Shown here: in pieces, positions 1 through 64,000 of the stretch | How the letters are laid out: the number at the start of each line of letters is the position of its first letter | How positions within the stretch are numbered: the stretch's first letter is position 1 | Assembly: GCA_035353175.1 (NCBI GenBank) | Contig: DAOPZC010000003.1 | Span: 62,473-126,472 of the forward strand | Length of the DNA stretch: 64,000 nucleotides | DNA from: Kiritimatiellia bacterium | Lineage (GTDB): Bacteria > Verrucomicrobiota > Kiritimatiellia > RFP12 > UBA1067 | Direction: 5' to 3' | Notes under the pieces: generated by a model | Seen by the model: only the letters and a program-made list of their open reading frames with translations | What the model was told of the DNA's origin: nothing | Database searches by the model: none | Translations under genes and position numbers: made by a program

Positions 1-640
1 GCACAGGATCGCACCCCTCTGGCCGCCGGAGGCCCTGCGGCCACACCGGCCGGCCCGTCCACGCGTGCACTTCGGCGACGTCGCCGATGACCCCGGACCG
101 CAGAAGCGCGACCGCGCGGCGAAACTCCGGGGCGGCACTTCCTTGGTCGCCCAGCCGCAAGATCACACCGCACGAATCGGCCTTCTCCATCAGATGCTGC
201 GTCTCCGCGAGCGTCCGCGCCAAGGGCGGTTCGACGTAAACGTGGCAGCCTTTCTCCAGCGCCCACGCCGCCTGTACCGCATGGCCGTGATCGGGCGTAG
301 AGATGAACACCGCGTCCACGCCGCGCTCCGCCTCGAACATCACACGGAAGTCCTTGTAGAGCCGCACGTCCGGGCACGTCGCCGCCACCTTTTCGCGCCC
401 GGCCAGCAGCGCGGTCTCATCCACGTCGCACAACGCCACGATCCGGTCGCCCGCCTCGCACACGGCGCTCCAGTTGGCCTGGCCGCGCCCGCCCACGCCG
501 ATCACCGCGACATTCAGCCGCGCCCCGCCCCCTTTCGCCTGCACGACCCCGCGGCTGCGGGAGAAACTCATGCAGCCGCCCGACAGCAGCACGCCCGAGC
601 CTACCGATGTCCGCAGAAAATCTCTCCGTGTCACGCTCAT
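1..640 (-). CDS. Gfo/Idh/MocA family NAD(P)-dependent oxidoreductase, Tat-exported (partial; C-terminal part lies beyond window start)
   Basis: Not in the ORF track because it runs off the window edge. Translating the minus strand from the ATG at 640 gives MSVTRRDFLRTSVGSGVLLSGG... (twin-arginine RRDFL), then a Rossmann N-terminus (LNVAVIGVGGRGQANW...CDVDE...AVFISTPDHGH...LEKGCHVYVEPPLA), typical of the Gfo/Idh/MocA family. The frame stays open to position 1. Confidence 0.75.
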   Translation of the reverse strand, partial: MSVTRRDFLRTSVGSGVLLSGGCMSFSRSRGVVQAKGGGARLNVAVIGVGGRGQANWSAVCEAGDRIVALCDVDETALLAGREKVAATCPDVRLYKDFRVMFEAERGVDAVFISTPDHGHAVQAAWALEKGCHVYVEPPLARTLAETQHLMEKADSCGVILRLGDQGSAAPEFRRAVALLRSGVIGDVAEVHAWTGRPVWPQGLRRPEGCDPV

Positions 641-670
641 TCCGTCGCCTCCTCTTCCAACCGCCTCGCG

Positions 671-2035
671 TCAGTCGGTGTCCGCCAGTTCCCGCCGTCT
701 GAGCACCCAGCAGCCCGCCCCCGCGAAAAGAAGCGGAATCAGCAGGGCGTTCCACGCCAGAGACGTGCTCAACAACTCGGCGTCGAGCCGCTCGCCGCGC
801 GTCAACGCCGTCAGCGGCTCGGCCTGCAGGGCATGGCGGGTCACCTCGTGCACGCCGCGCGAGACCCAGATGCCGACCCGGTTCCGCCACAGTTTCTCGT
901 CCTCCTCCGACACCACCTGCACCACCGAGTTGCCGACCATCGTGAGCGCCAGCAGGACCGTCGCCACAAACGCCGCGACCGGCAGAGAGAAGCAGGCGCT
1001 CAGCGTCAGCCCGAACGCCGCCAGCAGCGCGAGCACGCTCCAGTGGACAAACGCCGAACGCAACAGGTTCGCCTCGAACGTGCCTCCCGGCGCCAGCAGT
1101 GCCACGTCCTGGCGGAACCGCAGCATCAGCCCCGACGCGAGCTTCGGATCGCCCGTGTGCCGGAAACTCAGCTCGAACTCCCGCAGCCCGTTCTCGGGCA
1201 GGGCACCGAACGCCCGCGTATCCACCGCAAACTCGATCTCGTTCTGCGTGAAATCATCCAGCGGCACCTCCACCGCCTGCTCCGGCCGCTCCAGGCTGCG
1301 CAGGACGCACACGCCCGTCACGTGTGCCCGCGTGCTGAACTCCGTGTCGAACCGGACCCGGACCGTCACCGCTTGCGCGCTCCGGACCGGCCGCGCCAAC
1401 TGGAATTTCCACGTCACCCGTTCGCCGGGATTGACGACGTCGTATTTCTCGCGCGCCTTCTCCTCCAGCACCCGCACAACCGTTTTCGCGCCGACCCCTT
1501 TCGGCAGCTCGTTCCGAGCCTTCATCTGCGCATACGCCTGCAGCGCCTCTTCCCGCGGCGGCGGCAGCAGCGGGCGCGCCACGCGGCGGCTCGAAGGCCG
1601 CTCCAGCGCATCCCATGCGCTTTGGTGCATCCGCCACCGCACTTGCCCGTACACGCCCGCGTAGACGGTCAGCAGCGCGGCCGCGTTCAGGAGCAGCAGC
1701 GCCAACCACTTGCCCAGCCAGAACTCCGCCGGGCGCAACGGCTTGACCGCCGAGAGCTGCATGCGCGCGCTGTCGATCTCCGCCGCGAAGAGCGCGCAGG
1801 ACGCCCACAGCGTCGCCAGGCACAGGATGCCGAACGCGAAGCCGAGGGTATAGCTCAGGAGAATATGCAGCTCGCCTTCGGGCGTGCCGTCGCCTTTGAT
1901 CGCGCCCGGCAAAACCGCGAGGCAGAGGGCGAGCAGCGCCAGCAGCGCCGCCACCACCTTGGTCCGCAGCGACGCGCGAAGCGCCAGCACGGTCACTCCG
2001 CCGATGCGGCGCACGCTCTCGGTCAGGCGGTCCAT
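671..2035 (-). CDS. polytopic membrane protein, probable permease/accessory subunit of the adjacent ABC-2 type transporter
   Basis: Internal start MDRLTESVRRIGG... overlaps the upstream ATPase stop in an ATGA arrangement (plus-strand 'tcat' at 2034-2037), indicating translational coupling. The N-terminus has three hydrophobic helices, followed by a ~200-aa soluble region and two C-terminal helices. The upstream part of the listed 584-aa ORF is the ATPase gene read in another frame. Confidence 0.6.
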   Translation of the reverse strand: MDRLTESVRRIGGVTVLALRASLRTKVVAALLALLALCLAVLPGAIKGDGTPEGELHILLSYTLGFAFGILCLATLWASCALFAAEIDSARMQLSAVKPLRPAEFWLGKWLALLLLNAAALLTVYAGVYGQVRWRMHQSAWDALERPSSRRVARPLLPPPREEALQAYAQMKARNELPKGVGAKTVVRVLEEKAREKYDVVNPGERVTWKFQLARPVRSAQAVTVRVRFDTEFSTRAHVTGVCVLRSLERPEQAVEVPLDDFTQNEIEFAVDTRAFGALPENGLREFELSFRHTGDPKLASGLMLRFRQDVALLAPGGTFEANLLRSAFVHWSVLALLAAFGLTLSACFSLPVAAFVATVLLALTMVGNSVVQVVSEEDEKLWRNRVGIWVSRGVHEVTRHALQAEPLTALTRGERLDAELLSTSLAWNALLIPLLFAGAGCWVLRRRELADTD

Positions 2036-2970
2036 CACGCGCCATCCTCTCGCGTAGCGCGCGACGCCTTCAGGAACGGCGCCATCTCGAAATCGCGCAA
2101 CCGGCCCTCCTGCGCCACGACCTGCAGGAAGAACGCCTCCAGGCTCATCGCGGGATAGTCTTGCTGCACCCTCCGGCCCACGCGCGCCTCCAGCTCGCCG
2201 CGCAGCGCCGCGGCGGAGGCCTCGTCCAGCCCTTCGACCAGAAAGCGCACCGCGTCCGGCTGGCGCAGCAGTTCGGCGATCTTGCCCTCGGCCCGCAAAA
2301 CGCCGCGCTCCAGAATCGCCACGCGGCCGCACACGTCCTCCACGTCGGCCAGCAGGTGCGACGTCATCAGCACCGTCACGCCGCCGTTGACCAACACCCG
2401 CACGATATCCTTCACCTCGCGGCACCCGATCGGATCGAGCCCCGAGGTGGGCTCGTCGAGCACCAGCAGCTCCGGGGCATTCACCAGCGCCTGCGCCAGC
2501 CCCACGCGGCGCGCCATGCCCTTCGAGAAACGGCCCACCGCCCGGTCCGCGGCGTGCTCGAGATCCACCATCGCCAGCAGTTCCCCCGTGCGCCGCGCCG
2601 CTTCCTGGCGGGGCAAGCCGAACAGGCTCGCGTAGTACATCAGCGTCTCGCGCGGCGTGAGGAAGGGGTGCAGGTGCGAGACCTCGGGCAGATACCCGAT
2701 CCGCGCTTTGACCCGCGTATCATCGGGCGGCGCGCCCAAGACGCGGATCTCGCCCCCCGTGGGACGCAGCAGTCCGAGCAGCATCTTGATCGTCGTGCTC
2801 TTGCCGGATCCGTTGGGTCCGAGCAGCCCGAACACCTCCCCCCGCCGAACCGTCAGCTCAAGGCCTTTGACCGCCTCCACCGTCGGACGGTGCCAGAAGT
2901 CGCGGAACACCTTCCTCAGCCCCCGCGTCTCAATGACTGTGTCTTGATCGGTCAACGTCTCACTCCTCAT
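2035..2970 (-). CDS. ABC transporter ATP-binding protein
   Basis: Walker A GLLGPNGSGKSTT, ABC signature FSKGMARRVGLA, Walker B LLVLDEPTSGLD, H-loop TSHLL. The ATG at 2970 is in frame with the ORF. Confidence 0.9.
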   Translation of the reverse strand: MRSETLTDQDTVIETRGLRKVFRDFWHRPTVEAVKGLELTVRRGEVFGLLGPNGSGKSTTIKMLLGLLRPTGGEIRVLGAPPDDTRVKARIGYLPEVSHLHPFLTPRETLMYYASLFGLPRQEAARRTGELLAMVDLEHAADRAVGRFSKGMARRVGLAQALVNAPELLVLDEPTSGLDPIGCREVKDIVRVLVNGGVTVLMTSHLLADVEDVCGRVAILERGVLRAEGKIAELLRQPDAVRFLVEGLDEASAAALRGELEARVGRRVQQDYPAMSLEAFFLQVVAQEGRLRDFEMAPFLKASRATREDGA

Positions 2971-2984
2971 TCCTGACTATTACC

Positions 2985-4073
2985 CTAACCCAAGTCCCGC
3001 TCTTGAAATGCCCGCCATCCCGCCGTCAGGCAAAGCGCGCAACAGGTGAGCGCATACGCGCCGGCCTGAGCCACATACGACCAAGCGACGCGGCCGCCGC
3101 GCGCCACCGCATCACACAGCCAAAAGTTCTGAACATCGGGCAACACCCCCGCCGCCACGCCGCGCAGGGAAAACAGCGGCGCGCTTCCGCCGGTCAGCGA
3201 ATCGCCCGCCAGGCCGAGAATCAGCGCCGTCGCACACACCGCCAGCGCCGCGCCCGTCTGCAGACGCGTCGCCAACGCCGTCGCCAGCGCCGCGAAGACC
3301 GCCAGCGCGAACAGCACCAGCAGCGCGACCGGAACCACCCGCAGGTTAAGCTCCGGATGATAGAACAGAAGCCGCACCGCCTCATGCGCGTGTCCGCACG
3401 CGCTCCCCGAGCAGCCGGTTTCGCCCAATGCCGGATACCACTGGCCGAAGCGGTTGTAGAAGCCCGAGAGCGCCGCGACCAGCACCTGCGACCCCGTGAC
3501 ACCGAAAAACGCCGAAACGCCGAAGCGGAACCGCCAGACATAGTGCCGGACCGCCGCCACAATCAGCGCCACCGCCACGCCCGCAAAGCTTAAGGTCAAC
3601 GTGAGTGGATCGGTTGCGTTCCCGGTGAAATCGGGCAGCGTCAGAAAGTGCGCCGAGCAGCGCTCCGCCACCAGCGTCGCGGCCAACACCCCGCACCAGA
3701 ACACGGCGACCACCGCAAACACCCCCAGCCATTTGGCCAGCAGGAACGTCGCGCGCGAGACCGGCTTGCCGATCACCGCCGCCGCGGTGCCGCGCGCGAT
3801 CTCCTCCGCCACCGACCGCCCCGCCGTGCCCGCGGCCAGCACCAGGCCGAACACCAGCATGCAGGAGAGCCCGCTGTCGCGCGCCAACCGGCCGTCTTCG
3901 CTGAAGCGGTGGAACTGGAACACCGGCACCAGCAGCGTCATCAGCACGGCCGACAGCAGGATCAGGAAGGCGATCGGCTGCTGGATCGCCTCAATCAGGG
4001 TGGTGCCCGTGATCGCGAAGACCTGCCCCAGCGTACGCCGCAGCCCCGCACGGGTCTGAAGATTTTGCGTCAT
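2985..4073 (-). CDS. ABC-2 family transporter permease
   Basis: 362 aa with six or more hydrophobic helices. It lies 15 bp upstream of the ATPase on the same strand, matching the ABC-2 (NosY/GldF-like) permease layout. Confidence 0.75.
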   Translation of the reverse strand: MTQNLQTRAGLRRTLGQVFAITGTTLIEAIQQPIAFLILLSAVLMTLLVPVFQFHRFSEDGRLARDSGLSCMLVFGLVLAAGTAGRSVAEEIARGTAAAVIGKPVSRATFLLAKWLGVFAVVAVFWCGVLAATLVAERCSAHFLTLPDFTGNATDPLTLTLSFAGVAVALIVAAVRHYVWRFRFGVSAFFGVTGSQVLVAALSGFYNRFGQWYPALGETGCSGSACGHAHEAVRLLFYHPELNLRVVPVALLVLFALAVFAALATALATRLQTGAALAVCATALILGLAGDSLTGGSAPLFSLRGVAAGVLPDVQNFWLCDAVARGGRVAWSYVAQAGAYALTCCALCLTAGWRAFQERDLG

Positions 4074-4121
4074 ACCGTTACAGTTTATCCGATCTCCCGG
4101 AAAGCGTCAAAGCCCCCTCCT

Positions 4122-4160
4122 GAAAACAAAAAAGCCGCCGGTCTCCCGGCGGCCTCTTTC
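4122..4160 (-). terminator. rho-independent terminator downstream of the Pro/Ala-rich protein gene
   Basis: On the minus strand the sequence reads GCCGCCGG-gaga-CCGGCGGC followed by TTTTTTGTTTT. This is an 8-bp GC stem with a U-tract, about 15 nt after the stop at 4172. Confidence 0.6.
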
Positions 4161-4171
4161 AGCAGCGCGCA

Positions 4172-5218
4172 TCAGTTCACGATGCGCCCGGGGCAGGGCA
4201 GCTCGGGGCCTTCGATGAAGGCTATGGCGTTCTTCCCTTTGACCGGGCCGACCGCCTGCGCGGCCAAGATCCACAGCAAAGCCGCCACGAGCACCGTCGC
4301 CGCGATCGCGGCAATGACCGAAATCGTCGTGAGCACCGAAGACTCCTCTTTCGCGGGGAAATCGATCGGGCTGAGGGGCGTCATCTGAACGCCCTCGGGG
4401 AACGCCTCGCCCTCTGCGGCGGCGCCCTCTTCCTTGGCGGCGCTGGGGCGCTTAATCTTCAGCGTCTTCTTCTGCGTCACAGACGCGTTGTCCGCGGCCA
4501 GCGCTTCGGCGGTCGGCAAGGCGGAGTCCGGAATGCGCGAGGTCTGCCGGGCCGCCGCCGTCGAGGGTTTCTGGACCGTGGGCGAGACCGGCGTCGCCGC
4601 CAGGTCCATCGGACGTTTCAGGCGGATCGTCTTCGGCCCTTCCTTCTCGGCGCCCACGGGGGCCACGCCGATCGCCGAATCCAACGAAATGCGCGAGGTC
4701 TTGGACTTCGCGGCCTGCACTTGCGCGCCCGACGGCGGCTTGGGGCCTTCCGGCAGAGGATTGGAACCGGGCGTCGGCGGATGCTGCGGCTGCAGCGGCG
4801 CGTTCAGGGGCGCGGGAGCGGCCGCCACCGGCTCGATCTTGGTGATCGGCTGCGTGGCCCCCGGCATATGGGCTGGCGCAGCCGAAGGGGCCATCACCGG
4901 GCGGAGCCGGACAGTCGCGGGACGGATCGCCGACGGCGTTACCGCCGCCACGGACTCGGGCACCGGGACGCGCGCGGTCGCGCGAGGATTGGCAGGCGCA
5001 GCCGCCGGAATGCCGACCGCCGGAGCGGCGGGAGCTTCGGCGGCCTCGGCAGGCTTGGCCGCATCCGCCGCAGGCGCGACCGGACGCAGTCGGACCGTGA
5101 TCGGGCGCGGGGCGCCCGGAGCAGCGGCGGGCGTGATCGGCGAAACCCCCTCCGGCTTAGTAAAGGGCAACACTTTCGGGGGAATCGCTCCCTGGGTAAC
5201 CTCATCCTGATCAGCCAT
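4172..5218 (-). CDS. Pro/Ala-rich, C-terminally membrane-anchored hypothetical protein
   Basis: A Shine-Dalgarno GGAGG precedes the ATG at 5218. The protein has a low-complexity P/A/V-rich N-terminal ~290 aa with internal repeats (ITVRLRPVAPA / ATVRLRPVMAPSAAPA) and a single C-terminal TM helix (VLTTISVIAAIAATVLVAALLWILAA). It is followed by a clean terminator. Confidence 0.55.
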   Translation of the reverse strand: MADQDEVTQGAIPPKVLPFTKPEGVSPITPAAAPGAPRPITVRLRPVAPAADAAKPAEAAEAPAAPAVGIPAAAPANPRATARVPVPESVAAVTPSAIRPATVRLRPVMAPSAAPAHMPGATQPITKIEPVAAAPAPLNAPLQPQHPPTPGSNPLPEGPKPPSGAQVQAAKSKTSRISLDSAIGVAPVGAEKEGPKTIRLKRPMDLAATPVSPTVQKPSTAAARQTSRIPDSALPTAEALAADNASVTQKKTLKIKRPSAAKEEGAAAEGEAFPEGVQMTPLSPIDFPAKEESSVLTTISVIAAIAATVLVAALLWILAAQAVGPVKGKNAIAFIEGPELPCPGRIVN

Positions 5219-5251
5219 AACTCGTGCCTCCGTCTCACGTGGACAGCCGTC

Positions 5252-5815
5252 TTACACGGCCATCACTTCCGCCTCTTTGTTTTTCAGTTCGCTGTCAATT
5301 TTCGCGATGTGGGCATCCGTCGCTTTCTGCACCTCATCGAAGCCGCGGTCCCGCTCGTCTTCCGTGATCTTGCCGTTCTTCTGCAGCGTCTTGACCAGTT
5401 CGTTCGCGTCGCGCCGCACATTGCGCACCGCGATGCGGGCCTCTTCGGACTGGCGCTTGGCCACCTTGACGATCTCCTTGCGGCGCTCCTCGTTCAGCTC
5501 CGGAATCGGGACCCGCACCACACGCCCGTCGTTCCGCGGCGTGACGCCGAGGTTGGCCGCGAGAATCGACTTCTCGATCTCCGGCAGGGCCGTGGGATCA
5601 TAGGCGCTGATCACAATCAGGCGCGGCTCCGGCGTCGAGATGTTCGCGATGTCGCGCAGCCGCGTCGGCACGCCGTAGTACATCACCTGCACGCCGTCCA
5701 CCAGCGCGGGCGAAGCCTTGCCCGTGCGCAATCCGGCAAACTGGTCCTTCAACACCTTGAGCGTGTTGTCCATCTTCTCCATCGCGTCGAGAAGCACTTC
5801 GTCTAACGTTTCCAT
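5252..5815 (-). CDS. frr: ribosome recycling factor
   Basis: Full-length RRF-like sequence (METLDEVLLDAMEKMDNTLKVLKDQFAGLRTGKASPALVDGVQV...RVPIPELNEERRKE...). Shine-Dalgarno AGGAGA upstream; sits directly after pyrH as in the conserved pyrH-frr pair. Confidence 0.95.
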   Translation of the reverse strand: METLDEVLLDAMEKMDNTLKVLKDQFAGLRTGKASPALVDGVQVMYYGVPTRLRDIANISTPEPRLIVISAYDPTALPEIEKSILAANLGVTPRNDGRVVRVPIPELNEERRKEIVKVAKRQSEEARIAVRNVRRDANELVKTLQKNGKITEDERDRGFDEVQKATDAHIAKIDSELKNKEAEVMAV

Positions 5816-5830
5816 CCCAGCTCTCCTGCT

Positions 5831-6538
5831 CTATCCGATTTGCGCTTTGTCGCCCACCAGCGTGCCGATGGTCTCACCGCACACGATTCGCTCCAGCGCA
5901 TCCTCGTCATAAAAATCGAACACCACGATCGGAATCCTGTTATCCATGCACAGCGCGAACGCCGCAGAATCCATCACCTTCAGCCGCTTGTGCAACGCGT
6001 CCTCGTAGCTCACCTTGTCGTACCGCGTCGCGTGCGGGTCCAGGTTCGGATCCGCCGTGTAAATCCCGTCCACTTTCGTGGCCTTCAGCAGCACCTCCGC
6101 GCCGATCTCGCTCGCGCGCAGAGCCGCCGCCGAGTCCGTGCTGAAATACGGGTTGCCCGTGCCGCCCGCGAAAATCACCACCCGGCCCTTTTCCAGATGC
6201 CGCATCGCTTTGCGCTGAATGAACGGCTCCGCGACCTGGTGCATCTCGATCGCCGTCTGAAGGCGCGTCTCCAGTCCCAACTGCTCCAGCGCGTTCTGCA
6301 TGGCCAAACCGTTGATGATCGTCGCCAGCATGCCCATGTTGTCGCCCGTGGTGCGGTTGACGCCCTTGGCCTCGCCCTTGAGCCCGCGGAAAATGTTCCC
6401 GCCGCCCAGCACGATGCCGATCTGCACGCCCAGCTCCACGATTTTCGCCACACGGCGGGCCATCGACGCCAACGCGTCGGGGTCAATGCACTCGCCCGAA
6501 GCCCGGTTTCCCAGCACCTCTCCGCTCAGCTTCAACAA
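5831..6538 (-). CDS. pyrH: UMP kinase
   Basis: LLKLSGEVL... GIVLGGGNIFRG ... MGMLATIINGLAMQ ... VIFAGGTGNPYFSTDSAAALRA: amino-acid kinase family, UMP-kinase motifs. The listed start is TTG; the true start is uncertain (see finding). Confidence 0.9.
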   Translation of the reverse strand: MLKLSGEVLGNRASGECIDPDALASMARRVAKIVELGVQIGIVLGGGNIFRGLKGEAKGVNRTTGDNMGMLATIINGLAMQNALEQLGLETRLQTAIEMHQVAEPFIQRKAMRHLEKGRVVIFAGGTGNPYFSTDSAAALRASEIGAEVLLKATKVDGIYTADPNLDPHATRYDKVSYEDALHKRLKVMDSAAFALCMDNRIPIVVFDFYDEDALERIVCGETIGTLVGDKAQIG

Positions 6539-6651
6539 AATCCGCTTATACTTGACACCACTCCGTTGCGTTTCCAGAAACGCCCCCTTTCAGCGCATTA
6601 TCAGAAACGGCAATAGCTTACCTAAACACCCCTGAAAGGTAAACCGCTTTT

Positions 6652-7467
6652 TTACCCCAGCGCCACGTCGAGAAACATCATGGTGGCGAAGCCGGCCATC
6701 ACGCCCATCGTGGGCACGTCCGAGCCGCGCGTCGACTGGGCTTCCGGAATCAGCTCCTCGGCCACCACGTAGATCATCGCCCCCGCCGCGAAGGCCAGCG
6801 CATAGGGCAGCGCCACCGCCATCTGGGTCACTGCGACCGCGCCGGCCACCGCCGCGATCGGCTCCACGACCCCCGAGGCCTGGCCGTACACAAAGGCCTT
6901 CCACCGCGAGAAGCCCTCGCGCCGCAGCGGCACCGAGACCGCCGCGCCCTCCGGAAAATTCTGCAGCCCGATGCCGATGGCCAGCGCCACCGCGCCGCCC
7001 AGCGTCGCCCCGTTGCCGCCCGCCGCCAGCGCGCCGAACGCCACGCCGACGGCCAGTCCCTCCGGAATGTTGTGCAGGGTGATCGCCAGCACCAGCAGCA
7101 CGCTGCGCCGCCAGTGCGTGTGGATGCCCTCGGGCTCTGCGTTGTGGTGCCCGCTCGGGTGCAGATGCGGCAGCAGCTTGTCCGACAGCCACAGAAAGCC
7201 CCCGCCCGCCAGAAAGCCGGTCACCGCAGGGACCACCCCGGAGCCGCCCGCCTTTTCCGCCATCTCGATCGCCGGCGCCAGGAGCGACCAGAACGAGGCC
7301 GCGATCATCACGCCCGAGGCGAAGCCGAGCATGCCGTTGAGCACGCTGCGGTTGATCGTCTTGAAAAAGAAGACGAGGCCCGCCCCGAGCGCCGTCACCC
7401 CCCACGTGAAGAGCGACGCGAAAAACGCCTGCGTCACATGTCCGTACGGTGTCAGCCACTCAGCCAT
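6652..7467 (-). CDS. zupT: ZIP family zinc transporter (ZupT-like)
   Basis: Eight TM helices and the metal-binding signature [13 protein letters not shown] / [10 protein letters not shown]. The ATG at 7467 is preceded by GGGGG; the track starts at an in-frame GTG 6 nt upstream. Confidence 0.85.
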
Positions 7468-7484
7468 TGGCACCCCCTACATAA

Positions 7485-7579
7485 TGAGGAGTTAGGAATG
7501 AGGAATGCGAAGGTGGCGAATTCCTGCTGGTGAAAGAGGATCGTAACTCCTAATTCCTGACTCCTAATTCCTAATTAGC
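7485..7579. promoter_or_regulatory. AT-rich inverted repeat of AGGA-containing pentamers in the murA 3'UTR / zupT leader
   Basis: Arms at 7488-7504 (ggagttaggaatgagga) and 7548-7564 (tcctaattcctgactcc) are 15/17 complementary across a 43-nt spacer, with an extra partial copy at 7562-7575. Local GC is ~40% against a ~64% background. Confidence 0.3.
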
Positions 7580-8872
7580 TTAGTCGTTCACGCGCTCGAT
7601 GCTCGCGCCCAGCCGCCGCAGTTCGACCTCGACCGACTCGTAGCCGCGGTCGATGCTGCCCGCGTTGTGGATCTGGGTCTCACCCTTCGCGCAGAGCGCG
7701 GCGATCAACAGCGCCATGCCCGCCCGGATGTCGGGACTCGCCACGCGCGTGCCGTGAAGCGGCGCGGGGCCCGTCACCACCACGCGATGCGGGTCGCACT
7801 GCACGATGCGCGCGCCCATGCCGATCAGGTGGTCCACAAAGTACATGCGGCTTTCGAACATCTTCTCGAAGAAAAGCGTGGTGCCCCGCGTCTGCGTGGC
7901 CAGCACGATCAGCACGCTCATCAGGTCCGAAGGGAACATCGGCCACGGCCCGTCCTCGATCTTCGGGATCGCGTCGCCGAGGTCGTACGCCGTCTTGAGC
8001 CGCTGCCGGGCGGGGAGCTTGAGCGTCTTGGCCGCGCGGTCGATCACGCAGCGCACGCCGAAGCGTTTGAACGGCTTTTCCAGCGTCTCGAAATCGGCGG
8101 GCTCGATGTCCGCGATGGTCAGCTCGCCGCCGGTGACCAACGCCGCCGCCAGATAACTGCCCGCGTCGATGTAGTCCGGTCCGATCCGCTGCTCCGTGCC
8201 GTGCAGCGACTCGGCGCCCTCGATGGTCAGGCGGTTCGTGCCGAGGCCCTCGATCTTGCCGCCCATGGCGTTGATCATGCGGCAGAGATCCTGCACGTGC
8301 GGTTCGCACGCGGTGTTGTAGAGCGTGGTCGTGCCCTTGGCCAGCGCGGCCGCCATGATCAGGTTTTCGGTGGCGGTCACACTGGCCTCGTCCAGCAGGA
8401 TCCGCTGCGCCTCGAGGCGCTTGGCGGCCTTGAAGATGTACGTGCCGTTGGTGCGGACCGCCGCGCCGAGCTGGCGGAAGCCGTCGAGGTGGGTGTCGAT
8501 GCGGCGGCGGCCGATCACGTCGCCGCCCGGCGGATAGAGCTTGGCCGAGCCGCAACGGGCCAGCAGCGGCCCCGCGAACAGGATGGAGGAGCGCACCTTG
8601 CCGCAGAGCGCCCTGTTGAGATGTGTGCTCTTGACGCGCTTGGCGCAGATTCGGACCGTGTGTGCCTCGGCGTTCAGGTCGACGTCGGCGCCCATGTCGG
8701 AGAGCAGCTCCAGCATGGTGCGGACATCCGCGATGAGCGGCAGATTGCTCAACGTCACGGGCTCGGGCGTCAGCAGGCTCGCGGCCAGCATCGGGAGCGC
8801 GGCGTTCTTGTTGCCGGGCACGCAATGGACGCCGCTCACCGGCTTGCCGCCTTTAATGACAAATCGGGACAT
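7580..8872 (-). CDS. murA: UDP-N-acetylglucosamine 1-carboxyvinyltransferase
   Basis: MSRFVIKGGKPVSGVHCVPGNKNAALPMLAASLLT... is a canonical MurA N-terminus, ~430 aa. The ORF track extends 47 codons upstream to 9013, but the conserved start is the ATG at 8872. Confidence 0.9.
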   Translation of the reverse strand: MSRFVIKGGKPVSGVHCVPGNKNAALPMLAASLLTPEPVTLSNLPLIADVRTMLELLSDMGADVDLNAEAHTVRICAKRVKSTHLNRALCGKVRSSILFAGPLLARCGSAKLYPPGGDVIGRRRIDTHLDGFRQLGAAVRTNGTYIFKAAKRLEAQRILLDEASVTATENLIMAAALAKGTTTLYNTACEPHVQDLCRMINAMGGKIEGLGTNRLTIEGAESLHGTEQRIGPDYIDAGSYLAAALVTGGELTIADIEPADFETLEKPFKRFGVRCVIDRAAKTLKLPARQRLKTAYDLGDAIPKIEDGPWPMFPSDLMSVLIVLATQTRGTTLFFEKMFESRMYFVDHLIGMGARIVQCDPHRVVVTGPAPLHGTRVASPDIRAGMALLIAALCAKGETQIHNAGSIDRGYESVEVELRRLGASIERVND

Positions 8873-9009
8873 ATTTTGGGATTCGCTGGTTAAAAGGATC
8901 ACTCGCGCCCAAAGGCGCTGCTGAAAGGGTTCTGAAACACGGTTAGCAAAGCAAAAAACGGAGCAAAAGAGAATACAAAAAGGAGGCGCGACGCCGAATC
9001 GGAGCCGGA

Positions 9010-10188
9010 TCACCCGCCGTGGGGCTTCCCCATGCCCTTGACCTTCGCCTCGGCGGCTTTGACGGCCGCGTCATACAGCCCTTTGGCCCAGGCGGGGAGA
9101 CGCTCGCGCATTTCGGTGGAGGGTTTGCCTGCGGCGAGTTCACGTCCCGCTTTGTCTTCGACGCGGACCGTGAAACGGAGCGGATCGTCGCTGCGCACCT
9201 CCGCAATGGCCGCGCCCTCCGGGCCTTCGCTCTTGATAGAGTGGATGTCGACGGTGGCCCCGTGGTCGGCGTCGGGCGTCAACGCGGCGGCGACGGCCTC
9301 GGGCGTCATCGTGCCCGTATACGGCTCCGTGAAGTGCGCGAGAATCGTCGCGGCCGGGATGGCGGAGTGCACGTCGTAGGTCGCCGCGTCCGCCTTGAGT
9401 GTCTCGAAGCTGTCAAGCATGCCGACCGCGTTGCCGGCGGCGTCCATAACGGCCCCACCGCTGAATCCGCCGATGGAGCCGATCATCAGATGCAGGCGGG
9501 TGAGCTTGTCCATGCCCGTGCCGGCCTTCAGGCCGTAGCGGGCGATGACCCCTTCGACGGTGAAGAAATACTTGCCCAGCGGGTGCCCGAGCGCCCTCAC
9601 CTTCATGCCCGCCGGCGCGTCCGTCCGCAGCGGCAGCACCGCATCGCCCGCGCCCTCGACCTGAAGAAAAGCCAAGTCCTCCAAAGGATAAACCGCCAGA
9701 ATCTTCGCGATCTTCACGGTCTGCCCGTCCACCGTCACGCCGACCGCCGCGAACGGTTCGGCGAGTCCCTTGAACGCGTGGAAGCAGGTGACCGCCACGT
9801 CCTTGTGAACCAGGAACGCGACGCCCAGCCGCGCGCTGTTGCCCGCACGGTAATCTTTTTCGGAAAGGATGGTGAGGGCGAACGCCGCCCGCACGGCGCG
9901 CGCATGGAACGTCCGGTCGTCCAGCACGTCGGTGTCGGGGAGTCGGGGCGATAGGCCGAGCGGCTCGCGCCGGTTCATGGCCTCCGCCAAATCCCGGGAC
10001 GCGAACGTTTCTTTTTTGGCGAACGCCTCGCTCCGGCCGGCTTTACCCAGGCGCGCATAGAGCGCATCGTCCACGGGCCGTTCCACGCTCCCGCCCAGCG
10101 CCGGCGCGTCGGCGGACGCCGCCGTCGAGACGGCAAGTATCACCGCGGAGAACACGCGCGACACCACCCTGTTTGCGTCAGATCTCAT
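9010..10188 (-). CDS. secreted trypsin-like (S1 family) serine peptidase
   Basis: Signal peptide (VFSAVILAVSTAASADA). Catalytic triad context: VTCFHAF (His), DLAFLQVE (Asp), GSIGGFSGGAV (GxSGG Ser). Shine-Dalgarno GAGGGTGA upstream. Confidence 0.8.
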   Translation of the reverse strand: MRSDANRVVSRVFSAVILAVSTAASADAPALGGSVERPVDDALYARLGKAGRSEAFAKKETFASRDLAEAMNRREPLGLSPRLPDTDVLDDRTFHARAVRAAFALTILSEKDYRAGNSARLGVAFLVHKDVAVTCFHAFKGLAEPFAAVGVTVDGQTVKIAKILAVYPLEDLAFLQVEGAGDAVLPLRTDAPAGMKVRALGHPLGKYFFTVEGVIARYGLKAGTGMDKLTRLHLMIGSIGGFSGGAVMDAAGNAVGMLDSFETLKADAATYDVHSAIPAATILAHFTEPYTGTMTPEAVAAALTPDADHGATVDIHSIKSEGPEGAAIAEVRSDDPLRFTVRVEDKAGRELAAGKPSTEMRERLPAWAKGLYDAAVKAAEAKVKGMGKPHGG

Positions 10189-10197
10189 CCGTCACCC

Positions 10198-10770
10198 TCA
10201 AAAGCCGTACTTGCTCTTGACCGTCTCGAAGAGCCACTCCTTTTCCACTTCGGTCAACCCGACCCCGACATCTCGCCGTTCGATGCCAATGTCGACAGTC
10301 AGCCATCCGCCGCTGAGCTTGAGCGTCCGGATCTGCGGCAGCGTCAGCGACACCTGCCGCCGCTTGGGCAGAAAAGTTTTACTGAACGATCTGCTCTGCA
10401 TCGAATTCGGATCGATCTTGAAAGGATGACGGCCGGTGTCGTAATCGATGGAGGACGAATTGAGCACCAGCGTTTCGGGCACCGCCGGCCGCAGCAGGCA
10501 CACCAGAAAGAGGATCGCCATCACGCCGCCGGCCGTCCAAGCGATCAGCCAAAAAATCTGAAACGCGTCAGCCGCACCGACGTTTAGGCCTTTCTTGAAC
10601 AGGTCGCCGGCCACCCGCCACCAGCCGACCCCCCAACCGCCCAGCCACGCCATGAGGAAAACCGCGGGAAAAATCCGCATCGCCCCGTTCGACGGCAGGG
10701 GCAACACGTACCGCGGAAACCCCCGCTCATCCGTGGTCACGATAATTTTCGACTCTTGCGGCAACTGCAT
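10198..10770 (-). CDS. hypothetical membrane protein (2 TM)
   Basis: The ATG at 10770 is preceded by GAGGGGGG; the track starts at an upstream TTG. Two hydrophobic helices followed by a ~110-aa soluble tail. The gene ends 9 bp upstream of the peptidase gene, so the two probably form an operon. Confidence 0.55.
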   Translation of the reverse strand: MQLPQESKIIVTTDERGFPRYVLPLPSNGAMRIFPAVFLMAWLGGWGVGWWRVAGDLFKKGLNVGAADAFQIFWLIAWTAGGVMAILFLVCLLRPAVPETLVLNSSSIDYDTGRHPFKIDPNSMQSRSFSKTFLPKRRQVSLTLPQIRTLKLSGGWLTVDIGIERRDVGVGLTEVEKEWLFETVKSKYGF

Positions 10771-10918
10771 ATTCCGCCCCCCTCGTTGCACAGACAATAA
10801 CAAAGCCCCTTGCGCAATTCAACGCTTCGTGCCCGCCGCTGCGGGTTTGACCCGTCATCCTTGGCTATGTTATGTTTCGTTTATTATTTTCAGAAAACGA
10901 ACAAGGGAGACGGTTTTC

Positions 10919-13900
10919 ATGCTGGACCCGAGATACCGATCGACGCTCATTCTCGCAGCAGCCTTTTTCCTCTGCATCTCAACGAGTCGCTCCGAGCCGC
11001 CCAAAGCCCTCGCCGACGTCCGCGTCTTCGCGGTCTATGAGCCGGTCATGAGCCGCCAGGACGTCGAGCTTTTGGCGCGCGTCCATCCCGATTTCGTCTG
11101 CCGAGGCTGGTTCAAGTGGCACCACACCCCCGACTGGCGCGCGTACACCCCGCTCGCACAGGCCTGCGCCGAACAGGGCATTCTGCTACAGGGCGGCATC
11201 ACCCTCTCGGCGATCTATCCCGGCGAGAACGGCATGGACGACGCGGCCTTCCGCGATTTCGCAACCCACGGCACCGACGGGCAACCCTACCACTGCCGCA
11301 TGGCGGACAACGGCGGCTGGTACCAGCTCAGCCTCTATAACCCGAAAGTGATCGCGTATCTCAAGCGCGAGGTGCGCCTGCAGATCGACGCCGGCGCGGT
11401 CGGCATCTGGTACGACGAGATCGAAGGTTTCTACGACTGGAACCCGACCGAAGGCTACGACCCTTACGCCTGCGCCGCGTTCCGCGACTGGCTGATCCGC
11501 AAATACTGCGGCGGCCAAGGCTGGCGCGAGAACGACCCGCGCTGGCAGACGCAGTTCGGCATCGATCTCGCGAAACACGGCGGCACCATCCGCACCTTCG
11601 ACTATCTGCGCCACCTCCAGATCACGCCCGGCCGAGACGGTCAACCCCTCGCGGCCAATCCGGCGCAAGGCCACCCGCGCGCCTGGGCAACCTCTGCCAA
11701 CCCGCTCTACCGCGAGTGGGGCTTCGCGTGGGACCGCAAGGCCGCCGGCACCTTCCGTTTCGACACCGTGGCCGCGCTCTTTGCGGACATCCTCGCGGAT
11801 GCCGACCGCTACGCCCGCGAACGTTACGGACGCACGCTGATCAACACCTACAACCACAACGGCACGGCGCGCCCCGGCGTCGCTTTCCTCCAGCCGCACA
11901 ACGGCGCGCAGCCGCCGCTCCGCCACGGACGCCTCGACGGGCGCGCCAGTTACCTCACCTACTATGAGGATCTCATCGCCGATGCCGCGGGCCCTTGCCC
12001 CGGCCAGCCCGTCGTCTTCTTCGTGGACTGGCCCGGCGAGATCGACCGACTGGTCGCCCTGCCGCGCGCCGACCAGACCCACTTCTTCCGGATCTACATC
12101 CCCGAGGCGTATGCCGCCGGCGGCGAATTTGCCCTGCCGCTGCGCGGCTACTCCTATGTGGCCGCCCGGCAAGGCACGCTGGCCGCGCTCACGCGCATGG
12201 CCGACTTCTACCGCGAGTACGCGCCCTTCCTGCGCGGCTCGAAGCCTGGGGGCGCGGGCGGCCTCGTCCGCGATGAGTTCGACCGACTCACGGTCCGTCT
12301 CCGTTCGACCGCAGCCGGCACCGCCGTCCACATCGTCAACCACGCCTTCTCCACGCGTGACGTCTGGCCTTCGCCCCGCACCAACCTCTGTGTGACGCTG
12401 CCCTGGAGCGCCGCCGCGCCAGATTCCGCCTTCGCCGTCTCTCCCGATTTTCCTGACCAGCGTCCCGTGCCGGTATCGCTCAAAGACGGACAGCTCACGC
12501 TCGACGTCGGAACCGTCACCTGCAGTGCGCTCGTGCTGTTGCCCGAGCCCGATGCCCTGCGCCCGCTCACCGGGACCGCACCGAGCGGCACCCACATCGT
12601 CGACCCGCACGGCCGCGCGATGGCGGTCGCGCGCGACGGCCGCTTCACGCTCTGGCTGCCGCCGTCCGAAGGCGTCGGTCTCTGGCGCCGCCTGCTGGGG
12701 CGCGAGGCGTGCGCCACGCGCGAGCTGAAGTGCCTGGAAACCGGCGAGCGCCAGCCCGCGCGCGACGGCGCCGTTTTCGCCGCGCCGCCTGCGGGCGGCT
12801 TCGCCTCCGGCCTGTTGCTCGACGGGTTCGGCATTCCTCTGCGCCACACCGCGCTGACCTGCGGCACGCACCGCTGGCACACCGACGCCTGGGGCCGCTA
12901 CCGCGTGCCGTTGGCGCACGCCTCCGACGCACCGCTGACGGTCTGCGGCGAGGACGGGGCCGTGCACACGCTGGCCCTGTCCGACCGCTTCACCGCCCTC
13001 CGCCTCTTACCTGCCCGCACCCGCATCGGCGACTTCGCCGCATCGCAGGGCGGATACTGGGCCAACTGGCCCGACAAGGAGCGGCTCCGCGGCGTGATCG
13101 CGCTCGCCCGCGAGCGCCACCAAGAGCGCGACGCACTGCGCTGCACCTTCTCGCCCTCGCCATCCGTTCCGTGGTCGAACATCAACTCGCCCGCCTTCAC
13201 CCTCGAAACGGCGGACGCGGTCGAAGTGGTTTACGCAGGCGACGGCACAACGCGCACCGTCCACGCCGTGCTGCATGCGAACGGCCGCTTCTACCGCGCG
13301 CCGCTCGACCTCTCCGCTACAGGGTGGACCGTCAAGCGCATCGCGCTCGGCGAGTTTCGCGACGACCAGGGCGCGCCGTTCGACCCCGCCGCGCACACCG
13401 GCACCGCCGCCTTCCAGCTCGCACCGGCGGGCCTCGGCACCGCGCCCGCCACGCTCTGGCTGCACCGCGTCGCGCTCGTCACCGACACCCCCGTCGTGAC
13501 GCTGTGGCAGAGCGACGCCGCCTTTGACGACGCGGACGTCGACCACCTGCGCGCGGACCACCGCCCGCAACCGCCTCCGCCCCGCGCCGCAGCGCGGCAG
13601 CCGCTGGCGCGCTTCACCGACCCGGCCGCGCGCCACCTCGCCAACTGGGCCGAGAAGAGCGCGGCAGACAAACCGCTGGTCGCCATCGAGCGAGTGGCGC
13701 CGCCGGCCTCGCCGCCCTTCCTGCGGATCACCCTGGCTGCGGGCGAGTGCGCGTGGGGCAACGCCAACATTCCGCTGCCCGCGGACAAACTCGCCGGGAC
13801 GAGCGGCCTCGCCCTGCGGCTGCGCCACTCGCCTGCGACCGAGGATGTGACGGTCGCGCTCCACACGTCCGTCGACGGGAAAAACGCGTTCTTTCAGACG

Positions 13901-14092
13901 AACGTCGAAGCCGGTGAAACGTGGAGCGAACAGACGGTGCGCTGGGCCGAGTTCCGCACGGAATCCGGACGCGCTTTCACCCCTCAGACAGGCCCCTTCC
14001 TCAACCTCCAGATCTGCCGTCCGCCGCACCTGCTGAAACGCGCGCTCGTGATCGAAATCGACGCCGTCGACACCTTCGTTGAAACTCCTTAA
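10919..14092 (+). CDS. large secreted protein, putative TIM-barrel glycoside hydrolase with C-terminal beta-sandwich (CBM/CIA30-like) domain
   Basis: Shine-Dalgarno AAGGGAGA precedes the ATG at 10919. Signal peptide MLDPRYRSTLILAAAFFLCISTSRS. The segment ...GAVGIWYDEIEGFYDWNPTEGYD...FRDWLIRKYCGGQGW... resembles GH42/GH114-type hydrolases. The upstream 108 codons in the track (TTG start at 10595) overlap the divergent promoter and are rejected. Confidence 0.65.
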   Translation: MLDPRYRSTLILAAAFFLCISTSRSEPPKALADVRVFAVYEPVMSRQDVELLARVHPDFVCRGWFKWHHTPDWRAYTPLAQACAEQGILLQGGITLSAIYPGENGMDDAAFRDFATHGTDGQPYHCRMADNGGWYQLSLYNPKVIAYLKREVRLQIDAGAVGIWYDEIEGFYDWNPTEGYDPYACAAFRDWLIRKYCGGQGWRENDPRWQTQFGIDLAKHGGTIRTFDYLRHLQITPGRDGQPLAANPAQGHPRAWATSANPLYREWGFAWDRKAAGTFRFDTVAALFADILADADRYARERYGRTLINTYNHNGTARPGVAFLQPHNGAQPPLRHGRLDGRASYLTYYEDLIADAAGPCPGQPVVFFVDWPGEIDRLVALPRADQTHFFRIYIPEAYAAGGEFALPLRGYSYVAARQGTLAALTRMADFYREYAPFLRGSKPGGAGGLVRDEFDRLTVRLRSTAAGTAVHIVNHAFSTRDVWPSPRTNLCVTLPWSAAAPDSAFAVSPDFPDQRPVPVSLKDGQLTLDVGTVTCSALVLLPEPDALRPLTGTAPSGTHIVDPHGRAMAVARDGRFTLWLPPSEGVGLWRRLLGREACATRELKCLETGERQPARDGAVFAAPPAGGFASGLLLDGFGIPLRHTALTCGTHRWHTDAWGRYRVPLAHASDAPLTVCGEDGAVHTLALSDRFTALRLLPARTRIGDFAASQGGYWANWPDKERLRGVIALARERHQERDALRCTFSPSPSVPWSNINSPAFTLETADAVEVVYAGDGTTRTVHAVLHANGRFYRAPLDLSATGWTVKRIALGEFRDDQGAPFDPAAHTGTAAFQLAPAGLGTAPATLWLHRVALVTDTPVVTLWQSDAAFDDADVDHLRADHRPQPPPPRAAARQPLARFTDPAARHLANWAEKSAADKPLVAIERVAPPASPPFLRITLAAGECAWGNANIPLPADKLAGTSGLALRLRHSPATEDVTVALHTSVDGKNAFFQTNVEAGETWSEQTVRWAEFRTESGRAFTPQTGPFLNLQICRPPHLLKRALVIEIDAVDTFVETP

Positions 14093-14122
14093 ACGTGCAC
14101 GTCGTTCAACCCGGAGTCAGCC

Positions 14123-14932
14123 ATGAAACGCTTCTTCCTTTCATTCGCCTTCTGCTCCCTCATCGCACACGCAGAGGCCCCCGCTTTTCTGAACAACGGC
14201 GTGACCGCGCACCGCGGCAATTCGGGCGAGTGCCCTGAAAATACCCTGTCGGCCTTCGAAAGCGCGATTGCCGTCGGTGCGGACTGGATCGAGACCGACC
14301 TCTACCTCACCAAGGACGGCCAGCTCGTCATTTCCCACGACCGGGACACCGGCCACACCGGCGACAAGAAGCTCAGCGTCACGAATTCGACCTACGCCGA
14401 GCTCCTGACGGTCGACGTGGCCACCGGCTTCCGCACGCGCAAAAAACTCACATTCGTCGAGTGTCCTCCCGCCCGTATACCGCTGTTCGCCGATGTCCTG
14501 AAGCTGATCGTAAAGCAGGACCGCACGCGCCTCTCGATCCAGCCCAAAAACGAATGCGTGCAGGCCGCCTTCGACGTGATCCGCGAGCTGAAAGCCGAGC
14601 GATGGGTCGGCTTCAACGACGGCAGCCTCAACAAAATGCGGCAGGTCAAAACGCAGTCGAAAGCCGTGCCGGTCTTTTGGGACCGCGACGCAAAAACCGA
14701 TATCGACGCGGACATCAGGACCGCGCGCGAAGAAGGCTTCGAAGCCATCGTCGTGAACGCCAAAGGACTCACGAAGGACAAGGTCGACAAAATCCGCGCG
14801 GCCGGTCTAGAAGCCGGCGTCTGGACCGTGAACAGCGAGGCCGAGCTGAAGGCTTTTCTCGCGCTCGGGGTAGCGCGCATCTACACCGACTATCCCGAGA
14901 GGCTGCTGCGCCTGAAAGCCCAGATGAAGTAG
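14123..14932 (+). CDS. glycerophosphodiester phosphodiesterase family protein (secreted)
   Basis: Signal peptide, then the GDPD motifs HRGNSGECPENTLSAFESAIAVGADWIETDLYLTKDGQLVISHD. Confidence 0.85.
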   Translation: MKRFFLSFAFCSLIAHAEAPAFLNNGVTAHRGNSGECPENTLSAFESAIAVGADWIETDLYLTKDGQLVISHDRDTGHTGDKKLSVTNSTYAELLTVDVATGFRTRKKLTFVECPPARIPLFADVLKLIVKQDRTRLSIQPKNECVQAAFDVIRELKAERWVGFNDGSLNKMRQVKTQSKAVPVFWDRDAKTDIDADIRTAREEGFEAIVVNAKGLTKDKVDKIRAAGLEAGVWTVNSEAELKAFLALGVARIYTDYPERLLRLKAQMK

Positions 14933-14934
14933 CC

Positions 14935-14957
14935 GCCGGACCCCGCAAGGCTCCGGC
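14935..14957. terminator. candidate shared hairpin between convergent genes
   Basis: GCCGGA-ccccgcaaggc-TCCGGC lies between the stop codons at 14932 (+) and 14960 (-). There is no clear U-tract on either strand. Confidence 0.2.
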
Positions 14958-14959
14958 CT

Positions 14960-16120
14960 TCACCGCTTCTCTGCGAAATCTTCAGACGTCAGCACACCGT
15001 CACCGTTGCGGTCGAGGCGCGGAAACATCGGCTGCGGACCCTTGAACTCCTCGCGCGTGACGCGGCCGTCGCCGTCCGCGTCTTCCCGCGCCTTGACCTG
15101 TTCGAACGTGGGCCGCCGCTTTTGGGCCCCGTCTTTGCCAGCCGGCCCGGGCCTTGTCCCAGCCTCCCCGACCGCCTCGCTCGAGGTGCAGCTCGACTCT
15201 GCGTGCGGACGTTCCGCCGACTTGAGCCACCTGTCAAAGAAGGCGTTGACCCTATCCGTGATCTCGCCGCCACCGAAACCTTGGCCATGTCCCGCGCCTT
15301 GGATCGTATGGAACTGGACGTTGCCACCCGCCTTTTTGAGCGCCTCATACAGCAGCTCACTCTGATGGTGCGGCACCAGTGGATCGGCGTCGCCGTGCAC
15401 GATCAGGAAAGGCGGCAGGGCGTTTATGGACACATATGTGATCGGATTCACGCGCGTTGCTTTGGCCTTGTTTTTCTGGATCGGCCCGCCGATCAGACTG
15501 GCCTCCGGCGACGCCGCGTCGTCATGCTTGAACGGCGCGCCCGGACGCGCATGGCTGTCCATCTGCAAGAGATCGGTCGGCCCGAAAAAGTCGCACACCG
15601 CCTGCACGCGGCTGGAAACATCGAGATTCGCTCCGACATCGAAAGCCTTCTCGTCGCCGCTCGTGCCGAGCAGCGCGACCAAGTGACCGCCCGCCGAGCT
15701 GCCCCACACGCCGAAGCGATCCGGATCGACCCCGAACTCCTTGGCGTGCGCTCGCAGCCAGCGAATCGCAGCCTTGCAGTCTTCGATCTGCGCGGGAAAA
15801 ATGGCGTCACCGCTCAGCCGATAGCCGACGCTGGCCACCGCATACCCCCGCTGCACAAAGCCCTGCCGCAGCGGCGGGCATCCGTCCTTGCTGCCGCCCT
15901 TCCAGCCTCCGCCGTGAATCCAGATGACCACCGGCAACGCGTTCGTCGCCCGCTCCGGCATATAGAGGTCCAGCTTCTGGCGCGCGTGTCCGTTCTCGAC
16001 ATACGTAAGATCCCGCAAGGCCTTGACGCCTTCGGGAACAAAAGCCGCACCGGCGGAAGGCTGAGCCTGCGCGAGCCCTGCCAGAACGAATGCGGCCGCA
16101 AAAGAAGATGAGGTTTTCAT
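14960..16120 (-). CDS. secreted alpha/beta-hydrolase (esterase/lipase fold) with C-terminal tandem EF-hand calcium-binding loops
   Basis: Signal peptide; VVIWIHGGGW (HGGG oxyanion motif); GVWGSSAGGH (GxSxG nucleophile); His-Asp region LIVHGDADPLV. The C-terminus carries DADGDGRVTREEF and DRNGDGVLTSEDF, two canonical DxDxDG EF-hand loops. Confidence 0.8.
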   Translation of the reverse strand: MKTSSSFAAAFVLAGLAQAQPSAGAAFVPEGVKALRDLTYVENGHARQKLDLYMPERATNALPVVIWIHGGGWKGGSKDGCPPLRQGFVQRGYAVASVGYRLSGDAIFPAQIEDCKAAIRWLRAHAKEFGVDPDRFGVWGSSAGGHLVALLGTSGDEKAFDVGANLDVSSRVQAVCDFFGPTDLLQMDSHARPGAPFKHDDAASPEASLIGGPIQKNKAKATRVNPITYVSINALPPFLIVHGDADPLVPHHQSELLYEALKKAGGNVQFHTIQGAGHGQGFGGGEITDRVNAFFDRWLKSAERPHAESSCTSSEAVGEAGTRPGPAGKDGAQKRRPTFEQVKAREDADGDGRVTREEFKGPQPMFPRLDRNGDGVLTSEDFAEKR

Positions 16121-16194
16121 AGCCGCTTGAACGGACGATCCGGCAACATATTGGGGCGTTTAACAGGAAATTAGAGCCGTCCCCGCCGGCCGCT

Positions 16195-18336
16195 TCACCC
16201 TTCCCTCGGAAGCGCCCGCCTCTTTAAAACGACCTTCACCTGAACGACGTCGTGCCGGTTCTCTTCCGGCACGAAGAAGGTTTTCGCGAGCTTGGCCGAC
16301 GCATACGCCTGTTTCGCACGTCCGTCATCCCCTTCGAGCTTGACCTCCGGGTCGTCGGCTGCGCCGGCCAGAATCGAGACCGTTTGCTTCGCCAGCGCCA
16401 GCGTCTCCCGGTCGACGTTGCAGAACTCGCACGCCGCGTCCTCGTAACCTTCCGCCTTCACACTGGCGCGCAGGTTTGCCTCCGGCATCTTCCCCATGTA
16501 AAACAGCGAGCGCGCGAGATAGAAAAACGAGAGGCGCGGGATATCCGCGAAGAGCGCCTGGCCGTCCGCGTTGACAGGCAGCGTCCGCGACATCGGCTCC
16601 CAGCTGTCTGAGATCCGCCCGCTTCCGTATGCCCGGTCGATGTCGGCTGAATCGCCCAGCAGCCGGATCTCTTTCAACGCGACCTGCGCCCCGCTTACCG
16701 GCTTGCCGCCCTCGTCAACGACCGACACCTTCACGCCGGTTTTGTACCTGTCCTTCAAGAGCGGCATCAGCTCGGCTGACAGCAGCGTCATGTTCCGCAT
16801 CGACATGAAATGCGCTTTCTTAACCGTCGCCAGCACGTTCGTCAACCCTTTCGGCAGCGCGCCGTCGAGATCGGCAGGCAGCGCGTCAGCGATCGCCTTC
16901 GGAAATACGAAGGGTCTGAGCGGCGCAGAAGCCGCGATGGCTTTGGCCGCCGCCTCGTCCGCTGCTTTTTCCTCGGCCGCACGACGGGTCTCCGCAGCTT
17001 GCTTGTCCTGCGCCGCTTGGGCGAGGCGCGCCCGCGCCTGGTCCGGCGTCTCGCCCTTCAAAAGCGGCGCCCAGTATTGATCGTTGCCCGGCTTCACCTC
17101 TTTAGTGAGCTTGCCCTCGCCGGACACGTACGCGACCACCTGCCAGCGCTCGTTGAAGACCGTGTAGAGGATCTCGCCGCTTCGGCGCGTGTTCCTGATA
17201 TAATGCGTTTTTTTGCTCTTCGGAAAAAAGATGCTCTCTTCCGACTCCTGCGGTTTCTCGATGCCCGCGTAATACAGGTTCTTCTCCGACCGCAGCGGCC
17301 AGCCCTCCTCGTCATACGTGTGGTCTGTGATCCGCCACCACGTCCCACGCTCGTCAGTCTCCTTGAAGCGCTTGACTTGCCCTTTCGCAGGGCCCTCCGC
17401 GACCCGTTCCGTCTCCGTGCGGTATCCGTCCGAGCGCACAAAGACCTCTGTGCCGCTCGCGTTCGTGCAGGTGTAGTCGACCGGCGTGGCATAGCACGTG
17501 TTCGTCTCCTTTTGCTGCCAGAGATAGGCCACGCCCGGATACGCGACGTGCATGCCGCCCACATAATGGATCTCGTTTGTCGCGACGTAAGCCAAGATCT
17601 TCTTCCGTGTCTCGACCGCCTGCGCGGCGTCGACGTCGTACGTGACGGCGACCTCGGGGTGCGGAATCTGGAGGAGTGCCGCATGCGTGAGGTCTCCCCA
17701 TATGAGCAGCTTCTTCGTTTGCCCCTCCACGAGAAACACGGTATGGCCGGGCGTGTGGCCATCGGCGGCGAAAGCGGTCACGCCGCGAACGAGCTGGGCA
17801 GGCTTTCCGTCCTCCAGTTTCTGCGGGTGGAACAGGCGAAAGCGGCCGGCGTAAGCGTCAGCGATTATCTGCGCGTCGTCGCCCTTCTGCTTCCAGTGCT
17901 CGAATTCGCGCCGGGCGATGTAGACCGTCGCGTTCGTGAAGACCGCTACGCCGCCGCGCAGCAATCCGCCGATGTGGTCTCGGTGCATATGCGTGATGAG
18001 CACGGCGTCGATGTCGCCCGCGCCGACGCCGGCGGATTTCAGGTTGTCGAGCAGTTTGAGTCCGAGCCCCGTGTCCACGAGAACCGTCTTCCCGGCGGCG
18101 CGCACGAGAAACGCGTTGACCGCGTTGGACACGGAGCCTCCCGGCGCGTAGCGCTTCAAAATATCGTCGGTTGCGCCGATGAGGATCTCTTTCCCGATTG
18201 TCTGCTGCCGCTCGGCAAGCGTCGTCACCGTCGCACCGCCAAGCTGGAACTCGAAGGTCCCTGGCAAAACCGCCTCCTCAGCCCAAGCCGCCCAGCCCGC
18301 GAGGGCGATCATCCCGACGATAATGTTTGTTCTCAT
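16195..18336 (-). CDS. secreted metallo-beta-lactamase-fold hydrolase fused to a ~420-aa uncharacterised C-terminal region
   Basis: Signal peptide. The MBL motifs are ITHMHRDHIGGL (HxHxDH), ADGHTPGHTVFLV and LIWGDLTHAALLQ. Beyond ~aa 290 there is an Ala/Glu-rich linker (ARARLAQAAQDKQAAETRRAAEEKAADEAAAKA) and then a domain with no recognisable signature. The gene lies 8 bp downstream of the GH42 gene, so the two are probably co-transcribed. Confidence 0.8.
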   Translation of the reverse strand: MRTNIIVGMIALAGWAAWAEEAVLPGTFEFQLGGATVTTLAERQQTIGKEILIGATDDILKRYAPGGSVSNAVNAFLVRAAGKTVLVDTGLGLKLLDNLKSAGVGAGDIDAVLITHMHRDHIGGLLRGGVAVFTNATVYIARREFEHWKQKGDDAQIIADAYAGRFRLFHPQKLEDGKPAQLVRGVTAFAADGHTPGHTVFLVEGQTKKLLIWGDLTHAALLQIPHPEVAVTYDVDAAQAVETRKKILAYVATNEIHYVGGMHVAYPGVAYLWQQKETNTCYATPVDYTCTNASGTEVFVRSDGYRTETERVAEGPAKGQVKRFKETDERGTWWRITDHTYDEEGWPLRSEKNLYYAGIEKPQESEESIFFPKSKKTHYIRNTRRSGEILYTVFNERWQVVAYVSGEGKLTKEVKPGNDQYWAPLLKGETPDQARARLAQAAQDKQAAETRRAAEEKAADEAAAKAIAASAPLRPFVFPKAIADALPADLDGALPKGLTNVLATVKKAHFMSMRNMTLLSAELMPLLKDRYKTGVKVSVVDEGGKPVSGAQVALKEIRLLGDSADIDRAYGSGRISDSWEPMSRTLPVNADGQALFADIPRLSFFYLARSLFYMGKMPEANLRASVKAEGYEDAACEFCNVDRETLALAKQTVSILAGAADDPEVKLEGDDGRAKQAYASAKLAKTFFVPEENRHDVVQVKVVLKRRALPREG

Positions 18337-18344
18337 AAGAACCT

Positions 18345-21300
18345 TCAGCGTTGCGTGTTGCCGGCCGCGCGCATCTGGAGCAACAGCGGAACCATCGGCT
18401 CGACGGTGAAGGTCGGCTCCAGACGTTTGCCCGTGATGAGATCCGTCATCGGCGCGTCCGTGACGCCAGCCAGCGTGACGACCTTGGGCTCGCGCAGGTG
18501 ATTGCAGACCGATGCGACCCTGCCGTCGCCCAAGCGCGCCGCGCGGATCTCCACGCCAAATACCGGACGCCCCTGCGTGTCAACGACGCGCAGCGCAGGC
18601 GGCAGGCCCCACGCTTCAGCGCGCGCAGCAAGCGACTCAAACAGCGCCGCCGAATCCGCCGATTTCAAAAGCGTCTCGAAACCGGCGGCGTCGCGGGGCT
18701 GATTGTAGTCGTTCTCTGCCGGTGCCTCACCGACCACCACCGCGCGCACGCCCGCCGTCCGCAACTTCTCGAGCCCGGCCCGCGCGTCGTCGGGCAGGTG
18801 CGTGACACTTGGCAGCATAAGGACCTTGGCCGAATCGAGCGGCCGCGGCGCAACGCCCGTGCGCGCGAGCAACGCGAGCTTCTCTTCGGTCGCAAAGCCG
18901 AGCGGCTGCCCCAAGAAGTTGGCCGCCTCGTAGGCGTCGGTCAGCGCGTGCTCGTGGTTCTTGCCGAGCATGACCGACGACGGGCTCCACAGGAACACGA
19001 TGCTCGGCGCGAGGTTCTGGATCGCGGCGACTTCGCGCGCCAGCCGGTTGAGATCGAGGCCGCAACGCCCGACCGCCTCCACGCAGTCGGGCCGGTGCAG
19101 GATCGAGCCAGAGGCGTCGCTCGCGTAGTCGTTGCTGCGCTCCCAGAGCCAGATGGTCGTGGCGCTCTGCCCGTGGACCGCGTTCTGCCAGAGCGCCGCA
19201 TAGATGTGCGCCGGCGGAATCACGTCGAGGTCGCGGTCGACGATGAGGTGGTTCTCGGAGTTGACGACCGAGAGATCGGCCATGCTGCGCTGGAAGTCGT
19301 AACCCGCCTGGCAGTGCCGCCACCCGTTGATCCACAGCGAGCCGTCTTTGTCGTACATGTTGTACGCGTCGTTGCCGTTGTACTGGCTGAGCGCCGCAAA
19401 GGCACCGGGATCGACCGACCAGAAGCCGTGCAGCGTCTTCTGGAAATGCGCGCCCATCATGATCTTGGCATGCACCGGCAGCCCGGGCGCCATGTCATGC
19501 ACCACGTCCGCCATCCAGCGGTGGAATGCCGCAAAGGTTTCGTTGTTGAAGCGGATGAAGTCGAGGCACGCGGGCGTGTCGGTGAACTCCGGCTGCGGCA
19601 CGGGGATCGACGCGAAATCGGCGTACGCCGTGCCCCACCGCGCGTTGAGCGTCGCGATCGAGCCGTGCCGTTTCTCCAGCCACGCCGGCCACGCCTGGGC
19701 CGTCACGCGGCATTTCGAAAGATCCACGCAGATCGGCTCGTTGCTCAGACAAATCGAATGCAACGCCGGATGGTCCTTCACGCGCGGAATCACCTGCCGC
19801 AACGATTTTTCGATCACGGCGCGGGCGTCCGGATCATGCACGCAGTATTTGAAGAAGCCGCCCTCGCACGCTTTCAGATGCGGCCACTTCTCCAGCGCCC
19901 ACTGCGGAAAGTAGTGCGGACTCAAGAGGAGAATAACGGAGACGTTCGCCTGCGCGGCACGGTCGCAGACCGCCAGAAACTCCTGGATTGCGCGGTCACT
20001 GGTGTCCGTTTCGTTGGGCAGCACCGAGTTGGGGCCGAATTCGATCTGGATGATGTTGCATCCGTAACCGGGAAGCTTTTCGATGTCGCGCTTCACCTGC
20101 CCGAAGTGGCCATAGCCGGTGAACAGCACGGGGCCGCGCTCGGTCGTGCCGTCCGGGAAACGCCGTGTGCCGACCGTCTGCGCGTGCGAAATCTCCAACT
20201 TGCCTGTCGCGTAGCGCGGCACCGGGAAATCGGCGGCCTGTCCATCGAGAATGGCGCGGGCGTGCGCCTCCTCGCGGGCGGACATCTGGTCCAGCAGGCA
20301 GGCGGTGTCCCACGCGCGGTCGACCTTGCCGTCCGCGAGATCGGACGCGACCCATGGCACGAAGTTGTCGAGCACGGTCAGCGTCACGCGCGATGCCGCA
20401 CCGAGCCCCCTCTTCTCCAGCTGCTCCACGTCGGCGCGCAGCCGTTCGCGGGCCGCGACGGCCGGCGCGAGCCGTGCGCGGACGCGCTCGGACGAAACGA
20501 GGTTGACCGTGCCGGTGTGGCAGGCGGCCGGGCGGCCGTCGCGCAGCAGCCGGGCGGTGAGCGCGAGCGTTTCGGGGGCGCGGCCGCCCAGCTCCGCGCG
20601 CAGCGTGAGCAGGGCCGCGCGCGTGCCGGCCGCAAGCGCCGCCTGCTGGCGCGTCAAAACGCGGCCCGCGGCATCCGCCAGCTCGACCTCGACCGCACAG
20701 GCATGCGACGCGTCGCCGACGGTCACGACGCCATCGGCCTTGAACTCATTTCCGCAGAAGCTCCAAGCGTCGTTCGGCCAGCGCTGCGGCGCCCAGCGTG
20801 TGTTGATGGCGTGGCCTTTGTAAAGCACCTCCGGCGGTTCGGCGGGCGCCAGGTCCACGAAATCGGCCAGCGCCGCGCCCTCCAGCGCGGCGGGCACCGG
20901 GCTCACGCCTTCGCGCAGCGAGAGGTCATCCAGCCACACGCCCTCGGTCGGGCGGTCCGAGCAGATGCGCAGCACAAATTCCGTCTCTTTCTCGCCGGTG
21001 ACGAAGGTGTGCGCGACGCGTTCCCAGCGGCCGCGTGTGGCGGGCAGCGAGCGGCGGACCTTCCAGCCCTCGCCGCCGCCGATCCAGATGCCGGGCGAGG
21101 TCTTGCCGGTCTTCACGAACGCCGAGAGCGTGTAGCTGGTACCGGGCTTCACGGGCACGGGACGCGCCAGCCACAGCGTACCGTAGACGTGTGCGCCGAA
21201 AGCGGTGCCGTTGGTGATCTTGACGGCGGTCTTACCCGTATGAGGGCCCGTCGCATCCAGCATGAGCTTGGCGTCGGTGTTACGCCGATCCCAGTGCCAG

Positions 21301-21932
21301 CCCGCCGGGCACCCGTTCTCAATCTCCTCGAACGAGCTGTTCGGCACCAGGTTCGCGCCAGGCTCAAACGGCTGGAGCGTCAGGCGCGACTCGCCGTCGG
21401 CGAGCGGCGCCTCGTGGACGAACGGCGTCGCGGCCGCGCCGGGCTCCAGCATCACATCGTCGATCCACAACCCGGCCGTCGCGCTGTCGGTGTTGATGCG
21501 GAGCGTGAACTGCGTCTCGCCGGCTTCGGTGGCGAACGAACCGACCACGCGCTGCCAGCCCGCCGTCTTGGCGGGCAGCATGAAGCGGTGCTGCCAACGG
21601 CGGCCGCCGCCGATCCAGGCGACCCCGCCGCCGTCGGTCTTGACGTAGCAAGAGAGCGTGTAGCGGCTGTTGGGCGAAACGCCCACGGTCTGCGTGAGCG
21701 AACCGAAGACGTTCGGTTGTTGCGGCGTCGGGTTTTTCAGGCAGAGGGAGGATTTGCCCGAGCGCGCGATGGCCGGATTGGCCTGGCATGTGGCCATGGC
21801 CGCCCCGCCCTGCCAGTCCCAACCCGGAATCCGCTCCCCGTCAGCTTTCTCGAAGCTCGGATTCTCCAGCAGATTCTCCGCGACCGCCATCCACGCGATC
21901 AGCACCGCACACAAAACCGTCCACCCGCGCAT
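18345..21932 (-). CDS. secreted glycoside hydrolase family 42-like beta-galactosidase with two N-terminal CBM (family 4/9/22-like) modules
   Basis: Shine-Dalgarno GGGGAGG; signal peptide. Two ~180-aa N-terminal repeats each start NLLENPSFEKADGERIPGWDW / NLVPNSSFEEIENGCPAGWHW and end ...W(I/L)DD(V/L)(M/S)L. The catalytic region matches GH42-type signatures (WPAWLEKRHGSIATLNARWGTAYADF, HYFPQWALEKWPHL, SNEP). Confidence 0.85.
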   Translation of the reverse strand: MRGWTVLCAVLIAWMAVAENLLENPSFEKADGERIPGWDWQGGAAMATCQANPAIARSGKSSLCLKNPTPQQPNVFGSLTQTVGVSPNSRYTLSCYVKTDGGGVAWIGGGRRWQHRFMLPAKTAGWQRVVGSFATEAGETQFTLRINTDSATAGLWIDDVMLEPGAAATPFVHEAPLADGESRLTLQPFEPGANLVPNSSFEEIENGCPAGWHWDRRNTDAKLMLDATGPHTGKTAVKITNGTAFGAHVYGTLWLARPVPVKPGTSYTLSAFVKTGKTSPGIWIGGGEGWKVRRSLPATRGRWERVAHTFVTGEKETEFVLRICSDRPTEGVWLDDLSLREGVSPVPAALEGAALADFVDLAPAEPPEVLYKGHAINTRWAPQRWPNDAWSFCGNEFKADGVVTVGDASHACAVEVELADAAGRVLTRQQAALAAGTRAALLTLRAELGGRAPETLALTARLLRDGRPAACHTGTVNLVSSERVRARLAPAVAARERLRADVEQLEKRGLGAASRVTLTVLDNFVPWVASDLADGKVDRAWDTACLLDQMSAREEAHARAILDGQAADFPVPRYATGKLEISHAQTVGTRRFPDGTTERGPVLFTGYGHFGQVKRDIEKLPGYGCNIIQIEFGPNSVLPNETDTSDRAIQEFLAVCDRAAQANVSVILLLSPHYFPQWALEKWPHLKACEGGFFKYCVHDPDARAVIEKSLRQVIPRVKDHPALHSICLSNEPICVDLSKCRVTAQAWPAWLEKRHGSIATLNARWGTAYADFASIPVPQPEFTDTPACLDFIRFNNETFAAFHRWMADVVHDMAPGLPVHAKIMMGAHFQKTLHGFWSVDPGAFAALSQYNGNDAYNMYDKDGSLWINGWRHCQAGYDFQRSMADLSVVNSENHLIVDRDLDVIPPAHIYAALWQNAVHGQSATTIWLWERSNDYASDASGSILHRPDCVEAVGRCGLDLNRLAREVAAIQNLAPSIVFLWSPSSVMLGKNHEHALTDAYEAANFLGQPLGFATEEKLALLARTGVAPRPLDSAKVLMLPSVTHLPDDARAGLEKLRTAGVRAVVVGEAPAENDYNQPRDAAGFETLLKSADSAALFESLAARAEAWGLPPALRVVDTQGRPVFGVEIRAARLGDGRVASVCNHLREPKVVTLAGVTDAPMTDLITGKRLEPTFTVEPMVPLLLQMRAAGNTQR

Positions 21933-22160
21933 CAGTACCTCCCCGAAGAGCGCGGCCTATTACAAACTCGCGCAAACATCACAATAAACGAGGAACCGTG
22001 TGCCGTCCACCCTTTTGAGGGCGTTTACGAAATCGGTCTATGGCAAGTGGGATCCTGCGGGAAGACGACGAAGAGTTGCTCGCATGACACGTGCCGCACG
22101 AAACAGTTGGAATGCGTGCGGCAAGCGGTATTCCGCGCGACGCCGCTTTGAATCCGCCCA

Positions 22161-22193
22161 GAAAAAGCGGTGCCGCGCGACGCTTGTCACCGC
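22161..22193 (-). terminator. rho-independent terminator of the alcohol dehydrogenase gene
   Basis: On the minus strand: GCGGTG-acaagcgtcgcgcggc-CACCGC followed by TTTTTCTGG, ~30 nt after the stop at 22225. Confidence 0.55.
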
Positions 22194-22224
22194 ACTCCAG
22201 AACCAAGACGATCACGCCTCATTT

Positions 22225-23217
22225 CTAACTCCTCCGCATCTCCAGCACCGCCGCGCCGATGAGAATCCCCGACCGCAGATCATCCAGCGCCTCGTTGGCC
22301 CGTGCCAGCGGATACGTCGTCACGCGCGTCTCCATGCGGACACCTTCGATGGCCTCGAAAAACGCCACGCCGTCTGCGCGCGTCAGGTTCGCGACCGACC
22401 GCACACAGCGCTCCTTCCACAGCAGGCTGTACGGGAACGACGGGATGTCCGACATGTGGATGCCCGCACACACCACCGTGCCGCCGGGCCGGACATGTGT
22501 CAGCGCGGTCGGTACCAGCCCGCCCGCCGGCGCGAAGATCAGCGCCGCGTCCAGCGCGTGCGGCGGACGTTCCTCGCTGTTTCCCGCCCACACGCAGCCC
22601 AGCCCGCGAGCGAAATTCTGCGCTTCCTCATCGCCCTTGCGCGTGAAGGCGTACACCTCGCGTCCCTGGGCCACCGCGAGCTGCGCCAGCAGATGCGCCG
22701 CCGCGCCGAAGCCGTAGAAGCCGATGCGCCGCGCCTCCGGGACCATGCGGTACGCGCGGTAGCCGATCAGCCCGGCACACAACAGCGGCGCGGCGTGTTC
22801 CGACGACCAGCCCTCCGGTATTCTGAAGCAGTAGCGCTCATCGGCCACGCAATATTCCGCATACCCGCCGTCCAGCGTATAGCCCGTGAACTTCGCCGAT
22901 GCGCAGAGGTTTTCCTGCCCGCTGCGGCAAAAGTCGCAGACGCCGCACGTCCAGCCGAGCCACGGAATGCCGATGCGGTCGCCGATTTTCACGAAGCCGC
23001 ATTGCGGGCCCACCGCCTCGACCACGCCCACGATCTCATGCCCCGGGACCAGCGGCAGCTTCGGCTCTTTGAGCTCGCCGTCCACCACGTGCAGGTCGGT
23101 GCGGCACACGGCGCACGCCTGCACCCTCACCAGCGCCTGCCCCTCGCCCGGCTGCGGCCTCGGCAGATCGCGAAGCGACAAGGGGTTCCCCGCTTTCTCC
23201 AGCACCATCGCTTTCAT
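22225..23217 (-). CDS. zinc-dependent alcohol dehydrogenase (MDR family)
   Basis: Shine-Dalgarno AAGGAGG precedes the ATG at 23217 (MKAMVLEKAG...). Catalytic Zn ligands C..H (CAVCRTDLHVVDG, GHEIVGVV), structural Zn cluster C-x2-C-x2-C-x7-C (CGVCDFCRSGQENLC), and Rossmann GFGAAAH. Confidence 0.85.
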   Translation of the reverse strand: MKAMVLEKAGNPLSLRDLPRPQPGEGQALVRVQACAVCRTDLHVVDGELKEPKLPLVPGHEIVGVVEAVGPQCGFVKIGDRIGIPWLGWTCGVCDFCRSGQENLCASAKFTGYTLDGGYAEYCVADERYCFRIPEGWSSEHAAPLLCAGLIGYRAYRMVPEARRIGFYGFGAAAHLLAQLAVAQGREVYAFTRKGDEEAQNFARGLGCVWAGNSEERPPHALDAALIFAPAGGLVPTALTHVRPGGTVVCAGIHMSDIPSFPYSLLWKERCVRSVANLTRADGVAFFEAIEGVRMETRVTTYPLARANEALDDLRSGILIGAAVLEMRRS

Positions 23218-23328
23218 ACCGCACCTCCTTGTTTTTCGGCACGGGCACTTTAGCATTTTTTGCGGCCAGTCGTTGATTATCCATTCGCGCCACTAGCCGT
23301 CGGCAGACTGCGCGCCCCGGCCTGACGT

Positions 23329-24072
23329 TCAGTACGCCGTCCGGCACGCGATGCCGTGCGCCCGGCACGCCTCCGCGAGCTTCCGCCCCGTGTCCGCGAA
23401 ATACGCGTCGGTGTTCTGATCGGTCCAGCCCCATTTTCTGTAGACCCAGTCGGCGTGACGATAATTCATCCGGTCGATGATGAGGTGCTCGACATTGCCT
23501 TCCAGCATGCCGATCAGACCCTCGGCCCCGGGAAGGATCGGCGCGATCATCACGTACGTCCTGATGCCGTTCCGATGCAGGACTTCGACAGCCCTCAGCC
23601 GATCCGGAATCGGCGGTGCCAGAGGCTCAAAGCGCTTCCTGACGTCGTCGCTCGCCGTGGTGATCGAAAGCCCCACCTCCACCTCTTCCACCCCCTTCAA
23701 GATGTCTACATCGCGCAGCACCAGCGGCGAACGCGTCTGCACAGCCACCGGCCAGCGGTTCTGCACAAGGATCTCAAGGCACTGTCGGCTCAAGCGATAC
23801 GTCGCCTCCAAAGGCTGATACGGATCGCAGACGCCGCTGAGCCAGACGGTTCCCCGCTTTTTCTTCTGAATCTCCTTGCGCAGCAAATCGGGAGCGTTGA
23901 CCTTGACGTCCACAAACGCGCCCCACGGCTCCGCATGCCCGGTGAAGCGCTTCATGAAGCGGGCGTAGCAGTACGAGCACGCGTGCTGACACCCCACGTA
24001 GGGGTTCACGACGTAATCGTAAATCTCCGACTTGGACAGAACGGATTTGGCCTGGATTTCGCGGACAATCAT
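23329..24072 (-). CDS. small radical SAM protein (SPL/'DNA-repair photolyase' COG1533-like)
   Basis: The conserved start MIVREIQAKSVLSKSEIYDYVVNPYVGCQHACSYCYARF carries the CX3CX2C radical-SAM cluster motif; ~247 aa. The ATG overlaps the stop of the upstream SGNH gene in ATGA (24069-24072). The upstream 125 codons in the track belong to another reading frame. Confidence 0.75.
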   Translation of the reverse strand: MIVREIQAKSVLSKSEIYDYVVNPYVGCQHACSYCYARFMKRFTGHAEPWGAFVDVKVNAPDLLRKEIQKKKRGTVWLSGVCDPYQPLEATYRLSRQCLEILVQNRWPVAVQTRSPLVLRDVDILKGVEEVEVGLSITTASDDVRKRFEPLAPPIPDRLRAVEVLHRNGIRTYVMIAPILPGAEGLIGMLEGNVEHLIIDRMNYRHADWVYRKWGWTDQNTDAYFADTGRKLAEACRAHGIACRTAY

Positions 24073-25703
24073 TTGGGCATCGCCGAATACCGCAGGTCGT
24101 CGAGCGTGTCGCCCTCCACCGGAAGCAGCGCGCAGGCGAACTGGCGCTGCCACTGCAGGTGGTCGTTGCGCACCAGCAGGCAATTCCAGCCTTGTTTGAG
24201 CGACGCCTTGCCGATCTCCTTGTTCTTGCCGCCGCGGTTGAGGTCGGCGACCAGACCCCGTTCGCCGTTGATCCAGACCACGAAGCCGTGTGTGGCCGAG
24301 AAGGTGCGGTGCGAAAGCTGGATCTGCACCGGGCGCGCTTTCGCGCTGTAGACCCAGCGCACGGCGTAGAGCACGTCGTTCTCGCTCCCGAAACACAGGC
24401 TGTAGGGCACGATTGAATTCGGATCGTCGCCGGCCGTGTAGTCGACGCACGGCGTGTTCACCTGCCAGCCATACGTTCTCTGACCATCCGTGAACGGTTC
24501 CAGAAAATGTTTCCCAGACACCAAATCAGCCTCCATGAACGGCACGCTGTTGGTCGGCACGTAGCCCCGCTGCGCGCTCCATGCGCCGCCGTTGTCGGGT
24601 CCGCAGAGCACGCGCCACGACGCCGGGATCTGCACAGTTTGGCGAACCGTCTCCTCGCCCACCTTGGCGACGACCGTCACCGGATTCTGCAGCCGCTCGG
24701 GCGCGCCGCAGAGCGTGAATGCCGCCTCGGTCTTGGTCACGGGCGACTCAGCCACGCTCCAGCCCTCCGGCACTTCGAGCGAGAAGGTCGGCACGCGCAG
24801 AGCCGTCGCCTCCTTGCCATCGTTCCAGAAGCATTCAAGCCGGTACGTTTGTTCCGCACGTTCGGCGGGACACCCCGGCTGCGGTTTGAACCAGGTGGTC
24901 ACCGACGGCTTGGCGGGCGCCAGCTTGGCGATCTCGGCGGCGATGCGCGCGTCGAACGCGGCGACCAGCTTGTCGTCCTGCAGCGCCGCGACCATGCCGC
25001 GCGCGATGGCGGCGTGCCCGAGCGGCTGCTGCGGATGCACCGTGTCCGGAATGACGTGATAATCCTGCCGGACCTTGCGGCAACGCGTCACGGCGCCGAA
25101 GACCGACGCCCCGGTCGCGGCGGTGCGGCACTTCTCTTCCTTGGCGAGCTCGTTCGCCAGTTGCGTCAGCCGGTCGCGCACACGGTTCTTGGGCGAAAGC
25201 GGGTCCTCGGTGAGCGGCGTGATCTCGCACAGCACGATCTCGCGCGGCGTGACGCGCGCGCGGATCGCCTTGACCAGCTCGCGGAGTTTCGCCTTCCAGG
25301 TCTGCAAGACCGCCTCGTCGTCCCGCATCGTCGGCCGCAGAATATCGTTCATGCCGAGCAGGATGAAGACGATGTCGCCGTGCCGGGCGAACGCCGTCCG
25401 GACGTCGAAGCCGCCGGTGTTGGCGGGCACGGACTGCGTACGGCTCTTGACCTCCAGGCTGTCCGTCCAGTCGAAGAGCGTGTTGCCGGAGAAGCCGAGG
25501 CCGATGACCTCGTAACCGGACGCAGGATAGGCCTTGTGCAGTTCATTCGTGAACTGATGATAATACCCCTGCGAACCCCCCACGGCTTGCGCCGTGATGC
25601 TGTCGCCCACGAAAATGATGCGGTCGTTCGGCTTGAGCAGCGAGTCCGCAAAACTTAGACTGGCCGCCAGCGCGGCACCCCATGCCACCCGATACACGTT
25701 CAT
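24069..25703 (-). CDS. secreted SGNH/GDSL hydrolase (esterase) fused to a ~330-aa C-terminal beta-rich domain
   Basis: Shine-Dalgarno GAGGGGAGA. Signal peptide, then block I IIFVGDSIT, block III (LGMNDI), block V (DTVHP). The long C-terminal extension has no recognised motif. Confidence 0.8.
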   Translation of the reverse strand: MNVYRVAWGAALAASLSFADSLLKPNDRIIFVGDSITAQAVGGSQGYYHQFTNELHKAYPASGYEVIGLGFSGNTLFDWTDSLEVKSRTQSVPANTGGFDVRTAFARHGDIVFILLGMNDILRPTMRDDEAVLQTWKAKLRELVKAIRARVTPREIVLCEITPLTEDPLSPKNRVRDRLTQLANELAKEEKCRTAATGASVFGAVTRCRKVRQDYHVIPDTVHPQQPLGHAAIARGMVAALQDDKLVAAFDARIAAEIAKLAPAKPSVTTWFKPQPGCPAERAEQTYRLECFWNDGKEATALRVPTFSLEVPEGWSVAESPVTKTEAAFTLCGAPERLQNPVTVVAKVGEETVRQTVQIPASWRVLCGPDNGGAWSAQRGYVPTNSVPFMEADLVSGKHFLEPFTDGQRTYGWQVNTPCVDYTAGDDPNSIVPYSLCFGSENDVLYAVRWVYSAKARPVQIQLSHRTFSATHGFVVWINGERGLVADLNRGGKNKEIGKASLKQGWNCLLVRNDHLQWQRQFACALLPVEGDTLDDLRYSAMPK

Positions 25704-25933
25704 TCGATTCTCCCCTCAGTCAGCACCTTTTGGCGTCTGTCAAAACGCAGTATAACATCTTTCAGCGGCTGGCGCGCTTGCCATTTTCCGCGAAAAAAGG
25801 TACCGCATTCCGCGTCCGCGAAATCTTGTTTGTTCATTGTAATCCCTTTCGTTCCCCTCACAAATAACCGTTGCGCATCCACTTGTCTTTGGCGTATCCT
25901 CAGACAGTTTTCAATCTATATCAAGGGGCTAAC

Positions 25934-27241
25934 ATGATGCAGACTATGCACCGCCGCTCGTTCCTGAAGGGATCTCTTTTCGCCACGCTGGCCGCCGCGA
26001 ACGCGCCGGTTTTTGCAGCCGATGCTCCAAAACCAATCGCAAAGAAAACCGAGCCGCCCGCGCCGCCCTTGGTGAGCACCCCGCCGACCCTTCAGATTCC
26101 CGCGCCGACCTCCATGGGCGTCGCGTGGGGCGTCACCGCCAGAGCCACCGGCTTTGTCGACGTCGGGAGCAAGCCCGACCTTTCCGACGCCCGCAGGATC
26201 TTCGCGGGCGACGGCGGACTGAAAGCCCTGGATGACGCCGCGCTGTCGGTCCGGATCACGGGCCTGAAGCCGGATTCGGTCTACCACTACCGCACCGGCA
26301 CGCTGCCGATCGATTTTCAGGGCGCGTACAAAATTTTTCCGGGCGAGCCGGTCCTGAGCGGCATCCATTCGTTCCGCACCCCTGGCCCGAAGTCCGCGTC
26401 CTCATTCGCGGTCATCAACGACACGCACGAGAACCATCCGGCCTGCGCCCTGCTGGCCGCCCAGATCGACGCGCTCAACCCGGCCGTGACCGTCTGGAAC
26501 GGCGACCTCTGCAACTGGCTGGAGCAGATGCCGAAGATGGTGCAGAGCCTGCTCAACCCGGGCCAGAGCGCGTTCGCGGTCAGCCGCCCGTTCCTTTTCA
26601 CCCCCGGCAACCACGACTACCGGGGCGTGCTGGCCCGCGAACTGCCGCGGATCCTCATGACGCGCGAGCCGGCCGAGCGCGACAGCAAATTCTGGACGTT
26701 GGGCCGCAACTATGCGGTCCGGCAAGGCGACATCGCGCTGATCGGGCTCGACACCGGCGAGGACAAGCCGGACGATCGCAGCGAATGGGGACAGCTGGCG
26801 CAGTTCGCGCCCTACCGCGCGCTTCAGGCGAAGTGGCTGGCCGAAGTCCTGGAGCGTCCGGACATCAAGGCGGCGCCGTATCTCGTGGCCTTCTGCCACA
26901 TTCCGCTTTTCGACGACACCCCCGATGCCAACCCGGGCGACCTCGCAGAGGGCTACGCTTCGTGGCAACGCCAGTGCCACGACCTGTGGTCGCCGCTTTT
27001 CGAAAAGCACGGCGTCCAGCTGGTCGTCACGGCCCACAAGCACAAGTTCCGCTTCGACGCTCCGGCCGCAGGACGGTCGTGGGCCCACGTCGTCGGCGGC
27101 TCCGGCTGCACGCTCAAGCCGGGGGGCGAGTTGACGGTCCTCGAAGGCAAGGTCGTCGACCACCAACTGAAACTGATCGCCCACGACCTGACAGCGAAGT
27201 CGGTCATCGGGGAATACGCCTTCAAGCCGCGCGGCGGATGA
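25934..27241 (+). CDS. Tat-exported metallophosphoesterase (purple acid phosphatase/calcineurin-like)
   Basis: Shine-Dalgarno AAGGGG precedes ATGATG at 25934. Tat motif HRRSFLKGSLFATLAAANAPVFA. Metallophosphoesterase motifs include GDLCNW, TPGNHDY and CHIPLF. Confidence 0.8.
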   Translation: MMQTMHRRSFLKGSLFATLAAANAPVFAADAPKPIAKKTEPPAPPLVSTPPTLQIPAPTSMGVAWGVTARATGFVDVGSKPDLSDARRIFAGDGGLKALDDAALSVRITGLKPDSVYHYRTGTLPIDFQGAYKIFPGEPVLSGIHSFRTPGPKSASSFAVINDTHENHPACALLAAQIDALNPAVTVWNGDLCNWLEQMPKMVQSLLNPGQSAFAVSRPFLFTPGNHDYRGVLARELPRILMTREPAERDSKFWTLGRNYAVRQGDIALIGLDTGEDKPDDRSEWGQLAQFAPYRALQAKWLAEVLERPDIKAAPYLVAFCHIPLFDDTPDANPGDLAEGYASWQRQCHDLWSPLFEKHGVQLVVTAHKHKFRFDAPAAGRSWAHVVGGSGCTLKPGGELTVLEGKVVDHQLKLIAHDLTAKSVIGEYAFKPRGG

Positions 27242-27263
27242 TCAGACGCGCCTCCTGCCGTCC

Positions 27264-30200
27264 TTATCTCAGCATCAGCACGGTTCCGTCGGTGAAGCGG
27301 AGCTTGACGTCGCCATCCGCCGTATAGAGAATGCGCCAGCGTTCATCCGGCAGGTTATGTGAGGCGAAAACGCCGCTTCGGGTGCCCGTGCAGGAGAGCA
27401 GTGTGTACGTCCGCTTGGTGTCGAGATCCGCCGGATTGACGATCGCAAGCGATGCGCCAGTCAGGTCGACGTTCCCGTGGACCGCCAGCAAGTCGCTGGA
27501 ACCGTCGGCCGCGACGTCAGCCGACAAGGTCCCGGAAAGCGCCAGGGCGGCCGCGATCGTGAGCGTGCCGAGCGCGCCGTCGCCGGCGGGGGCGAGGGTG
27601 CCGGTGACCGTCAGCGTGCCGTTGCTGACCAGGCCGCCGCCGCTGAGGCGGTCGAGGGCCTGCACGGAGCCGCCCAGATCGAGCGTCGCGCCGCCCGCGA
27701 CCTCGACGACGGAGGCGGGATCGAGCAGGTTGGTGACGACGTTTCCTTCTCCTCGGAGGGTCACCAGACTGCCGTCGCCGGGATCGGTGAAGGCCACGTA
27801 GTTCGCGATGTTGGTCTCGTTGCGGCCCAAGAAGTCGATGCCGAAGCCGAACACGCTTGTTTTCCACCACTCTCGATTGGCCACGATACCCGCGCCCCCG
27901 GTCCCGTTGTAGAAGCGGACATCAAACGCATGCGCGCCGGGCGACAGCGTGAAATTGCCGGTCTTGGGTGTCATCCAGCTGCCGTCATTGATGACGGTCG
28001 TATCGTCGATGCGCAAGAGTACGGCATCGTCGATGCTCTTGGCGAAGGTCCACGTCACGTTGGTCTCGCCGCGGTTCCAGATGCTGCCGGAATAAATGAT
28101 GGTGGTGTTCGTGGGCCAATCCGTTGTGCCCAGGTTCGCCATGCGGGTGCCGAGCTGTATGGCGGTGCACGGATTGGTGGCGGTCGAGGTCAGTCCCGCG
28201 CTTGTAACAAAGCCTTCGTACAGGCCCGGATCACGTTCCTCCAAACGGACAACGCCCCCGCCGATCACGATCGGCGCGGCGGAATTCAAGGTGGCGCCGA
28301 GGGTGAGCGTGCCGTCAGACGCCTTCGAGAGGCTGCTCCCGGTCAAGGTGCCGTTGACGATCATGCCGCCCGTAGCCGTAATCGCGCCATTGGTCAACGC
28401 GAGCCCGTTCAGATTGTAAATGCCGCCCGCCACCTTGACGGCCGCGTTTGTGGGCAGCGAGTCGGCATGCCCCGCGATCAGCGTGCCCGCGTTGATGGTC
28501 GTGACACCGCCGTAGGTGTTGGTGCCGCCCAGCGTGAGGACGCCGTTCCCATTCTTGGTGAGGCCACCCGCCGCCGAGTTCGGCGTCATCAGCGCCACGC
28601 CGGCCTGTCCGAGGGTGGTGTAGCCGCCGCCGCGCAACTCGACGGTGAGCGCGTCGTCGTACTTGTATCCGACGCCGGGGCTGGTGACCGTGATGCCGGT
28701 CAGCTGGCCGAAGGCCGGGCTGTCCTGATCCAGGCTCACGGTCGCAACGGCCGTCGCGCCGAAGCCGCTGCCGCCGGTGATCATCACGACGGGCGGGGCG
28801 ATGTACCCCGCGCCCGGATTGTAGACGCTGATCCAGCCGACGCCCAGTCCGGTCGGAGCGACCAGAGACTGGTTGAGCGTGAGGATCGCGTTGGTGGTGT
28901 CGATCACGGCGCCGCCGGGGTAAACGGTCGCGGCGGTCAGTCCCTGCATGAACGTCGCCGCATAGGCGGTGCCCGAATTGGCTTTGAGTGTGCCGCCGTT
29001 GAAATTGAAGAGCGACGGCGTGCCGGTGACGCCCGCGCGGATGCGGTTCGCCAACAGCGTGCCCGAATTCAGGTTGATGATAGACGCCAGGTTGCCGGCC
29101 GCGTTGGCCATGTTGAACCCCTTCGAGGTGCCATTGCATGCGGCGTCCATGAGCGCATTGGCTCCCAGCAGGTTGAGCACCGCCAACGATCCGTTGTTGG
29201 CGGCATAAGCCATGGTGGTGTCGTTGCCGGCGGACGGGCCTGCGAGCGTGCCGCCGTAGATGTTGGCCACGCCGTTGCCCTTCGACCAGCCCCAGAACAG
29301 CCAGTCGCCGGTGCAGACAGCGGAGGCGTCGGTGCCGAAAATTTCAAAGACCGCGTTGTTCTCGCCGTTCGCGGCCGTCCCGCCCGGCAGGCCGATGCGG
29401 CCGGAGCGCAGGGTGCCGCTGTTGAGCCGGTAGTAGCCGTAGCCGCCGTTGTGGCCGAGGTTCAGCCGGTCGCCGCCGGTGGGGTTGATCTCGACGGTGC
29501 TGTTGTTGTTCTGGTAAACCGCGCCGTTCGCGATTTGGTTTTGGGCCAGGATGATGCCGTTCAGCGTCAGATCGTCATTAATGAACACGCGGGCGCGGTC
29601 GCCGTTGCCGTTACCCACGTAAAGGATTTCCATGCGGGTGGGGCCGTCGACGGTCAGCGTGCCGCCCAGCGAGGTCGGCTGGACGACGGTGCGGCCGATG
29701 ATGTTCGAACTGCCGTTCGCCAGCGTGAGGCTGGCGCCGTTCACGACGCGCACTTCGCCGTATTGCGAGCTTCCCGTCGAGGTGGCCGTGGCGTTGGTAT
29801 TGAAGCCGCTCATCGTCAGCGTGTTCGTGCCGCGGAGGTAGAGCGTGAAACTGTCCTGCACGTTGGTGAGGGCGAAGGGACCCGACGAGGAGAGGTCGAT
29901 GTCCAAGATGGCGCTGTTGGCCGTGAAGACCGTGTTGCTGATGAGCGCCATGATCTGGTCAGCGTTCCAGCCGATGACGCCGTTGCCGGCTTCAACCCGC
30001 AGGTACTTGCCGGCCACGACGGTCACCGCGCCGGTCTCATAGCCGGGCAGCGAGCCGGGATTGTGCGCGTAAAGCGTGCTGTTGCTGACGATGGTGCCGC
30101 CGCTGTACGTGTTGTTCGTGCCGGTCAGGTGGAACACACAGGTGTCGCTGCCCGCCTTCACCAGCCTGCCGCTGCCGGAAATATCGCCCGCGAAGGTGGC

Positions 30201-33200
30201 CTGCGTGTCGTTGGCGCTCGTCAGGAAGGCCGTTCCGTTGAGCGACACAGGGCCGGCCCAGATATTCTGAAGAGTGCTGTTGCCGTAACGGGCATAGAAG
30301 CGGCCGAGGTCGTTCAGCACCAGGCTCCAGGCGACCGGAAGAGTCGCTTGATAGATGTCGAATGCGGCGTTGCCTTGCACCGTCACGGTATTGGACGCGT
30401 CGCCGCCGAGCGACGTGTTCACCTCGATAGAGAACGAGCCTTCCTGGATATCGATGTGTCCGGGGTTTCTGACGGGGACCGCCGTGAGACCGACCATGTT
30501 GGACCCGACCTTGGTCATCGTAAAACCGTTCATGTCGAAGAAAGGCGGCTTGGACGAGTCTGTGTTGCGGATGTCCCAGCGCGCGCTGCCGTGCTCGCCG
30601 CCGAAGGTCGCGTCTCCCGCGAGCGCCAGGTAGCGGAAAGCGTTGTATTGGGAGCGGGCGGACGAGTTGATGATCGCGCCACGGCCGTTCAGGCCGGTGC
30701 CGCTGACCATAAAGAGTTCGTCGCCGAAGTTGACCGCGTTGTCCGTGGTGCTGAAGCCCACGTCGAGCGTGCCACGGTTCGTGATGATCGTTCCCGCGAG
30801 CGTCGACCCCAAAGCCGCGTTGTTGCTGGGCATCAGGGTGCCTTCCCGGATGAGGGTCAGCCCGTTGTAGGTGTTGGCTGAACCCAGGACGATGCGGCTG
30901 CTGCCCTCCTTCACCAGCGCGCCGGCACCGCTGATCGCGCCCGCGAGGGTCTGCGTCGTCCCGTTCGCCGCCAGGACCAGTTCGCCCGCGTCGATTTGCG
31001 TGGCGCCGGTATAGGCGGTGGCGCCGTTCAGGCGCACGGCACCTTGGCCCAGCTTCACCAGCGAAGAGGCCGAGGTGTTGTTGGTGACGGGGGTGTTGAC
31101 CGACAAGGCGTTGTTGGCCGAATAGTTCGCGAGGGAGAGCGCTTCGCCGGCGGAACGCGGCATCAAGAGCCCGTCAGCCGTGTTGGTGCCGATGGTCAGG
31201 GAGGCCATGTATTCGCCGATGATCAGGCTGGAGGTCTTCAGGATCTGGCCGTTGGTCAGCCCGACTTTCGCATCCCACCCGGTGGCCTGCAGAAGTCCGC
31301 CGAGGCTGGTTTCGGTCTCGGCCTGGAGCGCGATGTCGCCTGTGGTCCCCTCCTCGGTGATCCGGGCGAAGGCGGTCGCATCGTTCGGAAGCACGGAAGG
31401 CCCCTTGGCCGAAATGTTGCTGTAGGCGGAATCGCCGGCCGGGATCACGCCCTGCGCGGCCGTGTAGGAGGCGAGGTTCGTGCCGTTGTGCAAAGCCCAC
31501 GGGCCGATCAGGGCGTTGTCGGCGGCGGGGGGCGTCGCAAACAGGATGCGGTTGCGGTTGTCTTCCGCACCCAGTCCGTTGCCGACGAAGTTCACGGATC
31601 CGCCGCCCGTGCGTGCCAGCGAGGCGAAGGTCAGCGTGGAGGTCTGGTCCGGATCGGCCTGCGAGGCCATCACGGCCGTGCCACCGCTGCCGACCGTCAG
31701 CGCGCCGGCGGTTTCACTGTAGCTGGCCGAACCGCCCGAATGCGTAAAGCTCAAGGTGCCGCCATTGAGCGTGACCGCGCCGCTGTCGCTCAACCGGTTG
31801 GCGTGATTGGCGGAAGGCGAGTTGCTGACGACGAACGTGCCGCCGCCCAGCGTCACCCCGCCGTTGATGGAACCGTTCTCGCCGCCGATCACCAGCGTCC
31901 CGTTGTTCGCGTAGGTGATCGCGTCATACGTGTTCGACCCCGAGAGCGTCCACGTTCCGGAGCCGGCCTCGCGGATGACCGGAAGCCCCATCGTCAGGGT
32001 CCCGTTGTCGATGGTGCCGCGGATCTCGCCGTCGCCGTTGCCCTGCAAGCGCAGGTTTCTCGCCGCGGTCTGGTCGCTCGTCATGTTTCCGGTGAAGAGC
32101 ACCTTGCCCGCGTTGGATTTGAAGATGGAGTCCCCGTCGCCGCCGGTGATGATGACCGGCCCTTGGATCGTATTGTTTCCGGCCTCGTTCAGGAGGGCGC
32201 CGAAGCGGCTGTTGCTTGTGCGGAAGGTGATTTCAGGCGGGATGGTCAAATCGCCGACCGTACCGTCGAAATGGATGTGCGGGTTGGCGTTGTTCGCGTT
32301 GTTGGCGGCTTGCGCGGTCTTGGGGCCGACGCCGAACGCGCCGCTGTTCCTGATGACCAGCGAGCCGTCCTCGACCACAACGTTGCCCTTATAGGTGTTG
32401 TTGCCGGAGAGAATCCAGGCGCCTGAGCCCGTCTTGAAAAGGTTGTTGGTTGAGTTGGCATCGTAATCGGAGATGGCGCCGGCGACCTCGCCGGTGCCCG
32501 ACGTGCTGCCATACAGGCGGAGCTGTTTGTTGCTGGCGACCGCGGCCGTGATGTCGCCCGTAAACTTGAGCAGCCCGTTTCCGGCCTGCTCGAGGTACGT
32601 TCCGCCGGTGGTGCCGCCCATGACGATGGCGCGCTCGGTGGTATCGCCGGTTCCGCGGTAGGTGAGCGTGCCGGTCGAGGTGCCGCTGCCGATGCGGATC
32701 GGCAAGTCGGCGGCCTCCGTGGGCGCGCCGAGCGCGCTGGGCTCGCCTGCATTCCGAAGCGAGTAGGCTTGGACCGCGCCGGCTTTGATCCAGGTGGCGC
32801 CCGCATAGGTGTTGGAGGCCGTCAGAATGAGGGTGCCGTTCCCCATCTTGGTGACCGGATGCGGACCGTTGAGGTCGCTGATCACGCCGCGGATGTAGCC
32901 GTTTCCGTTGGGAACGCCCAGCAAGCCGTCGTTCGCAGGATCGGAAATGTTGTTGGCAAGGTAGACAGGCCCGTTCCATGCCCCGTCCCAATCCAGCCGG
33001 AGTTGGCCGTAGGATTCGCCCGTGTTGCCGCCCTCCAGAATCAGGGTGCCGCTGTGGGGATAGGTCCCGGTGCCGACCATGAGGGTCGAATTGGTGCGCA
33101 CGACAAAGGTCGCGGCGGGGTTGTCCCTGCCGTTCATCATGGCTTTGCCGCCTGAGGCTGCCACGCCGATGTTCCAGACGCCGGTGAACTCCGAATAATC

Positions 33201-35924
33201 CGCGTTCAAATAGCTGGTCGTGCTGCCGGTCTGCAGCGTGACGTTGTTCGTGCCCGCGCCGCTGATCTTGGGGTAACTGAGGGAGACCGTGCTGACCGTC
33301 TTCATGTCGACCGTGCCGTTGTTGACGACCGGCCCCGCGCCAAGGGCGCTGACGTGGTTGGCGACGACCGTGCTCCCCGTGTTGACCGTGAGGCCGCCGC
33401 TGAAGGAGTTGGCACTTCCCAGCGTGAGCGCGCCGGTGCCGGTTTTGGTCAGGCTGCCGCCGCCCGAGAGCGAGCCGGTGAAGGTGGTGCTGGCGTCGTT
33501 CTTGCCGACGGTCAGCGCGATCGGTTTGTCCGCGTTGTCGACGAGGGTCAATCCCTGACTGCCGCTGAGGCCGCCGAACGTGAAGGCGTGCCCGGACACG
33601 CCGCTGTCAAACACGGGCGGCGTGCCGCCGAGGGTGACGGTGCTGTTCTGGAGCGCGTTGCCGTTGGCCAGCACGAGCGCTCCAGCGCTGATCGCGGTAT
33701 TGCCGGAGAAGGTGTTTTCGGCCGCGAGCGTCACGGCGCCGGTGCCGGCCTTGGCCAATGAAGAGGCGCCGGCGTTGTCCGCGATCACGGCGTTGACGGT
33801 GAGGCTGCTCGCGCCGTCGTTGGCGAGGGTCAGGTTTCCGCCCTCTGCGGCGGCCGTGAGGGTTCCGTCGCCCGCCGCCGCGCCGAGGGTGAGAGCGGCC
33901 TTGCCGGCCGGGACTGCGGCGGCGGAGGTGCGCAGCGTTTTGCCCGCCGTGTTCACGGTCGAGTCGAATACGGAGTTCTGGGCCAGCGAATTGATCGCCG
34001 TGGTGGCGTCGCTCAGCTCATTGTTGCCCGTCGTGCCTTCCGTCGTGATGCGGACGTTGCTGGACGGGTTGGAGATGATCGTGTCGCCGCGGGCCGCGAT
34101 GTCCGCGTAGGAAGCGCTCTCAGAGGCATAGACGCCGCGCGCGCTGCTGTAGGCGGCCAGGGCGGAGCCGTTGACCGTGGCCCAGCCGATCGGGCCGTCG
34201 CTTTGACCGTTGATGAAGATCCGGTTGCGGTCGCTCTCGCCGAGGCCGGCGCCCGTGAAGTCGACGGTGCCGGAGGTGCGCGTGAGGCCGCTGAGCGTGA
34301 GGGCGGAGGTGCGGCCCGCGGCGGCTTGCGAGGCAGAGAGGGTGTTCGGTCCGGAGACGAGCGCGACCGTGCCGGCCGTTTCGCTGTAGTCGGCCGCGCC
34401 GGCGGTGTGGGCGAAGCTCAGGGTGCCGCCGTTCATCGTGATGCTGCCGCTGTCCTTGACGCGGTTGGGCAGGTTGGCGTCGGGGGTGTTGCTGATTTGA
34501 AGCGTGCCGCCGGCATTGATCGTGATGCCGCTGGTGGAGAGGATCGAGCCGCTGGCGCCCTTGATAACGAGGGTTCCGCCGTCGACGAACGTGCCGCCGC
34601 CGTAGAGGTTCGCGCCTGAGAGCGCCCACAGGCCGGTGCCCTGCTTATAGACGGCAACATTCCCCGCGTTGTTCACGATGACGCCGCTGATCTCGGCCGT
34701 GCCGGCCGTCGAGCCCATCAGGGTGAGGCTCAGTCCGCTCGTGGTCGCGCAGACCGTGTTGGTGGTGAAAGCCAAGTGCCCGGCGCCGGCGTGCTCGATC
34801 CGCGCGTGGGAATTGAATTCGAGGGTGCGGTCGGTGGACTCGCCCGCGCCGATGTACTTCAGCTTGGGCCCGCCATCGTTGTTGCTGTTGAAGCGGATCT
34901 TGGAGCCCGCGCCGAGGTTACTGTCGGTGGCGCCGCGGTTGCCGAAACGGGCGGCGCTGATGGTGCCGGCGGCGTTCATCACGACGTATCCCGCGAAATC
35001 GTTGATGCCGTTGAGCTCGAACGTGCCCGCCCGGCCTGCCGGGGAATAGAGCTCGAAGCCGCCGGGGCCGGTGATGCGGCAGTTGATGGCGCAGGTGGCA
35101 TTGACGTCGTCCACGCGGTTGTCGGAGTAGCTCTCGGCACCGCCCGTGCTGAATTGGATCGCGCCGGTTCCCGTGATCGTACCGCCGGCCGCGCAGACGA
35201 TGTTGTCGCCGCCCAAGTTGGTGAACGTGGTGTAGCCTTGGCCGATGTCGAGCACGCTGCGGGGTCCGCCGTTCAGATACAGGATGCGGAGGACGTTCGT
35301 TCCGGAAAGCGTCGTGGTCCCCGAGTTGTTGACGCTGATGTCGAGGGTGGTCGCCCCCCCCTTTGTGATGTTGCCGAGGAGCTTGACCGGACCAACGCCG
35401 TTCACGTTGAGCGTTTTGCCGCCCGCCGTGCCGCCGCTCGCCGCGCCAAAAATATTCCCGTAAACGGTGAGGGCGTTGAACGCATGATCATTCTGGAAGG
35501 TGTAGCTGTTGCCGGTCGTGTCGGGGCCGAGCTGGATTCCGGCGGCGATGAAATGGCTGTTTTTCGAGTCGCTGAGGACCCGATAGTTTGCGCCGTGACG
35601 CGCGACGAGCGTCTGGCTGTTGACGGGCCAGTCGCCGATGTAGTAGGAAGGCACGCTCGTTCCCGAGAAATTGATGTAGCGGATGGCCGAAAGGCCCGCG
35701 AGGTTGATGTTGGTGCGGTTGTTTCCCGATCCGCTGAAGGTGGCCGTGTCTTCGCTGACGGGATAGGCCGCGTTGTTGTCGGACCAGTTGACTTTGTTTG
35801 TCCAGTACCCGCTGTTGGCGCCGCCGTCCCAGGTTCCGCTCGTCGCCCACACCTGACGACCGCACAGCATCATGAGCATTGCGGCGGAAAACGAGCCACA
35901 GGTGAATAACCGATTACGAGTCAT
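27264..35924 (-). CDS. giant (2886 aa) secreted repeat protein: autotransporter-associated beta-strand (PATR) repeats plus a PA14 domain; putative cell-surface adhesin
   Basis: Shine-Dalgarno AAGGAG sits 8 nt upstream of the ATG at 35924 (MTRNRLFTCGSFSAAMLMMLCGRQVWA). Dozens of ~30-aa G/T/N/S-rich repeats of the GGTL.....G.GTLTL.G.NTY.G.T.I..G.L type. A PA14-like segment near the C-terminus (GLYEGFVTSAGL...FTLSPGAHAFDVRFYNGTGGAG). There is an internal duplication of a ~150-aa block (see finding). Confidence 0.85.
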   Translation of the reverse strand: MTRNRLFTCGSFSAAMLMMLCGRQVWATSGTWDGGANSGYWTNKVNWSDNNAAYPVSEDTATFSGSGNNRTNINLAGLSAIRYINFSGTSVPSYYIGDWPVNSQTLVARHGANYRVLSDSKNSHFIAAGIQLGPDTTGNSYTFQNDHAFNALTVYGNIFGAASGGTAGGKTLNVNGVGPVKLLGNITKGGATTLDISVNNSGTTTLSGTNVLRILYLNGGPRSVLDIGQGYTTFTNLGGDNIVCAAGGTITGTGAIQFSTGGAESYSDNRVDDVNATCAINCRITGPGGFELYSPAGRAGTFELNGINDFAGYVVMNAAGTISAARFGNRGATDSNLGAGSKIRFNSNNDGGPKLKYIGAGESTDRTLEFNSHARIEHAGAGHLAFTTNTVCATTSGLSLTLMGSTAGTAEISGVIVNNAGNVAVYKQGTGLWALSGANLYGGGTFVDGGTLVIKGASGSILSTSGITINAGGTLQISNTPDANLPNRVKDSGSITMNGGTLSFAHTAGAADYSETAGTVALVSGPNTLSASQAAAGRTSALTLSGLTRTSGTVDFTGAGLGESDRNRIFINGQSDGPIGWATVNGSALAAYSSARGVYASESASYADIAARGDTIISNPSSNVRITTEGTTGNNELSDATTAINSLAQNSVFDSTVNTAGKTLRTSAAAVPAGKAALTLGAAAGDGTLTAAAEGGNLTLANDGASSLTVNAVIADNAGASSLAKAGTGAVTLAAENTFSGNTAISAGALVLANGNALQNSTVTLGGTPPVFDSGVSGHAFTFGGLSGSQGLTLVDNADKPIALTVGKNDASTTFTGSLSGGGSLTKTGTGALTLGSANSFSGGLTVNTGSTVVANHVSALGAGPVVNNGTVDMKTVSTVSLSYPKISGAGTNNVTLQTGSTTSYLNADYSEFTGVWNIGVAASGGKAMMNGRDNPAATFVVRTNSTLMVGTGTYPHSGTLILEGGNTGESYGQLRLDWDGAWNGPVYLANNISDPANDGLLGVPNGNGYIRGVISDLNGPHPVTKMGNGTLILTASNTYAGATWIKAGAVQAYSLRNAGEPSALGAPTEAADLPIRIGSGTSTGTLTYRGTGDTTERAIVMGGTTGGTYLEQAGNGLLKFTGDITAAVASNKQLRLYGSTSGTGEVAGAISDYDANSTNNLFKTGSGAWILSGNNTYKGNVVVEDGSLVIRNSGAFGVGPKTAQAANNANNANPHIHFDGTVGDLTIPPEITFRTSNSRFGALLNEAGNNTIQGPVIITGGDGDSIFKSNAGKVLFTGNMTSDQTAARNLRLQGNGDGEIRGTIDNGTLTMGLPVIREAGSGTWTLSGSNTYDAITYANNGTLVIGGENGSINGGVTLGGGTFVVSNSPSANHANRLSDSGAVTLNGGTLSFTHSGGSASYSETAGALTVGSGGTAVMASQADPDQTSTLTFASLARTGGGSVNFVGNGLGAEDNRNRILFATPPAADNALIGPWALHNGTNLASYTAAQGVIPAGDSAYSNISAKGPSVLPNDATAFARITEEGTTGDIALQAETETSLGGLLQATGWDAKVGLTNGQILKTSSLIIGEYMASLTIGTNTADGLLMPRSAGEALSLANYSANNALSVNTPVTNNTSASSLVKLGQGAVRLNGATAYTGATQIDAGELVLAANGTTQTLAGAISGAGALVKEGSSRIVLGSANTYNGLTLIREGTLMPSNNAALGSTLAGTIITNRGTLDVGFSTTDNAVNFGDELFMVSGTGLNGRGAIINSSARSQYNAFRYLALAGDATFGGEHGSARWDIRNTDSSKPPFFDMNGFTMTKVGSNMVGLTAVPVRNPGHIDIQEGSFSIEVNTSLGGDASNTVTVQGNAAFDIYQATLPVAWSLVLNDLGRFYARYGNSTLQNIWAGPVSLNGTAFLTSANDTQATFAGDISGSGRLVKAGSDTCVFHLTGTNNTYSGGTIVSNSTLYAHNPGSLPGYETGAVTVVAGKYLRVEAGNGVIGWNADQIMALISNTVFTANSAILDIDLSSSGPFALTNVQDSFTLYLRGTNTLTMSGFNTNATATSTGSSQYGEVRVVNGASLTLANGSSNIIGRTVVQPTSLGGTLTVDGPTRMEILYVGNGNGDRARVFINDDLTLNGIILAQNQIANGAVYQNNNSTVEINPTGGDRLNLGHNGGYGYYRLNSGTLRSGRIGLPGGTAANGENNAVFEIFGTDASAVCTGDWLFWGWSKGNGVANIYGGTLAGPSAGNDTTMAYAANNGSLAVLNLLGANALMDAACNGTSKGFNMANAAGNLASIINLNSGTLLANRIRAGVTGTPSLFNFNGGTLKANSGTAYAATFMQGLTAATVYPGGAVIDTTNAILTLNQSLVAPTGLGVGWISVYNPGAGYIAPPVVMITGGSGFGATAVATVSLDQDSPAFGQLTGITVTSPGVGYKYDDALTVELRGGGYTTLGQAGVALMTPNSAAGGLTKNGNGVLTLGGTNTYGGVTTINAGTLIAGHADSLPTNAAVKVAGGIYNLNGLALTNGAITATGGMIVNGTLTGSSLSKASDGTLTLGATLNSAAPIVIGGGVVRLEERDPGLYEGFVTSAGLTSTATNPCTAIQLGTRMANLGTTDWPTNTTIIYSGSIWNRGETNVTWTFAKSIDDAVLLRIDDTTVINDGSWMTPKTGNFTLSPGAHAFDVRFYNGTGGAGIVANREWWKTSVFGFGIDFLGRNETNIANYVAFTDPGDGSLVTLRGEGNVVTNLLDPASVVEVAGGATLDLGGSVQALDRLSGGGLVSNGTLTVTGTLAPAGDGALGTLTIAAALALSGTLSADVAADGSSDLLAVHGNVDLTGASLAIVNPADLDTKRTYTLLSCTGTRSGVFASHNLPDERWRILYTADGDVKLRFTDGTVLMLR

Positions 35925-36229
35925 AATAACACTCCTTGTTTGCCACACCGGAAGTTCGACCGAGAACCCAAATTTAAATAACCTAAGTTATGTTACATGC
36001 GGGTGCTAAGCGCGGTCAAGGCGCAATGCCCGAAAACGGGGAAAACTTTCGCGAAAAGACGGTCAGCCTTCGGGCGGTCGACGGTCTTTTGAACGTCGGC
36101 CGCGCGTTGGCCTTGCGTGACCGTTCATCACGCGGACGGGGCCGCCCGCCCCAGATGTTCCGCATACGCCACGCACGAACCTTGCCCCTCCCCGCCACCA
36201 ACCGGCGGCCTCCGTACCGCTCAAAACCG

Positions 36230-36259
36230 TTGACACGCTTTGTCGACCCGCCGCATACT
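36230..36259 (+). promoter_or_regulatory. candidate sigma70-like promoter for the LRR protein gene
   Basis: TTGACA, an 18-bp spacer, then CATACT, ~70 nt upstream of the ATG at 36330. This is the best -35/-10 match in the divergent 400-bp spacer. The assignment is inferential. Confidence 0.25.
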
Positions 36260-36329
36260 GATGCCGTTTGATGTCTTTCACATTTTTCGAGATGCGTCTC
36301 CATTTGCCCGTATCAAGAAAGGTGAAGCC

Positions 36330-38348
36330 ATGAAATCGGACGTCCGCATTCACGCGCCGCTGTTCTCCCTCGGCCTCGCGCTGGCCTTCGCGCCGTTCAC
36401 CTCCCGAGCCGATTTGACCCAGGGGGACTACACCTACACCGTCGCCAACGGCCAAGCGACCATCACGGGGTTCAGCACGGCGTACTCGGGCGCGTTGACG
36501 ATCACGAACCTGCTGGGCGGCTTCCCGGTCACCGCCATCCGCTACACGGCGTTCGCGACCTGTGCCGGCATCACCGGCGTCGTCATCCCGCCCGGCGTGG
36601 GCGACATCGGCGACCACGCGTTCTCGGCGTGCTCCGGCATGGCCGCTCTCACGATGCCCGACACCGTCACCAATCTCGGCAGCTACGCCCTCTACAATTG
36701 CACCGCCCTGACCAACGCCTCTCTTTCCGGCACCCTCGCCCGTATCGGCCAAGGCGCCTTCACGCACTGCGCCAGTCTGACCGACGTCGCCCTTCCAAAC
36801 AGCGTCAGCAGCCTCGGCTCCTCCGCGTTCTATTCCTGCACCCAGCTGGCAAGCATCACCCTCAGCACCAACATCGCCTGCATCGGAGAAGGAACCTTCG
36901 ACACCTGCACGAACCTGGCCAGCGTCACGATTCCCGCGGGGGCGCGCGAAATCGGGAAGATAGCCTTCAACAAGTGCTCCGCCCTGAAGAGCGTCGCGAT
37001 CGCCAGCACCGTCACGAACATCGGCGAAAGCGCTTTCGCCTTCTGCGTCAATCTGGGCGGCATCGTCCTGCCCGCCGGCGTGGCGGCCATCGGGGCATCG
37101 CCGTTCGCCTCGTGCACCACGCTGAGCAACATCACCGTGGTGGCGGCCAACCCGTACTACAGCAGCTCCGAAGGCGTGCTGTTCAACAAGGCCCAGACCG
37201 CGCTCATCCAATACCCCGCCGCCAAGGCCGGAACCTACGCCATCCCCGACGGCGTCACTGCCATCGGGAGCGCCGCCTTTGAGGGCGCCAACCTACTCAC
37301 GAGCATCACCCTCCCCGACAGCGCCACCGACATCGGGACCTACGCGTTCAGCCACTGCGCCACCCTCACCAACGCCGTCCTGGGGGCCAACGTCACAAAC
37401 ATCGGCGCCTGCGCCTTCTCGGCCTGCGCCTTCCTGCGGGCCATCGCGGTCCCGGACAGCGTCGTCCGCCTCGGCGACTCCGCGTTCGACGGCTGCGACC
37501 GCCTGGCCACGGCCGCGTTCGGCAGCAACGTCGTCAGCATCGGCGACAACGCGTTCCACCACTGCATCTCCCTGAAAGCCGTGGTTCTTCCCGCCAGCGT
37601 CGCCGACATCGGGGACGGCGCTTTCAACGACTGTACCTCGCTGACCAATATCGCGCTCGCTTACGGCGTCGCCAGTATCGGAAATCAGGCGTTCGCCCAC
37701 TGTACGGCGCTGACCCGCATGACGATCCCCGACAGCGTCACCAACCTCGGCGCCATGATGTTCCTCTACAGCTCCATGCTGACCAACGTCACGATCGGCG
37801 CGCAGGTCCCCGCCATCGGTCATTCCACCTTCGAGGGCTGCCTCGCCCTGACCAGCGTCACACTCGGCGCAGGGGTCACCCACATCGAGGAATGGGCCTT
37901 CTACGCCTGCACCGGCCTCACCCGGATCGTCATCCCCGGCAGCGTCACGTCCATTGCCAAAGGGGCGTTCGCCAACAGCACCGCCCTCGCGGGCGTCTGT
38001 TTCACGGGGGAACCGCCGGCCTTCGGCGCCTCGGTCTTCGACTCAACCTGCGCCACCCTCTATCACCTCCCGGCCTTTGCCGCCCAGTGGCCGGACACCT
38101 GTGCCGACCGGCCCACGCTCCTCTGGAACCCGCTCTTCACCCATGCCATCTACGCCGACGCCGCCTTCTCCTCCGCCATCGCCGGCACCACAAACATCCC
38201 CCTCACGGTCGAGGCCGCCACAAACCTATCTGCCGGCCTCTGGACGCCGCTCCTCACCGGCACCCTCGGCCCGGCGGGCTCGCTCGCCTTCAGCGACCCT
38301 TCCGCGACCAATCTCCCCTCGCGTTTCTACCGCATCGTCTGGCCTTAA
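36330..38348 (+). CDS. secreted BspA-type leucine-rich repeat protein
   Basis: Shine-Dalgarno AAAGGTGA; signal peptide. About 25 tandem ~23-aa repeats of the pattern IP.SVT.IG..AF..C..LT.V.I, as in BspA/Treponema-type LRR surface proteins. Confidence 0.8.
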   Translation: MKSDVRIHAPLFSLGLALAFAPFTSRADLTQGDYTYTVANGQATITGFSTAYSGALTITNLLGGFPVTAIRYTAFATCAGITGVVIPPGVGDIGDHAFSACSGMAALTMPDTVTNLGSYALYNCTALTNASLSGTLARIGQGAFTHCASLTDVALPNSVSSLGSSAFYSCTQLASITLSTNIACIGEGTFDTCTNLASVTIPAGAREIGKIAFNKCSALKSVAIASTVTNIGESAFAFCVNLGGIVLPAGVAAIGASPFASCTTLSNITVVAANPYYSSSEGVLFNKAQTALIQYPAAKAGTYAIPDGVTAIGSAAFEGANLLTSITLPDSATDIGTYAFSHCATLTNAVLGANVTNIGACAFSACAFLRAIAVPDSVVRLGDSAFDGCDRLATAAFGSNVVSIGDNAFHHCISLKAVVLPASVADIGDGAFNDCTSLTNIALAYGVASIGNQAFAHCTALTRMTIPDSVTNLGAMMFLYSSMLTNVTIGAQVPAIGHSTFEGCLALTSVTLGAGVTHIEEWAFYACTGLTRIVIPGSVTSIAKGAFANSTALAGVCFTGEPPAFGASVFDSTCATLYHLPAFAAQWPDTCADRPTLLWNPLFTHAIYADAAFSSAIAGTTNIPLTVEAATNLSAGLWTPLLTGTLGPAGSLAFSDPSATNLPSRFYRIVWP

Positions 38349-38432
38349 ACCTTTGCCACGACAGGAGAACGTGTGGTGAAGATTTGGAGAGGGCGACAAG
38401 CGGCAGCCCGTGCGACGCCGCTTTAAACGCCA

Positions 38433-38472
38433 GAAAAAGTTTCGCCACGCCCGGAAAACCGAGCGTGGCGAA
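38433..38472 (-). terminator. rho-independent terminator of the GH109-like oxidoreductase gene; the hairpin is shared with the convergent LRR gene
   Basis: TTCGCCACGC-ccggaaaaccga-GCGTGGCGAA forms a 10-bp stem. On the minus strand it is followed by ACTTTTTCTGG, ~20 nt after the stop at 38493. Confidence 0.55.
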
Positions 38473-38492
38473 CAGGGAAATCCTTGCCGATT

Positions 38493-39869
38493 TTATACTT
38501 TCGGTTCGAAGCCTTCGCGCTTGAAACCCTGCAGGAGCGCGGTTGCCTCGGGGCTGTTGCTGAAGACGCGCTTGTCGTTGTCCCAGACCAGTTCCTTGCC
38601 CGGGAACCGCTGCGCGATACATCCGAACAGGAGCGCCTCGGTCAGGCGGGCGGCGTATTCGAAGCGGCTGCCCGTGGCGTCGGGGGTGTGCGCCTTGCAG
38701 GCGTCGACCCACTCCTTGTAGTGGTTGTACTGCCACTTGCCGGGATCCTCCAGCAGCTTGTTGCAGGCGCGCTCGGCGTCTTTGGTCGCAGGCCCGAACG
38801 GCTGGCCGCCGACCGCGACGGCCTGCGGCTTGCTGGCGTGGGAGCCGCCCAGGGTGGTCACCTTGGAGCCCACGATCATGCAGCCGTTGTCGCCCACGTT
38901 CAGCTTCGGATGCGAGCCGAGCGGACGCTTGGGAAGGATGCCGCTCTCGTACCAGTAGACGTTGAGGCCTTTCGGGCAGACCGGCGACGGGCCGAAGTGG
39001 TAGTCAATGGTCGAATACGTGGAATAGGCGAGGTTGGCGGGCTTGTCGCACCAGGCCTTGATGGTCTCGGGCAGGCCCAGCTTCAGCACGAAGAACGCGG
39101 GATCGAAATTGTGCACGGCCATGTCGCCGATGGCGCCGCACCCGAAGTCGCACCAGCCGCGCCAGGCGAAAGGCGCGTAGCCCTTGCCGTAAGGACGCAT
39201 CTTCGCCGGCCCGATCCAGCAGTCCCAGTTGAAGCCTTCCGGAACTTTCTCTTCCGGCGGAAGGGCGGTCATGCCTTGCGGCCACCATTTGCCGCCGGCG
39301 CGGTCCGTCCACGAATGCACCTCCAGGATGTCGCCCCAGAACTGGCTCTCCATGAGCTTCTCATAGCGGAAAACGCCGGGATGCCCCTGGTTGCCCATCT
39401 GCGTCACGACGCCGTATTTCTTGGCCGCCTCCATCAGCATTTCGCACTCCTCGTACGAATGGGCGAGGGGCTTCTGCACGTAGACGTGCTTGCCGAGGCG
39501 CATCGCGGCCAGCGCGATCGTCGCGTGCGTGTGGTCGGCCGTGGAGACGCAGACGCCGTCGCATTCCTTGGCGATCTTGTCCAGCATCTGGCGATAGTCC
39601 GTGAAGGTCGGGATGCCCGGGAATTTCTTCGCCGCGTTGGCGAGGGCGACCGGGTTGACGTCGCACAGCCCGGTGCAGATGGCTCCGTTGCCGGTCAGCG
39701 AATTGAGATCCCCGCCGCCCATGCCGCCGACGCCCACCTTCAGAAACCTGAACTGCTTTCCGGGGCTGTCCTTCACGGCCTGCCCAAAAACCTTACTGGC
39801 CGGGATGAAAAACCCCGCCATCGCGCTTGTCGCCAAAAAAGAACGCCTCGATACGCCCCGATATTTCAT
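38493..39869 (-). CDS. Tat-exported Gfo/Idh/MocA oxidoreductase (GH109-like / glycoside dehydrogenase-like)
   Basis: Shine-Dalgarno AAGGAGAA. Tat motif SRRSFLATSAMAGFFIPA. Rossmann LKVGVGGMGGGD; CDVNP...DGVCVSTADHTHA...VYVQKPLAHS. Confidence 0.85.
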   Translation of the reverse strand: MKYRGVSRRSFLATSAMAGFFIPASKVFGQAVKDSPGKQFRFLKVGVGGMGGGDLNSLTGNGAICTGLCDVNPVALANAAKKFPGIPTFTDYRQMLDKIAKECDGVCVSTADHTHATIALAAMRLGKHVYVQKPLAHSYEECEMLMEAAKKYGVVTQMGNQGHPGVFRYEKLMESQFWGDILEVHSWTDRAGGKWWPQGMTALPPEEKVPEGFNWDCWIGPAKMRPYGKGYAPFAWRGWCDFGCGAIGDMAVHNFDPAFFVLKLGLPETIKAWCDKPANLAYSTYSTIDYHFGPSPVCPKGLNVYWYESGILPKRPLGSHPKLNVGDNGCMIVGSKVTTLGGSHASKPQAVAVGGQPFGPATKDAERACNKLLEDPGKWQYNHYKEWVDACKAHTPDATGSRFEYAARLTEALLFGCIAQRFPGKELVWDNDKRVFSNSPEATALLQGFKREGFEPKV

Positions 39870-40093
39870 TCATTTCTCCTTCGTGGTTGAGCCCTGCGGT
39901 ATCCTAATCCGCAAACGAGACAGAGTATAACGGAAGGAAGAGAAAGAGGGTAATGAAAGTTGATCGCCCCGCCGTTCGCGTTTGATGGCCAGGGCACGTC
40001 AATCACCGTCCTGTCAAAAGGCGAAGACGACGATGACATCTGTTTGACCGATATTCGGCTCCATTCTACGAACGGCCCAGCGAGATTGGCACT

Positions 40094-40195
40094 TAGGAAT
40101 TATCTAGTTCCTGATCGTAATCATAATCGTAATCCTCTCACACCCGCAAATCGGGATTAAGATTATGAGAAAGATGAAGATTAGGATTAGAATCA
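40094..40195. repeat. AT-rich island with inverted pentamer repeats (TAATC x3 facing GATTA x4) plus a small AGGAA/TTCCT hairpin
   Basis: TAATC at 40118, 40124 and 40130; GATTA at 40155, 40161, 40178 and 40185; the arms are ~12/16 complementary. A hairpin AGGAA-ttatctag-TTCCT sits at 40095-40112. GC is ~32% against a ~64% background. The island lies in the 5' leader/promoter region of the GH109-like gene. Confidence 0.5.
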
Positions 40196-40228
40196 AGATT
40201 TCCGCGCCGACACCCTTTTATGTCCCCT

Positions 40229-41413
40229 CTATTTCCAACGCTTCAGGGGATGCGAGCGGTTGACCAAGGGTAAAGCGACACGCCCCCCTCCCTGGACGCA
40301 CGATTCAAACACGGCCTGAGTCATCTCCCACGACCTGAGACCGTCCTGAATGCTGATGGCCGGACGGCGATTTTCTTCAATGGCGGCAATGAGGTCATCG
40401 GTAATGATTTTGTTGCGTTCCCGCTGCTTGTCTTTCGTCTGGACGACAGGCGCATCCGGCAGCGGTCTCCAGCCCGAGCTCTTCTTGCCGGGGGCCCAGG
40501 ACGAACTGTCGAACCATAGCACGTTTACCCCCAAGTCGTCTGGAAGGACGCGGATGGAAACCACACCTCGGCTTCCAAAGATGTCGATGCCGAAACGACC
40601 GCCGTTTCCATCGGGGTTCTTCATGGAGTCGAAATAGCCCACCGCACCGCCTTGGAAACCATACATCGCATGAATGCGATCGCCTACGATAGGCCCCAGC
40701 GGTTCGCGAGCCTTGCACACGTCGGCAGGCGTTGCCGTGTGTCCGTTCGTCGTAACATCGGCCGCGCACCACAAGGGTTTTCCGCCCATGAAGAAGCACA
40801 TCAGGTCGAGCACATGTGCGCCGAGTACGATCAGGTCCTCGCCGCCTGCCCGATGGTCCTCTTTGCCGCGGGCACGCGCCTCCAACACGGTGCCGATGAG
40901 ACCTTTTTCGCACACCATTTTCCAAGCGTGCTGTACCTCCGGCATACCGCGAAAATTGAAAGCGATCGCCCACTTCAAGTTCTTCGCCTCGGCGGCGGCC
41001 ACCATTTTGTCACCGCTGGCCAGATCGTCACAGAAGGGTTTCTCGATGAAGCCGTGGGCGCCGACCGCCGCGCAAGCCAGAAGGTACTCCTGATGCTTGA
41101 TGGTGCAACGCGGCCCGACTGCGACCAGGTCAGGTCGTTCTTTCTCAAGCATCTCGCGATAATCCGCATAGTGACGCTCAGCACCGACGGCCTTGGCGTA
41201 CTTTGCCCGCTCACTCTCGACCGGATCCGCCAAAGCGACGTGGACCACATCGTCCCGCAGCGCAAATGCGTGATGGATCCAGTGTCCGTATCCCCCCTGC
41301 TTGCTGTCGCCAATAATACAGGCTTTGTATTTCTTTTTTGACGGCGCGCCCACCGCCGTGGCCGCGACTGCCGCAGATGACACCGCAATGAATTTCCGAC
41401 GGCTGAACTGCAT
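40229..41413 (-). CDS. Tat-exported Gfo/Idh/MocA oxidoreductase
   Basis: Shine-Dalgarno GGGGAGGA. Tat motif MQFSRRKFIAVSSAAVAATAV. ACIIGDSKQGGYGH Rossmann; EKPFCDD. Confidence 0.85.
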   Translation of the reverse strand: MQFSRRKFIAVSSAAVAATAVGAPSKKKYKACIIGDSKQGGYGHWIHHAFALRDDVVHVALADPVESERAKYAKAVGAERHYADYREMLEKERPDLVAVGPRCTIKHQEYLLACAAVGAHGFIEKPFCDDLASGDKMVAAAEAKNLKWAIAFNFRGMPEVQHAWKMVCEKGLIGTVLEARARGKEDHRAGGEDLIVLGAHVLDLMCFFMGGKPLWCAADVTTNGHTATPADVCKAREPLGPIVGDRIHAMYGFQGGAVGYFDSMKNPDGNGGRFGIDIFGSRGVVSIRVLPDDLGVNVLWFDSSSWAPGKKSSGWRPLPDAPVVQTKDKQRERNKIITDDLIAAIEENRRPAISIQDGLRSWEMTQAVFESCVQGGGRVALPLVNRSHPLKRWK

Positions 41414-41658
41414 GATCGATCCTCCCCATGATACGAATCAACTTCATTAGTATCGTTCTTCGCCGAGATTTGGTCAAGAAACTGGACTTGATCCGTGACC
41501 TGCTGACAATCAGGTACGCAACCGTTTTCTCCCTAACGGCCGTCTCTTCGATTTTCACGTGTCTGCGTAAAGATGTCATTGAAGAAACAAGCATCCTCGC
41601 CGTATGCTTAAGGCCTTACCGAGATTGGCCAGGGGAAAATCAATCACAAGGGGGAAAC

Positions 41659-43173
41659 ATGAGGGTAGCGATCATCGCGGCCGCCGCGGGGCTGCTGTGC
41701 AGCGCGGGAGCAGGAGAGATTTCCGGCGCGTTGTCGGGGTCAAGCGCTGTCGATCCCGCCGCATATGGCTTTGCGCCCGACGCGCCGGCGGCGACGAACG
41801 CGGCCGCGTTGCAAAAGGCGCTGGACGGCGGGATGAAACGGGTCCAGGTCTCGCGTGCGGGGGTCTATGGCCTGGACCGGACGGTTTTCATCGACAGCGA
41901 CACGGAGATCGATTTCGCCCCCGGCGTCGTCCTGCAGAAGCGCGCGGCCTACGCCAACATCCTCGTCAACCGCGGGGCCTTCCAATACGCTTGGAACACG
42001 AACATCGCCGTGCGGGGCCTCCGCATCAGCGTGAACGGCTTCCAGTCCATTCCGGGCCCGGACTCTGCGGCGCCCGGCCTGCGCGGGCAGTTCGCGCTCT
42101 ACCATGTGCGGCACGCCCGCGTCTATGATTTCACCTGCCTGGACATCGAGGGCGGGCAGTACTGCTTCCACATCGCAGGCTTCGAGGACGTCATCCTCGA
42201 CGGGTTCGAGATCCGCGGCAAGAAGGACGGCGTCCACGTCAACGCGGGCCGCAACTTCGCCATCCGCAACGGGATCCTCGAAACCGGCGACGACGGCATC
42301 GCGCTCAACGCTGGCGACTGGCCGGGGGGCTGCACGCCCGTCATGGGCAGCATCGAGGACGGGGTCATCGAGAACATCCATGACCTGGCGGGCGGCAAGT
42401 GCAATTTCGCGCGCGTCATCACCGGCGCCTGGACGGACTGGCACAAGGGCATGCGCCTGCAGCGGGGGGACATCTTCCGCGTCGGCCAAAACGTCTACGC
42501 GGTCCACCCCATGCCGCTCGGCACGAACGAATACGTCTCCCTGACCGCGCCGATGCATACGCGCGGGGTGTGGAAGTCGCCGGAGGGCATCCAGTTCCAG
42601 TACCTGCAGAACGACGGCGAGACCCGCGCGGACATCCGCAACGTCGTCTTCCGCGATCTTTTCCTGTATGCCGGACGCCCCATTTCCTGCAGCTGGGAGT
42701 TTGGCGAATACGCCCGTCTGGTCCATCCGGAAATCAAGCCGGCCGACCTGCCCGTCTGCGACATCACGGTGGAGAACGTCTTCTCGCCGACGGCCCGCCC
42801 CGTCATCAGCGGCAACAGCTGCGCGACGCTCCGGCTGGACAACATCCGCGCCAACGGCCCCATCGTGTCGCTGACCAGCCTGCGCGCCCACCCCGCCACC
42901 TGGCGCGTGATCTGCACCGGCACCTATTTCAGCCGACGAGACAACCGCGAGCCTGATTTCCGGTTCGGGGGTTTTGAAGGCGACCTCGACCTCCAGATCG
43001 GCTCCGCGCTGCAAGACCGCGACGTGCGTCTTTCCGTCGCCGGCACGCTCACCTCCGCCCGCGTCAACGGCGAGGCCTCCGTGGACACGCTGGACAACCT
43101 GAAGCCCAAGGCCGGGGATGCCGTCCGCGTCAACAACCGGCGCCGAACATTCAACGGGACGAAATGGGAATAA
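41659..43173 (+). CDS. secreted right-handed parallel beta-helix protein (pectate-lyase/GH28-like fold)
   Basis: Shine-Dalgarno AGGGGGAA; signal peptide. Repeated beta-helix turns (IRGKKDGVHVNAGRNFAIRNGILETGDDGIALNAG...); the N-terminal part resembles pectate-lyase-3 / glycosyl-hydrolase-28-like beta-helix proteins. Confidence 0.7.
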   Translation: MRVAIIAAAAGLLCSAGAGEISGALSGSSAVDPAAYGFAPDAPAATNAAALQKALDGGMKRVQVSRAGVYGLDRTVFIDSDTEIDFAPGVVLQKRAAYANILVNRGAFQYAWNTNIAVRGLRISVNGFQSIPGPDSAAPGLRGQFALYHVRHARVYDFTCLDIEGGQYCFHIAGFEDVILDGFEIRGKKDGVHVNAGRNFAIRNGILETGDDGIALNAGDWPGGCTPVMGSIEDGVIENIHDLAGGKCNFARVITGAWTDWHKGMRLQRGDIFRVGQNVYAVHPMPLGTNEYVSLTAPMHTRGVWKSPEGIQFQYLQNDGETRADIRNVVFRDLFLYAGRPISCSWEFGEYARLVHPEIKPADLPVCDITVENVFSPTARPVISGNSCATLRLDNIRANGPIVSLTSLRAHPATWRVICTGTYFSRRDNREPDFRFGGFEGDLDLQIGSALQDRDVRLSVAGTLTSARVNGEASVDTLDNLKPKAGDAVRVNNRRRTFNGTKWE

Positions 43174-43190
43174 TCCGAGAGGAAAAAACA

Positions 43191-45878
43191 ATGTCGCTTT
43201 ACTCAAAGAACCTGATTTGCGGACGAGCCGTCCGCGTGATGCTCCGCGCCTTCATCTGCGCGGGATGGGCGCTGTTCGCCGGTGCGCGCGAAACGGTCTT
43301 TCGCGTGGATTTCGGCGAAGAGGGCAAGCCCTGCCCGTATGAGAAGGTCGGACGCTTCGAGGGCGCGCTGCCGCCGAAGGTACACGAGAATTTCGCCGCC
43401 TGGAACGCCTCCGTGGCGCGGGCGGAACGCCTCACAGAAAACGGGCGTGCCTTTCTGCGGGTCCACGCGGAAAAGATCGATTCCGCCACGCAGTTCTGGA
43501 TCGACGGGGGAGACATCGCGCTGCCCGGCGTGTTCGAACTGGTCGTGACGGCGCGGCCGCAGGCAGCCACCCTCCAGTTCGGCCTGCGCCAGATCAACGC
43601 GCCCTACCACGGCTTCGGCGGCGCGGACTTCCCGGCCTCCGACGAGTGGAAGGAACGGCGCTTTCTCATCCAGACGCGGGAGCGCTGCGATTCCAAGGTG
43701 GCGCTCTATTTCTACACGGGCGGCGGCGACACGGACATCGCCTCCGTGGAGCTGGCGCGCCTCGGCAAAGAGGAGCTCGCGGCCACGGTACCGCGGCCGG
43801 ACGCCGCGGTGAAGAATTTCTTCCGCAACAGCCGCTTTCCGCTGGGCCTTCCCTGCGGCTGGAACCTCGACCGCGACAGCCGCACGGCCACCTGCGGAGC
43901 GGACGCCGCGCACCCCGGCGCAGGAGGCATCCCCTCGCTGGAGACGAAAGCCGAAAAAGCGTTCACCCTGTACTCTGAACCTTTTCAGACCAACCAGCCG
44001 GACAAACCCCATACCGTCGCGTTCGCATATCAGGGCGAAGGCGCGTGCCGTGTCGACGTGCTGTGCGAAGGCCGCCCCCTCTCCGGCAAAACGCTGGCGC
44101 CTTCGAACAACTGGCAGACGGCAACGCTGGCCTTTGTGCCGCCCGGCGAGGCGCTCTGTTTCTGCCTGCGGTTCACCGGCAACGGGACCTTCCGGCTCGA
44201 TGCCCTGCGCGCGTTCGCCGGCGCGGCGGGTGCCGATTTTTCGGACCGCGCGTGCGAAGTGGCGCTGGCGCCGGGCTCTTCCGAAATCGCCGAGACGCGC
44301 ATCCAGTTCGCAGACGAGCCCGCCGAGGTGCGCTTCTGCGTGACGGGCGAGGCAGGCGGCGCGGTGTTGAAAAGCTGCGTGACGGACCTTTACGGGAAAA
44401 GCGTGCCGCTGGCGGACCGCCCCGTCCCGGCCGGCGCGAAGCGGTTCGAAGGCGCACTGCGGTTCGACGTCTTTCCCGCCCGGCCTCTCGGGCAGTTCCG
44501 GCTCGAAGCATGGGTGGAGCGCGACGGCCAGCGCGTCTCGCCGTATAACGAGATCGTGCTGACGCGCTTGGAGCGCCCGGTGTTCTGGGATCAGGACGCG
44601 CCGGACTCGCCCTTCGGCTGCCACTTTATCGCCTCGGCGCCGACCATCCGCATGATGAAGGCCTGCGGCATCAACTGGGCGCGCCTGCACGACGCCGGCA
44701 CAGAATACAGCGGCTGGTGGAACCTGGAGCCCGAAAAGGGCCAGTGGACGTTCATGGACGACGACCTTCAGCGCTACCGCGAAAACAAAATCAAGATCTT
44801 CGCGCAACTGGGAACCACGCCCGCCTGGGCCTCGCACTACGGCGACTTGGGCTGCAAACACATGGGCTACTTCGAGAAATTCCTGCGCCCGAAAAACAAC
44901 GAGGAGTTCAACGCCTACGTGAAGACGTTCGTGGCGCGCTACAAGGGCGTGATCGACGAGTACTTCGTCTGGAACGAACCTTGGGGAAGATGGTGGGAAG
45001 AGGGACAGGACGCGCGGTTCTTCGGCAAGGACGAGGCGAAGAAAGATTTCGCGGAACTCTGCCGCGGCGCCTACCGGACCGTGAAGGCCGTCGACCCGTC
45101 CATCAAGGTCGCCGGCTTCAACTCCACGGGCGGCGGGAGCGGCCGACAGTGGACGGCGGGCGTCCTCGCCGCCGGAGGCATGGCCAACTGCGACATGATC
45201 GACTTCCACCTCTACACCAAGAACGCCACCGCCCTCGCCGACGACAGCGTGGAACAGGCCTATCAGGACGCGGTCGGCGAGATTTTCGCCAAGATCCCGA
45301 ACGCGGGCGATAAGCCGATCTACATGAGCGAAGGGCAGGGCGCCAGCACCGGCTCGTCAGGGGTCGGAAACCGCATGACCGGCCTTTACAAGCGGACCAT
45401 CACTTGGCAGCCGGAAGACGACCTGGCGGACACGGCGCAGAAGAACTGCCGCTACACGGTCAGCCTCCTGGCGCAAAAGGTCGCCAAGATATTTCTCTAC
45501 ACGGCGCACGGCTACACCTCGCTCGCCCAGGCGCCAAGCTTCACGGTGCTGCTGGGCGCGGACGGCTACCCGCATCCGGGCCTGGCCGCCTACGCCCACC
45601 TCACGCATTCGCTGGAGGGCAAGCGTTTCGAGAGGAAAGTCGCGCTGGGCGAGAACCGCTTCGCCTATCTCTTCAAGGGACGCGGCGGAACCTGCGCGGT
45701 GCTCTGCGGCGGACGCGAAGCCAAGTTGCCGTTCATCCAAGACCCCGCGATCCGCTGGACCGATCTTTACGGCAATCCGCCGTCCGACGCCGCCACGCTT
45801 CCCGGCACGATGCGCTACGCGGCGAGCGCGCTCTCGCCGGAGGAACTGGCGAAGCGTTTGGTGGCGATCCCGCAGTAA
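43191..45878 (+). CDS. secreted putative glycoside hydrolase (clan GH-A-like TIM barrel) with N-terminal beta-sandwich domains
   Basis: Shine-Dalgarno GAGAGGA; signal peptide. In the C-terminal half, WARLHDAGTEYSGWWNLEPEKGQW, then KIFAQLGTTPAW, then EYFVWNEPWG (an NEP catalytic-acid-type motif of GH-A families such as GH5/GH39). Confidence 0.7.
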   Translation: MSLYSKNLICGRAVRVMLRAFICAGWALFAGARETVFRVDFGEEGKPCPYEKVGRFEGALPPKVHENFAAWNASVARAERLTENGRAFLRVHAEKIDSATQFWIDGGDIALPGVFELVVTARPQAATLQFGLRQINAPYHGFGGADFPASDEWKERRFLIQTRERCDSKVALYFYTGGGDTDIASVELARLGKEELAATVPRPDAAVKNFFRNSRFPLGLPCGWNLDRDSRTATCGADAAHPGAGGIPSLETKAEKAFTLYSEPFQTNQPDKPHTVAFAYQGEGACRVDVLCEGRPLSGKTLAPSNNWQTATLAFVPPGEALCFCLRFTGNGTFRLDALRAFAGAAGADFSDRACEVALAPGSSEIAETRIQFADEPAEVRFCVTGEAGGAVLKSCVTDLYGKSVPLADRPVPAGAKRFEGALRFDVFPARPLGQFRLEAWVERDGQRVSPYNEIVLTRLERPVFWDQDAPDSPFGCHFIASAPTIRMMKACGINWARLHDAGTEYSGWWNLEPEKGQWTFMDDDLQRYRENKIKIFAQLGTTPAWASHYGDLGCKHMGYFEKFLRPKNNEEFNAYVKTFVARYKGVIDEYFVWNEPWGRWWEEGQDARFFGKDEAKKDFAELCRGAYRTVKAVDPSIKVAGFNSTGGGSGRQWTAGVLAAGGMANCDMIDFHLYTKNATALADDSVEQAYQDAVGEIFAKIPNAGDKPIYMSEGQGASTGSSGVGNRMTGLYKRTITWQPEDDLADTAQKNCRYTVSLLAQKVAKIFLYTAHGYTSLAQAPSFTVLLGADGYPHPGLAAYAHLTHSLEGKRFERKVALGENRFAYLFKGRGGTCAVLCGGREAKLPFIQDPAIRWTDLYGNPPSDAATLPGTMRYAASALSPEELAKRLVAIPQ

Positions 45879-45930
45879 CGGCTCTGTCAGCCTGTCCCGC
45901 GAACATGACCGCCGCGAACAACATGCGTTC

Positions 45931-47799
45931 TCAAAAGAGGAAGAATAGTGTGCCTGAAATGATCACTGCGACCCCGTTTCCGGCGGCGTCCAACTGGAGG
46001 TAGATGTTGTTGCCCCTGATCGCGCTCTTTCCCTCGCCCAGCGAGAGACCGGATACGGGTTTCCAGCGCCGGCCGCCGACCACCCGCTCCTGACCGGTCA
46101 AGAAGACGTTGAACAAATCCCGCATCTGCGTCTGGTCGAAACCCAAGACCGGTTCATAAAGCGCAATCGCCATGCCGTCAGTCAGCGCATCGTACCACAG
46201 GGCCACCTCGTCCAGACGGCCAATGAATTTTCCTTCGTTATTGAACTCAAGCGGGTTCGTGTTGCCAAATCCCGTGCCGTGGTTGTAAGTCTGGCTCAGC
46301 TTCAGCACCCCGTCCACAAACTTCTTTGTTGTTCCGTTTGCGGTTGTGCCGCTGCCGTTGTCATAGGCGACGACAACCACATGGTGCCAAGTGCCATCAA
46401 TCTCGTTGCCGGAGGAGAAAAGCCTGTTCTGGTTGAACAGACCGCCGCCGCCAGCCGTATCGTACCGGACTCCGATGTTGATACTGCTGCTGTCGCGGTC
46501 GACGAGCCACCCGTTGTGTACGGCGTTCTCGTCGCTTTTCCTGAGAAAGCGGGACCAGCTCGGGGTGTTGGTATACATTTTCACCCAAAAACTCAGCGTC
46601 ATGGCGTCGTTGACCGCCAGCGTCTGGCTGTTGGGCACGCTGATCTGGGCGAGAGTGTCGCCCCCCCCGAAGAAGGCCGCCGCTCGTCCGGTCCCGGTCG
46701 GGGTGTCATTGGTGAACGCCACGTTGGACTCGACCGTGCCGTCGTTGCCGAAGCCGGAACGGTCTGAGGCGTCCTCGCCGTCGAAGGTCCAGTAACCGAC
46801 GAGATCGACCGCGGTGGTGGCAAGGTTGGTCGAGGCCACGCCTTTGCCGGCGGCGTCAAGCTGCAGGTAGTATTCGTTGCGGTTGGTCCACACGAAGCTC
46901 TGACCCTCGCCCAACAGCAGGTTGCTTACCGCGTGCCATTGCCGCTCGCCAATCGTGGCCGGCACGCCGCTGGTGTAGACGTTGAACAGGGTCTGCATCT
47001 GCGTCACATCGTACCCGCAGATCGGGCGATAGAGCGCGGTCGCCATCCCGTGGTTCAGCGCCGTGTCCCAGACCGCCACGTCATCCATGAGACCATCATA
47101 CTCGCGGGCACCTTCTTGAAAGCTGCGGCCCATGATCAAGTCGGCGGTGTTATCAAATCCACCGGTGTGGAAATACGCGCCGTTGTTGACTGCGCGCACA
47201 CCGTTCAGCCAGACGTTGGCCTTCCCGTTATTCAAAGAGAAGACGATGTGGTTCCACGCGCCGTTCCAAGCCGAGCCGATGGCTGTCGATTGGTTGTTGG
47301 TGGCCGTGTCGATTCGGAGCACGGCGGTGGCGCCGGCATTGTTGCGCTGGATCTCGAACCCGTGCGAGCCCCCGTTATCCTTGTTGATGACGCGCAGCCA
47401 AGGGCTCGGGTCTGCCGCGTTCGCCTTCATCCAGAAGGACACGGTGACCGTTCCTCCGGTGAATGAAAGGGAATCGGCATGGGGGATCTGAACATACGAC
47501 CCGGTGTTGTCGACCCCGTTAAACGAAATCGAGCGCGTCGAGGGGATTGTCGCGGGCACATCGCCGGTGAAGACGGGGCCGTTGACCAGCGCCCCGTCGT
47601 TGCCGTAACCGGAACCGTCCGACGCGTCGTCGGTCTCGAAGGCCCAATAGCCGACAAGATCAGCCGCGGCTTGGCTTGCGGTGAGCAGTGTGAGGCAGAG
47701 AAGGCCGGCGACAGCCCTACACCCCGGCCCCTGATGCGCCTTCACGGCTTGGGAAGAGGAAGAGACCCTACACGCACTGTGGTGATGTCGTTCGAACAT
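45931..47799 (-). CDS. secreted protein with two tandem LamG/concanavalin-A-like lectin domains
   Basis: Shine-Dalgarno AAGGAAGGAG. Two ~280-aa repeats, each starting DLVGYW(A/T)F(E/D)(T/G)(D/E)DASD.SG.GNDG and containing ...FW(M/V)K...WNH.V... and ...DDVAVWD / DEVALWYDALT, the LamG (laminin-G/pentraxin-like) signature. Confidence 0.75.
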   Translation of the reverse strand: MFERHHHSACRVSSSSQAVKAHQGPGCRAVAGLLCLTLLTASQAAADLVGYWAFETDDASDGSGYGNDGALVNGPVFTGDVPATIPSTRSISFNGVDNTGSYVQIPHADSLSFTGGTVTVSFWMKANAADPSPWLRVINKDNGGSHGFEIQRNNAGATAVLRIDTATNNQSTAIGSAWNGAWNHIVFSLNNGKANVWLNGVRAVNNGAYFHTGGFDNTADLIMGRSFQEGAREYDGLMDDVAVWDTALNHGMATALYRPICGYDVTQMQTLFNVYTSGVPATIGERQWHAVSNLLLGEGQSFVWTNRNEYYLQLDAAGKGVASTNLATTAVDLVGYWTFDGEDASDRSGFGNDGTVESNVAFTNDTPTGTGRAAAFFGGGDTLAQISVPNSQTLAVNDAMTLSFWVKMYTNTPSWSRFLRKSDENAVHNGWLVDRDSSSINIGVRYDTAGGGGLFNQNRLFSSGNEIDGTWHHVVVVAYDNGSGTTANGTTKKFVDGVLKLSQTYNHGTGFGNTNPLEFNNEGKFIGRLDEVALWYDALTDGMAIALYEPVLGFDQTQMRDLFNVFLTGQERVVGGRRWKPVSGLSLGEGKSAIRGNNIYLQLDAAGNGVAVIISGTLFFLF

Positions 47800-48224
47800 T
47801 GCGATTACTCCTTCCTTAGTCCGTGCGTTCCGAACCTAATACATCGCCATTTTAAGGCTTCCGGCGTATGCCGTCAATGCTGGGGGTTGCTGAGGGTCGC
47901 GGCAGAGGGTTGCGAGGACGGGCGCATCCTTGAGTCAGGCGGCTGATGCCCCGTCCATAGGGAGTCGATCAAGATAAGCGTGTTGGAATAGGAGCATCGA
48001 AATCGGCATCGGGATCGAATACCTTGCGATTCAATCACGATAGGAACCACGCTGGACTGCTCAAAATGGACGATTCCGATCCCGATATCGATAGCGATTT
48101 GGAGGGAGAGAAGACTGTCGGCATGGGCTGGCTAAGGAAAGAGAGAGGACGGAGTTGCCGAAACCAGAAAACAGAAATCAGTTCAGGCGCATGGTCCTCG
48201 AACGCTGAGACGCGAAACCGGCAG

Positions 48225-48245
48225 GGCGGTCTCGCCGAGACCGCC
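48225..48245 (-). terminator. candidate terminator hairpin downstream of the LVIVD-repeat gene
   Basis: GGCGGTCTCG/CGAGACCGCC is a near-perfect palindrome ~100 nt after the stop at 48341. The following U-tract is weak (GGTTTCG). Confidence 0.35.
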
Positions 48246-48340
48246 GCCGAGACGCACGCCCGCTTGTCGTTCACCAACCCCCAGCTCCGAAGCATGATCC
48301 CGTTCCCCATTCTGCAGTTGTGCGGACGCCACACCTATTT

Positions 48341-50440
48341 CTATTTCTGCAGCAGCACGCCGGCGTAACCGCAAGGGATCACCACCTTGCCGGCGTGGAA
48401 ATCGGCGATGTCCGGATTGCCGGAGAATTTCCAAGCGGTCAGCAGCGCGGGACGCTCGGCATCCGTGAAATCGTAAAGCGCGGCGCGACGGTCGATGCGG
48501 CTGGTGAAGACCACCCGCTTGCCATCCGAACGCGGAATGCCGTTGATCGCGCCACGCCCTCCGTCGCCCGGGAACGCCGCCGGCAGCTTGAAGAATTTCC
48601 ATGTGCTTCCGTCCGCCGGGTCGCCTTCGCCAGGCCGGAGCAGCACGTAACTGCCGTGCGCGCTGGCGATGGACAGCCCGTCGCGGAAGGTGCAGATCCC
48701 ATTCGAAAGGCTCAGCCGGTTCACCGTCGTCTCAACGCTTTGCCGCGGCGCGGGAAGGGCGGAGAGGTCAAACCACTTGACGGAGGTGTTGGCGTTGTTG
48801 AACGCGAAATGACGTCCGTCGGGCGAACCGTCCGCGAGGTACTTGTCCCACCCCGGACACGATCCGCTGTGGAGCGCGTGCTTGAACTCCGGCAACGTCC
48901 GGACGTCATACAGCTCGAACCCGCGCCGGTCGGAGCAGAACAGCCAACCCGGCACGGCCGGCTGGACGTAAAGCGCCAGGTTCTTTTCACCGGAGATTCT
49001 CGGCAGGCGCGCGACTTCCTTGAAGCGCGCCGCGCCGTCCAGCTCGTACACGCCGAAGCCGTCATGTCCTTCGGCCGTGTACAGGCGGTCCCCTGCCACC
49101 TTCACATCGAACACCTGGTCGTGCCCCGGCAGTTTGGCGAGCTCCTTGAGCCCGCCGTTGTTCGGCAGAATCTGCAGGGCATAAAGCCCCGCGTCGCCGC
49201 AGGCGGCGTAGACCACATCGCCCCTCACCGCGACGCCGCGCGCCTGGCCGACGTCGCGCGGCTTCCACACGTGCCAGGCGGACGCGTCCACGGAATACGG
49301 TTCGCGGGAGGACGCGTTTTGGGGCGGCGCGCCGCGGTCGAACGGCTCCGCCTTCGCGCGCGGACACGGAATCGCGAATACGCCCGCGCCGTTCACGGCC
49401 GCGTACACGACGCCGTCGGCCACAGCCAGGGATCCGACGCAATCGCTCGGCCACTCCGGATGCTTCGGGTTCGGCGAAACCCAGCGGTCGAGCGTGCGGG
49501 GATTGGCTTTGTCCGAGATGTCCACGGCGAACACGCCGTTGTGCGTCTGGGCGGCGACCAGCAGGTCGCCGGACGTGCGGGGCGTCCACATGTCGAGCCC
49601 GCGCGCGTAGAACGGCGGATAGTCCACGCGGCCGACGCGTTTCGGATGCGCCGGGTCCGCGACGTCATAAATATCGAGCCCGTGCCCCATGCCGCCGCCG
49701 TCGGCGGGGCCGCCGAAACGTTTCATCTCGGAGGTTATCACGCCGCCTGACACCTTGCGGTGCTTGGAATGGTGTCCCGTAGCGGCGTACAGGTACTTGC
49801 CCTGCAGCCACACGCCGTCACCGTAACCGTAGAGTTCCACATGGTCGGTCTGGCGGATGGCCTTCATATCGTGCGCGTCGAAGACGGTGACGTACGCCGA
49901 TCCCCAGTCGCCGGAATAAAGCCACCCGTCGCGGTAGACGACGCTTTGGGACTCGTCCGTCTTACGCATCGCGATATGGCGCGGATGGTCCGGATCGGAA
50001 ACGTCGATGAACTCCACACCGTTCTGGCGCTGCCCGAGGAAGCAGACGTCGCCCGCGACGTCCACGCCGGTCGCGAGTTCGCAGCAGTCGAAACGGGAAC
50101 GGATACGCGGCTTTTGCGGCTTCGTCGCGTCGACGATCCACAGTCCGTATTCGCGCGTGGAGACATACGCCATCCCCTTTTGCACGGCGATCTGTCGGAC
50201 TCCGCCCAAGCCGTCCACCTCGCCGAGTTTCTGCGGCGCAAGCGGTTTCGAAACGTCGTAGACAGACAAACACGAGCCTGCGCCCGCATACAGCTTATCG
50301 CCCTCGAGGCACAGCGCCATCGCCTTGTCGCCGATTCCTTCCACCCGGAACGCCGCGCCGAAAACTTTTACGTCTTCGGCCTTCGCCACCGCCAAAAACG
50401 CCACCGCGAACGAAATCAAAAACGCCACCACTGTCTTCAT
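48341..50440 (-). CDS. secreted LVIVD-repeat beta-propeller protein
   Basis: Shine-Dalgarno AAGGAGG; signal peptide. Repeated blades of the LVIVD type (G.AYVS..E.GLWIVDATKPQKP; DIYDVADPAHP; GVFAVDISDKANP; GFELYDVRTLPE). Confidence 0.75.
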   Translation of the reverse strand: MKTVVAFLISFAVAFLAVAKAEDVKVFGAAFRVEGIGDKAMALCLEGDKLYAGAGSCLSVYDVSKPLAPQKLGEVDGLGGVRQIAVQKGMAYVSTREYGLWIVDATKPQKPRIRSRFDCCELATGVDVAGDVCFLGQRQNGVEFIDVSDPDHPRHIAMRKTDESQSVVYRDGWLYSGDWGSAYVTVFDAHDMKAIRQTDHVELYGYGDGVWLQGKYLYAATGHHSKHRKVSGGVITSEMKRFGGPADGGGMGHGLDIYDVADPAHPKRVGRVDYPPFYARGLDMWTPRTSGDLLVAAQTHNGVFAVDISDKANPRTLDRWVSPNPKHPEWPSDCVGSLAVADGVVYAAVNGAGVFAIPCPRAKAEPFDRGAPPQNASSREPYSVDASAWHVWKPRDVGQARGVAVRGDVVYAACGDAGLYALQILPNNGGLKELAKLPGHDQVFDVKVAGDRLYTAEGHDGFGVYELDGAARFKEVARLPRISGEKNLALYVQPAVPGWLFCSDRRGFELYDVRTLPEFKHALHSGSCPGWDKYLADGSPDGRHFAFNNANTSVKWFDLSALPAPRQSVETTVNRLSLSNGICTFRDGLSIASAHGSYVLLRPGEGDPADGSTWKFFKLPAAFPGDGGRGAINGIPRSDGKRVVFTSRIDRRAALYDFTDAERPALLTAWKFSGNPDIADFHAGKVVIPCGYAGVLLQK

Positions 50441-50482
50441 TGTTCTTCCTCCTTACCGCACACCTGACACCCCGTCATTCCA

Positions 50483-52930
50483 TCATCGTTTCGCGGCCTG
50501 CTGCTGCCGAAGCGTCCCGAGCTCTTGCCGGAACCGTTCGAAGAACAAGTCCGCGCGCTTGTTTTCGTCGGCCCACTTCTCGCTGTTGCCGATGAAATAG
50601 AGCCGCGTCCGGCACGCGTCGATCGTGTCTTTGAACTGCGTGGCGTCGCGGGCGAGCACGTCGCCGCTGAACACCTCCACCACGTCGGCCTTGCGCCGCA
50701 GGCTGAACGTGCGCTCGCCGGCCGCGCGCGTGTGGATCGCCAGAAAACTCTTGTCGGCGTAAACGATCTCGTCGGCGTCGCAGAAAAGATGGCAGCCGGC
50801 GCGGCGGGCGATGCCGCGCAGGAGATCGGCGGGCGCCACCACCGACCCGATCCAGATGTCCGTGGCCTTCGAGGTGCAGCGCCTGACCATGGCGGGCTGG
50901 CCGCCCTCTTCGAAACGCGCGAGGACCTCTCCCTCCTCCGACCCGTAGAACCGTTCCGGCAGGTCGCGCGCGGCAGGAACTTGCTGTTTGACGGCCCCGC
51001 TCGCGGGATCAGTCACCCATTCCGGCCGCTCGAAGCTGCCGAAAGCCCGCTGGGGATCGAACCCCTCGAAGGCGCGCGCCCCGGCCTCGGTCAGCTTCAT
51101 GTTCAGCTTGCGCCGCTGGCCCGCCTCGGAATTCAGCGTGAAGCCCAGCAGATCCTTCGTGTATGCGACATCCCGCTCGGGAACCCGGTCCGGATTGAAC
51201 ACGCCGGGCGCGAACATCCACACCAGCACCGCCCCTCGGCGGCGCAGCCGTTTCTCAATCAGCCGGCGCTCGGCATCGCTCAGGCTGAAACAGTTGAGCA
51301 TCAGATACAGCTTGTAGCGCTTTGCATCGCTTGCGAGGATGTCGTCCAGCTCGTAGTAGTCCACCGGCGCGCCCAGGCGGCACGTCTCCTGCACCTTGAA
51401 CGCGTCGATCAGCGACGTCGTGACCGGCCAGGGAGGTCCGGTCAGGATGCTGTCGAGGTCCACCACGGCCGCGATATCCGTATCGCTTGTCCGGTCAAAG
51501 CCCATCGCGGCTTCGCCGCAGTGCTGCATGCGGTCGAACAGCGCGAGGACCGGCTCGTGGTGATACCACTCCTTGCCCATCTGGAACCACCAGCCGTTGC
51601 CGCCCTCGCAGAGCTGATGGGCGAACTCGCGCTGCAGGCAGGCCTGCGTTTCTTCGAGGCTCGGCGGCCGGCCGTACATTGAAGGATTGCCCGGCGCCGG
51701 CTCGGAGAAGTTGGTGCGGATGTCCGACTCGCTGATCCAAAGCTTGCCGTGCTGCTTGAGGCTGGCCATAAGGAAGCGGATGCAGGCGTGCTCGCCGGGG
51801 CCGCGGCGGTTGTACTGGGGCGGGCCCGACCAGAAGTCCACGTCCGGCGAGCGCAGCAGCTCTTTCAGGGTCGCCTGGCCGCCTTCGAGCAACCAGTGAT
51901 TCTGCAAGTAACCGTGGAACATGCCGACCAGCTGCTCGCGGTTGCAGGCCTGCTTCACGGCGTGCGAAAAGATCAGCAGGCTGTCCTCCATGACCTTGTT
52001 GTGCACATAGTAGTAGTCGCGGTTGCGCTGGCCCTTGTCGGCGCCCCAGAACACGCCCGCCTCGGTGGCTTTGCGGCTGAGCGGATCGGGCGGCAGCGCG
52101 GTATCAAAGTCGACCGCGGGATCGTTCCAGGCCGCTCGCAGCTTGCCGACGTCGCCGCCGTATTTGACGCGCAGATAATTGCGGAACGCCTTCAGCATCG
52201 GCTTGGAGAAGTCCAGGGCATACTTGTCGTGGTCGTAGTCGCCCCAGTAGTACCACTCCTCCGTGCCGCCGCCGCAGATGAAGTAGCCGATGATGTTCTT
52301 CGAATAGGCCGACTGCCGGACATGCGTGACGTAGTTGAAAAGCGCCTCGGCCGTTTTCTGCCGCCACACCCCGGAGGCGAAACTCGGGTAGCCGCGTTCC
52401 TCCAGCGGCCGGTCGGTCATGGCATACCATTTGGTGAAATGGTCGCGGGCGCCGTCGTTGAACGTGAGCGTCTCATCCGGATAGTCGCGCGCAAAGTTCC
52501 GCGGGTTGCAGAGATAGAGCCGCAACAGGATGCGCGCGTTCGGCACGCGCTCAAGGAAACGGGCCAGTTGCCCGTCGAGCCGTTTGAACGTCTCCTCCTG
52601 CTCGCCGGGCCACCCGACGCTGCCGACCATTTCGAAATGGACCGGGAAGTCGCGGTCCGCGATCTGCCCGATCTGCTCCAGCGTTCCCGCGCAGCGCGTG
52701 TAGATCATCGGCCCGTAAGGCTTGCCGTCGATCACAAGGGTCGGCACGCCCTGCACGGGCTTGACCCGCGCGATGGACTGGGGCCGGTCGGTGGGCTGCG
52801 CCTTGAAGGCCGGCAGCCGGGCGTCGCTGCCGGGCAGAAAGCCGACGTCAGAGGCCCGCGCCTCGGCGGCCGCCAGCGCGCATGATAGAAAACACAGGCC
52901 GAAGGAAAAGGGCAACGCATGTTTCTTCAT
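50483..52930 (-). CDS. secreted GH42-like glycoside hydrolase
   Basis: Signal peptide. FSKPMLKAFRNYLRVKYGGDVGKLRAAWND matches the GH42 'A..FR.WL..KYG....LN.AWG' block. WYYWGDYDHD and a TIM-barrel-like N-terminal half. Confidence 0.7.
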   Translation of the reverse strand: MKKHALPFSFGLCFLSCALAAAEARASDVGFLPGSDARLPAFKAQPTDRPQSIARVKPVQGVPTLVIDGKPYGPMIYTRCAGTLEQIGQIADRDFPVHFEMVGSVGWPGEQEETFKRLDGQLARFLERVPNARILLRLYLCNPRNFARDYPDETLTFNDGARDHFTKWYAMTDRPLEERGYPSFASGVWRQKTAEALFNYVTHVRQSAYSKNIIGYFICGGGTEEWYYWGDYDHDKYALDFSKPMLKAFRNYLRVKYGGDVGKLRAAWNDPAVDFDTALPPDPLSRKATEAGVFWGADKGQRNRDYYYVHNKVMEDSLLIFSHAVKQACNREQLVGMFHGYLQNHWLLEGGQATLKELLRSPDVDFWSGPPQYNRRGPGEHACIRFLMASLKQHGKLWISESDIRTNFSEPAPGNPSMYGRPPSLEETQACLQREFAHQLCEGGNGWWFQMGKEWYHHEPVLALFDRMQHCGEAAMGFDRTSDTDIAAVVDLDSILTGPPWPVTTSLIDAFKVQETCRLGAPVDYYELDDILASDAKRYKLYLMLNCFSLSDAERRLIEKRLRRRGAVLVWMFAPGVFNPDRVPERDVAYTKDLLGFTLNSEAGQRRKLNMKLTEAGARAFEGFDPQRAFGSFERPEWVTDPASGAVKQQVPAARDLPERFYGSEEGEVLARFEEGGQPAMVRRCTSKATDIWIGSVVAPADLLRGIARRAGCHLFCDADEIVYADKSFLAIHTRAAGERTFSLRRKADVVEVFSGDVLARDATQFKDTIDACRTRLYFIGNSEKWADENKRADLFFERFRQELGTLRQQQAAKR

Positions 52931-52995
52931 AGGAGGATGTCTTGGCAGAAGGACCCTGCAACCAGAGCGTTTTTACAAATTGTGTAGCCTATGTT

Positions 52996-53065
52996 CGGCT
53001 CGACGCAGCCTCGCCCTCCATGTAAAAACGGTCGAATTTCTGGAGGGCGAGGCTGCGCCGAGCCG
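52996..53065. repeat. long near-perfect inverted repeat (25-bp stem, 20-nt loop)
   Basis: Left arm CGGCTCGACGCAGCCTCGCCCTCCA (52996-53020), loop tgtaaaaacggtcgaatttc, right arm TGGAGGGCGAGGCTGCGCCGAGCCG (53041-53065); 24/25 complementary. It lies in the 190-bp spacer between two minus-strand genes. Confidence 0.6.
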
Positions 53066-53119
53066 TTTCGCAAGGGACGCACCGTTCAAACAAACAGCCG
53101 CAAAATAAGTTAACCCGCT

Positions 53120-56100
53120 CTAGCGCACGTCGGCCGCCAGCTTCGCGATCTCGTCGGCGGACAGCACGCGCCGATAGACGCGCACGTCGTCGAGGCAGCC
53201 GCGGAAGCGCGCGCGGTCCATGTCGGCGCTGTGCGCGCCGACGGTGATGGCGTTGCCGGGATTGATGAAGCCGCGGCGCTCGAGCGTGCCGACATCCTTG
53301 CCGTTCACATAGAGACGCATGACCTTGTTGTCGAAGGTCGCGGCCACGTGCGACCACGCGTCGACGGGCAGCGGCTCCGGACCGATCAGCGAATGGCTCC
53401 AGTTCTCGCGCGGCACCTGCCAGTCGGGCCGCCCGTTGCCGAGCCCGAGGCGGTAGCCGTCCGTGCCGGTCGACACCGTGTTGAGCATCCAGCGGTCGCT
53501 CTGTCCCTTTTCGGAGGGTTTGCACCAGAGCGCCACGGTCACGCCGCCAGGGCTGAAGAACGGCGCGGGGACAGTCGCGGTCGCGCCGCCCTCGCCACAG
53601 CGCAGCACCTGACCGCCGCGGCCGGCTTCGCGCACGACGCCCTCGCACTTGAGATTGCAGCCGTTCGGCGAGGCGTCCGCCAAGAGACCGTCGGCCGTCT
53701 GGGACTCGAAGGTCCAGTCGGCCAGCAGGTCGCCGGTGATGCGGATCGACTGCCACGGCATGCGGCTGCCGAAGCCGGCGCGCACGGCCTCGTAGCGCCG
53801 CTGCGGCGGAGGCAGCCCCACGTCTTCGGGAATGATGTCGGTCACCGCCTCCGGCGCCCAAGCGGTGCAGAAGACGCGCTTGATGGCGTTGACGAACGTG
53901 AAGCCCGTGCCGGTGGTCGGCTCGATGTAGTGGCCCTCGCCGAACTCGGTCCAGTTGTCGAAGACGACGATCTTGCTGTCCCAGCGCCCCGCCGGCTTGG
54001 CGTCGACGAGCGCCTTGGCGTCGCGGCAGGCGGCCTCGAAGTTCTCGGCCTTGGGGTCTTTGATGTAGTTGCCGTTGCCGCGTTTGACGCGGCCCCACGG
54101 GCGGTCGTCGCGGCCCATCATCACGTTCGGGATGTCCGGCACGGGGGCCGTGCTGGCGGCGCGGTCGATCCACGTTTGCTTGTAGCGGCTGAGCACGTCC
54201 GCGTGATCGCGGTAAGAGAGCCCCGCCGGGTCCTCGCCGACCGTCTTCAGGCCGGAGGGCGTGACCCCGTAGCCGGAGACCGCGTCCCACCCGCTGGCGG
54301 CGATGTCCGCGCCGAGCTTACCCTGCGCCGCGTCCATGCAGGCGATCACGCGCAGGCCGCTGAAGCCGGCCCTGCGGCACTGCTCGCGCATCTTGTCGAG
54401 CGCGACCTTGGTCTTCTCGGGCCCGCCCAGCTGGGCGAGCATGACGCGCGGCTGCCACACGAAGAGGACCGGCTTGTTCTCGATCTTGAGGTACGAGGGA
54501 TGGGTGAAGTAGTTCTTGATCCAGAACGGCAGCACGTTGTCGAGCAGGTCGGCCTCGTCCTTCACGCCTTTGGCGCAGCCGTTCTCCCACATGATGGTGA
54601 AGGTGAACTGGTCGCGGTATTTGGCGTTGAGGAGTCCCTCGTGGATCGCGTGGCCGAGGCTCTGGCTGATCGTCGGCTCGAAATCGGCGCGGTACCAGCA
54701 GTAGATGAAGCCGTTGATGCCGTGGTCGAGCGCGTACTTGATGTGCCAGTCGGCCACCTCGGGCGTGCCCTCGTCATACCAGCCGATGGCCGGACGTTTC
54801 TCCGGCCACGGCTCGATCCTCTTCCAGCCCCAGTGCGTGCCTTCCTTCCAAAGCGCGCAGTAGTGCATCAGGCTGATATAGTCGGTTTTGGCCGGCTGCG
54901 GCTGCGGCACGTAGCCGGTCTTGGTCATCTCGGGCCACGGCTCGACCTTCAGCGCGAGCTCCTGCACGCTCGTCTCCGCGCCCTTGGAGGCGATTGCCAC
55001 GCGGACGGTGTAGGTGCCGGGACGCTCGGCCCGGATGTGCCAAGTCGCCAGGTCGAAGTCATCCATGCCCAGCCATGCGATGTTCCGCTTCGCGCCGCCG
55101 ATGACCTTGACACCCTTAGGAACCTCAAGCCGCGCGGTGATCCCTTCGGCTTCGCCGCCGACGTTCTGGATGCCGGCCACCACGCTCTCCTCGCGGCCGG
55201 GACGCAGCTTGGCGCGGCCGGCGGCGAGCGAGCGGATGTAGAAGACGGGGGTCCCGATCGGCCGATCCGCCAAGGCCAGCTTGCGGATGCGGACCGGCGC
55301 CGAGACGCCGGAGAAGCTCACCGCGAGGCGACGGAGCTTGCCGGTCCAAGCGTCGGACATCGTGCCGGAAACGACCGTGGGCCGCCCGCCTGACTGCGGC
55401 TGGAAGCTGATCGAGCCCGAGCCCGTGTCGGTCGTGAAGTCGAGCGTGCCGGTCACGCCGCGCCCGCCCGCCTCCACGTCGAGGCAGAGGAACGGATACG
55501 GCGCGAGGTCGACGGACAGCGTCGGGCTCACCAGCATCGCCGTGGCGCCGGGGAAGTCGACGGCGAGCGCGGCCTTCTCCTCTTTGCAGGCCGCGCCGTT
55601 CTTGGCCTGCCAGCCGGCCCACGCCGCGGGGCCGCCCAACACGCGGGCCGCGCCTTGGCTTTCGGAGCCGCCGAAGAGAGAACGCCACAGCGAAGCGAAG
55701 AAGCCGGGCTTGGATTCGGCGGATGCCTCCTCAGCGGGCAGGCCCGCGAGGAGCGCCGCGCGTTCCAGGCTCGGGTTGAAGAGGTCGAGACTCGCCAGCT
55801 CGCCCGCGATCGGGCCGACCTGCACGGGCTTGGAGCCCGGATTGATCCGGCCGAAGCGCGGCTGGCTGAAGGTCTCGCCGTTGATGGTCATCTCCATCGA
55901 CTGGCCGGTCCACGCCGCGCGCACGTCGTACCACGTGTTCGTCTGAATCGCCGGGCCGCGCAGCCGGGTCTCCCACTTGCCCTCGATCTGGACGAAGAAG
56001 ACCAGGTTCCCGCCGTCGCCGGGATTGTCCACGCGCAGCAGATACTCGCCGTCCTTGACGACCAGGTTCTGGGCCCAGCTCTTGTGCGTGTCGAGGCGGA

Positions 56101-56311
56101 AACGGCAGCCGATTTCCAGCCCCGGCCGCAGGCGCAGCTCCGGGCGGTCGGCGGCTTCGACCGGCTTGCCGGCGGAGAGGCGCTTGTCCTGACGGTCGAG
56201 CGCGAAAACGGGCTTACCGGCCGGCTCCGCAGCATCCGCGCGCGGCGCGGCACAGGTTAAAAGCGCCAAAGAAAGCGTGAAAACAGTCCCGATGTTTCTG
56301 ATTGCCTGCAT
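53120..56311 (-). CDS. secreted multidomain protein: N-terminal LamG-like domain, central WbsX/GH99-like glycoside-hydrolase domain, C-terminal LamG-like domain
   Basis: Shine-Dalgarno GAGGGGA precedes the ATG at 56311 (MQAIRNIGTVFTLSLALLTCAAPRADA). Central IGWYDEGTPEVADWHIKYALDHGINGFIYCWYRAD matches the WbsX-like (PF14307, GH99-related) family. C-terminal ...FFSPGGVTVALWCKP...WSHVAATFD...LYVNGKDVG...DDVRVY is LamG-like. The track extends 142 codons upstream of the real start. Confidence 0.75.
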   Translation of the reverse strand: MQAIRNIGTVFTLSLALLTCAAPRADAAEPAGKPVFALDRQDKRLSAGKPVEAADRPELRLRPGLEIGCRFRLDTHKSWAQNLVVKDGEYLLRVDNPGDGGNLVFFVQIEGKWETRLRGPAIQTNTWYDVRAAWTGQSMEMTINGETFSQPRFGRINPGSKPVQVGPIAGELASLDLFNPSLERAALLAGLPAEEASAESKPGFFASLWRSLFGGSESQGAARVLGGPAAWAGWQAKNGAACKEEKAALAVDFPGATAMLVSPTLSVDLAPYPFLCLDVEAGGRGVTGTLDFTTDTGSGSISFQPQSGGRPTVVSGTMSDAWTGKLRRLAVSFSGVSAPVRIRKLALADRPIGTPVFYIRSLAAGRAKLRPGREESVVAGIQNVGGEAEGITARLEVPKGVKVIGGAKRNIAWLGMDDFDLATWHIRAERPGTYTVRVAIASKGAETSVQELALKVEPWPEMTKTGYVPQPQPAKTDYISLMHYCALWKEGTHWGWKRIEPWPEKRPAIGWYDEGTPEVADWHIKYALDHGINGFIYCWYRADFEPTISQSLGHAIHEGLLNAKYRDQFTFTIMWENGCAKGVKDEADLLDNVLPFWIKNYFTHPSYLKIENKPVLFVWQPRVMLAQLGGPEKTKVALDKMREQCRRAGFSGLRVIACMDAAQGKLGADIAASGWDAVSGYGVTPSGLKTVGEDPAGLSYRDHADVLSRYKQTWIDRAASTAPVPDIPNVMMGRDDRPWGRVKRGNGNYIKDPKAENFEAACRDAKALVDAKPAGRWDSKIVVFDNWTEFGEGHYIEPTTGTGFTFVNAIKRVFCTAWAPEAVTDIIPEDVGLPPPQRRYEAVRAGFGSRMPWQSIRITGDLLADWTFESQTADGLLADASPNGCNLKCEGVVREAGRGGQVLRCGEGGATATVPAPFFSPGGVTVALWCKPSEKGQSDRWMLNTVSTGTDGYRLGLGNGRPDWQVPRENWSHSLIGPEPLPVDAWSHVAATFDNKVMRLYVNGKDVGTLERRGFINPGNAITVGAHSADMDRARFRGCLDDVRVYRRVLSADEIAKLAADVR

Positions 56312-56489
56312 GAATTTTCCCCTCTTGTTCAAACCCCAATATCGGCAAGACCATAACAAATCCGGCGCGGCGAAAGCGATAGAAAACCTGTGAACCCCGT
56401 GCGTCGCGTCGTTCCTCCAGAAGCCGATGCCGCCCGAGCGCTCGCCTAGCGCCACACCTTGAAACGGTCGCCGAACGGTCTGGGCGGTT

Positions 56490-58805
56490 TTACTGCACGC
56501 GAGGCGGCGGGACCGCCTGGCCGGCGCACTGGGCGGCCTGCTCCTGCCGGCCGTACGTGCCGTAGAACGCGGCATTGCCGTCGAGCCACACGCAAAGCCG
56601 CAGCCGGTCGTCATCCGACAGCCGAATGCGGCCCCTGTGGCTGTTGCCGTCGAGAACCTTGAGCAGCGGGCTCTCGTCGGCACCCATATGGCCCGGCAGG
56701 GTGACGGCCTGAGCGATGCTCTTGTCTCCCCATTCATACCACCGCACCTGCCCTTTCAGGCTGTTGTACGCTTTGCTGAACTCGCCTTCGGGCGTGCCGG
56801 TCAGAATGAGCGTGCCGCGCTGCGGCCCTTTCGCGCCGTCGTGACAACGCACGCAATGGCGGTCGAGCACCGGCTGCACCAGCCGCGGAAAACACCACGG
56901 CCGCGTACCGTCCGGCCCGGCGAGTATCTTCGACAGCGCATGGCGCGACGCGAGCGGCTGACGATCCGGCGGCGGGCTCTCTGGCCGCTCGTGGCAACCC
57001 ACGCAGCTTCGGCGCTCCCCGGGCTGCAGATAGACCGCGCTGCGCATCGTGTGAACGGCCCGGCCTGACGCGTCCACCGCCTGAAAGAAAAGCGGCCGGC
57101 GCGCAGGCGCACGAAAGAAGGCCGAGCCGTCGGACTCAACCGGCACCGTGCCCAGCAGCATACGCGCACACTCCGCATTGGCGTAGCCGATGCGCGGCTG
57201 GTTGGCCACGTGCGTCTCGCTCTTGGGCAGCAGCTGAAAGATCCGCAGGCTGCGAACCGGACGGTCAGACGGCAGCGGCGTCAGGCTGGCACGCACGTCG
57301 CTGAGGACAAGCTCCCCCTCGTCGCCCAAAGCCGGGTCACACGAACGGGTCGGTGCCGGCGGTTTGGGGCGCGGGCCCAGAGGCGTCGGATACATCGACG
57401 AGATCCCCGGCGCGCGATACAGCAGCTCCATGTTTCCGAAGCGGTCGAAGTAGTAAAGGCCCGTCTCGCCGTCGCGCACGACCTTCGGCCCCATGCCCGG
57501 CAACGGATCGAAGCTGAACGAGACCAGGTAATAGTCCTCCGACAGCGGACAGGGGCTGTGGAAATAGCTGTCGGGCCAGCCGGCGGCCTCCGGAAAACAG
57601 ACCTCCGGCGTGAGCACTTCCAGCGAATCGAAATTGTCCTCGCCGCTCTTCGGGTCGAGGCTGGTCCGCGAGGGATCGACCACCACCAGCGAGCCGCCCA
57701 CGGCGGCGTGATGCGCGCCCGCCACAAACACGATCCGGTTCGAGCCGGGAATCGCCCGCGGCTGATAGCAGGCGTTGATCCGCATGGTGTAGTTGCCGAA
57801 GAGAATGCTCGGGCTGGTGCCGTCCGGGTTGCTCGTCCAGATACCGTGAAACTGGGCGGCCGAGCGATCGACGTAGTCCCAGCGGCTATAGGCGATGCGC
57901 CCGTCGGCGAGCACGGACGGATGCCACTCGTTCGTCTCGTGCCAAGAAAGCGTCTGCACGCCGCTGCCGTCGCCGTTCATCCGGTGCAGGGTGTAGGTCG
58001 GCAGCGGCTCCCACGGATTGTGGCATCGTCCGAAGCCGCCGCGCCGCGTCGACATAAACGCCACGCCGCCGTCCGGCAGCGGGCACGGATCGAAATCGTC
58101 GTTCGGCCCGTCGGTCAACTGCCGCAGCCCCGAACCGTCGGTCTGCACGGTGTAGAGGTGAAAGCAGCGACGCTGAGGCGAACGGAAGTCGGGCTTCTCC
58201 GGCGCGCGCTCGGCATAGGCGAAATAGATTGTGTGCCCGTCCCAGCCCAGCGAAAGCGTCGTGAAATTGCCGCGCGGAAGCCGCCCGGCGATCAGATCGC
58301 GCGTCCTCAGCGACCGTCCTGGCGTCTCCAGCACGTACACGCCGCCGCCCGCGATATCGCCGTAGTCGTAATAATAGCCCAAGTATTCGTGCAACATTTG
58401 GGTGACGAACCGCCGTCGCTGCATGAAGACCACCGGACGAGCACCCAGCAAAGGATTCTTCAGCGCCGCCTCGCGGCCAATCCAGCGGATGCCGCGGTAC
58501 AGGGACAGCCGCTCCGCCTCGGGGAGCGTCGCGGACTTCGCCGCTGCGGTTTGTAGTTTCGCCAGGTCGGCCCGTTCGCGGGTGAGCTCCAGAGGCCGGG
58601 GGGCGCGACTGAGCCCGTCCAGCAGGCGGGCGACGCGCTGACACGCGAGCTGGATCGCCTCGGGCGACTGTGCGAGGCGACCGGCCCGTTTCTCCTGCGC
58701 CGCCCAGTCCGCCTCCACGGTCGCGCGAAAGGCCGCGTCATCGTCAACCGCGCCCGCCAGTACCGCAACCGACACGAGGGCGACCAGAATTATTTTCCCG
58801 TTCAT
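56490..58805 (-). CDS. secreted TolB/PD40-type beta-propeller protein with a C-terminal di-haem (2x CXXCH) cytochrome-c-like region
   Basis: Shine-Dalgarno AAGGGAAGAGG precedes the ATG at 58805 (MNGKIILVALVSVAVLAGA). PD40-like blades (LTDGPNDDFDPCPLPDGGVAFMSTRRG; WHPSVLADGRIAYSRWDY; TSNPDGTSPSILFGN). C-terminal CVGCHE and CVRCHD are haem-c attachment motifs. Confidence 0.75.
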   Translation of the reverse strand: MNGKIILVALVSVAVLAGAVDDDAAFRATVEADWAAQEKRAGRLAQSPEAIQLACQRVARLLDGLSRAPRPLELTRERADLAKLQTAAAKSATLPEAERLSLYRGIRWIGREAALKNPLLGARPVVFMQRRRFVTQMLHEYLGYYYDYGDIAGGGVYVLETPGRSLRTRDLIAGRLPRGNFTTLSLGWDGHTIYFAYAERAPEKPDFRSPQRRCFHLYTVQTDGSGLRQLTDGPNDDFDPCPLPDGGVAFMSTRRGGFGRCHNPWEPLPTYTLHRMNGDGSGVQTLSWHETNEWHPSVLADGRIAYSRWDYVDRSAAQFHGIWTSNPDGTSPSILFGNYTMRINACYQPRAIPGSNRIVFVAGAHHAAVGGSLVVVDPSRTSLDPKSGEDNFDSLEVLTPEVCFPEAAGWPDSYFHSPCPLSEDYYLVSFSFDPLPGMGPKVVRDGETGLYYFDRFGNMELLYRAPGISSMYPTPLGPRPKPPAPTRSCDPALGDEGELVLSDVRASLTPLPSDRPVRSLRIFQLLPKSETHVANQPRIGYANAECARMLLGTVPVESDGSAFFRAPARRPLFFQAVDASGRAVHTMRSAVYLQPGERRSCVGCHERPESPPPDRQPLASRHALSKILAGPDGTRPWCFPRLVQPVLDRHCVRCHDGAKGPQRGTLILTGTPEGEFSKAYNSLKGQVRWYEWGDKSIAQAVTLPGHMGADESPLLKVLDGNSHRGRIRLSDDDRLRLCVWLDGNAAFYGTYGRQEQAAQCAGQAVPPPRVQ

Positions 58806-59006
58806 CCTCTTCCCTTTCTGTGACTTCACCCGCTGCAAGTGACGCAAAGTCGATCTATATCCACATGAGGCAGGATTTTACATGCCCGCAACGACACTTT
58901 CAAGCAGCCCGCCCTCAAGAAGCCAAGGCGGAAAGGACGTGCAAGCGCGCGCCCCTCCGTATGCCGCAAGGATCAGCACAACCGCGCGGCGCGTGTCGCC
59001 GGACCT

Positions 59007-59205
59007 CATCACTGCGCCGTCCTCGCTACCAACGGCCACATCGGCAAGCTGACAAACGTGCTGAAAATGGCCTCGACAAATCTACTTAGCGCGTACACTC
59101 TCCGGCCAACACCACCATAATGCGTTCAAAGGCCGCCAGGTTCCTGATCTGCGCAAGTCGACTCAGGTCCCTCTCGACATAGGTCATGAAGGCGTAATTT
59201 TCAAG
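59007..59205 (-). pseudogene. decayed fragment of a DUF4143/COG1373-type AAA+ ATPase gene
   Basis: Minus-strand frame A (59205-59086): LENYAFMTYVERDLSRLAQIRNLAAFERIMVVLAGECTR*. Frame +1 (59084-59007): RFVEAIFSTFVSLPMW... Together these mirror the conserved COG1373 segment '..TYLERDV..L..IRDL..F.RFLRLLA...GQ... / ..LEDAFLVF.LPPW..', broken by a stop and a frameshift. No intact ATPase N-terminus is present. Confidence 0.45.
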
Positions 59206-59296
59206 TTGAATATTAAAAATACGCTGTAAAGCCACAATGACTTTAACGCCGCCCCTCCAACGGTCGCGGAAGGGCTGCGCCCCCGCGGTCCGCAGC

Positions 59297-61840
59297 TCAC
59301 CGCCGGACCGTCAGCTCGCGGATGCCAAAGGCAGGCAGCGTCAGAGCATCGCCGCCGCAGCTGACCGCGCACGGCGTCTCGCCGAGGTTGTTCACGACCG
59401 CTCGGCACTCGCCCTGGCTGACCCGGAAGGCCGTCACGCGCGCAGACGGCGCGTCGAGCGCGATCAGGCTCTGCTGCGCGGGCCACTCTCCGTTGCCCGG
59501 CCGGACGCGGAACAGCGGCACGCCGACGCGCAGCCGGTCCGCAGCCGCGGCCACCTCCGCAGGGGGGCACAGCACAAGGCCGAAGCGGTGCTCGTACGCG
59601 CCCAGAAACGGGTCGCCGCCCGACGTGATCAGGTGGTCGGCGTAGCCGCTGGGAAGAATTTTGCACTCGGGCCGCTTGTCCGCCCGGCCCTGGATGGAGG
59701 CCCCCAGGCTCGCCGCCACAACGCCGTCCAGCGGCGCGACGCGGAACGACTGGTTCCCGCCCAGCGCCACCACGGCGAAAGCCGCATCGCCGGAAGCGAT
59801 GGAGGCGAAGCGTTGCGCCGCGATGAACGACGGCTCGGGATTGGCGTGCTCGATCGTTGCGTAAGGGATGTCGTAGCGGACGCGGCCGGGCCAGCCGCGA
59901 AACTCCAAGAGCAAGCCCGCGGGGTCGTACTTGCCCTTCCCGATCCGGCGCGGCATGTCGACCTGGACGCAGGCCGTCACCTCGACGCGGTCCAGCCGGA
60001 GACCGATCACCAGCCGGATCCAGACGGCCCACGCCAGCTCGGTGAAGACCTCCAGCTCGGGCCCGAACGGCGTCTCCCGCACGCGAGCCGTCGCGCGGGC
60101 CCAGTCCGGCCGCACCTCTTCCGCCGCTGCGGCGCCCGAAGGATCGCTGAGCTTGAAAGGCGCGACCGCGATCTCGATCTGGCGCGAGCCCTCGGCCACA
60201 AGCAGGCGTCCCTCCGTCAGTCCCGCGCGCTGGCCTTCGGCCGACACCTCGCTGCCCGCCCGCCACTCCGCGGCCGGCTGCGCGCCCGGCTGCTCCCGCA
60301 ATCCGAGCAGGCAATAGCCGTAAGCGGGAAGCTCGACCCGCGCGGAGGCAGTCCACTGTCCCGCGCGGCAGGCGAGATCCCCCGGCAGCGGCGAACCGTC
60401 CGCGGCCACGAGCGCCAGCGGGCCGTCGACCGGGAGCGAGACCTCCGCCGTGCGGGAGGGCGCGGGGTTCAGCGCGAGCACGTAGCCCGCGCAGCCCGGC
60501 GCGGGCGTGCGGAGGCGCGCCGCCACCTGCTGCGCGAAGCGCGCCAGCAGCTCGTTCGAGTAGGCGCGTGACGCGTCCAGCACGGTCTCGCGGTGAAGCG
60601 TGCGCGGCGTCCAGGGAAACCAGCCGCTGGAGTCGGAGTTGAGGCCGATCAGCGCGTGGTGCCAGGCGCGCGAGAGCACGGTCGGCTCGCCGCCCAGGGC
60701 CAGGCAAAGGGCTTCGGTCTCCGGGAACTCGCCCACCTCTTCGAAGCGCGTGTCCCATGGGTTGTCGGGCGGCGTCGTCCACGCTTGCTTCAGCGGCACG
60801 TCCACCGGTCCGAGGCGGTGAAGCGCGGCCGCGGCATGGGCAAACCCCGCGGCGCGCAGGGCGTCCAGCGTTTTCACGGCGTGCCCGTGCCAGCTCATGT
60901 CCATCGGATGAGAGGTCCAGCGCGAGAAGCTGGGGCTGGGCTCGCGGTCCTCCTGCGCCTGGCCGAACGGATGGGGCGCCGCGCACGTGACGTGAATGCC
61001 GACCTCCTGCGTGTACCGCTCGACCGTGGTCCAGCGGATGATTTTGCCCTTTTGCGCCAGACGCGCGATCTCCGCGACGTAGGCATCGATGTCGCCAAGT
61101 TGCTCGAAGTCGCCGCCGGCCATGATGAAACTGCCGTCCGCGTGCGAGTCGTAATACGCCTCAAGCTGGCCGAGCCGGATCGTGCGGAGGTCGAGGGGAA
61201 AAACGTCTACCGCGCTGCCGTCGATTCCCTGCACGCGCCGCGGCCGGTCCCAGCCGTCGGGCATAACGATCAGCCGCCGGACGCCGATCTGGTTCATGAC
61301 ATACGGCAGCTGGGGATGAAACACAATCTCCTGGGGGAAGAAGGCCGAGCAATCGGGCTGCAGCTCCCGGCGCATCAGCTCCATGCTGACGCGGCTCGCG
61401 ACCAGGTCGGACTCTTCGTCCGACGCGAGCGCGTGGCTCGCGGCGTACTGGCACCCCACCATCGCGATCTGCCGGCGGTCCACCAGCGGCTTCAGCTCTT
61501 CCAAAAACCCGGGCGCATAGCGCTTCAGGCTGAGCAGCGTCAGCCCCGGGAAGTCGATGTGGGCCGTCACCTCCGGATGGGCCTTGAGCGCGCGCAGGCC
61601 TGTGGCGTAGATGCGGGGGAACTTCTCGCGGATCTCCTGCTTGGTGTAGCGGTCGTAGCACATGTTGCCGTGCAGCAGGAACGAGAGGTAAACGGTCTTG
61701 GGCTTCGCGGGCTCCGGCGCGGACGCGGCCGACAGCGGGACGCCGACAGCCGCAAGCCCCGCCACCCCCTGCAACACGCGCCTCCTGGAAACGCACCCGC
61801 ACGTCTGGAAAATCCCCCGACTCCGCGACTGCTCAAACAT
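59297..61840 (-). CDS. Tat-exported putative glycoside hydrolase (GH38/GH57-like N-terminal domain)
   Basis: Shine-Dalgarno AGGAGGGG precedes the ATG at 61840. Tat-like SRRRVLQGVAGLAAVGVPLSAASA. N-terminal VYLSFLLHGNMCYDRY...IDFPGLTL resembles the metal-binding N-domain of GH38/GH57-type enzymes. The remainder carries no signature I can name. Confidence 0.6.
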   Translation of the reverse strand: MFEQSRSRGIFQTCGCVSRRRVLQGVAGLAAVGVPLSAASAPEPAKPKTVYLSFLLHGNMCYDRYTKQEIREKFPRIYATGLRALKAHPEVTAHIDFPGLTLLSLKRYAPGFLEELKPLVDRRQIAMVGCQYAASHALASDEESDLVASRVSMELMRRELQPDCSAFFPQEIVFHPQLPYVMNQIGVRRLIVMPDGWDRPRRVQGIDGSAVDVFPLDLRTIRLGQLEAYYDSHADGSFIMAGGDFEQLGDIDAYVAEIARLAQKGKIIRWTTVERYTQEVGIHVTCAAPHPFGQAQEDREPSPSFSRWTSHPMDMSWHGHAVKTLDALRAAGFAHAAAALHRLGPVDVPLKQAWTTPPDNPWDTRFEEVGEFPETEALCLALGGEPTVLSRAWHHALIGLNSDSSGWFPWTPRTLHRETVLDASRAYSNELLARFAQQVAARLRTPAPGCAGYVLALNPAPSRTAEVSLPVDGPLALVAADGSPLPGDLACRAGQWTASARVELPAYGYCLLGLREQPGAQPAAEWRAGSEVSAEGQRAGLTEGRLLVAEGSRQIEIAVAPFKLSDPSGAAAAEEVRPDWARATARVRETPFGPELEVFTELAWAVWIRLVIGLRLDRVEVTACVQVDMPRRIGKGKYDPAGLLLEFRGWPGRVRYDIPYATIEHANPEPSFIAAQRFASIASGDAAFAVVALGGNQSFRVAPLDGVVAASLGASIQGRADKRPECKILPSGYADHLITSGGDPFLGAYEHRFGLVLCPPAEVAAAADRLRVGVPLFRVRPGNGEWPAQQSLIALDAPSARVTAFRVSQGECRAVVNNLGETPCAVSCGGDALTLPAFGIRELTVRR

Positions 61841-61931
61841 ATCCCCTCCTGTTTTAAACATTTCTCTGATCATATAGAACCTTTCACAGTCGCAGCGCAT
61901 ACCGCGCGGCAATGCAAGCGGAGGCAGCGGC

Positions 61932-63149
61932 TCAGCGCGTCTTCTCCGCCAAAGGCGCAACGGGCGTGACCGACAGGTCCATGCGGCCGTCACCGCGGTT
62001 GATCGTGCAGATGATGTACTTGTCCCCGCAGACAAACTGCGGGTGCGGGTCGGGGTGGAGCTTGCTGGGTTTGTCTTTAGTGGTGAAGGCAGGCCGTTCG
62101 GCATAGAGGAAGACTTCCTTCTTCGTCTCCGCGTTGTAGAAGCCCACCTGCCACGCGCAACCGCGATACCAAGGGCCGACGCTGTTGTCGTAAGTGAAAT
62201 AGCGCCGGTCCCGCGTCATCGTAGCGTGAGCCGCGTGGACGGGGGCGATGCGCCGCTGCTGGCCGGTGGCCAGGTCGTAATAGATGACGCCGTATTCCTT
62301 GCCGTGGCTGCAGTAGTAGAAACCCAAGCCGTCGTCGGCCCAGTATTCGTGGGTGGCGTAGTTGTTCATCGGCGGGACCACGCGTCGTTTGCCGTTGGGC
62401 TCGACCAGCAGCAGGCGGGGATAGACGCCGTCGATGTTCTGGATGCGGTGCTCGACTTTGTCGGTCCCCGTCCACCGGGTTTCGTGGGCGCACAGGGCCA
62501 GCCGGCCGTTCACGGGATTGACCTGCCCGTGGTTCACGCAGACGGATTCCTCGCCCCACTTCTCGAATCGGCCGGTTTTAATATCCAGCATGCCTTGGAT
62601 GAAGCGGTCGTCCACGCGCGCGTCCATAAACACCTGGGCGCGGTCGGGCGTCAGCGTCACATGGGTCGCATAGCCTGACACGTTGGTGCCTTCGGCCTTG
62701 AGCTGTGCCGGGATCTCGCACAGCTTCTCCTTCGCGGGCGCGTCGGCCCGCAGGTTCAACTTGTAAAACCCGCCGGACTCAAACCAGTACAGGAGGGCCG
62801 ACTCCGTATCGAGGAAGGGAATGCTGCCGCGGATCTCCAGCGGCCTGACCTCATCCTTGAGCAGATCGGCCAGTGCGAAGGTTTTCTGGTTGCGTCGATC
62901 GCCGCCCGACACGTCGAACACGATAAAGCGTCCGTCCTCGGTCATCGACTTCTGGGTGAAATAGAGGCTCTGCTGATTCGCTGCGACCCGCGTTTCGAGG
63001 ATGTAGGAAACGACGCCCGAGGCGGGCTCGACGTATTTGCGGAAAAGCTTCGAGGTCTCCGGAGTGTACACCGCCAGCGGGAGAGACTCCACCGCATGGC
63101 ACGACACCGCAAAGAGTGAGAACAGCCACGGCAGCAGACAAGACTTCAT
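61932..63149 (-). CDS. secreted oligogalacturonate lyase-like (PL22-like) beta-propeller protein
   Basis: Shine-Dalgarno GGGGAGG precedes the ATG at 63149. Signal peptide MKSCLLPWLFSLFAVSCHA. About 405 aa with ...HPDPHPQFVCGDKYIICT... and repeated propeller blades, resembling the Ogl/PL22 family. The assignment is tentative. Confidence 0.5.
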   Translation of the reverse strand: MKSCLLPWLFSLFAVSCHAVESLPLAVYTPETSKLFRKYVEPASGVVSYILETRVAANQQSLYFTQKSMTEDGRFIVFDVSGGDRRNQKTFALADLLKDEVRPLEIRGSIPFLDTESALLYWFESGGFYKLNLRADAPAKEKLCEIPAQLKAEGTNVSGYATHVTLTPDRAQVFMDARVDDRFIQGMLDIKTGRFEKWGEESVCVNHGQVNPVNGRLALCAHETRWTGTDKVEHRIQNIDGVYPRLLLVEPNGKRRVVPPMNNYATHEYWADDGLGFYYCSHGKEYGVIYYDLATGQQRRIAPVHAAHATMTRDRRYFTYDNSVGPWYRGCAWQVGFYNAETKKEVFLYAERPAFTTKDKPSKLHPDPHPQFVCGDKYIICTINRGDGRMDLSVTPVAPLAEKTR

Positions 63150-63410
63150 CCTTTTTCCTCCCCAACGACCGGACGGTCTCCCCCGACCTGGCCGGCGTAT
63201 GGCCCCATCATACGGCTTTTGGCGGCGCCCGGCAACGGGAGGCGTCAGAAATCGCGCATCCGAGGCACCGCAGACGCGCGTCGAAAAAAGCGCCGTCACT
63301 GACTCGCGGGACGCGACCGCGATGCCGAACGGAAGCAGAATTGCCTCGCCTCCAAGCGGCAGAGATCATATCCTTTGCCCATTATTCTAGAATTGCAGGG
63401 AGGCAAAAAT

Positions 63411-64000
63411 CATGAGAAGTACGCGGAGAGAGTTTGTGTGTCGTATGGCCGCGGGCGCCGCCGCGGCGGTTGCCGCGCCGGCGATCCTGCCGTCGTCGGC
63501 GCTGGGAGCCTCCGGGCAGACGGCGCCGGGCAACCGGGTCGCCGTCGGGCTGATCGGCATGGGCAAGATGATGTGGGGGCACCTGCGCGGCTGCCTCAGC
63601 CGCGAGGATGTCCAGGTGGTCGCGATCTGCGATGTCGAGCGGAACCGCCTCAAGGTCTGCCAGGACCTCGTCACGGAAACCTATTCCAAGCGCTTCGGCC
63701 AAGCCTACAAGGGGGTGGCGGTCCACCACGACTTCCGCGAGTTGCTCGCCCGCCCCGACATCGAGGCGGTGATGATCGCCACGCCCACCAACTGGCACGC
63801 CATTCAGGCGGTCGACGCCATGAAGGCCGGCAAGGACGTCTACTGCGAGAAACCGCTGGCGCTGACCGTCCGCGAGGCTCAGGCGGTCGCCGAGGCGGCC
63901 CGCCGCTACGGCCGCATCTTTCAGGTGGGCAGCCAGCAGCGCTCCGACTACAACTTCCGCTTCGCCTGCGAGCTGGTGCGCAACGGCGCCATCGGCAAGC
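63411..64000 (+). CDS. Tat-exported Gfo/Idh/MocA oxidoreductase (partial; continues beyond window end)
   Basis: Shine-Dalgarno GGGAGG precedes the ATG at 63411. MRSTRREFVCRMAAGAAAAVAAPA (Tat). VAVGLIGMGKMMWGH Rossmann; ICDVERNR; MIATPTNWHA; YCEKPLALTVREA. Confidence 0.8.

Follow-up and report, generated by a model that had tools for sequence, protein, structure and literature searches.

Results

The murA-ZIP junction

The window analyzed here is a 64,000-nt stretch of a contig from a Kiritimatiellia bacterium, and the feature under study occupies the spacer between two of its minus-strand genes. The upstream gene (7580-8872) is murA: its product matches Pfam EPSP_synthase and scores above the cutoff of the NCBIfam murA profile TIGR01072 (458 bits), and its coding sequence ends in a TAA stop codon at 7582-7580. 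The downstream gene (6652-7467) encodes a ZIP-family metal transporter, as indicated by a Pfam Zip match. An earlier note on this DNA had recognized murA, a transporter and their common minus-strand orientation, all of which we confirm; the name ZupT, which it gave to the transporter, is not sustained, since the protein scores 146 bits against a cutoff of 252 for the NCBIfam ZupT equivalog profile, and 'ZIP family' is therefore the safer name.

The Shine-Dalgarno (SD) sequence of the ZIP gene, AGGGGG at 7478-7473 of the minus strand, is located 5 nt upstream of the ATG (7467-7465) and lies outside the hairpin described below. SD sequences of other genes in this genome are of the GGAG, GAGG or GGGGG type, and AGGAG is SD-like here. 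When the spacer (7468-7579) was scanned for terminator-like sites and for sigma-70-like promoter sites, none was found on either strand, which also speaks against an antisense small RNA, a further candidate that we considered for this position. Given that the spacer has no promoter-like site and that orthologous ZIP genes begin 13-34 nt past murA in four relatives, the ZIP gene is probably co-transcribed with murA. The G+C content of the spacer is 45% when 106 nt are counted and 46% when the 112 nt up to the ATG are included, a little above the roughly 40% that had been quoted for it, versus 65.5% for the window.

Two complementary heptamer tracts fill the spacer

The inverted repeat with AGGA motifs that the earlier note had placed in this spacer is real, and direct reading finds its arms at 7488-7504 and 7548-7564 to be complementary at 15 of 17 positions. 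On closer reading, two heptamer tracts, the 3' one made of units complementary to those of the 5' one, flank a middle stretch of about 33 nt. The 5' arm (7541-7577, minus strand) starts 3 nt past the murA stop codon and comprises the tandem units AGGAAUU, AGGAGUC, AGGAAUU and AGGAGUU. TRF reports it as a period-7 tract at 7544-7576 (TAATTCC, 4.7 copies) and detects within it a perfect 14-nt duplication (7546-7572, period 14, 1.9 copies, 100%). The 3' arm (7482-7507, minus strand) comprises AUUCCUC, AUUCCUA, ACUCCUC and a terminal AUUA, ends 4 nt before the ZIP SD, and is reported by TRF at 7483-7507 with period 7 (AATGAGG, 3.6 copies). On the minus strand, AGGA thus recurs at 7572, 7565, 7558 and 7551, with a fifth occurrence at 7525, and UCCU recurs at 7504, 7497 and 7490, with another occurrence at 7540. 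The four GGA motifs behind the murA stop codon are accordingly present as described earlier, yet their spacing is exactly 7 nt rather than 7-8 nt, and the UCCU motifs follow one another in the same 7-nt steps.

A repeat finder delimits the arms as 7482-7506 and 7553-7577 (25 nt each, 84% complementary) and returns five further, shifted registers of the same inverted repeat, six pairs in all. The arms can pair in several registers because both of them are periodic, and the third partial copy that had been noticed near 7562 corresponds to one such shifted register, with a copy at 7562-7574. The central or apical region of the hairpin (7508-7540, minus strand) contains a core, CUUUCNC...AAUUCGCC, which a MAFFT alignment together with direct reading of the spacers also makes discernible in two related spacers, the hairpin-bearing L167 and the hairpin-less L174, the likeness to L174 being a weak one of about 20 nt that was judged by eye. 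Based on this resemblance, the central region probably represents the original spacer, with the arms having formed on either side of it. The 11-mer GGAATTAGGAG is not enriched within the window.

The spacer is predicted to fold into one long hairpin

In keeping with the earlier proposal of a structured RNA, the spacer RNA (7582 to 7468) is predicted to form a single long imperfect hairpin with a free energy of -34.6 kcal/mol (z = -2.74), and none of 200 shuffled sequences was equally stable. Inclusion of the coding flanks dilutes the signal (z = -0.70). The plus strand of the spacer folds slightly better than the sense strand, at -37.2 kcal/mol. According to these models, the spacer, as RNA or as either of the two DNA strands, has the capacity to fold into a long AGGA/UCCU hairpin. 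The predicted stem contains each of the four AGGA motifs in base-paired form, both in the minimum free energy (MFE) and in the centroid fold, and the ZIP SD remains unpaired beyond the hairpin in the full-length fold. In RNAs that lack the 5' arm, the MFE fold has the UCCU tract paired with the SD (GGGGG), but this alternative does not surpass shuffled sequence in stability (z = +0.3). A comparison with Rfam 15 gave no match at the gathering score for the whole window, and none at E ≤ 10 for positions 7300-7750.

The hairpin is restricted to the window species and its closest relatives

Orthologous murA-ZIP junctions were recovered through close homologues of the ZIP protein, which yielded seven distinct Kiritimatiellia spacers. 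Among these, the hairpin is confined to the window species, a 97% strain and the closest relative. The locus recurs unchanged in several metagenome assemblies; two further ones with the same sequence as the window (L081 and L082) carry an identical hairpin. The 97% strain (L163 and L164; ZIP 97%, MurA 100% identical) harbors a hairpin with three substitutions, all of which fit the fold, and with an unchanged number of units. The nearest other lineage (L167-169; MurA 92%) possesses a homologous hairpin that is shorter and more diverged: relative to the window, its 5' arm has a 7-nt gap near its start in the MAFFT alignment, direct reading gives about three AGGA-type units versus four to five in the window, its 3' arm is more diverged, and its predicted fold does not exceed shuffled sequence in stability (z = +0.1). 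Individual units vary as well, with GGGAATT in L163 (a single GGG) and TGGAATC in L167.

The other spacers, five of the seven distinct ones, have neither the GGA periodicity nor the pairing. Four of them (L165, L166, L177 and L172; MurA 79-90% in L165 and L172, where the gene is complete) measure only 19, 34, 13 and 20 nt, respectively, and have no hairpin. The fifth (L174-176; MurA 90%) is a G+C-rich spacer of 75 nt that has neither AGGA periodicity nor the murA-ZIP hairpin; it forms a small hairpin of its own, in which CCUUUCG is paired with the GGAGG SD. The earlier note had named a lack of conserved pairing and GGA spacing in orthologous spacers as an outcome that would count against its regulatory reading, and this is largely what the comparison yields.

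At three further loci (L086, L087 and L089) a ZIP gene is missing, and murA is directly followed by a pyrH leader. Relative to these loci, hairpin and ZIP gene together resemble an indel, an observation that had raised the idea of an integron attC site. Inspection of the spacer, however, found no RYYYAAC/GTTRRRY cores (the best candidate, GTTAGGA, agrees at six of seven positions), the hairpin is positioned upstream rather than downstream of the ORF, and ZIP also follows murA where there is no hairpin.

Window and L163 differ at 3 of 112 spacer positions, and at 14 of 431 third-codon positions in murA and 10 of 272 in ZIP. The spacer has thus diverged at about the synonymous rate, that is, in a near-neutral manner. 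Covariation, which had been put forward as a check on the structure, is not seen: the three distinct hairpin-bearing sequences display no compensatory changes, and their covariation score falls below that of shuffles. Selection for pairing is therefore unproven from these three sequences. Judging from the distribution of the spacers, the simplest history would have the hairpin originate once, in the clade of the window species and L167 and within an otherwise very short operon spacer, and then change in unit number.

Hairpins of the same architecture are built from unrelated units

Inspection of the A+T-rich islands of the window brought up two more elements of this build, and we refer to the murA-ZIP hairpin as element 1 in their company. 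Element 2 (40100-40210, minus strand) is a hexamer hairpin made of 3.5 copies of ATCGTA and 7.7 copies of GATTAA, detected as a TRF pair 18 nt past the stop codon of a GFO_IDH_MocA gene; its fold reaches -44.3 kcal/mol (z = -3.7), and it does not vary across nine assemblies. Element 3 (47994-48098, minus strand), likewise a TRF pair, combines four copies of GCATCG with CGATCC and CGATAG (-39.7 kcal/mol, z = -2.45), and its stem is a series of 5-bp helices with a single mismatch every 6 nt. Both elements are intergenic and flanked by confirmed co-directional genes. The window thus holds three inverted pairs of tandem tracts, whereas 200 block shuffles average 0.015 (TRF combined with a test for reverse-complement units), and such pairs account for seven of its nine A+T-rich intergenic tracts.

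Additional inverted-tract hairpins, each with its own unit of 6-9 nt or of 14 nt, are present in the related Kiritimatiellota-like loci L087, L103, L105, L107, L118, L119, L134/135/137/154, L136, L140 and L162. Where the flanking genes are co-directional, the element starts no more than 50 nt past the upstream stop codon in six of eight cases. The L134/135/154 family lies between divergent genes, at a distance of 52-67 nt upstream of murA, so that members of the class cannot simply be 3'-end signals. In this family, the unit and the opposite arm differ in step: L135 has ATAGTAG facing CTACTAT, and its orthologues L134 and L154 have ATAATAG facing CTATTAT, which indicates concerted evolution of the arms. 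One unit family, TAATCGTAATC, is shared by element 2 and L087, two sites that do not appear to be orthologous.

Other features do not generalize across the class. Among 12 independent members, the sense strand is the more stable one in 8, a non-significant excess, and in element 1 it is the antisense strand. Periodic single mismatches every 6-7 nt, tried as a rule for the class, fit elements 1 and 3 and fail for L107 (21 of 21 positions paired) and L135 (28 of 29). A phase-variable contingency repeat was also considered and rejected, as L081 and L082 carry element 1 unchanged, its unit number is constant in the 97% strain, and element 2 is identical in its nine assemblies. A blastn-short search of the 64-kb window and the fetched loci found no second AGGA-type hairpin, the match being to the orthologous locus only; an AGGA-type direct tract occurs once, in the relative L093. 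Since the same architecture is realized in the window with unrelated units (ATCGTA/GATTAA and GCATCG/CGATCC), the AGGA content would appear to be a property of this particular unit and incidental to a generic repeat hairpin.

Discussion

A heptameric repeat pair in an operon spacer

Given its anatomy, we consider it likely that the feature between murA and ZIP is an inverted pair of heptameric repeat tracts with the unit (A/G)GGANUN, whose complement follows 36 nt downstream, and that it belongs to the STRR-like or (GGGANTN)n-like repeats, was born by slippage and is tolerated in an operon spacer. The nearest described counterparts are the heptameric intergenic repeats of Xanthomonas and the STRR of cyanobacteria. 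What characterizes such repeats is also found here: tracts of at least two 7-nt units, a convergent complementary tract, an intergenic position near the 5' ORF end between co-directional ORFs, and variation of units between relatives.

In Xanthomonas, (GGGANTN)n repeats are intergenic in 89-93% of cases, have a mean distance of 28 nt to the 5' neighbouring ORF and occur mostly between co-directional ORFs; each genome has 70-75 convergent pairs with the potential to form stem-loops, tract length varies between species, and no function was found (PMC4692102). A single unit family dominates a Xanthomonas genome, with about 185 sites, and has a counterpart in Nostoc, GGGGA(C/T)T (Rehm et al., 2015, PMC4692102). 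More generally, heptamers make up an over-represented share of the simple-sequence repeats of many bacteria. The AGGANTN unit of the murA-ZIP element has a near-identical consensus with similarly heterogeneous units, and the element likewise sits just downstream of the 5' ORF between co-directional genes, consists of two convergent tracts, and varies in length and sequence at the level of the locus. Two differences stand out. The units contain GG only, unlike the GGG or GGGG of Xanthomonas and Nostoc, and a stable G-quadruplex, for which runs of three to four G per unit would be expected, is not to be anticipated. Moreover, in contrast to the single dominant family of Xanthomonas, each hairpin that we observed in Kiritimatiellota has a different unit, and there is just one AGGA-type hairpin in the sequence examined.

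In filamentous cyanobacteria, 7-bp STRR form hairpins in the hupS-hupL spacer and upstream of hoxW, where roles in transcript stability or translational coupling have been proposed (PMC2670836). The murA-ZIP element resembles them in its 7-bp tandem units, in its hairpin within an intercistronic operon spacer and in a sequence that is not conserved between strains. It departs from them in that STRR comprise few genome-wide families, mostly in direct arrays, whereas the A+T-rich intergenic tracts of the window are mostly in inverted pairs (seven of nine) with differing unit sequences. In Beggiatoaceae, the heptamer TAACTGA forms intergenic arrays of two to six units near ORFs, with a scattered phylogenetic distribution (PMC4679880). 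Almost all of those arrays are direct ones placed just ahead of start codons, and no secondary structure is predicted for them; the murA-ZIP element, unlike them, is an inverted pair that folds into a hairpin.

REP or BIME sequences offer a further comparison. Like these, the murA-ZIP element is an intergenic imperfect palindrome just past a stop codon within an operon, and its likely mode of action would be that of a 3' stem-loop which affects mRNA stability or downstream expression. REP sequences of enterobacteria are G+C-rich, 20-40 nt long and conserved in sequence, occur in hundreds of copies and are linked to a RAYT transposase. The murA-ZIP element is unlike REP in being A+U-rich, about 95 nt in length, composed of tandem units and unique in sequence.

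How might such an element arise and persist?

We envision that the element emerged a single time, within a short murA-ZIP spacer of an ancestor shared by the window species and its closest relative, and that its arms were subsequently lengthened or shortened by whole units, as replication slippage predicts. Very active slippage fits poorly, given the lack of hypervariability within species that is evident from element 2 with its nine identical assemblies. Complementarity between the arms would probably have been kept up by template switching or by (weak) selection for pairing. Transcribed together with murA, the element may fold back as an imperfect stem some 35 bp in length. With 3 nt between the murA stop codon and the 5' arm, and 4 nt between the 3' arm and the ZIP ribosome-binding site, stop codon and binding site would come to lie side by side at the foot of this stem. 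Conceivably, an insertion of 100 nt is thereby looped out, and might for this reason be tolerated at a position where relatives have 13-34 nt. As for a function, we infer at most a generic REP- or STRR-like role, such as protection of the 3' end, processing or preserved translational coupling; any effect on the expression of murA or ZIP would, like the slippage origin itself, be deduced from the build and position of the element.

Alternative explanations

Could the spacer instead act as an intercistronic RNA switch? In such a scenario, the UCCU arm would be an anti-SD and the AGGA arm its antagonist, an anti-anti-SD. Whether the hairpin forms or is cleaved, for example by RNase III, would then determine how well ZIP is translated, or how stable the murA and ZIP halves of the mRNA are relative to each other. 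The significant stability of the hairpin, the pairing of the UCCU tract with the SD when the 5' arm is absent, and the SD-like character of AGGAG agree with this, and the small hairpin of L174 raises the possibility that SD masking is a theme at this gene. The gate between SD and anti-SD that the earlier note had favored is nevertheless not borne out by the predicted folds, as the full-length structure leaves the ZIP SD free and the arm-less alternative does no better than shuffles. Absence of the hairpin from most orthologous spacers, near-neutral divergence without covariation, and the recurrence of the architecture elsewhere with unrelated units also argue against a switch, and we regard it as unlikely.

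A related and broader possibility is that inverted short-repeat hairpins constitute an actively maintained functional class in Kiritimatiellia, with site-specific units of 6-9 nt and arms that change in concert. Its members might be intercistronic elements for processing, stability or coupling, or they might be substrates of hairpin-directed repeat expansion. We judge this rather unlikely at present.

A role as transcription terminator of murA, which had also been suggested, or as an attenuator appears highly doubtful. It would agree with a hairpin that begins 3 nt past the murA stop codon and with the position of most class members just downstream of a stop codon. The stem is A+U-rich, however, and is followed by CAUUAUGUAGGGGG rather than by a U-tract, so that the G+C stem with U-tract of an intrinsic terminator is not seen in the spacer, in line with the negative terminator scan. 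Canonical terminators of that type do exist in the genome, for instance downstream of the gene at 4172-5218, and one family of the class (L134/135/154) is found in a divergent spacer upstream of murA.

Insertion of a MITE or of a REP-like miniature mobile element between murA and ZIP would account for the presence/absence polymorphism among relatives, for the palindromic build, and for the occurrence of the TAATCGTAATC units at apparently non-orthologous sites. Mobile elements of this sort should come in near-identical copies with defined termini or duplications; neither the window nor the fetched loci hold a second copy of element 1, and inspection of its borders found no target-site duplication and no conserved terminal motif. 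In addition, members of the class all differ in sequence, and the central core is apparently homologous to the hairpin-less L174 spacer, which suggests that the arms grew at this very site. We therefore take insertion to be very improbable.

Another proposal takes up the CsrA/RsmA suggestion of the earlier note: four evenly spaced A(N)GGA motifs would recruit CsrA dimers, which would then control ZIP or be titrated by the RNA. GGA is the core determinant of CsrA binding, and four AGGA motifs at an exact 7-nt spacing plus a fifth are a suggestive arrangement. Yet CsrA sites are expected in loops or single-stranded RNA, with one of them overlapping the SD, and here the motifs lie in the predicted stem and the ZIP SD is devoid of GGA. 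A tblastn search of the window and of related loci totalling 0.81 Mb, with the CsrA proteins of E. coli and B. subtilis as queries, gave no match, the arrangement is absent from most orthologues, and the sister elements are entirely free of GGA, which together leave this proposal a very slight chance.

Finally, a DNA operator through which Zur, Fur or another repressor acts on the zinc transporter has an almost negligible likelihood: an inverted repeat does lie upstream of a metal transporter gene, and some ribbon-helix-helix repressors bind arrays of 7-8-bp units cooperatively, but in place of a compact A+T-rich palindrome at a promoter we find arms 36-46 nt apart with no promoter-like site nearby, the short gaps in four relatives imply co-transcription, the same window and 0.81 Mb of related sequence brought up no Fur or Zur homologue, the repeat is not conserved upstream of orthologous ZIP genes, and 80 ZIP homologues drawn from other phyla have no comparable leader.

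Implications

A zinc-sensing, CsrA or SD switch at murA-ZIP is thus unsupported, and a tempting regulatory story about the ZIP transporter gives way to a documented kind of repeat. Our literature search found no earlier report of heptamer-type repeats in Kiritimatiellota, and the murA-ZIP element is accordingly a known kind of repeat in a phylum new to it, whose remaining interest lies in the pattern at the level of the class. Kiritimatiellia appear to carry heptamer-like repeats mainly as hairpin-forming inverted pairs, with diverse units and with arms that co-vary unit by unit. This pattern could help to distinguish a by-product of slippage from a selected RNA or DNA structure. If the hairpins did prove to be a functional class, comparative genomics in this additional phylum could put the function of heptamer repeats, including STRR, GGGAATC and TAACTGA, to the test.

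Repeat-built hairpins in the window and upstream of murA in relatives

Heptamer-repeat hairpins orthologous to one another occur in four related loci, at L134 684-879, L135 1857-2067, L137 3572-3782 and L154 5735-5933, each in a divergent spacer 52-67 nt upstream of murA. Their unit number varies, and the dominant unit shifts jointly in both arms, being ATAGTAG/CTACTAT in some cases versus ATAATAG/CTATTAT in others, while the "loop" of 125-140 nt carries a further heptamer tract, GTGAGAT/GTGAAAT.

Two hairpins in the window are built from hexamers. The first, with ATCGTA/GATTAA units, lies at 40100-40210, with the stop codon of a GFO_IDH_MocA gene 18 nt upstream; its fold stability relative to shuffled sequence has a z of -3.7, and its sequence is unchanged across nine independent assemblies. 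A small AGGAA...UUCCU hairpin adjoins it at 40093-40113, and a similar unit family, TAATCGTAATC / GATTACGATTA, is present at 12306-12464 of the related locus L087, at an apparently non-orthologous site. The second (47994-48098), which has an LVIVD-repeat gene on one side and a Laminin_G_3 gene on the other, consists of AUCGNN units, and its stem is a run of 5-bp helices with a single mismatch per 6 nt.

Short repeats were also seen elsewhere among the related loci. L093, whose MurA is 83% identical, has three different short tandem tracts in series in an intergenic region (12770-12900), namely TTAGGAG/TTAGGAT, CACAGAG (three copies) and CCTCACRG (three copies); the first is of the unit type of the murA–ZIP hairpin, but forms a direct array only. 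Noted with these tracts was CACAGAGGG, which also occurs as an inverted pair in L105 (9073-9212). The regions downstream of murA in L112, L118 and L103 each have repeat structures of their own: three consecutive palindromes around ACAGCTGT, some 80-170 nt past the murA stop, in L112; a 200-nt hairpin of -82 kcal/mol with the arm UUUUCAACAGGGAA in two copies in L118 (1500-1700); and three copies of GTTCTAAA in L103 (5275-5400). The 75-nt murA–ZIP spacer of L174 (2481-2561) is hairpin-less, and its predicted fold, no more stable than shuffles, pairs CCUUUCG with the ZIP Shine-Dalgarno GGAGG.

An intrinsic terminator and a G+C-rich inverted repeat

A canonical intrinsic terminator (GCCGCCGGGAGACCGGCGGC, then UUUUUUGUUUUC) lies on the minus strand at 4100-4136, downstream of a proline/alanine-rich 348-aa gene, and thus standard terminators are in use in this genome. 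Between two minus-strand genes, a G+C-rich, near-perfect inverted repeat (52996-53065; 25-nt arms, 24/25 matched, 20-nt loop) has no obvious U-tract; it could be a terminator-like or REP-like hairpin, distinct in kind from those built of A+T-rich repeats.

The ZIP gene and the pyrH leader

Ahead of pyrH, the ZIP–pyrH spacer (6539-6651) is a conserved leader of 113 nt. Strains differ at 0/113 of its positions, and it contains hairpins formed by GGUUUACCU...AGGUAAGC and by GCGUUUCUGGAAACGC; Rfam yielded no match for it. Because this leader directly follows the murA stop in three ZIP-less relatives (L086, L087 and L089), ZIP is a presence/absence gene between murA and the leader. Compared with loci L001-L080, the ZIP protein (6652-7467) is ~65-73% identical to homologues outside its own phylum, from Bacillota, Bacteroidota, Desulfobacterota, Chloroflexota and Spirochaetota. 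Such identity across phyla is unusually high, and could reflect either strong conservation or horizontal spread.

Follow-up and report, generated by a model that had tools for sequence, protein, structure and literature searches.

A gene for a metallo-beta-lactamase (MBL) fold protein, set between genes for a glycosidase and an esterase, raises the question of whether the three products work on a common substrate or have come together by chance. The locus lies in a window of 64,000 nucleotides, the whole stretch of DNA analysed, from a Kiritimatiellia MAG. On the reverse strand, gene 1 (18345..21932, 1195 aa) encodes a GH167/GH42-like glycosidase (GH) of clan GH-A, gene 2 (16195-18336, 713 aa) the MBL fusion, and gene 3 (14960..16120, 386 aa) a BD-FAE-type carbohydrate esterase with an EF-hand pair as its tail; the gene 1 and gene 3 products appear to be secreted. 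Genes 1 and 2 are separated by 8 bp (18337-18344), and genes 2 and 3 by 74 bp (16121-16194). All three products begin with a signal-peptide-like stretch, judged by eye on the translations rather than with a predictor: MRGWTVLCAVLIAWMAVA ahead of EN in gene 1, MRTNIIVGMIALAGWAAWA ahead of EE in gene 2 (residues 1-19; 18280..18336, reverse strand; no Cys lipobox) and MKTSSSFAAAFVLAGLAQA ahead of QP in gene 3. ORFs and translations thus bear out an earlier, sequence-only reading of the locus as three same-strand genes with these gaps and signal-like N-termini. The three genes close a same-strand run of six, from 25703 down to 14960 (GDSL, rSAM, ADH, GH, MBL, esterase). We found no terminator-like hairpin in the 8-bp gap or in the 74-bp gap, the latter with a fold z-score of +0.6, and this makes co-transcription of the GH, MBL and esterase genes plausible in the source genome.

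Pfam, NCBIfam, PDB and conserved ligands all identify residues 26-275 of the gene 2 protein (17512..18261, reverse strand) as an MBL-fold di-metal hydrolase domain of the MPH/DHCH/AidB-like kind. The Lactamase_B model (PF00753) matched gene 2 at 3e-20, with 73.4 bits against a cut-off of 22.7, placing it in the MBL superfamily. Its HxHxDH motif reads THMHRDH (H116, H118, D120 and H121), and these residues, together with H194, D215 and H263, are invariant in the 17 sequences of a homologue alignment, so that the complete MBL-fold domain with HxHxDH described earlier is indeed present with all seven metal ligands. Among curated models, the NCBIfam equivalog for the AidB lactonase (NF047979) ranked best (6e-39) and alkyl-sulfatase domains were absent. 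The AidB score of 133.9 bits, against a cut-off of 360, leaves gene 2 outside the AidB family of AHL lactonases; other AHL-lactonase models (YtnP, 3e-14; AiiA, 1e-9; AttM) also matched, all far below their equivalog cut-offs. The best solved relatives were AncDHCH1 (5hif, 2e-36), OPHC2 (4le6, 7e-36) and MPH (1p9e, 6e-31), and the alignments to this MPH/DHCH group cover the whole domain with every motif present; the acyl-homoserine lactonase 4zo2 matched at 1e-21. No characterised relative of the gene 2 protein above roughly 40% identity was found. Judged by these matches, the MBL domain is complete and di-metal, and closest to the clade of methyl-parathion hydrolase, dihydrocoumarin hydrolase and AidB lactonase.

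The 713-aa protein has four parts, the MBL domain being followed by a tail of about 440 aa that consists of an all-beta meander, an Ala/Glu-rich helix and a beta-sandwich. The meander (residues 276-430; 17047..17511, reverse strand) has 11 strands in the predicted structure and an invariant RSDGYRTE motif; it is specific to the fusion family, within which all its detectable relatives lie, and no known domain family matches it. The Ala/Glu/Lys/Gln-rich linker (residues 431-471; 16924..17046, reverse strand) starts as a helix in the model and varies in length among homologues through indels of 7-21 residues. The last 242 residues (472-713; 16198..16923, reverse strand) were predicted to form a helix-decorated sandwich of the transthyretin-like/CarboxypepD_reg-like kind, each tail domain having been modelled singly and in isolation. 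These residues scored 15 bits with CarboxypepD_reg (PF13620; gathering cut-off 32.3 bits), and a profile of the domain gave only matches of E>0.1 among PDB sequences and four proteins in a word-indexed search. We regard the domain as a divergent CarboxypepD_reg/transthyretin-like sandwich with added helices; it also occurs as free-standing small proteins. The tail matched no catalytic family, and its two folds are beta-rich and of binding or scaffold type. The sequence-only reading had described a region of about 420 aa, a linker and then a domain without motifs, possibly a previously undescribed substrate-binding module. That it is a non-catalytic add-on stands, and the meander belongs to no known family; the layout has to be revised, since an all-beta domain precedes the helix, and the last domain is probably related to CarboxypepD_reg. 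An alkyl-sulfatase identity, with an SCP2/dimerisation domain at the C-terminus, is ruled out by the absence of any Pfam match to Alkyl_sulf_dimr or Alkyl_sulf_C/SCP2 at E up to 10 and by the different predicted folds. The strongly conserved RSDGYRTE hairpin could touch the active site and alter specificity.

The MBL domain has more than 2000 homologues at E<1e-10. Nearly all of the best 120 are 254-326 aa long, the exceptions (P0022 and P0023) being longer or partial, and the typical homologue is a single-domain protein of about 285 aa. The wide occurrence of the domain in this form makes it probable that the tail is an accessory specific to one lineage. The 419-aa P0022 has an end that looks out of frame, and a frameshift is likely. 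In a Bacteroidales relative (P0024) the MBL domain is fused to GH3. Comparison with a strain-level relative (L006) revealed 100% identity upstream of about 17900 and only 74% at 16400-16700. In every segment and domain dN/dS was 0.1-0.5, indicative of purifying selection, while dS itself jumps. A hypervariable or diversifying tail, or a DGR target, is thereby ruled out, and the divergence reflects recombination or an assembly mosaic and not positive selection.

The label of tandem-CBM GH42 given earlier to gene 1 held in part. Pfam matched Glyco_hydro_42 (5e-21) and, in two stretches, CBM_4_9 (6e-13). The first CBM_4_9-like jelly-roll module spans residues ~20-165 (21438..21875, reverse strand) and the second residues 192-342 (20907..21359, reverse strand), where the best Pfam stretch is 194-325 and an NCBIfam spike-fiber-type jelly roll covers 192-342. 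Relatives of about 1020-1046 aa have one such copy only, and residues 20-191 align with the single CBM of a more divergent homologue (L024) at 40% identity. Solved GH167 enzymes (BovGH167, 6ptm, 1.7e-29; 9whd, named 'GH167', 7e-27) matched far better than solved GH42s (~1e-11). The 6ptm alignment extends over 383 residues and defines the catalytic (alpha/beta)8 region (residues 636-1018; 18879..20027, reverse strand); within it CLSNEP pairs with MLCNEP at the acid/base and VNSENH with FNTEGH at the nucleophile, the catalytic glutamates of BovGH167 being E295 and E472 (PMC6923384). The GH42 match, at 76 bits against a cut-off of 21, is partial (profile positions 12-241 of 376), and Pfam found neither the GH42 trimerisation domain (PF08532) nor the GH42 C-terminal domain (PF08533) in gene 1. 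By sequence comparison, gene 1 therefore appears closer to GH167 than to GH42. Its clade of GH167/GH42-like glycosidases with CBM_4_9-like modules is common in metagenomes and uncharacterised.

Gene 3 is an EF-hand esterase, as had been proposed. BD-FAE (PF20434) matched at 1e-71 (241 bits, cut-off 26.8) with the nucleophile motif GxSxG present as GSSAG, and the solved relatives include 6nkf (4e-62), the GH43-CE protein 6mly (3e-43) and the acetyl xylan esterase 6xyc (2e-40). The EF-hand pair, with loops DADGDGRVTREE and DRNGDGVLTSED, occupies residues 338-383 (14972..15109, reverse strand); EF-hand_5 scored 28.7 bits (cut-off 25.9), and EF-hand_1, 6, 7 and 8 matched as well.

Conservation of the gene order was limited. 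A scan of 185,579 species-representative genomes detected the fusion family in 8, each of them a Kiritimatiellia-type MAG. The order GH-MBL-esterase was confined to the strain-level relative and a sister species (L006/L007 and L016), and divergent genomes with other neighbours do not keep it. Elsewhere the fusion gene stands alone among unrelated genes (L001/L019, L002/L018, L004/L005, L008/L023 and L009/L017), and no GH or esterase homologue was detectable on L022; in all, at least six other lineages have a fusion gene unlinked to any homologue of gene 1 or gene 3. Conversely, an MBL gene lies nearby at only 2 (L024 and L025) of the 30 GH loci whose readable downstream sequence is 1 kb or longer. 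Relatives of gene 1 keep the backbone GDSL, rSAM, ADH, (esterase), GH, GDPD without an MBL gene, exemplified by two orthologues (L029 and L045) with the flanks GDSL-rSAM-ADH...GH...(GDPD)-big ORF. The GH-MBL pair on L024 is in a more divergent contig in which every other neighbour differs; the MBL copy there ends before the tail, and the locus is rearranged. The 283-aa P0049, considered as a natural two-gene (fission) version of the fusion, was ruled out: it is truncated where the domain ends, and its locus is rearranged. In a Rosetta-stone test, free-standing homologues of the C-terminal domain (L010-L012) adjoined neither MBL nor glycan genes. As far as the compared genomes indicate, the GH-MBL-esterase adjacency is a recent local arrangement and not a conserved operon. 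The 8-bp gap, the GH-MBL pair on L024 and the GH3-MBL fusion of P0024 nevertheless hint at some recurrent link to glycosidases.

Our preferred explanation, which we think probable though well short of certain, is that gene 2 encodes an exported MBL enzyme of the lactonase/esterase type with a non-catalytic, lineage-specific tail, and that this enzyme need not be paired with either the glycosidase or the esterase. The product would be an exported di-metal, probably di-zinc, hydrolase in which H116/H118/H194 and D120/H121/H263 hold a metal-bridging hydroxide, with D215 bridging. By analogy with the family, this hydroxide would attack a lactone or ester carbonyl, a phosphotriester being a less likely target. 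The most likely substrate would be a small lactone, whether an acyl-homoserine lactone, an aromatic lactone or a sugar lactone; MPH itself acts on lactones as well as on organophosphates and aryl esters (PMC5052733). The tail may serve to place or anchor the enzyme, whether in the periplasm, at the cell envelope or on a polymer. It would not set the chemistry; the same catalytic domain stands alone as a protein of about 285 aa in thousands of other bacteria. Only in the source genus would the MBL gene be placed between the GH167/GH42-like glycosidase and the glycerophosphodiesterase (GDPD) gene (14123-14932, on the strand opposite to the MBL gene), where it is probably co-transcribed. A literature search for Kiritimatiellia with MBL or lactonase returned nothing relevant.

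A more specific proposal, quorum quenching by an envelope-displayed N-acyl-homoserine-lactone lactonase that degrades neighbours' signals, is in effect a guess at the substrate within the preferred explanation, with the same architecture. The AHL-lactonase models, the 4zo2 match and the apparent export of the protein are in its favour; because every score is far under its equivalog cut-off, the nearest solved relatives are of the dihydrocoumarin-hydrolase/MPH group and not AiiA-type, and AHL-related genes are absent nearby, we consider it doubtful. The sequence-only reading had drawn from co-transcription a functional operon, in which a galactan-type polysaccharide is bound by the tail and stripped by the MBL enzyme of an acyl, lactone/lactyl, sulfate or phosphate substituent. 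Such a role would fit the two short gaps without a terminator-like hairpin, three exported-looking products, the recurrence of GH-MBL adjacency on L024 (with different other neighbours) and L025, the fusion of P0024, and tail folds (a transthyretin-like sandwich and a beta-hairpin sheet) of kinds capable of glycan binding. The fusion gene is nonetheless unlinked to GH and esterase homologues in those six or more lineages, the MBL gene is missing from all but two GH loci and from the L029 and L045 backbone, the L024 copy lacks the tail in a rearranged locus, and free-standing C-domain homologues keep no company with glycan genes or MBLs. Alkyl-sulfatase domains are absent, and the known chemistry of the clade (lactonases, aryl esterases and phosphotriesterases) concerns small lactones, esters and triesters. 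Poor gene-order conservation and a lactonase-type MBL clade together leave the proposed coupling weakly supported, and we judge it unlikely.

The same lactonase chemistry could serve glycan breakdown in another way. The MBL clade might be a glycosidase-associated lactonase that opens aldonolactone-type or aglycone lactones released by, or inhibiting, clan GH-A and GH3 enzymes, with the Kiritimatiellia-specific tail as a new device for targeting polymers or the envelope, so that the lactonase would act where glycans are degraded. We hold this to be distinctly unlikely; were it true, the three independent glycosidase associations (source genus, L024 and P0024) would be meaningful and not chance. 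Phosphoester scavenging, with the MBL enzyme as a phosphodi- or triesterase, draws on the GDPD gene and a purple-acid-phosphatase-like gene (Metallophos/Pur_ac_phosph_N; 25871-27241), both within 10 kb, and on MPH and OPHC2 being phosphotriesterases. Both of these neighbours are on the strand opposite to the MBL gene, the GDPD backbone exists without an MBL gene (L029), and no phosphatase neighbours accompany the fusion gene at loci in other lineages. Phosphotriesterase activity in the MPH-type clade is also regarded as a recent trait derived from promiscuity, which further counts against this highly improbable reading.

Overall, the locus offers a modest variation in domain architecture. If the preferred explanation of an exported lactonase-type enzyme with an accessory tail is true, it illustrates the routine gain of lineage-specific accessory domains by a common secreted hydrolase. 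Its main use would then lie in annotation, where MPH/AidB-like lactonase-type enzyme is a more precise label than 'MBL fold metallo-hydrolase'. Two unclassified modules are also flagged: an orphan beta-meander and a small family of transthyretin-like domains with helical decorations, whose members occur as free-standing proteins too. Exported-hydrolase neighbourhoods are rearranged between close relatives, and tight gene spacing in glycan-degrader genomes of this kind is therefore a poor guide to function.

Compared with known systems, gene 1 shares with BovGH167 a clan GH-A catalytic domain and both catalytic Glu motifs, the similarity being remote. GH167 enzymes are exo-beta-galactosidases that release beta-neocarrabiose (BovGH167, PDB 6ptm; PMC6923384). 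Whereas the N-terminal domain of BovGH167 is all alpha-helical (PMC6923384), gene 1 and its relatives have one or two N-terminal CBM_4_9-like modules, and the source of gene 1 resembles anaerobic-reactor and sediment metagenomes, not a carrageenan PUL. The MBL domain of gene 2 is like MPH, OPHC2 and AncDHCH1 (1p9e, 4le6 and 5hif) and AidB-type lactonases in being a single, apparently exported MBL domain with the same seven ligands and with the motifs THxHxDH, GHTPGHT, WGD and H-x-x-PG aligned along its whole length. Those proteins are single-domain and of about 290-330 aa, whereas gene 2 adds the 440-aa tail, and the similarity is moderate (129 bits). Its nearest relatives (P0052-P0166) belong to a widespread, uncharacterised family of single-domain proteins in Bacteroidales and Verrucomicrobiota, named 'glyoxylase-like metal-dependent hydrolase'; they have 45-56% identity to the MBL domain, equal length and a similar signal-like N-terminus, and none of the three tail regions. 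Alkyl sulfatases of the SdsA1 type (MBL, dimerisation and SCP2-like domains) likewise have a long C-terminal extension after the MBL domain; gene 2 falls outside that group, since the folds predicted for its tail, beta-meander and transthyretin-like sandwich, differ from SCP2. Unlike the reference CarboxypepD_reg/transthyretin-like domains of a SusC N-terminal extension (9hfj) and of carboxypeptidase D (TTL domain, 5aq0), the gene 2 sandwich sits in a 242-aa unit with an N-terminal helical segment of about 55 residues (LPxDLDxALP motif) and a helical insertion of about 35 residues. An architectural analogue is the pneumococcal phosphorylcholine esterase Pce/CbpE, a secreted MBL hydrolase with beta-hairpin choline-binding repeats that anchor it at the cell surface, in which, as in gene 2, an MBL hydrolase is joined to a non-catalytic beta-hairpin module.

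ORF calling placed three consecutive minus-strand genes at exactly the coordinates given by the sequence-only reading: gene 1, a secreted glycosidase of 1195 aa (18345-21932); gene 2, a metallo-beta-lactamase (MBL) fusion protein of 713 aa (16195-18336); and gene 3, an esterase of 386 aa (14960-16120), separated by gaps of 8 and 74 bp. Pfam confirmed the domain labels, with two CBM_4_9-like stretches and a Glyco_hydro_42 match in gene 1, Lactamase_B in gene 2 and BD-FAE plus EF-hand in gene 3. Read by eye, the N-termini of all three products run from a short basic segment through a hydrophobic core to an AxA-type end and look like Sec signal peptides, as had been proposed. We found no terminator-like hairpin in either gap, which makes co-transcription of the three genes plausible, and folding of the 74-bp gap was no better than that of shuffled sequences. 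The same-strand run exceeds these three genes, comprising a GDSL lipase, a radical SAM enzyme (rSAM), a Zn-ADH, the glycosidase, the MBL gene and the esterase. A protein identical to the 713-aa product is deposited under the annotation 'MBL fold metallo-hydrolase'.

The MBL domain (residues 26-275) aligns over its full length with the reconstructed dihydrocoumarin hydrolase ancestor AncDHCH1 (PDB 5hif, 2e-36), OPHC2 (4le6, 7e-36) and methyl parathion hydrolase (MPH; 1p9e, 6e-31), the last of which hydrolyses organophosphates, aryl esters and lactones (PMC5052733). The top curated model was the AidB quorum-quenching lactonase (6e-39), at a score of 134 bits that lies well under the 360-bit equivalog cut-off. 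Models for glyoxalase II, RNase Z and B3 lactamases scored far lower, and curated-model and Pfam searches found no alkyl-sulfatase domain in the gene 2 product. When 17 full-length homologues (55-89% identity) were aligned, conservation extended along the whole protein, with H116, H118, D120, H121, H194, D215 and H263 invariant, and all four segments of the protein are under purifying selection (dN/dS 0.1-0.5).

The tail of this protein had been described as a linker followed by one domain. The linker and the C-terminal domain were both recovered, but the two-part layout was not, as three parts are present. Residues 276-430 are modelled confidently (pLDDT 93.6 for the domain in isolation) as an 11-strand antiparallel beta-meander, with no sequence match in Pfam or the PDB and no homologue outside the gene 2 family among 1.84 billion representative proteins. 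An Ala/Glu/Lys/Gln-rich helix follows (residues 431-471), whose length varies by 7-21 residues between homologues, and then the C-terminal domain (residues 472-713; pLDDT 93.4 and pTM 0.88 in isolation). Pfam CarboxypepD_reg matches were found in 19 out of 19 members of the C-terminal domain alignment (best 5.7e-8), the match of the window's own sequence being sub-threshold. Homologues of this domain also occur as free-standing proteins of ~210-340 aa, several carrying a hydrophobic, signal-like N-terminal leader, and their neighbourhoods contain no MBL or glycan genes. One of them, P0043, is encoded in a cluster of small unannotated genes and a radical SAM enzyme, all on the same strand (locus L010, 1208-6913).

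The tail is probably accessory. Used alone, the MBL domain retrieves >2000 proteins at E<1e-10, and nearly all of the best 120 (45-56% identical; Bacteroidales, Verrucomicrobiota and others) are single-domain proteins of 254-326 aa, the exceptions being P0022 and P0023, which are longer or partial. The signature of the middle domain was present at only eight loci in the 185,579 species genomes scanned, all in Kiritimatiellia-type MAGs, some with odd taxon labels. Other appendages in the wider MBL clade are a GH3 glucosidase (P0024), a PD40 propeller (P0031) and, in Prevotellaceae, an unrelated ~190-aa C-terminal domain. In the Bacteroidales protein P0024 (L013, 10001-12976) an N-terminal MBL domain (47% identical) is fused to a complete GH3 beta-glucosidase, a few genes away from SusD, SASA and GH115 genes. 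The 'short' family member P0022 (locus L008; 419 aa, C-terminal end GGGETGCRGAGGCCR) was probably shortened by a frameshift in the MAG and not naturally, and ~7 kb upstream of it is a reverse-transcriptase gene.

Linkage of glycosidase, MBL gene and esterase shows little conservation. Only a strain-level relative (L006/L007) and a sister species (L016) share the three-gene order, and in both the entire 20-kb neighbourhood is collinear with the window. In five other lineages (L001/L019, L002/L018, L004/L005, L008/L023 and L009/L017) the fusion gene lies among unrelated, mostly opposite-strand genes, and no glycosidase or esterase homologue was detectable on the 3.5-kb contig L022. The window and L006 share 99-100% nucleotide identity from ~17900 to 27300 and 74-97% below 17900, with the minimum of 74% at 16400-16700. 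This drop places a breakpoint, from recombination or assembly, within the MBL gene. Since dS jumps together with dN, the pattern is a mosaic rather than diversifying selection.

Seen from the glycosidase, one metagenome scan gave 38 loci, 30 of which include 1 kb or more of sequence downstream, and any MBL gene lies within the flanks in only 2 of these 30 (L024 and L025). L029 (glycosidase 73% identical) retains the GDSL, rSAM, ADH, esterase, glycosidase, GDPD and big ORF genes without the MBL gene, and L045 (74% identical) likewise retains GDSL, rSAM, ADH, glycosidase and big ORF, indicating that the backbone in which the MBL gene sits also occurs without this gene. The esterase accompanies the glycosidase somewhat more regularly, but on changing sides: copies 54-71% identical lie upstream of the glycosidase in L025, L026, L027 and L029, whereas the esterase follows the MBL gene on its downstream side in the window, L006 and L016. 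The sole result favouring a glycosidase-MBL link is L024, where an MBL gene (69-74% identical) comes directly after a glycosidase (70% identical) and all other neighbours differ. This MBL copy is cut off precisely where the middle domain would begin (...APVD, then RQDRRWR and stop); next come a DUF6036 gene and a second copy of the MBL N-terminus, 63 residues long; judged from this arrangement, the region (L024 7974-9776) looks rearranged or invaded.

Large exported proteins are numerous in the window. The big ORF (10595-14092, plus strand; 1165 aa) is located in a region of 72% GC, matched nothing in Pfam or NCBIfam, and is conserved (67-93% identity) beside glycosidase/GDPD genes in L006, L016, L029 and L045. 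Elsewhere are a 2894-aa ORF (27264-35948, minus strand) whose L006 counterpart has PATR autotransporter repeats, a BspA-type LRR protein (36240-38348, plus strand) and a protein with a hydrazine-synthase-alpha middle domain (56490-58847, minus strand).

Overall, the observation made from the sequence was sound, and its interpretation, removal of a non-sugar substituent from a galactan-type substrate with a possibly undescribed binding module, is only partly supported: the tail contains a known common fold and general synteny is lacking, largely the outcome that the sequence-only reading had said would count against it. There are three independent glycosidase associations in the MBL clade. We consider it moderately likely that gene 2 encodes a di-metal hydrolase of the lactonase/esterase type that is exported and carries lineage-specific positioning modules without catalytic function, the gene having recently been inserted beside the glycosidase among exported hydrolase genes whose arrangement is fluid. 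What is new is a variant domain architecture.

Gene 3 does encode an EF-hand esterase, of the BD-FAE carbohydrate esterase type with a C-terminal EF-hand pair. The glycosidase clade (L024-L062) is sizeable and uncharacterised, with 38 metagenome loci at 29-87% identity; its members carry one or two N-terminal CBM_4_9-like modules, resemble GH167 more than GH42, and could represent a distinct subfamily or family. Assignment of gene 1 to GH42 agrees with its Pfam match, but among solved relatives it is nearer GH167 (BovGH167, 6ptm, 1.7e-29; 9whd, 7e-27) than GH42 (~1e-11). GH167 enzymes act on carrageenan oligosaccharides, from which they liberate beta-neocarrabiose (PMC6923384). Both catalytic residues of gene 1, the acid/base in the NEP motif and the nucleophile Glu, align with those of GH167, the overall similarity being distant.

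Follow-up and report, generated by a model that had tools for sequence, protein, structure and literature searches.

Candidate C-terminal sorting elements on a giant PATR/PA14 protein and a neighbouring BspA-type LRR protein of a PVC bacterium

In type Va autotransporters, which include IcsA, SPATE-like serine proteases and ShdA, PATR repeats form part of a beta-helical passenger that precedes a C-terminal beta-barrel translocator. Giant PATR proteins of Verrucomicrobiota/Chthoniobacter possess a Sec signal peptide but no barrel; they combine a PATR solenoid, a PA14-like insert and an end-cap, and terminate in VPEP, approximately 17 hydrophobic residues and an Arg cluster, being sorted by exosortase. 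A PA14-fold lectin is also found in yeast Flo5/Epa, in MpIBP of Marinomonas primoryensis and in similar giant adhesins, where it is carried on a repetitive stalk; MpIBP, whose repeats are Big domains, is secreted as an RTX/type I substrate and has no Sec signal peptide. BspA of Tannerella forsythia and other LRR_5 proteins (4gt6, 4fs7, 4cp6, 6mlx) are built from repeats with a 23-aa period. Finally, the T9SS CTD, PEP-CTERM, LPXTG and the T1SS protease C-terminal motif are conserved C-terminal elements that occur on unrelated passengers.

The window analysed here, a stretch of 64,000 nucleotides, contains divergently transcribed genes for a giant PATR protein and a BspA-type LRR protein (Table 1). 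The host, judging by MAG labels, would be a PVC bacterium of either the Kiritimatiellia or the Lentisphaeria, the labels of the giant's relatives being in disagreement (Lentisphaeraceae/Lentisphaeria, Kiritimatiellia, Verrucomicrobia). We consider it probable that the two genes encode independently transcribed and independently evolving exoproteins of a glycan-degrading bacterium, and that the last seven residues of the giant are a candidate element directing its sorting to, or retention in, the envelope.

Table 1. Features of the locus, in window coordinates
Feature	Position	Strand	Remarks
Giant PATR/PA14 protein gene	27264..35924	-	2886 aa + stop codon; ORF and translation
Signal peptide of giant, aa 1-27	35844..35924	-	read from translation
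Internal duplication, copy 1, aa ~376-874	33303..34799	-	chunked self-BLASTP
Internal duplication, copy 2, aa ~1267-1722	30759..32126	-	chunked self-BLASTP
PA14-like lectin insert, aa ~2565-2725	27750..28232	-	fold match; DD at aa 2632-2633
C-terminal end-cap beta region, aa ~2736-2879	27288..27719	-	common to family; confident model
Heptapeptide tail GTVLMLR	27267..27287	-	translation; candidate sorting or retention tag
Divergent intergenic region, 405 bp	35925..36329	.	two separate sigma-70-like sites
BspA-type LRR protein gene	36330..38348	+	672 aa; signal peptide aa 1-27; LRR_5 solenoid aa ~60-580
"RFYR" CTD, ~83-aa beta-sandwich ending RFYRIVWP	38097..38345	+	seven strands in model
Laminin_G_3 protein, unrelated to giant, ending SGTLFFLF	45931..47835	-	tail in same register

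Architecture of the giant protein

The giant gene starts with ATG at position 35924, with AAGGAG located 7 nt upstream, and several public MAGs contain a gene call with the identical 2886-aa product. The N-terminus, MTRNRLFTCGSFSAAMLMMLCGRQVWA with cleavage before TSG, reads as a Sec-type signal peptide composed of a basic n-region, a hydrophobic core and a VWA cleavage motif; the strong Shine-Dalgarno sequence, signal peptide and length given in a preliminary description of this DNA are all borne out. It is not a canonical lipobox. Profiles PF12951 of Pfam (E=3e-36, 123 bits against a cut-off of 27, in 10 stretches) and TIGR02601 of NCBIfam (E=4e-39, 132 bits against a cut-off of 19.85) place the giant among the PATR repeat proteins, with multiple repeats of ~30 aa above the curated cut-off. 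The expected TIGR02601 match was thus obtained, but the characterization of the protein as made almost entirely of such repeats was too generous, as there are ~10 units of 30 aa, spaced within solenoid sequence rich in G, T, A, N and S. Similarly, an internal duplication does exist, but instead of two ~150-aa blocks at residues 440-590 and 1130-1280 it involves the considerably longer segments listed in Table 1, which are 40-47% identical (E down to 2e-41) at an offset of ~890 aa, NGGTLSF motifs being located at aa 498 and aa 1387. L011, a full-length, 52%-identical paralog from the same MAG, shares this duplication, which is absent in relatives of ~2000 aa.

The proposed carbohydrate-binding insert near the C-terminus is recognizable by fold and not by profile: Pfam PA14 (PF07691) gives no match at E<=10, either to the whole protein or to the isolated 201-aa segment, while one relative, P0023, scores for this family and another, L056, falls short with 21.7 bits against a cut-off of 24. 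An AlphaFold model of the last 435 aa (pLDDT 78.7), generated from a shallow alignment of 15 sequences only, displays solenoid, PA14 and end-cap, and in a Foldseek search its top matches are PA14 domains (E~1e-4, prob 1.0), namely those of MpIBP, RsgI, anthrax PA, KmBglI and Flo5 (entries 6xac, 5j6y, 6qe7, 4h2a, 3ac0 and 2xjv). On the strength of this model, the insert is a PA14 fold. The D2632-D2633 pair, a DcisD-type Ca2+/sugar-site motif, is invariant in the family alignment. The insert is probably a Ca2+-dependent carbohydrate-binding module, and the giant would bind glycans through this predicted lectin. The end-cap that follows is modelled with pLDDT ~90 over most of its extent and has no Pfam or NCBIfam match.

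The giant is one paralog of a multi-copy family. With its last 110 aa as query, phmmer retrieves 374 clusters (defined at 50% identity) at E<=1e-3, in matches that run to the protein C-terminus. Relatives of the C-terminal 435 aa are encoded at 72 loci in 42 genomes, with several loci per MAG and tandem giants at two of the loci (L013, L042); they include a same-species ortholog, L010, with 95% identity over the whole protein.

These elements suggest a protein that would be exported via Sec and fold as a long PATR-type beta-solenoid stalk, lengthened by an old internal tandem duplication of ~890 aa. The PA14-fold module would be displayed ~300 aa from the C-terminus and followed by the conserved end-cap domain and a free heptapeptide. 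Most likely, such a protein would bind glycans as an adhesin or capture protein associated with the surface or matrix.

The C-terminal heptapeptide

The question of how such a protein could be anchored was raised by its lack of a recognizable C-terminal sorting signal, be it PEP-CTERM, an autotransporter barrel or a T9SS CTD, and Pfam and NCBIfam searches indeed detect none, even with the tail scanned alone at E<=10. The 12-stranded barrel of type Va systems (Pfam Autotransporter) is found neither on the whole giant nor on its C-terminal segments at E<=10. With respect to type Vb, no Pfam family matches the first 420 aa at E<=10, so that the TpsA signature is absent, and there is no adjacent TpsB gene, the neighbours of the giant being hydrolases and oxidoreductases. 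PEP-CTERM yields no NCBIfam match on the giant and no regex match in the window, and Por_Secre_tail/TIGR04183 of T9SS matches the tails of neither the giant nor the LRR protein (Pfam/NCBIfam, E<=10). A T1SS RTX adhesin was also discarded as a class for the giant, in view of its Sec-type signal peptide and of RTX repeats going undetected (no HemolysinCabind match in Pfam). These searches support the conclusion that both proteins lack a catalogued sorting signal.

What the giant does have, at its C-terminus (...LRFTDGTVLMLR), is a heptapeptide of the pattern G-T-phi-phi-x-phi-[R/K]-COOH, where phi is a hydrophobic residue, and which provides a concrete candidate answer to the anchoring question. 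Among 148 family representatives (clusters at <=50% identity), 140 have G at -7 from the C-terminus, 132 of these also being hydrophobic at -5, -4 and -2; 82 representatives terminate in R or K, and roughly one third in L, Q, M or F. At the C-terminus, the strict motif is seen in 34 cases against 0.0096 expected, a value derived from its seven internal occurrences in 325,716 residues. Outside the family, 9 of 366 ORFs end in the relaxed pattern, 8 of them with R/K, where an estimated ~0.3 would be expected (the relaxed pattern alone gives 2.7, which is multiplied by an assumed R/K frequency of ~0.1), and a control set of LRR proteins shows the pattern in 0 of 120. The unrelated passengers that bear the tail include LamG, NHL/SGL, legume lectin and DUF2341/PA14 proteins, in several of which a Pro/Gly-rich linker leads into it (GPEPPPGGTLMTLK, AWPDIGSGTLIRLK, VASPGTFLMIR), and a signal-peptide-like N-terminus is present in 46 of the 54 long proteins that bear the tail. 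It is of note that most examples of the tail sit on homologous end-caps, so that independent contexts are few, ~6-9.

The position of the tail is also informative. In the alignment it starts directly past the last end-cap strand, a slot that in eight Verrucomicrobiota/Chthoniobacter homologs is occupied by PEP-CTERM (VPEP, TM and RRRR). The window itself offers a second case in its Laminin_G_3 protein, whose relatives end in SGTLFTLF (92% identity) and PGTRISVL (82% identity), while PEP-CTERM terminates one remote homolog, and a CTD resembling that of the LRR protein two more; this LamG family hence shows the same three-way exchange between tail, PEP-CTERM and RFYR-like CTD. The heptapeptide is conserved, fixed in register, positionally equivalent to PEP-CTERM and modular, and may be an undescribed sorting tag that, rather than any neighbour gene, would steer sorting or retention in the envelope as a functional analogue of the PEP-CTERM of the Verrucomicrobiota homologs. 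The exosortase mechanism is not simply transferable to it, because a stretch of five hydrophobic residues is too short to cross a membrane. A search of ~1 Mb of flanking DNA yielded no linked machinery gene.

A more tentative explanation is that the heptapeptide just forms the final structural beta-strand of the end-cap, without a sorting role, and that the giant reaches the medium or matrix through a general pathway, for example type II secretion. A G turn followed by alternating hydrophobics is beta-strand-like and could pair with the preceding V-x-L-x-[FY] strand, and the variable terminal residue and unlinked machinery would be compatible with this. In the AlphaFold model, the last ~9 residues are unstructured (pLDDT ~52) beside a domain of ~90, with neighbouring strands modelled confidently, which speaks against a strand, but the shallowness of the alignment weakens the point. 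A hydrophobic terminal strand could be structural, and AlphaFold may have missed it due to the 15-sequence alignment. On the other hand, NHL/SGL and LamG proteins devoid of the end-cap carry this tail behind Pro/Gly linkers, with its register relative to the stop codon unchanged, and the Verrucomicrobiota homologs retain the end-cap with PEP-CTERM in place of the tail; since they swap one for the other, the end-cap does not need the tail strand.

Two further readings derive the tail from known elements. In the first, which is unlikely, it is a beta-signal-like strand that docks the passenger by beta-augmentation on an Omp85/BamA-type or separate barrel, a "split autotransporter" which, if true, would explain PATR passengers without a barrel of their own. 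The beta-signal of outer membrane proteins (BAM/SAM) reads polar-x-G-x-x-phi-x-phi, and bacterial versions normally finish in an aromatic residue at the extreme C-terminus. G at -7 and hydrophobics at -4 and -2 fit G-x-x-phi-x-phi with a single residue added, genuine autotransporter passengers (IcsA 5ke1, serine protease 8e7f) are matched by the PATR region, and the giant has a Sec signal peptide and lacks a barrel. However, the tail ends in R or K instead of an aromatic, a barrel gene is not linked, non-solenoid passengers carry the tail as well, and the likeness is to a short, low-information pattern. In the second, to which we give hardly any weight, the tail is a PEP-CTERM that has decayed by loss of PEP and collapse of the TM helix, leaving G-[ST]-phi-phi-x-phi and a single basic residue, and that now persists by descent with no function. 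PEP-CTERM homologs do read VPEP-G-[ST]-L-V-M-L-M...RRRR (e.g. L076), and one tagged protein reads GPEPPPGGTLMTLK; yet exact length and register in 140 of the 148 clusters, and in unrelated families, are not what a remnant devoid of function would have preserved, and purifying selection on the tail is already suggested.

The LRR protein and the gene pair

The product of the divergent gene is an ordinary BspA/LRR_5 surface protein, recognized both by profile (LRR_5, PF13306, E=1.6e-164, 539 bits against a cut-off of 27.7), as anticipated, and by fold, its AlphaFold model being a solenoid (pLDDT 93.5) whose top Foldseek matches are the LRR_5-type surface proteins 4gt6, 4fs7, PcpA (4cp6) and TpLRR (6mlx). 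The 672 aa and BspA-like nature reported initially hold, but the 23-aa period gives ~20 repeats rather than ~25. The solenoid is followed by the RFYR CTD, which has no match in Pfam, NCBIfam or PDB sequences. As ...FSDPxWTNYPxRFYRxRSP, this module ends 56 of the 120 best LRR homologs, and in other families it swaps with the heptapeptide tail and PEP-CTERM. We regard it as another candidate module by which the LRR protein may be sorted or anchored; each of the two exoproteins, presumably located at the surface and binding glycans or surfaces, would therefore carry its own candidate, undescribed C-terminal sorting element.

The preliminary description had joined the two genes in a surface adhesion module, a reading to be abandoned if the LRR gene proved not to be co-conserved with PATR giants. 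In its favour, both products are exported, adhesin-like repeat proteins, as their signal peptides and PATR and LRR_5 matches confirm, and the genes lie divergently across 405 bp, a layout kept in the same-species locus L010. Nevertheless, tblastn of the LRR protein against the 72 giant-relative loci finds it in L010 only, 32 of these loci holding at least the 2.4 kb upstream of the gene start in which it could have been revealed; the paralog L011 has no LRR neighbour, and none of three LRR homologs on long contigs lies beside a PATR gene, their context consisting of tandem LRR arrays or unrelated genes. All-vs-all clustering of 447 flank ORFs yields no co-conserved neighbour family. The pair consequently lacks synteny, and across these loci the divergent arrangement is not conserved beyond the species. 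The intergenic region, without an Rfam match, had been taken for a shared promoter; the divergent gap is there, but a consensus scan locates two sigma-70-like sites (0.1 expected, on consensus evidence alone) at 35990-36019 (-) and 36230-36259 (+), back-to-back and ~210 bp apart rather than overlapping. Moreover, both genes are flanked by convergent genes, and therefore neither has an operon partner. A co-regulated, functionally coupled adhesion module with a shared divergent promoter region is accordingly very unlikely.

Comparison with known systems

The PEP-CTERM giants are true homologs of the window giant (L049, L055, L062, L073-L076 and L081, 32-43% identity to its C-terminal region) and share its architecture up to the end-cap, where the giant and its Kiritimatiellia- and Lentisphaerae-labelled relatives carry a 7-residue tail too short for a TM helix. 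With type Va autotransporters the giant shares PATR and the beta-helical passenger, as reflected in profile matches to PDB 5ke1 and 8e7f and a weak NCBIfam match to ShdA, but it has no barrel, is 2-3 times longer and contains the PA14 insert. Its best structural PA14 matches are 6xac, 5j6y and 2xjv, with the DD pair conserved; unlike MpIBP, it combines a Sec signal peptide with a PATR solenoid, and RTX repeats go undetected by Pfam. The LRR protein has the LRR_5 period of BspA and its relatives, whereas its RFYR beta-sandwich belongs neither to the T9SS CTDs nor to the choline-binding domains or LPXTG anchors. Lastly, the heptapeptide has no TM segment, ~80-aa domain or known processing enzyme and consists of seven residues at the protein end which, like the established C-terminal sorting signals, are paired with a Sec signal peptide and interchangeable with other signals.

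Gene layout and the proposed adhesion module

The window is ordinary chromosomal DNA (GC about 65%) in which housekeeping genes (ribosome recycling factor, an amino-acid kinase family protein, an EPSP-synthase-family enzyme, a ZIP transporter) lie among many glycan-related ones, including GH42 with a CBM, a GH39-like protein, a GDSL esterase, several LamG proteins and GFO/IDH oxidoreductases. The gene of the giant PATR/PA14 protein, whose ATG is preceded 7 nt upstream by AAGGAG, and that of the divergent BspA-type LRR protein are separated by 405 bp, a spacer in which each gene has a separate sigma-70-like match of its own, the two being some 210 bp apart, and in which an Rfam scan matched no family. 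Public gene calling on several MAGs and metagenome assemblies yields both products unchanged, beside the same neighbouring genes, and the convergent gene downstream of each indicates that neither has an operon partner.

Features of the window and, where a locus number is given, of contigs recovered by the genome scan (coordinates of the respective stretch)
Feature	Position	Strand	Description
Giant ORF	27264-35924	-	2886 aa, counted from ATG at 35924
LRR ORF	36330-38348	+	672 aa
RFYR CTD	38097-38345	+	C-terminal beta-sandwich of LRR protein, ~83 aa, ends RFYRIVWP
Laminin_G_3 protein	45931-47835	-	634 aa, ends SGTLFFLF
ORF lacking a Pfam match	10562-14092	+	1176 aa, GC3 coding-like
Radical-SAM ORF (longest) / GDSL esterase ORF	23329-24450 / 24069-25715	-	overlap of ~380 bp
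GC dip	40001-42000		0.58 vs 0.64-0.69 background
GFO/IDH oxidoreductase gene	40229-41413		within the GC dip
Protein matching PF18582	56490-58877	-	795 aa
L011, paralog of giant	2549-11302		full-length, 52% identical
L013, tandem giants	2-11338 and 11815-21333
L042, tandem giants	4847-11941 and 12182-19543
L034, tail-bearing ORF	14454-15626	-	390 aa, ends DGTVFTIR
L036, PEP-CTERM protein	7690-10074	-	canonical, VPEP...RRRRRR

Other features of the window are recorded here for completeness. The ORF lacking a Pfam match sits in the most GC-rich stretch (0.72 at 12-14 kb), and the radical-SAM product is shorter in public gene calls (247 aa), beginning right after a 544-aa esterase. The 795-aa protein matches the hydrazine synthase alpha middle domain (E=2e-23), which is unexpected outside anammox bacteria, and the match probably reflects a shared beta-propeller or haem-less domain.

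The preliminary description had proposed that the giant and the LRR protein form a surface adhesion module. A genome scan with the C-terminal 435 aa of the giant (9-sequence alignment) yielded 72 loci in 42 genomes; tblastn located the LRR protein in a single one, the same-species ortholog L010 (95% identity across the whole giant), with at least 2.4 kb of DNA upstream of the gene start being included in 32 of the 72. The full-length paralog, encoded by the MAG that also holds the ortholog, has no LRR neighbour, and when all 447 non-overlapping flank ORFs were clustered, no family other than the PATR one recurred at more than 4 loci. Three LRR homologs on long contigs were located in tandem LRR arrays or unrelated contexts. 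The LRR gene is thus not co-conserved with PATR giants, and the two are independent exoprotein genes.

Architecture of the giant and LRR proteins

PATR and TIGR02601 are the sole families matched in the giant by Pfam and NCBIfam, in about ten units. The profile of its C-terminal region matches solved autotransporter passengers (IcsA and a serine protease) through PATR rungs only, and PDB sequence searches likewise returned PATR matches only. Pfam and NCBIfam scans of isolated segments (the N-terminal 420 aa, the middle blocks, the PA14 segment, the 187-aa and 37-aa tails, and the LRR CTD) detected nothing besides PATR at E<=10. A single weak NCBIfam match, to the streptococcal N-terminal motif motif_MiiA (scoring 10.4 bits where the cut-off is 24), was dismissed as noise, and classification as a lipoprotein was rejected, the signal peptide reading MML|C with no canonical lipobox.

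The internal duplication noted earlier is real, but had been misplaced: it relates aa ~376-874 to ~1267-1722 at 40-47% identity, and becomes visible with chunked self-BLAST queries, while whole-protein self-BLAST yields the identity match only. Given its presence in the full-length paralog and its absence from ~2000-aa relatives, it is an old tandem duplication of a ~890-aa block, by which the stalk was lengthened. The family is multi-copy, the ortholog's own MAG encoding the paralog and two MAGs carrying two giants each in tandem. The PA14-like insert, in turn, has no Pfam HMM match, but is supported at the level of fold at aa ~2565-2725, since an AlphaFold model covering the C-terminal 435 aa (15 sequences, pLDDT 78.7) has its best PDB matches in PA14 domains (E about 1e-4, probability 1.0), namely those of the MpIBP sugar-binding module, RsgI, anthrax protective antigen, the K. 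marxianus beta-glucosidase insert and Flo5. A DD pair at aa 2632-2633 is invariant across the family, at what we take to be the position of the DcisD Ca2+/sugar motif of PA14 lectins. Within this multi-copy family of Sec-exported solenoid proteins bearing a PA14-fold lectin, the giant represents one paralog; most plausibly it is a surface- or matrix-associated glycan binder, a role that fits the glycan-degrading gene content nearby. Kiritimatiellia and other PVC bacteria play a major part in the breakdown of complex and sulfated glycans.

The LRR protein matches LRR_5 at E=1.6e-164, with a repeat period of 23 aa that corresponds to about 20 repeats. Its AlphaFold model (pLDDT 93.5) displays an LRR solenoid and after it, at aa ~590-672, a beta-sandwich of seven strands, and its top PDB fold matches are LRR_5-type surface proteins (4gt6, 4fs7, PcpA and TpLRR), as obtained with the whole model, in which the solenoid dominates. 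With more than 7000 homologs at E<=1e-10, the best only 30-47% identical, it is an unexceptional representative of a very large family. The C-terminal sandwich, here called the RFYR CTD, finds no sequence match in Pfam, NCBIfam or the PDB; the same ~85-aa module closes 56 of the 120 best LRR homologs, with the consensus ...VVEACTNLAxPxWxPxxTNTLTxGxxxFSDPxWTNxPxRFYRxRSP. A second flavour, ...RFLRLKVxx, also exists.

A conserved heptapeptide at the C-terminus

The absence of a recognisable sorting signal from the giant, pointed out in the preliminary description, was borne out: no beta-barrel, TPS domain, RTX repeat, PEP-CTERM, T9SS CTD or other catalogued sorting domain was found with Pfam and NCBIfam, even when the tail was scanned alone at E<=10. 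The protein ends in GTVLMLR, and all 14 of the first homologs stop at the same residue, in the form ...G-T-[LV]-x-x-phi-[RK], where phi is hydrophobic. Among the 72 loci, those relatives that are labelled Kiritimatiellia, Lentisphaerae or "Verrucomicrobia bacterium" have C-termini that read GTLIRLR, GTVMVLR, GGSVMLLK, GFILLIR and similar. A phmmer search of 1.84 billion representatives, with the C-terminal 110 aa as query, gave 374 clusters (E<=1e-3), in nearly all of which the match lies at the extreme C-terminus; in the 148 representatives retrieved, G occupies position -7 in 140 and is followed by T in 106, 132 are also hydrophobic at -5, -4 and -2, 82 terminate in R or K, and PEP-CTERM occurs in none. 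Among the locus ORFs, C-terminal copies of the strict motif number 34, against 0.0096 expected from its 7 internal occurrences in 325,716 residues. A crude hydropathy test identified signal-peptide-like N-termini in 46 of 54 long tail-bearing proteins; the tail-bearing ORF of L034, whose N-terminus looks by eye like that of an anti-sigma factor and not like a signal peptide, is a possible exception.

Eight homologs (Verrucomicrobiota, Chthoniobacter, Verrucomicrobiaceae) end instead in a canonical VPEP, hydrophobic helix and RRRR, and alignment places the start of both kinds of terminus straight after the same final strand of the end-cap, the beta region that precedes the tail. Descent of the heptapeptide from a decayed PEP-CTERM is a weak explanation. 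That it is purely a structural terminal strand is a serious rival to a sorting role; in the AlphaFold model the last ~9 residues are unstructured beside a confident end-cap. Resemblance to a beta-signal, in the form G-x-x-phi-x-phi, is a weak alternative.

The tail also occurs beyond the family of the giant, in 9 of 366 non-family flank ORFs, 8 of them with terminal R/K where the estimated expectation is ~0.3 (the 2.7 of the relaxed pattern multiplied by an R/K frequency assumed to be ~0.1), and the relaxed pattern is found in none of 120 proteins of an LRR control set. These ORFs include NHL/SGL propeller, LamG and legume-lectin proteins and a 5052-aa Lentisphaerae protein, several having a Pro/Gly linker before the tail. 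Within the window, the Laminin_G_3 protein ends in the G(-7)-T-phi-phi-x-phi-x register of the giant, which its metagenome relatives keep (SGTLFTLF, 92%; PGTRISVL, 82%), while among its remote homologs one ends in PEP-CTERM and two in an RFYR-like CTD. The giant's homolog at L058 ends in an RFLRLKVTAP-type domain. As its variants take the place of the heptapeptide or PEP-CTERM in both the PATR and LamG families, the RFYR CTD behaves as a third interchangeable C-terminal module.

The PEP-CTERM protein of L036 belongs to a Kiritimatiellae-labelled MAG that also encodes tail-bearing proteins; the two kinds of terminus may therefore coexist in one genome, and need not be strictly lineage-exclusive. 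Labels of near-identical or related contigs (L010-L081) disagree, ranging over Lentisphaeraceae, Kiritimatiellia, Verrucomicrobia bacterium and even Akkermansia sp. and Pyramidobacter sp., so that statements on taxa are approximate.

Possible roles of the C-terminal modules

We tentatively prefer the hypothesis that the giant's missing element for sorting or retention is the heptapeptide, on the grounds of its conserved register, its equivalence in position to PEP-CTERM, its occurrence as a module on unrelated passengers and its restriction to proteins with signal peptides. Against it, the independent contexts of the tail are few, and seven residues are too short for a membrane helix; no sorting machinery linked to the tail was found in the locus flanks. 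A broader and no more probable proposal is that exoproteins of Kiritimatiellia/Lentisphaeria could carry in the heptapeptide a C-terminal tag for sorting or retention that has no TM segment and has not been described before, with the RFYR CTD possibly a second signal; each would be read by envelope machinery, would functionally replace PEP-CTERM/exosortase in these lineages and would mark a definable surface or secreted glycan-binding proteome.

What is at stake is how very large lectin-like proteins are displayed or released in PVC members that lack PEP-CTERM, barrel and T9SS signals. If the tail is a true sorting signal, sequence alone would suffice to list the tagged proteome, phylogenetic profiling for the cognate machinery would gain a starting point, and a minimal tag would become available for surface-display experiments; if it is not, the locus holds merely two ordinary adjoining adhesin-like genes. 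Neither C-terminus was described in a targeted literature search, which was limited and is not proof of novelty. In comparison with known systems, the giant and LRR proteins are new members of known families, and their C-terminal arrangement is a new variant.
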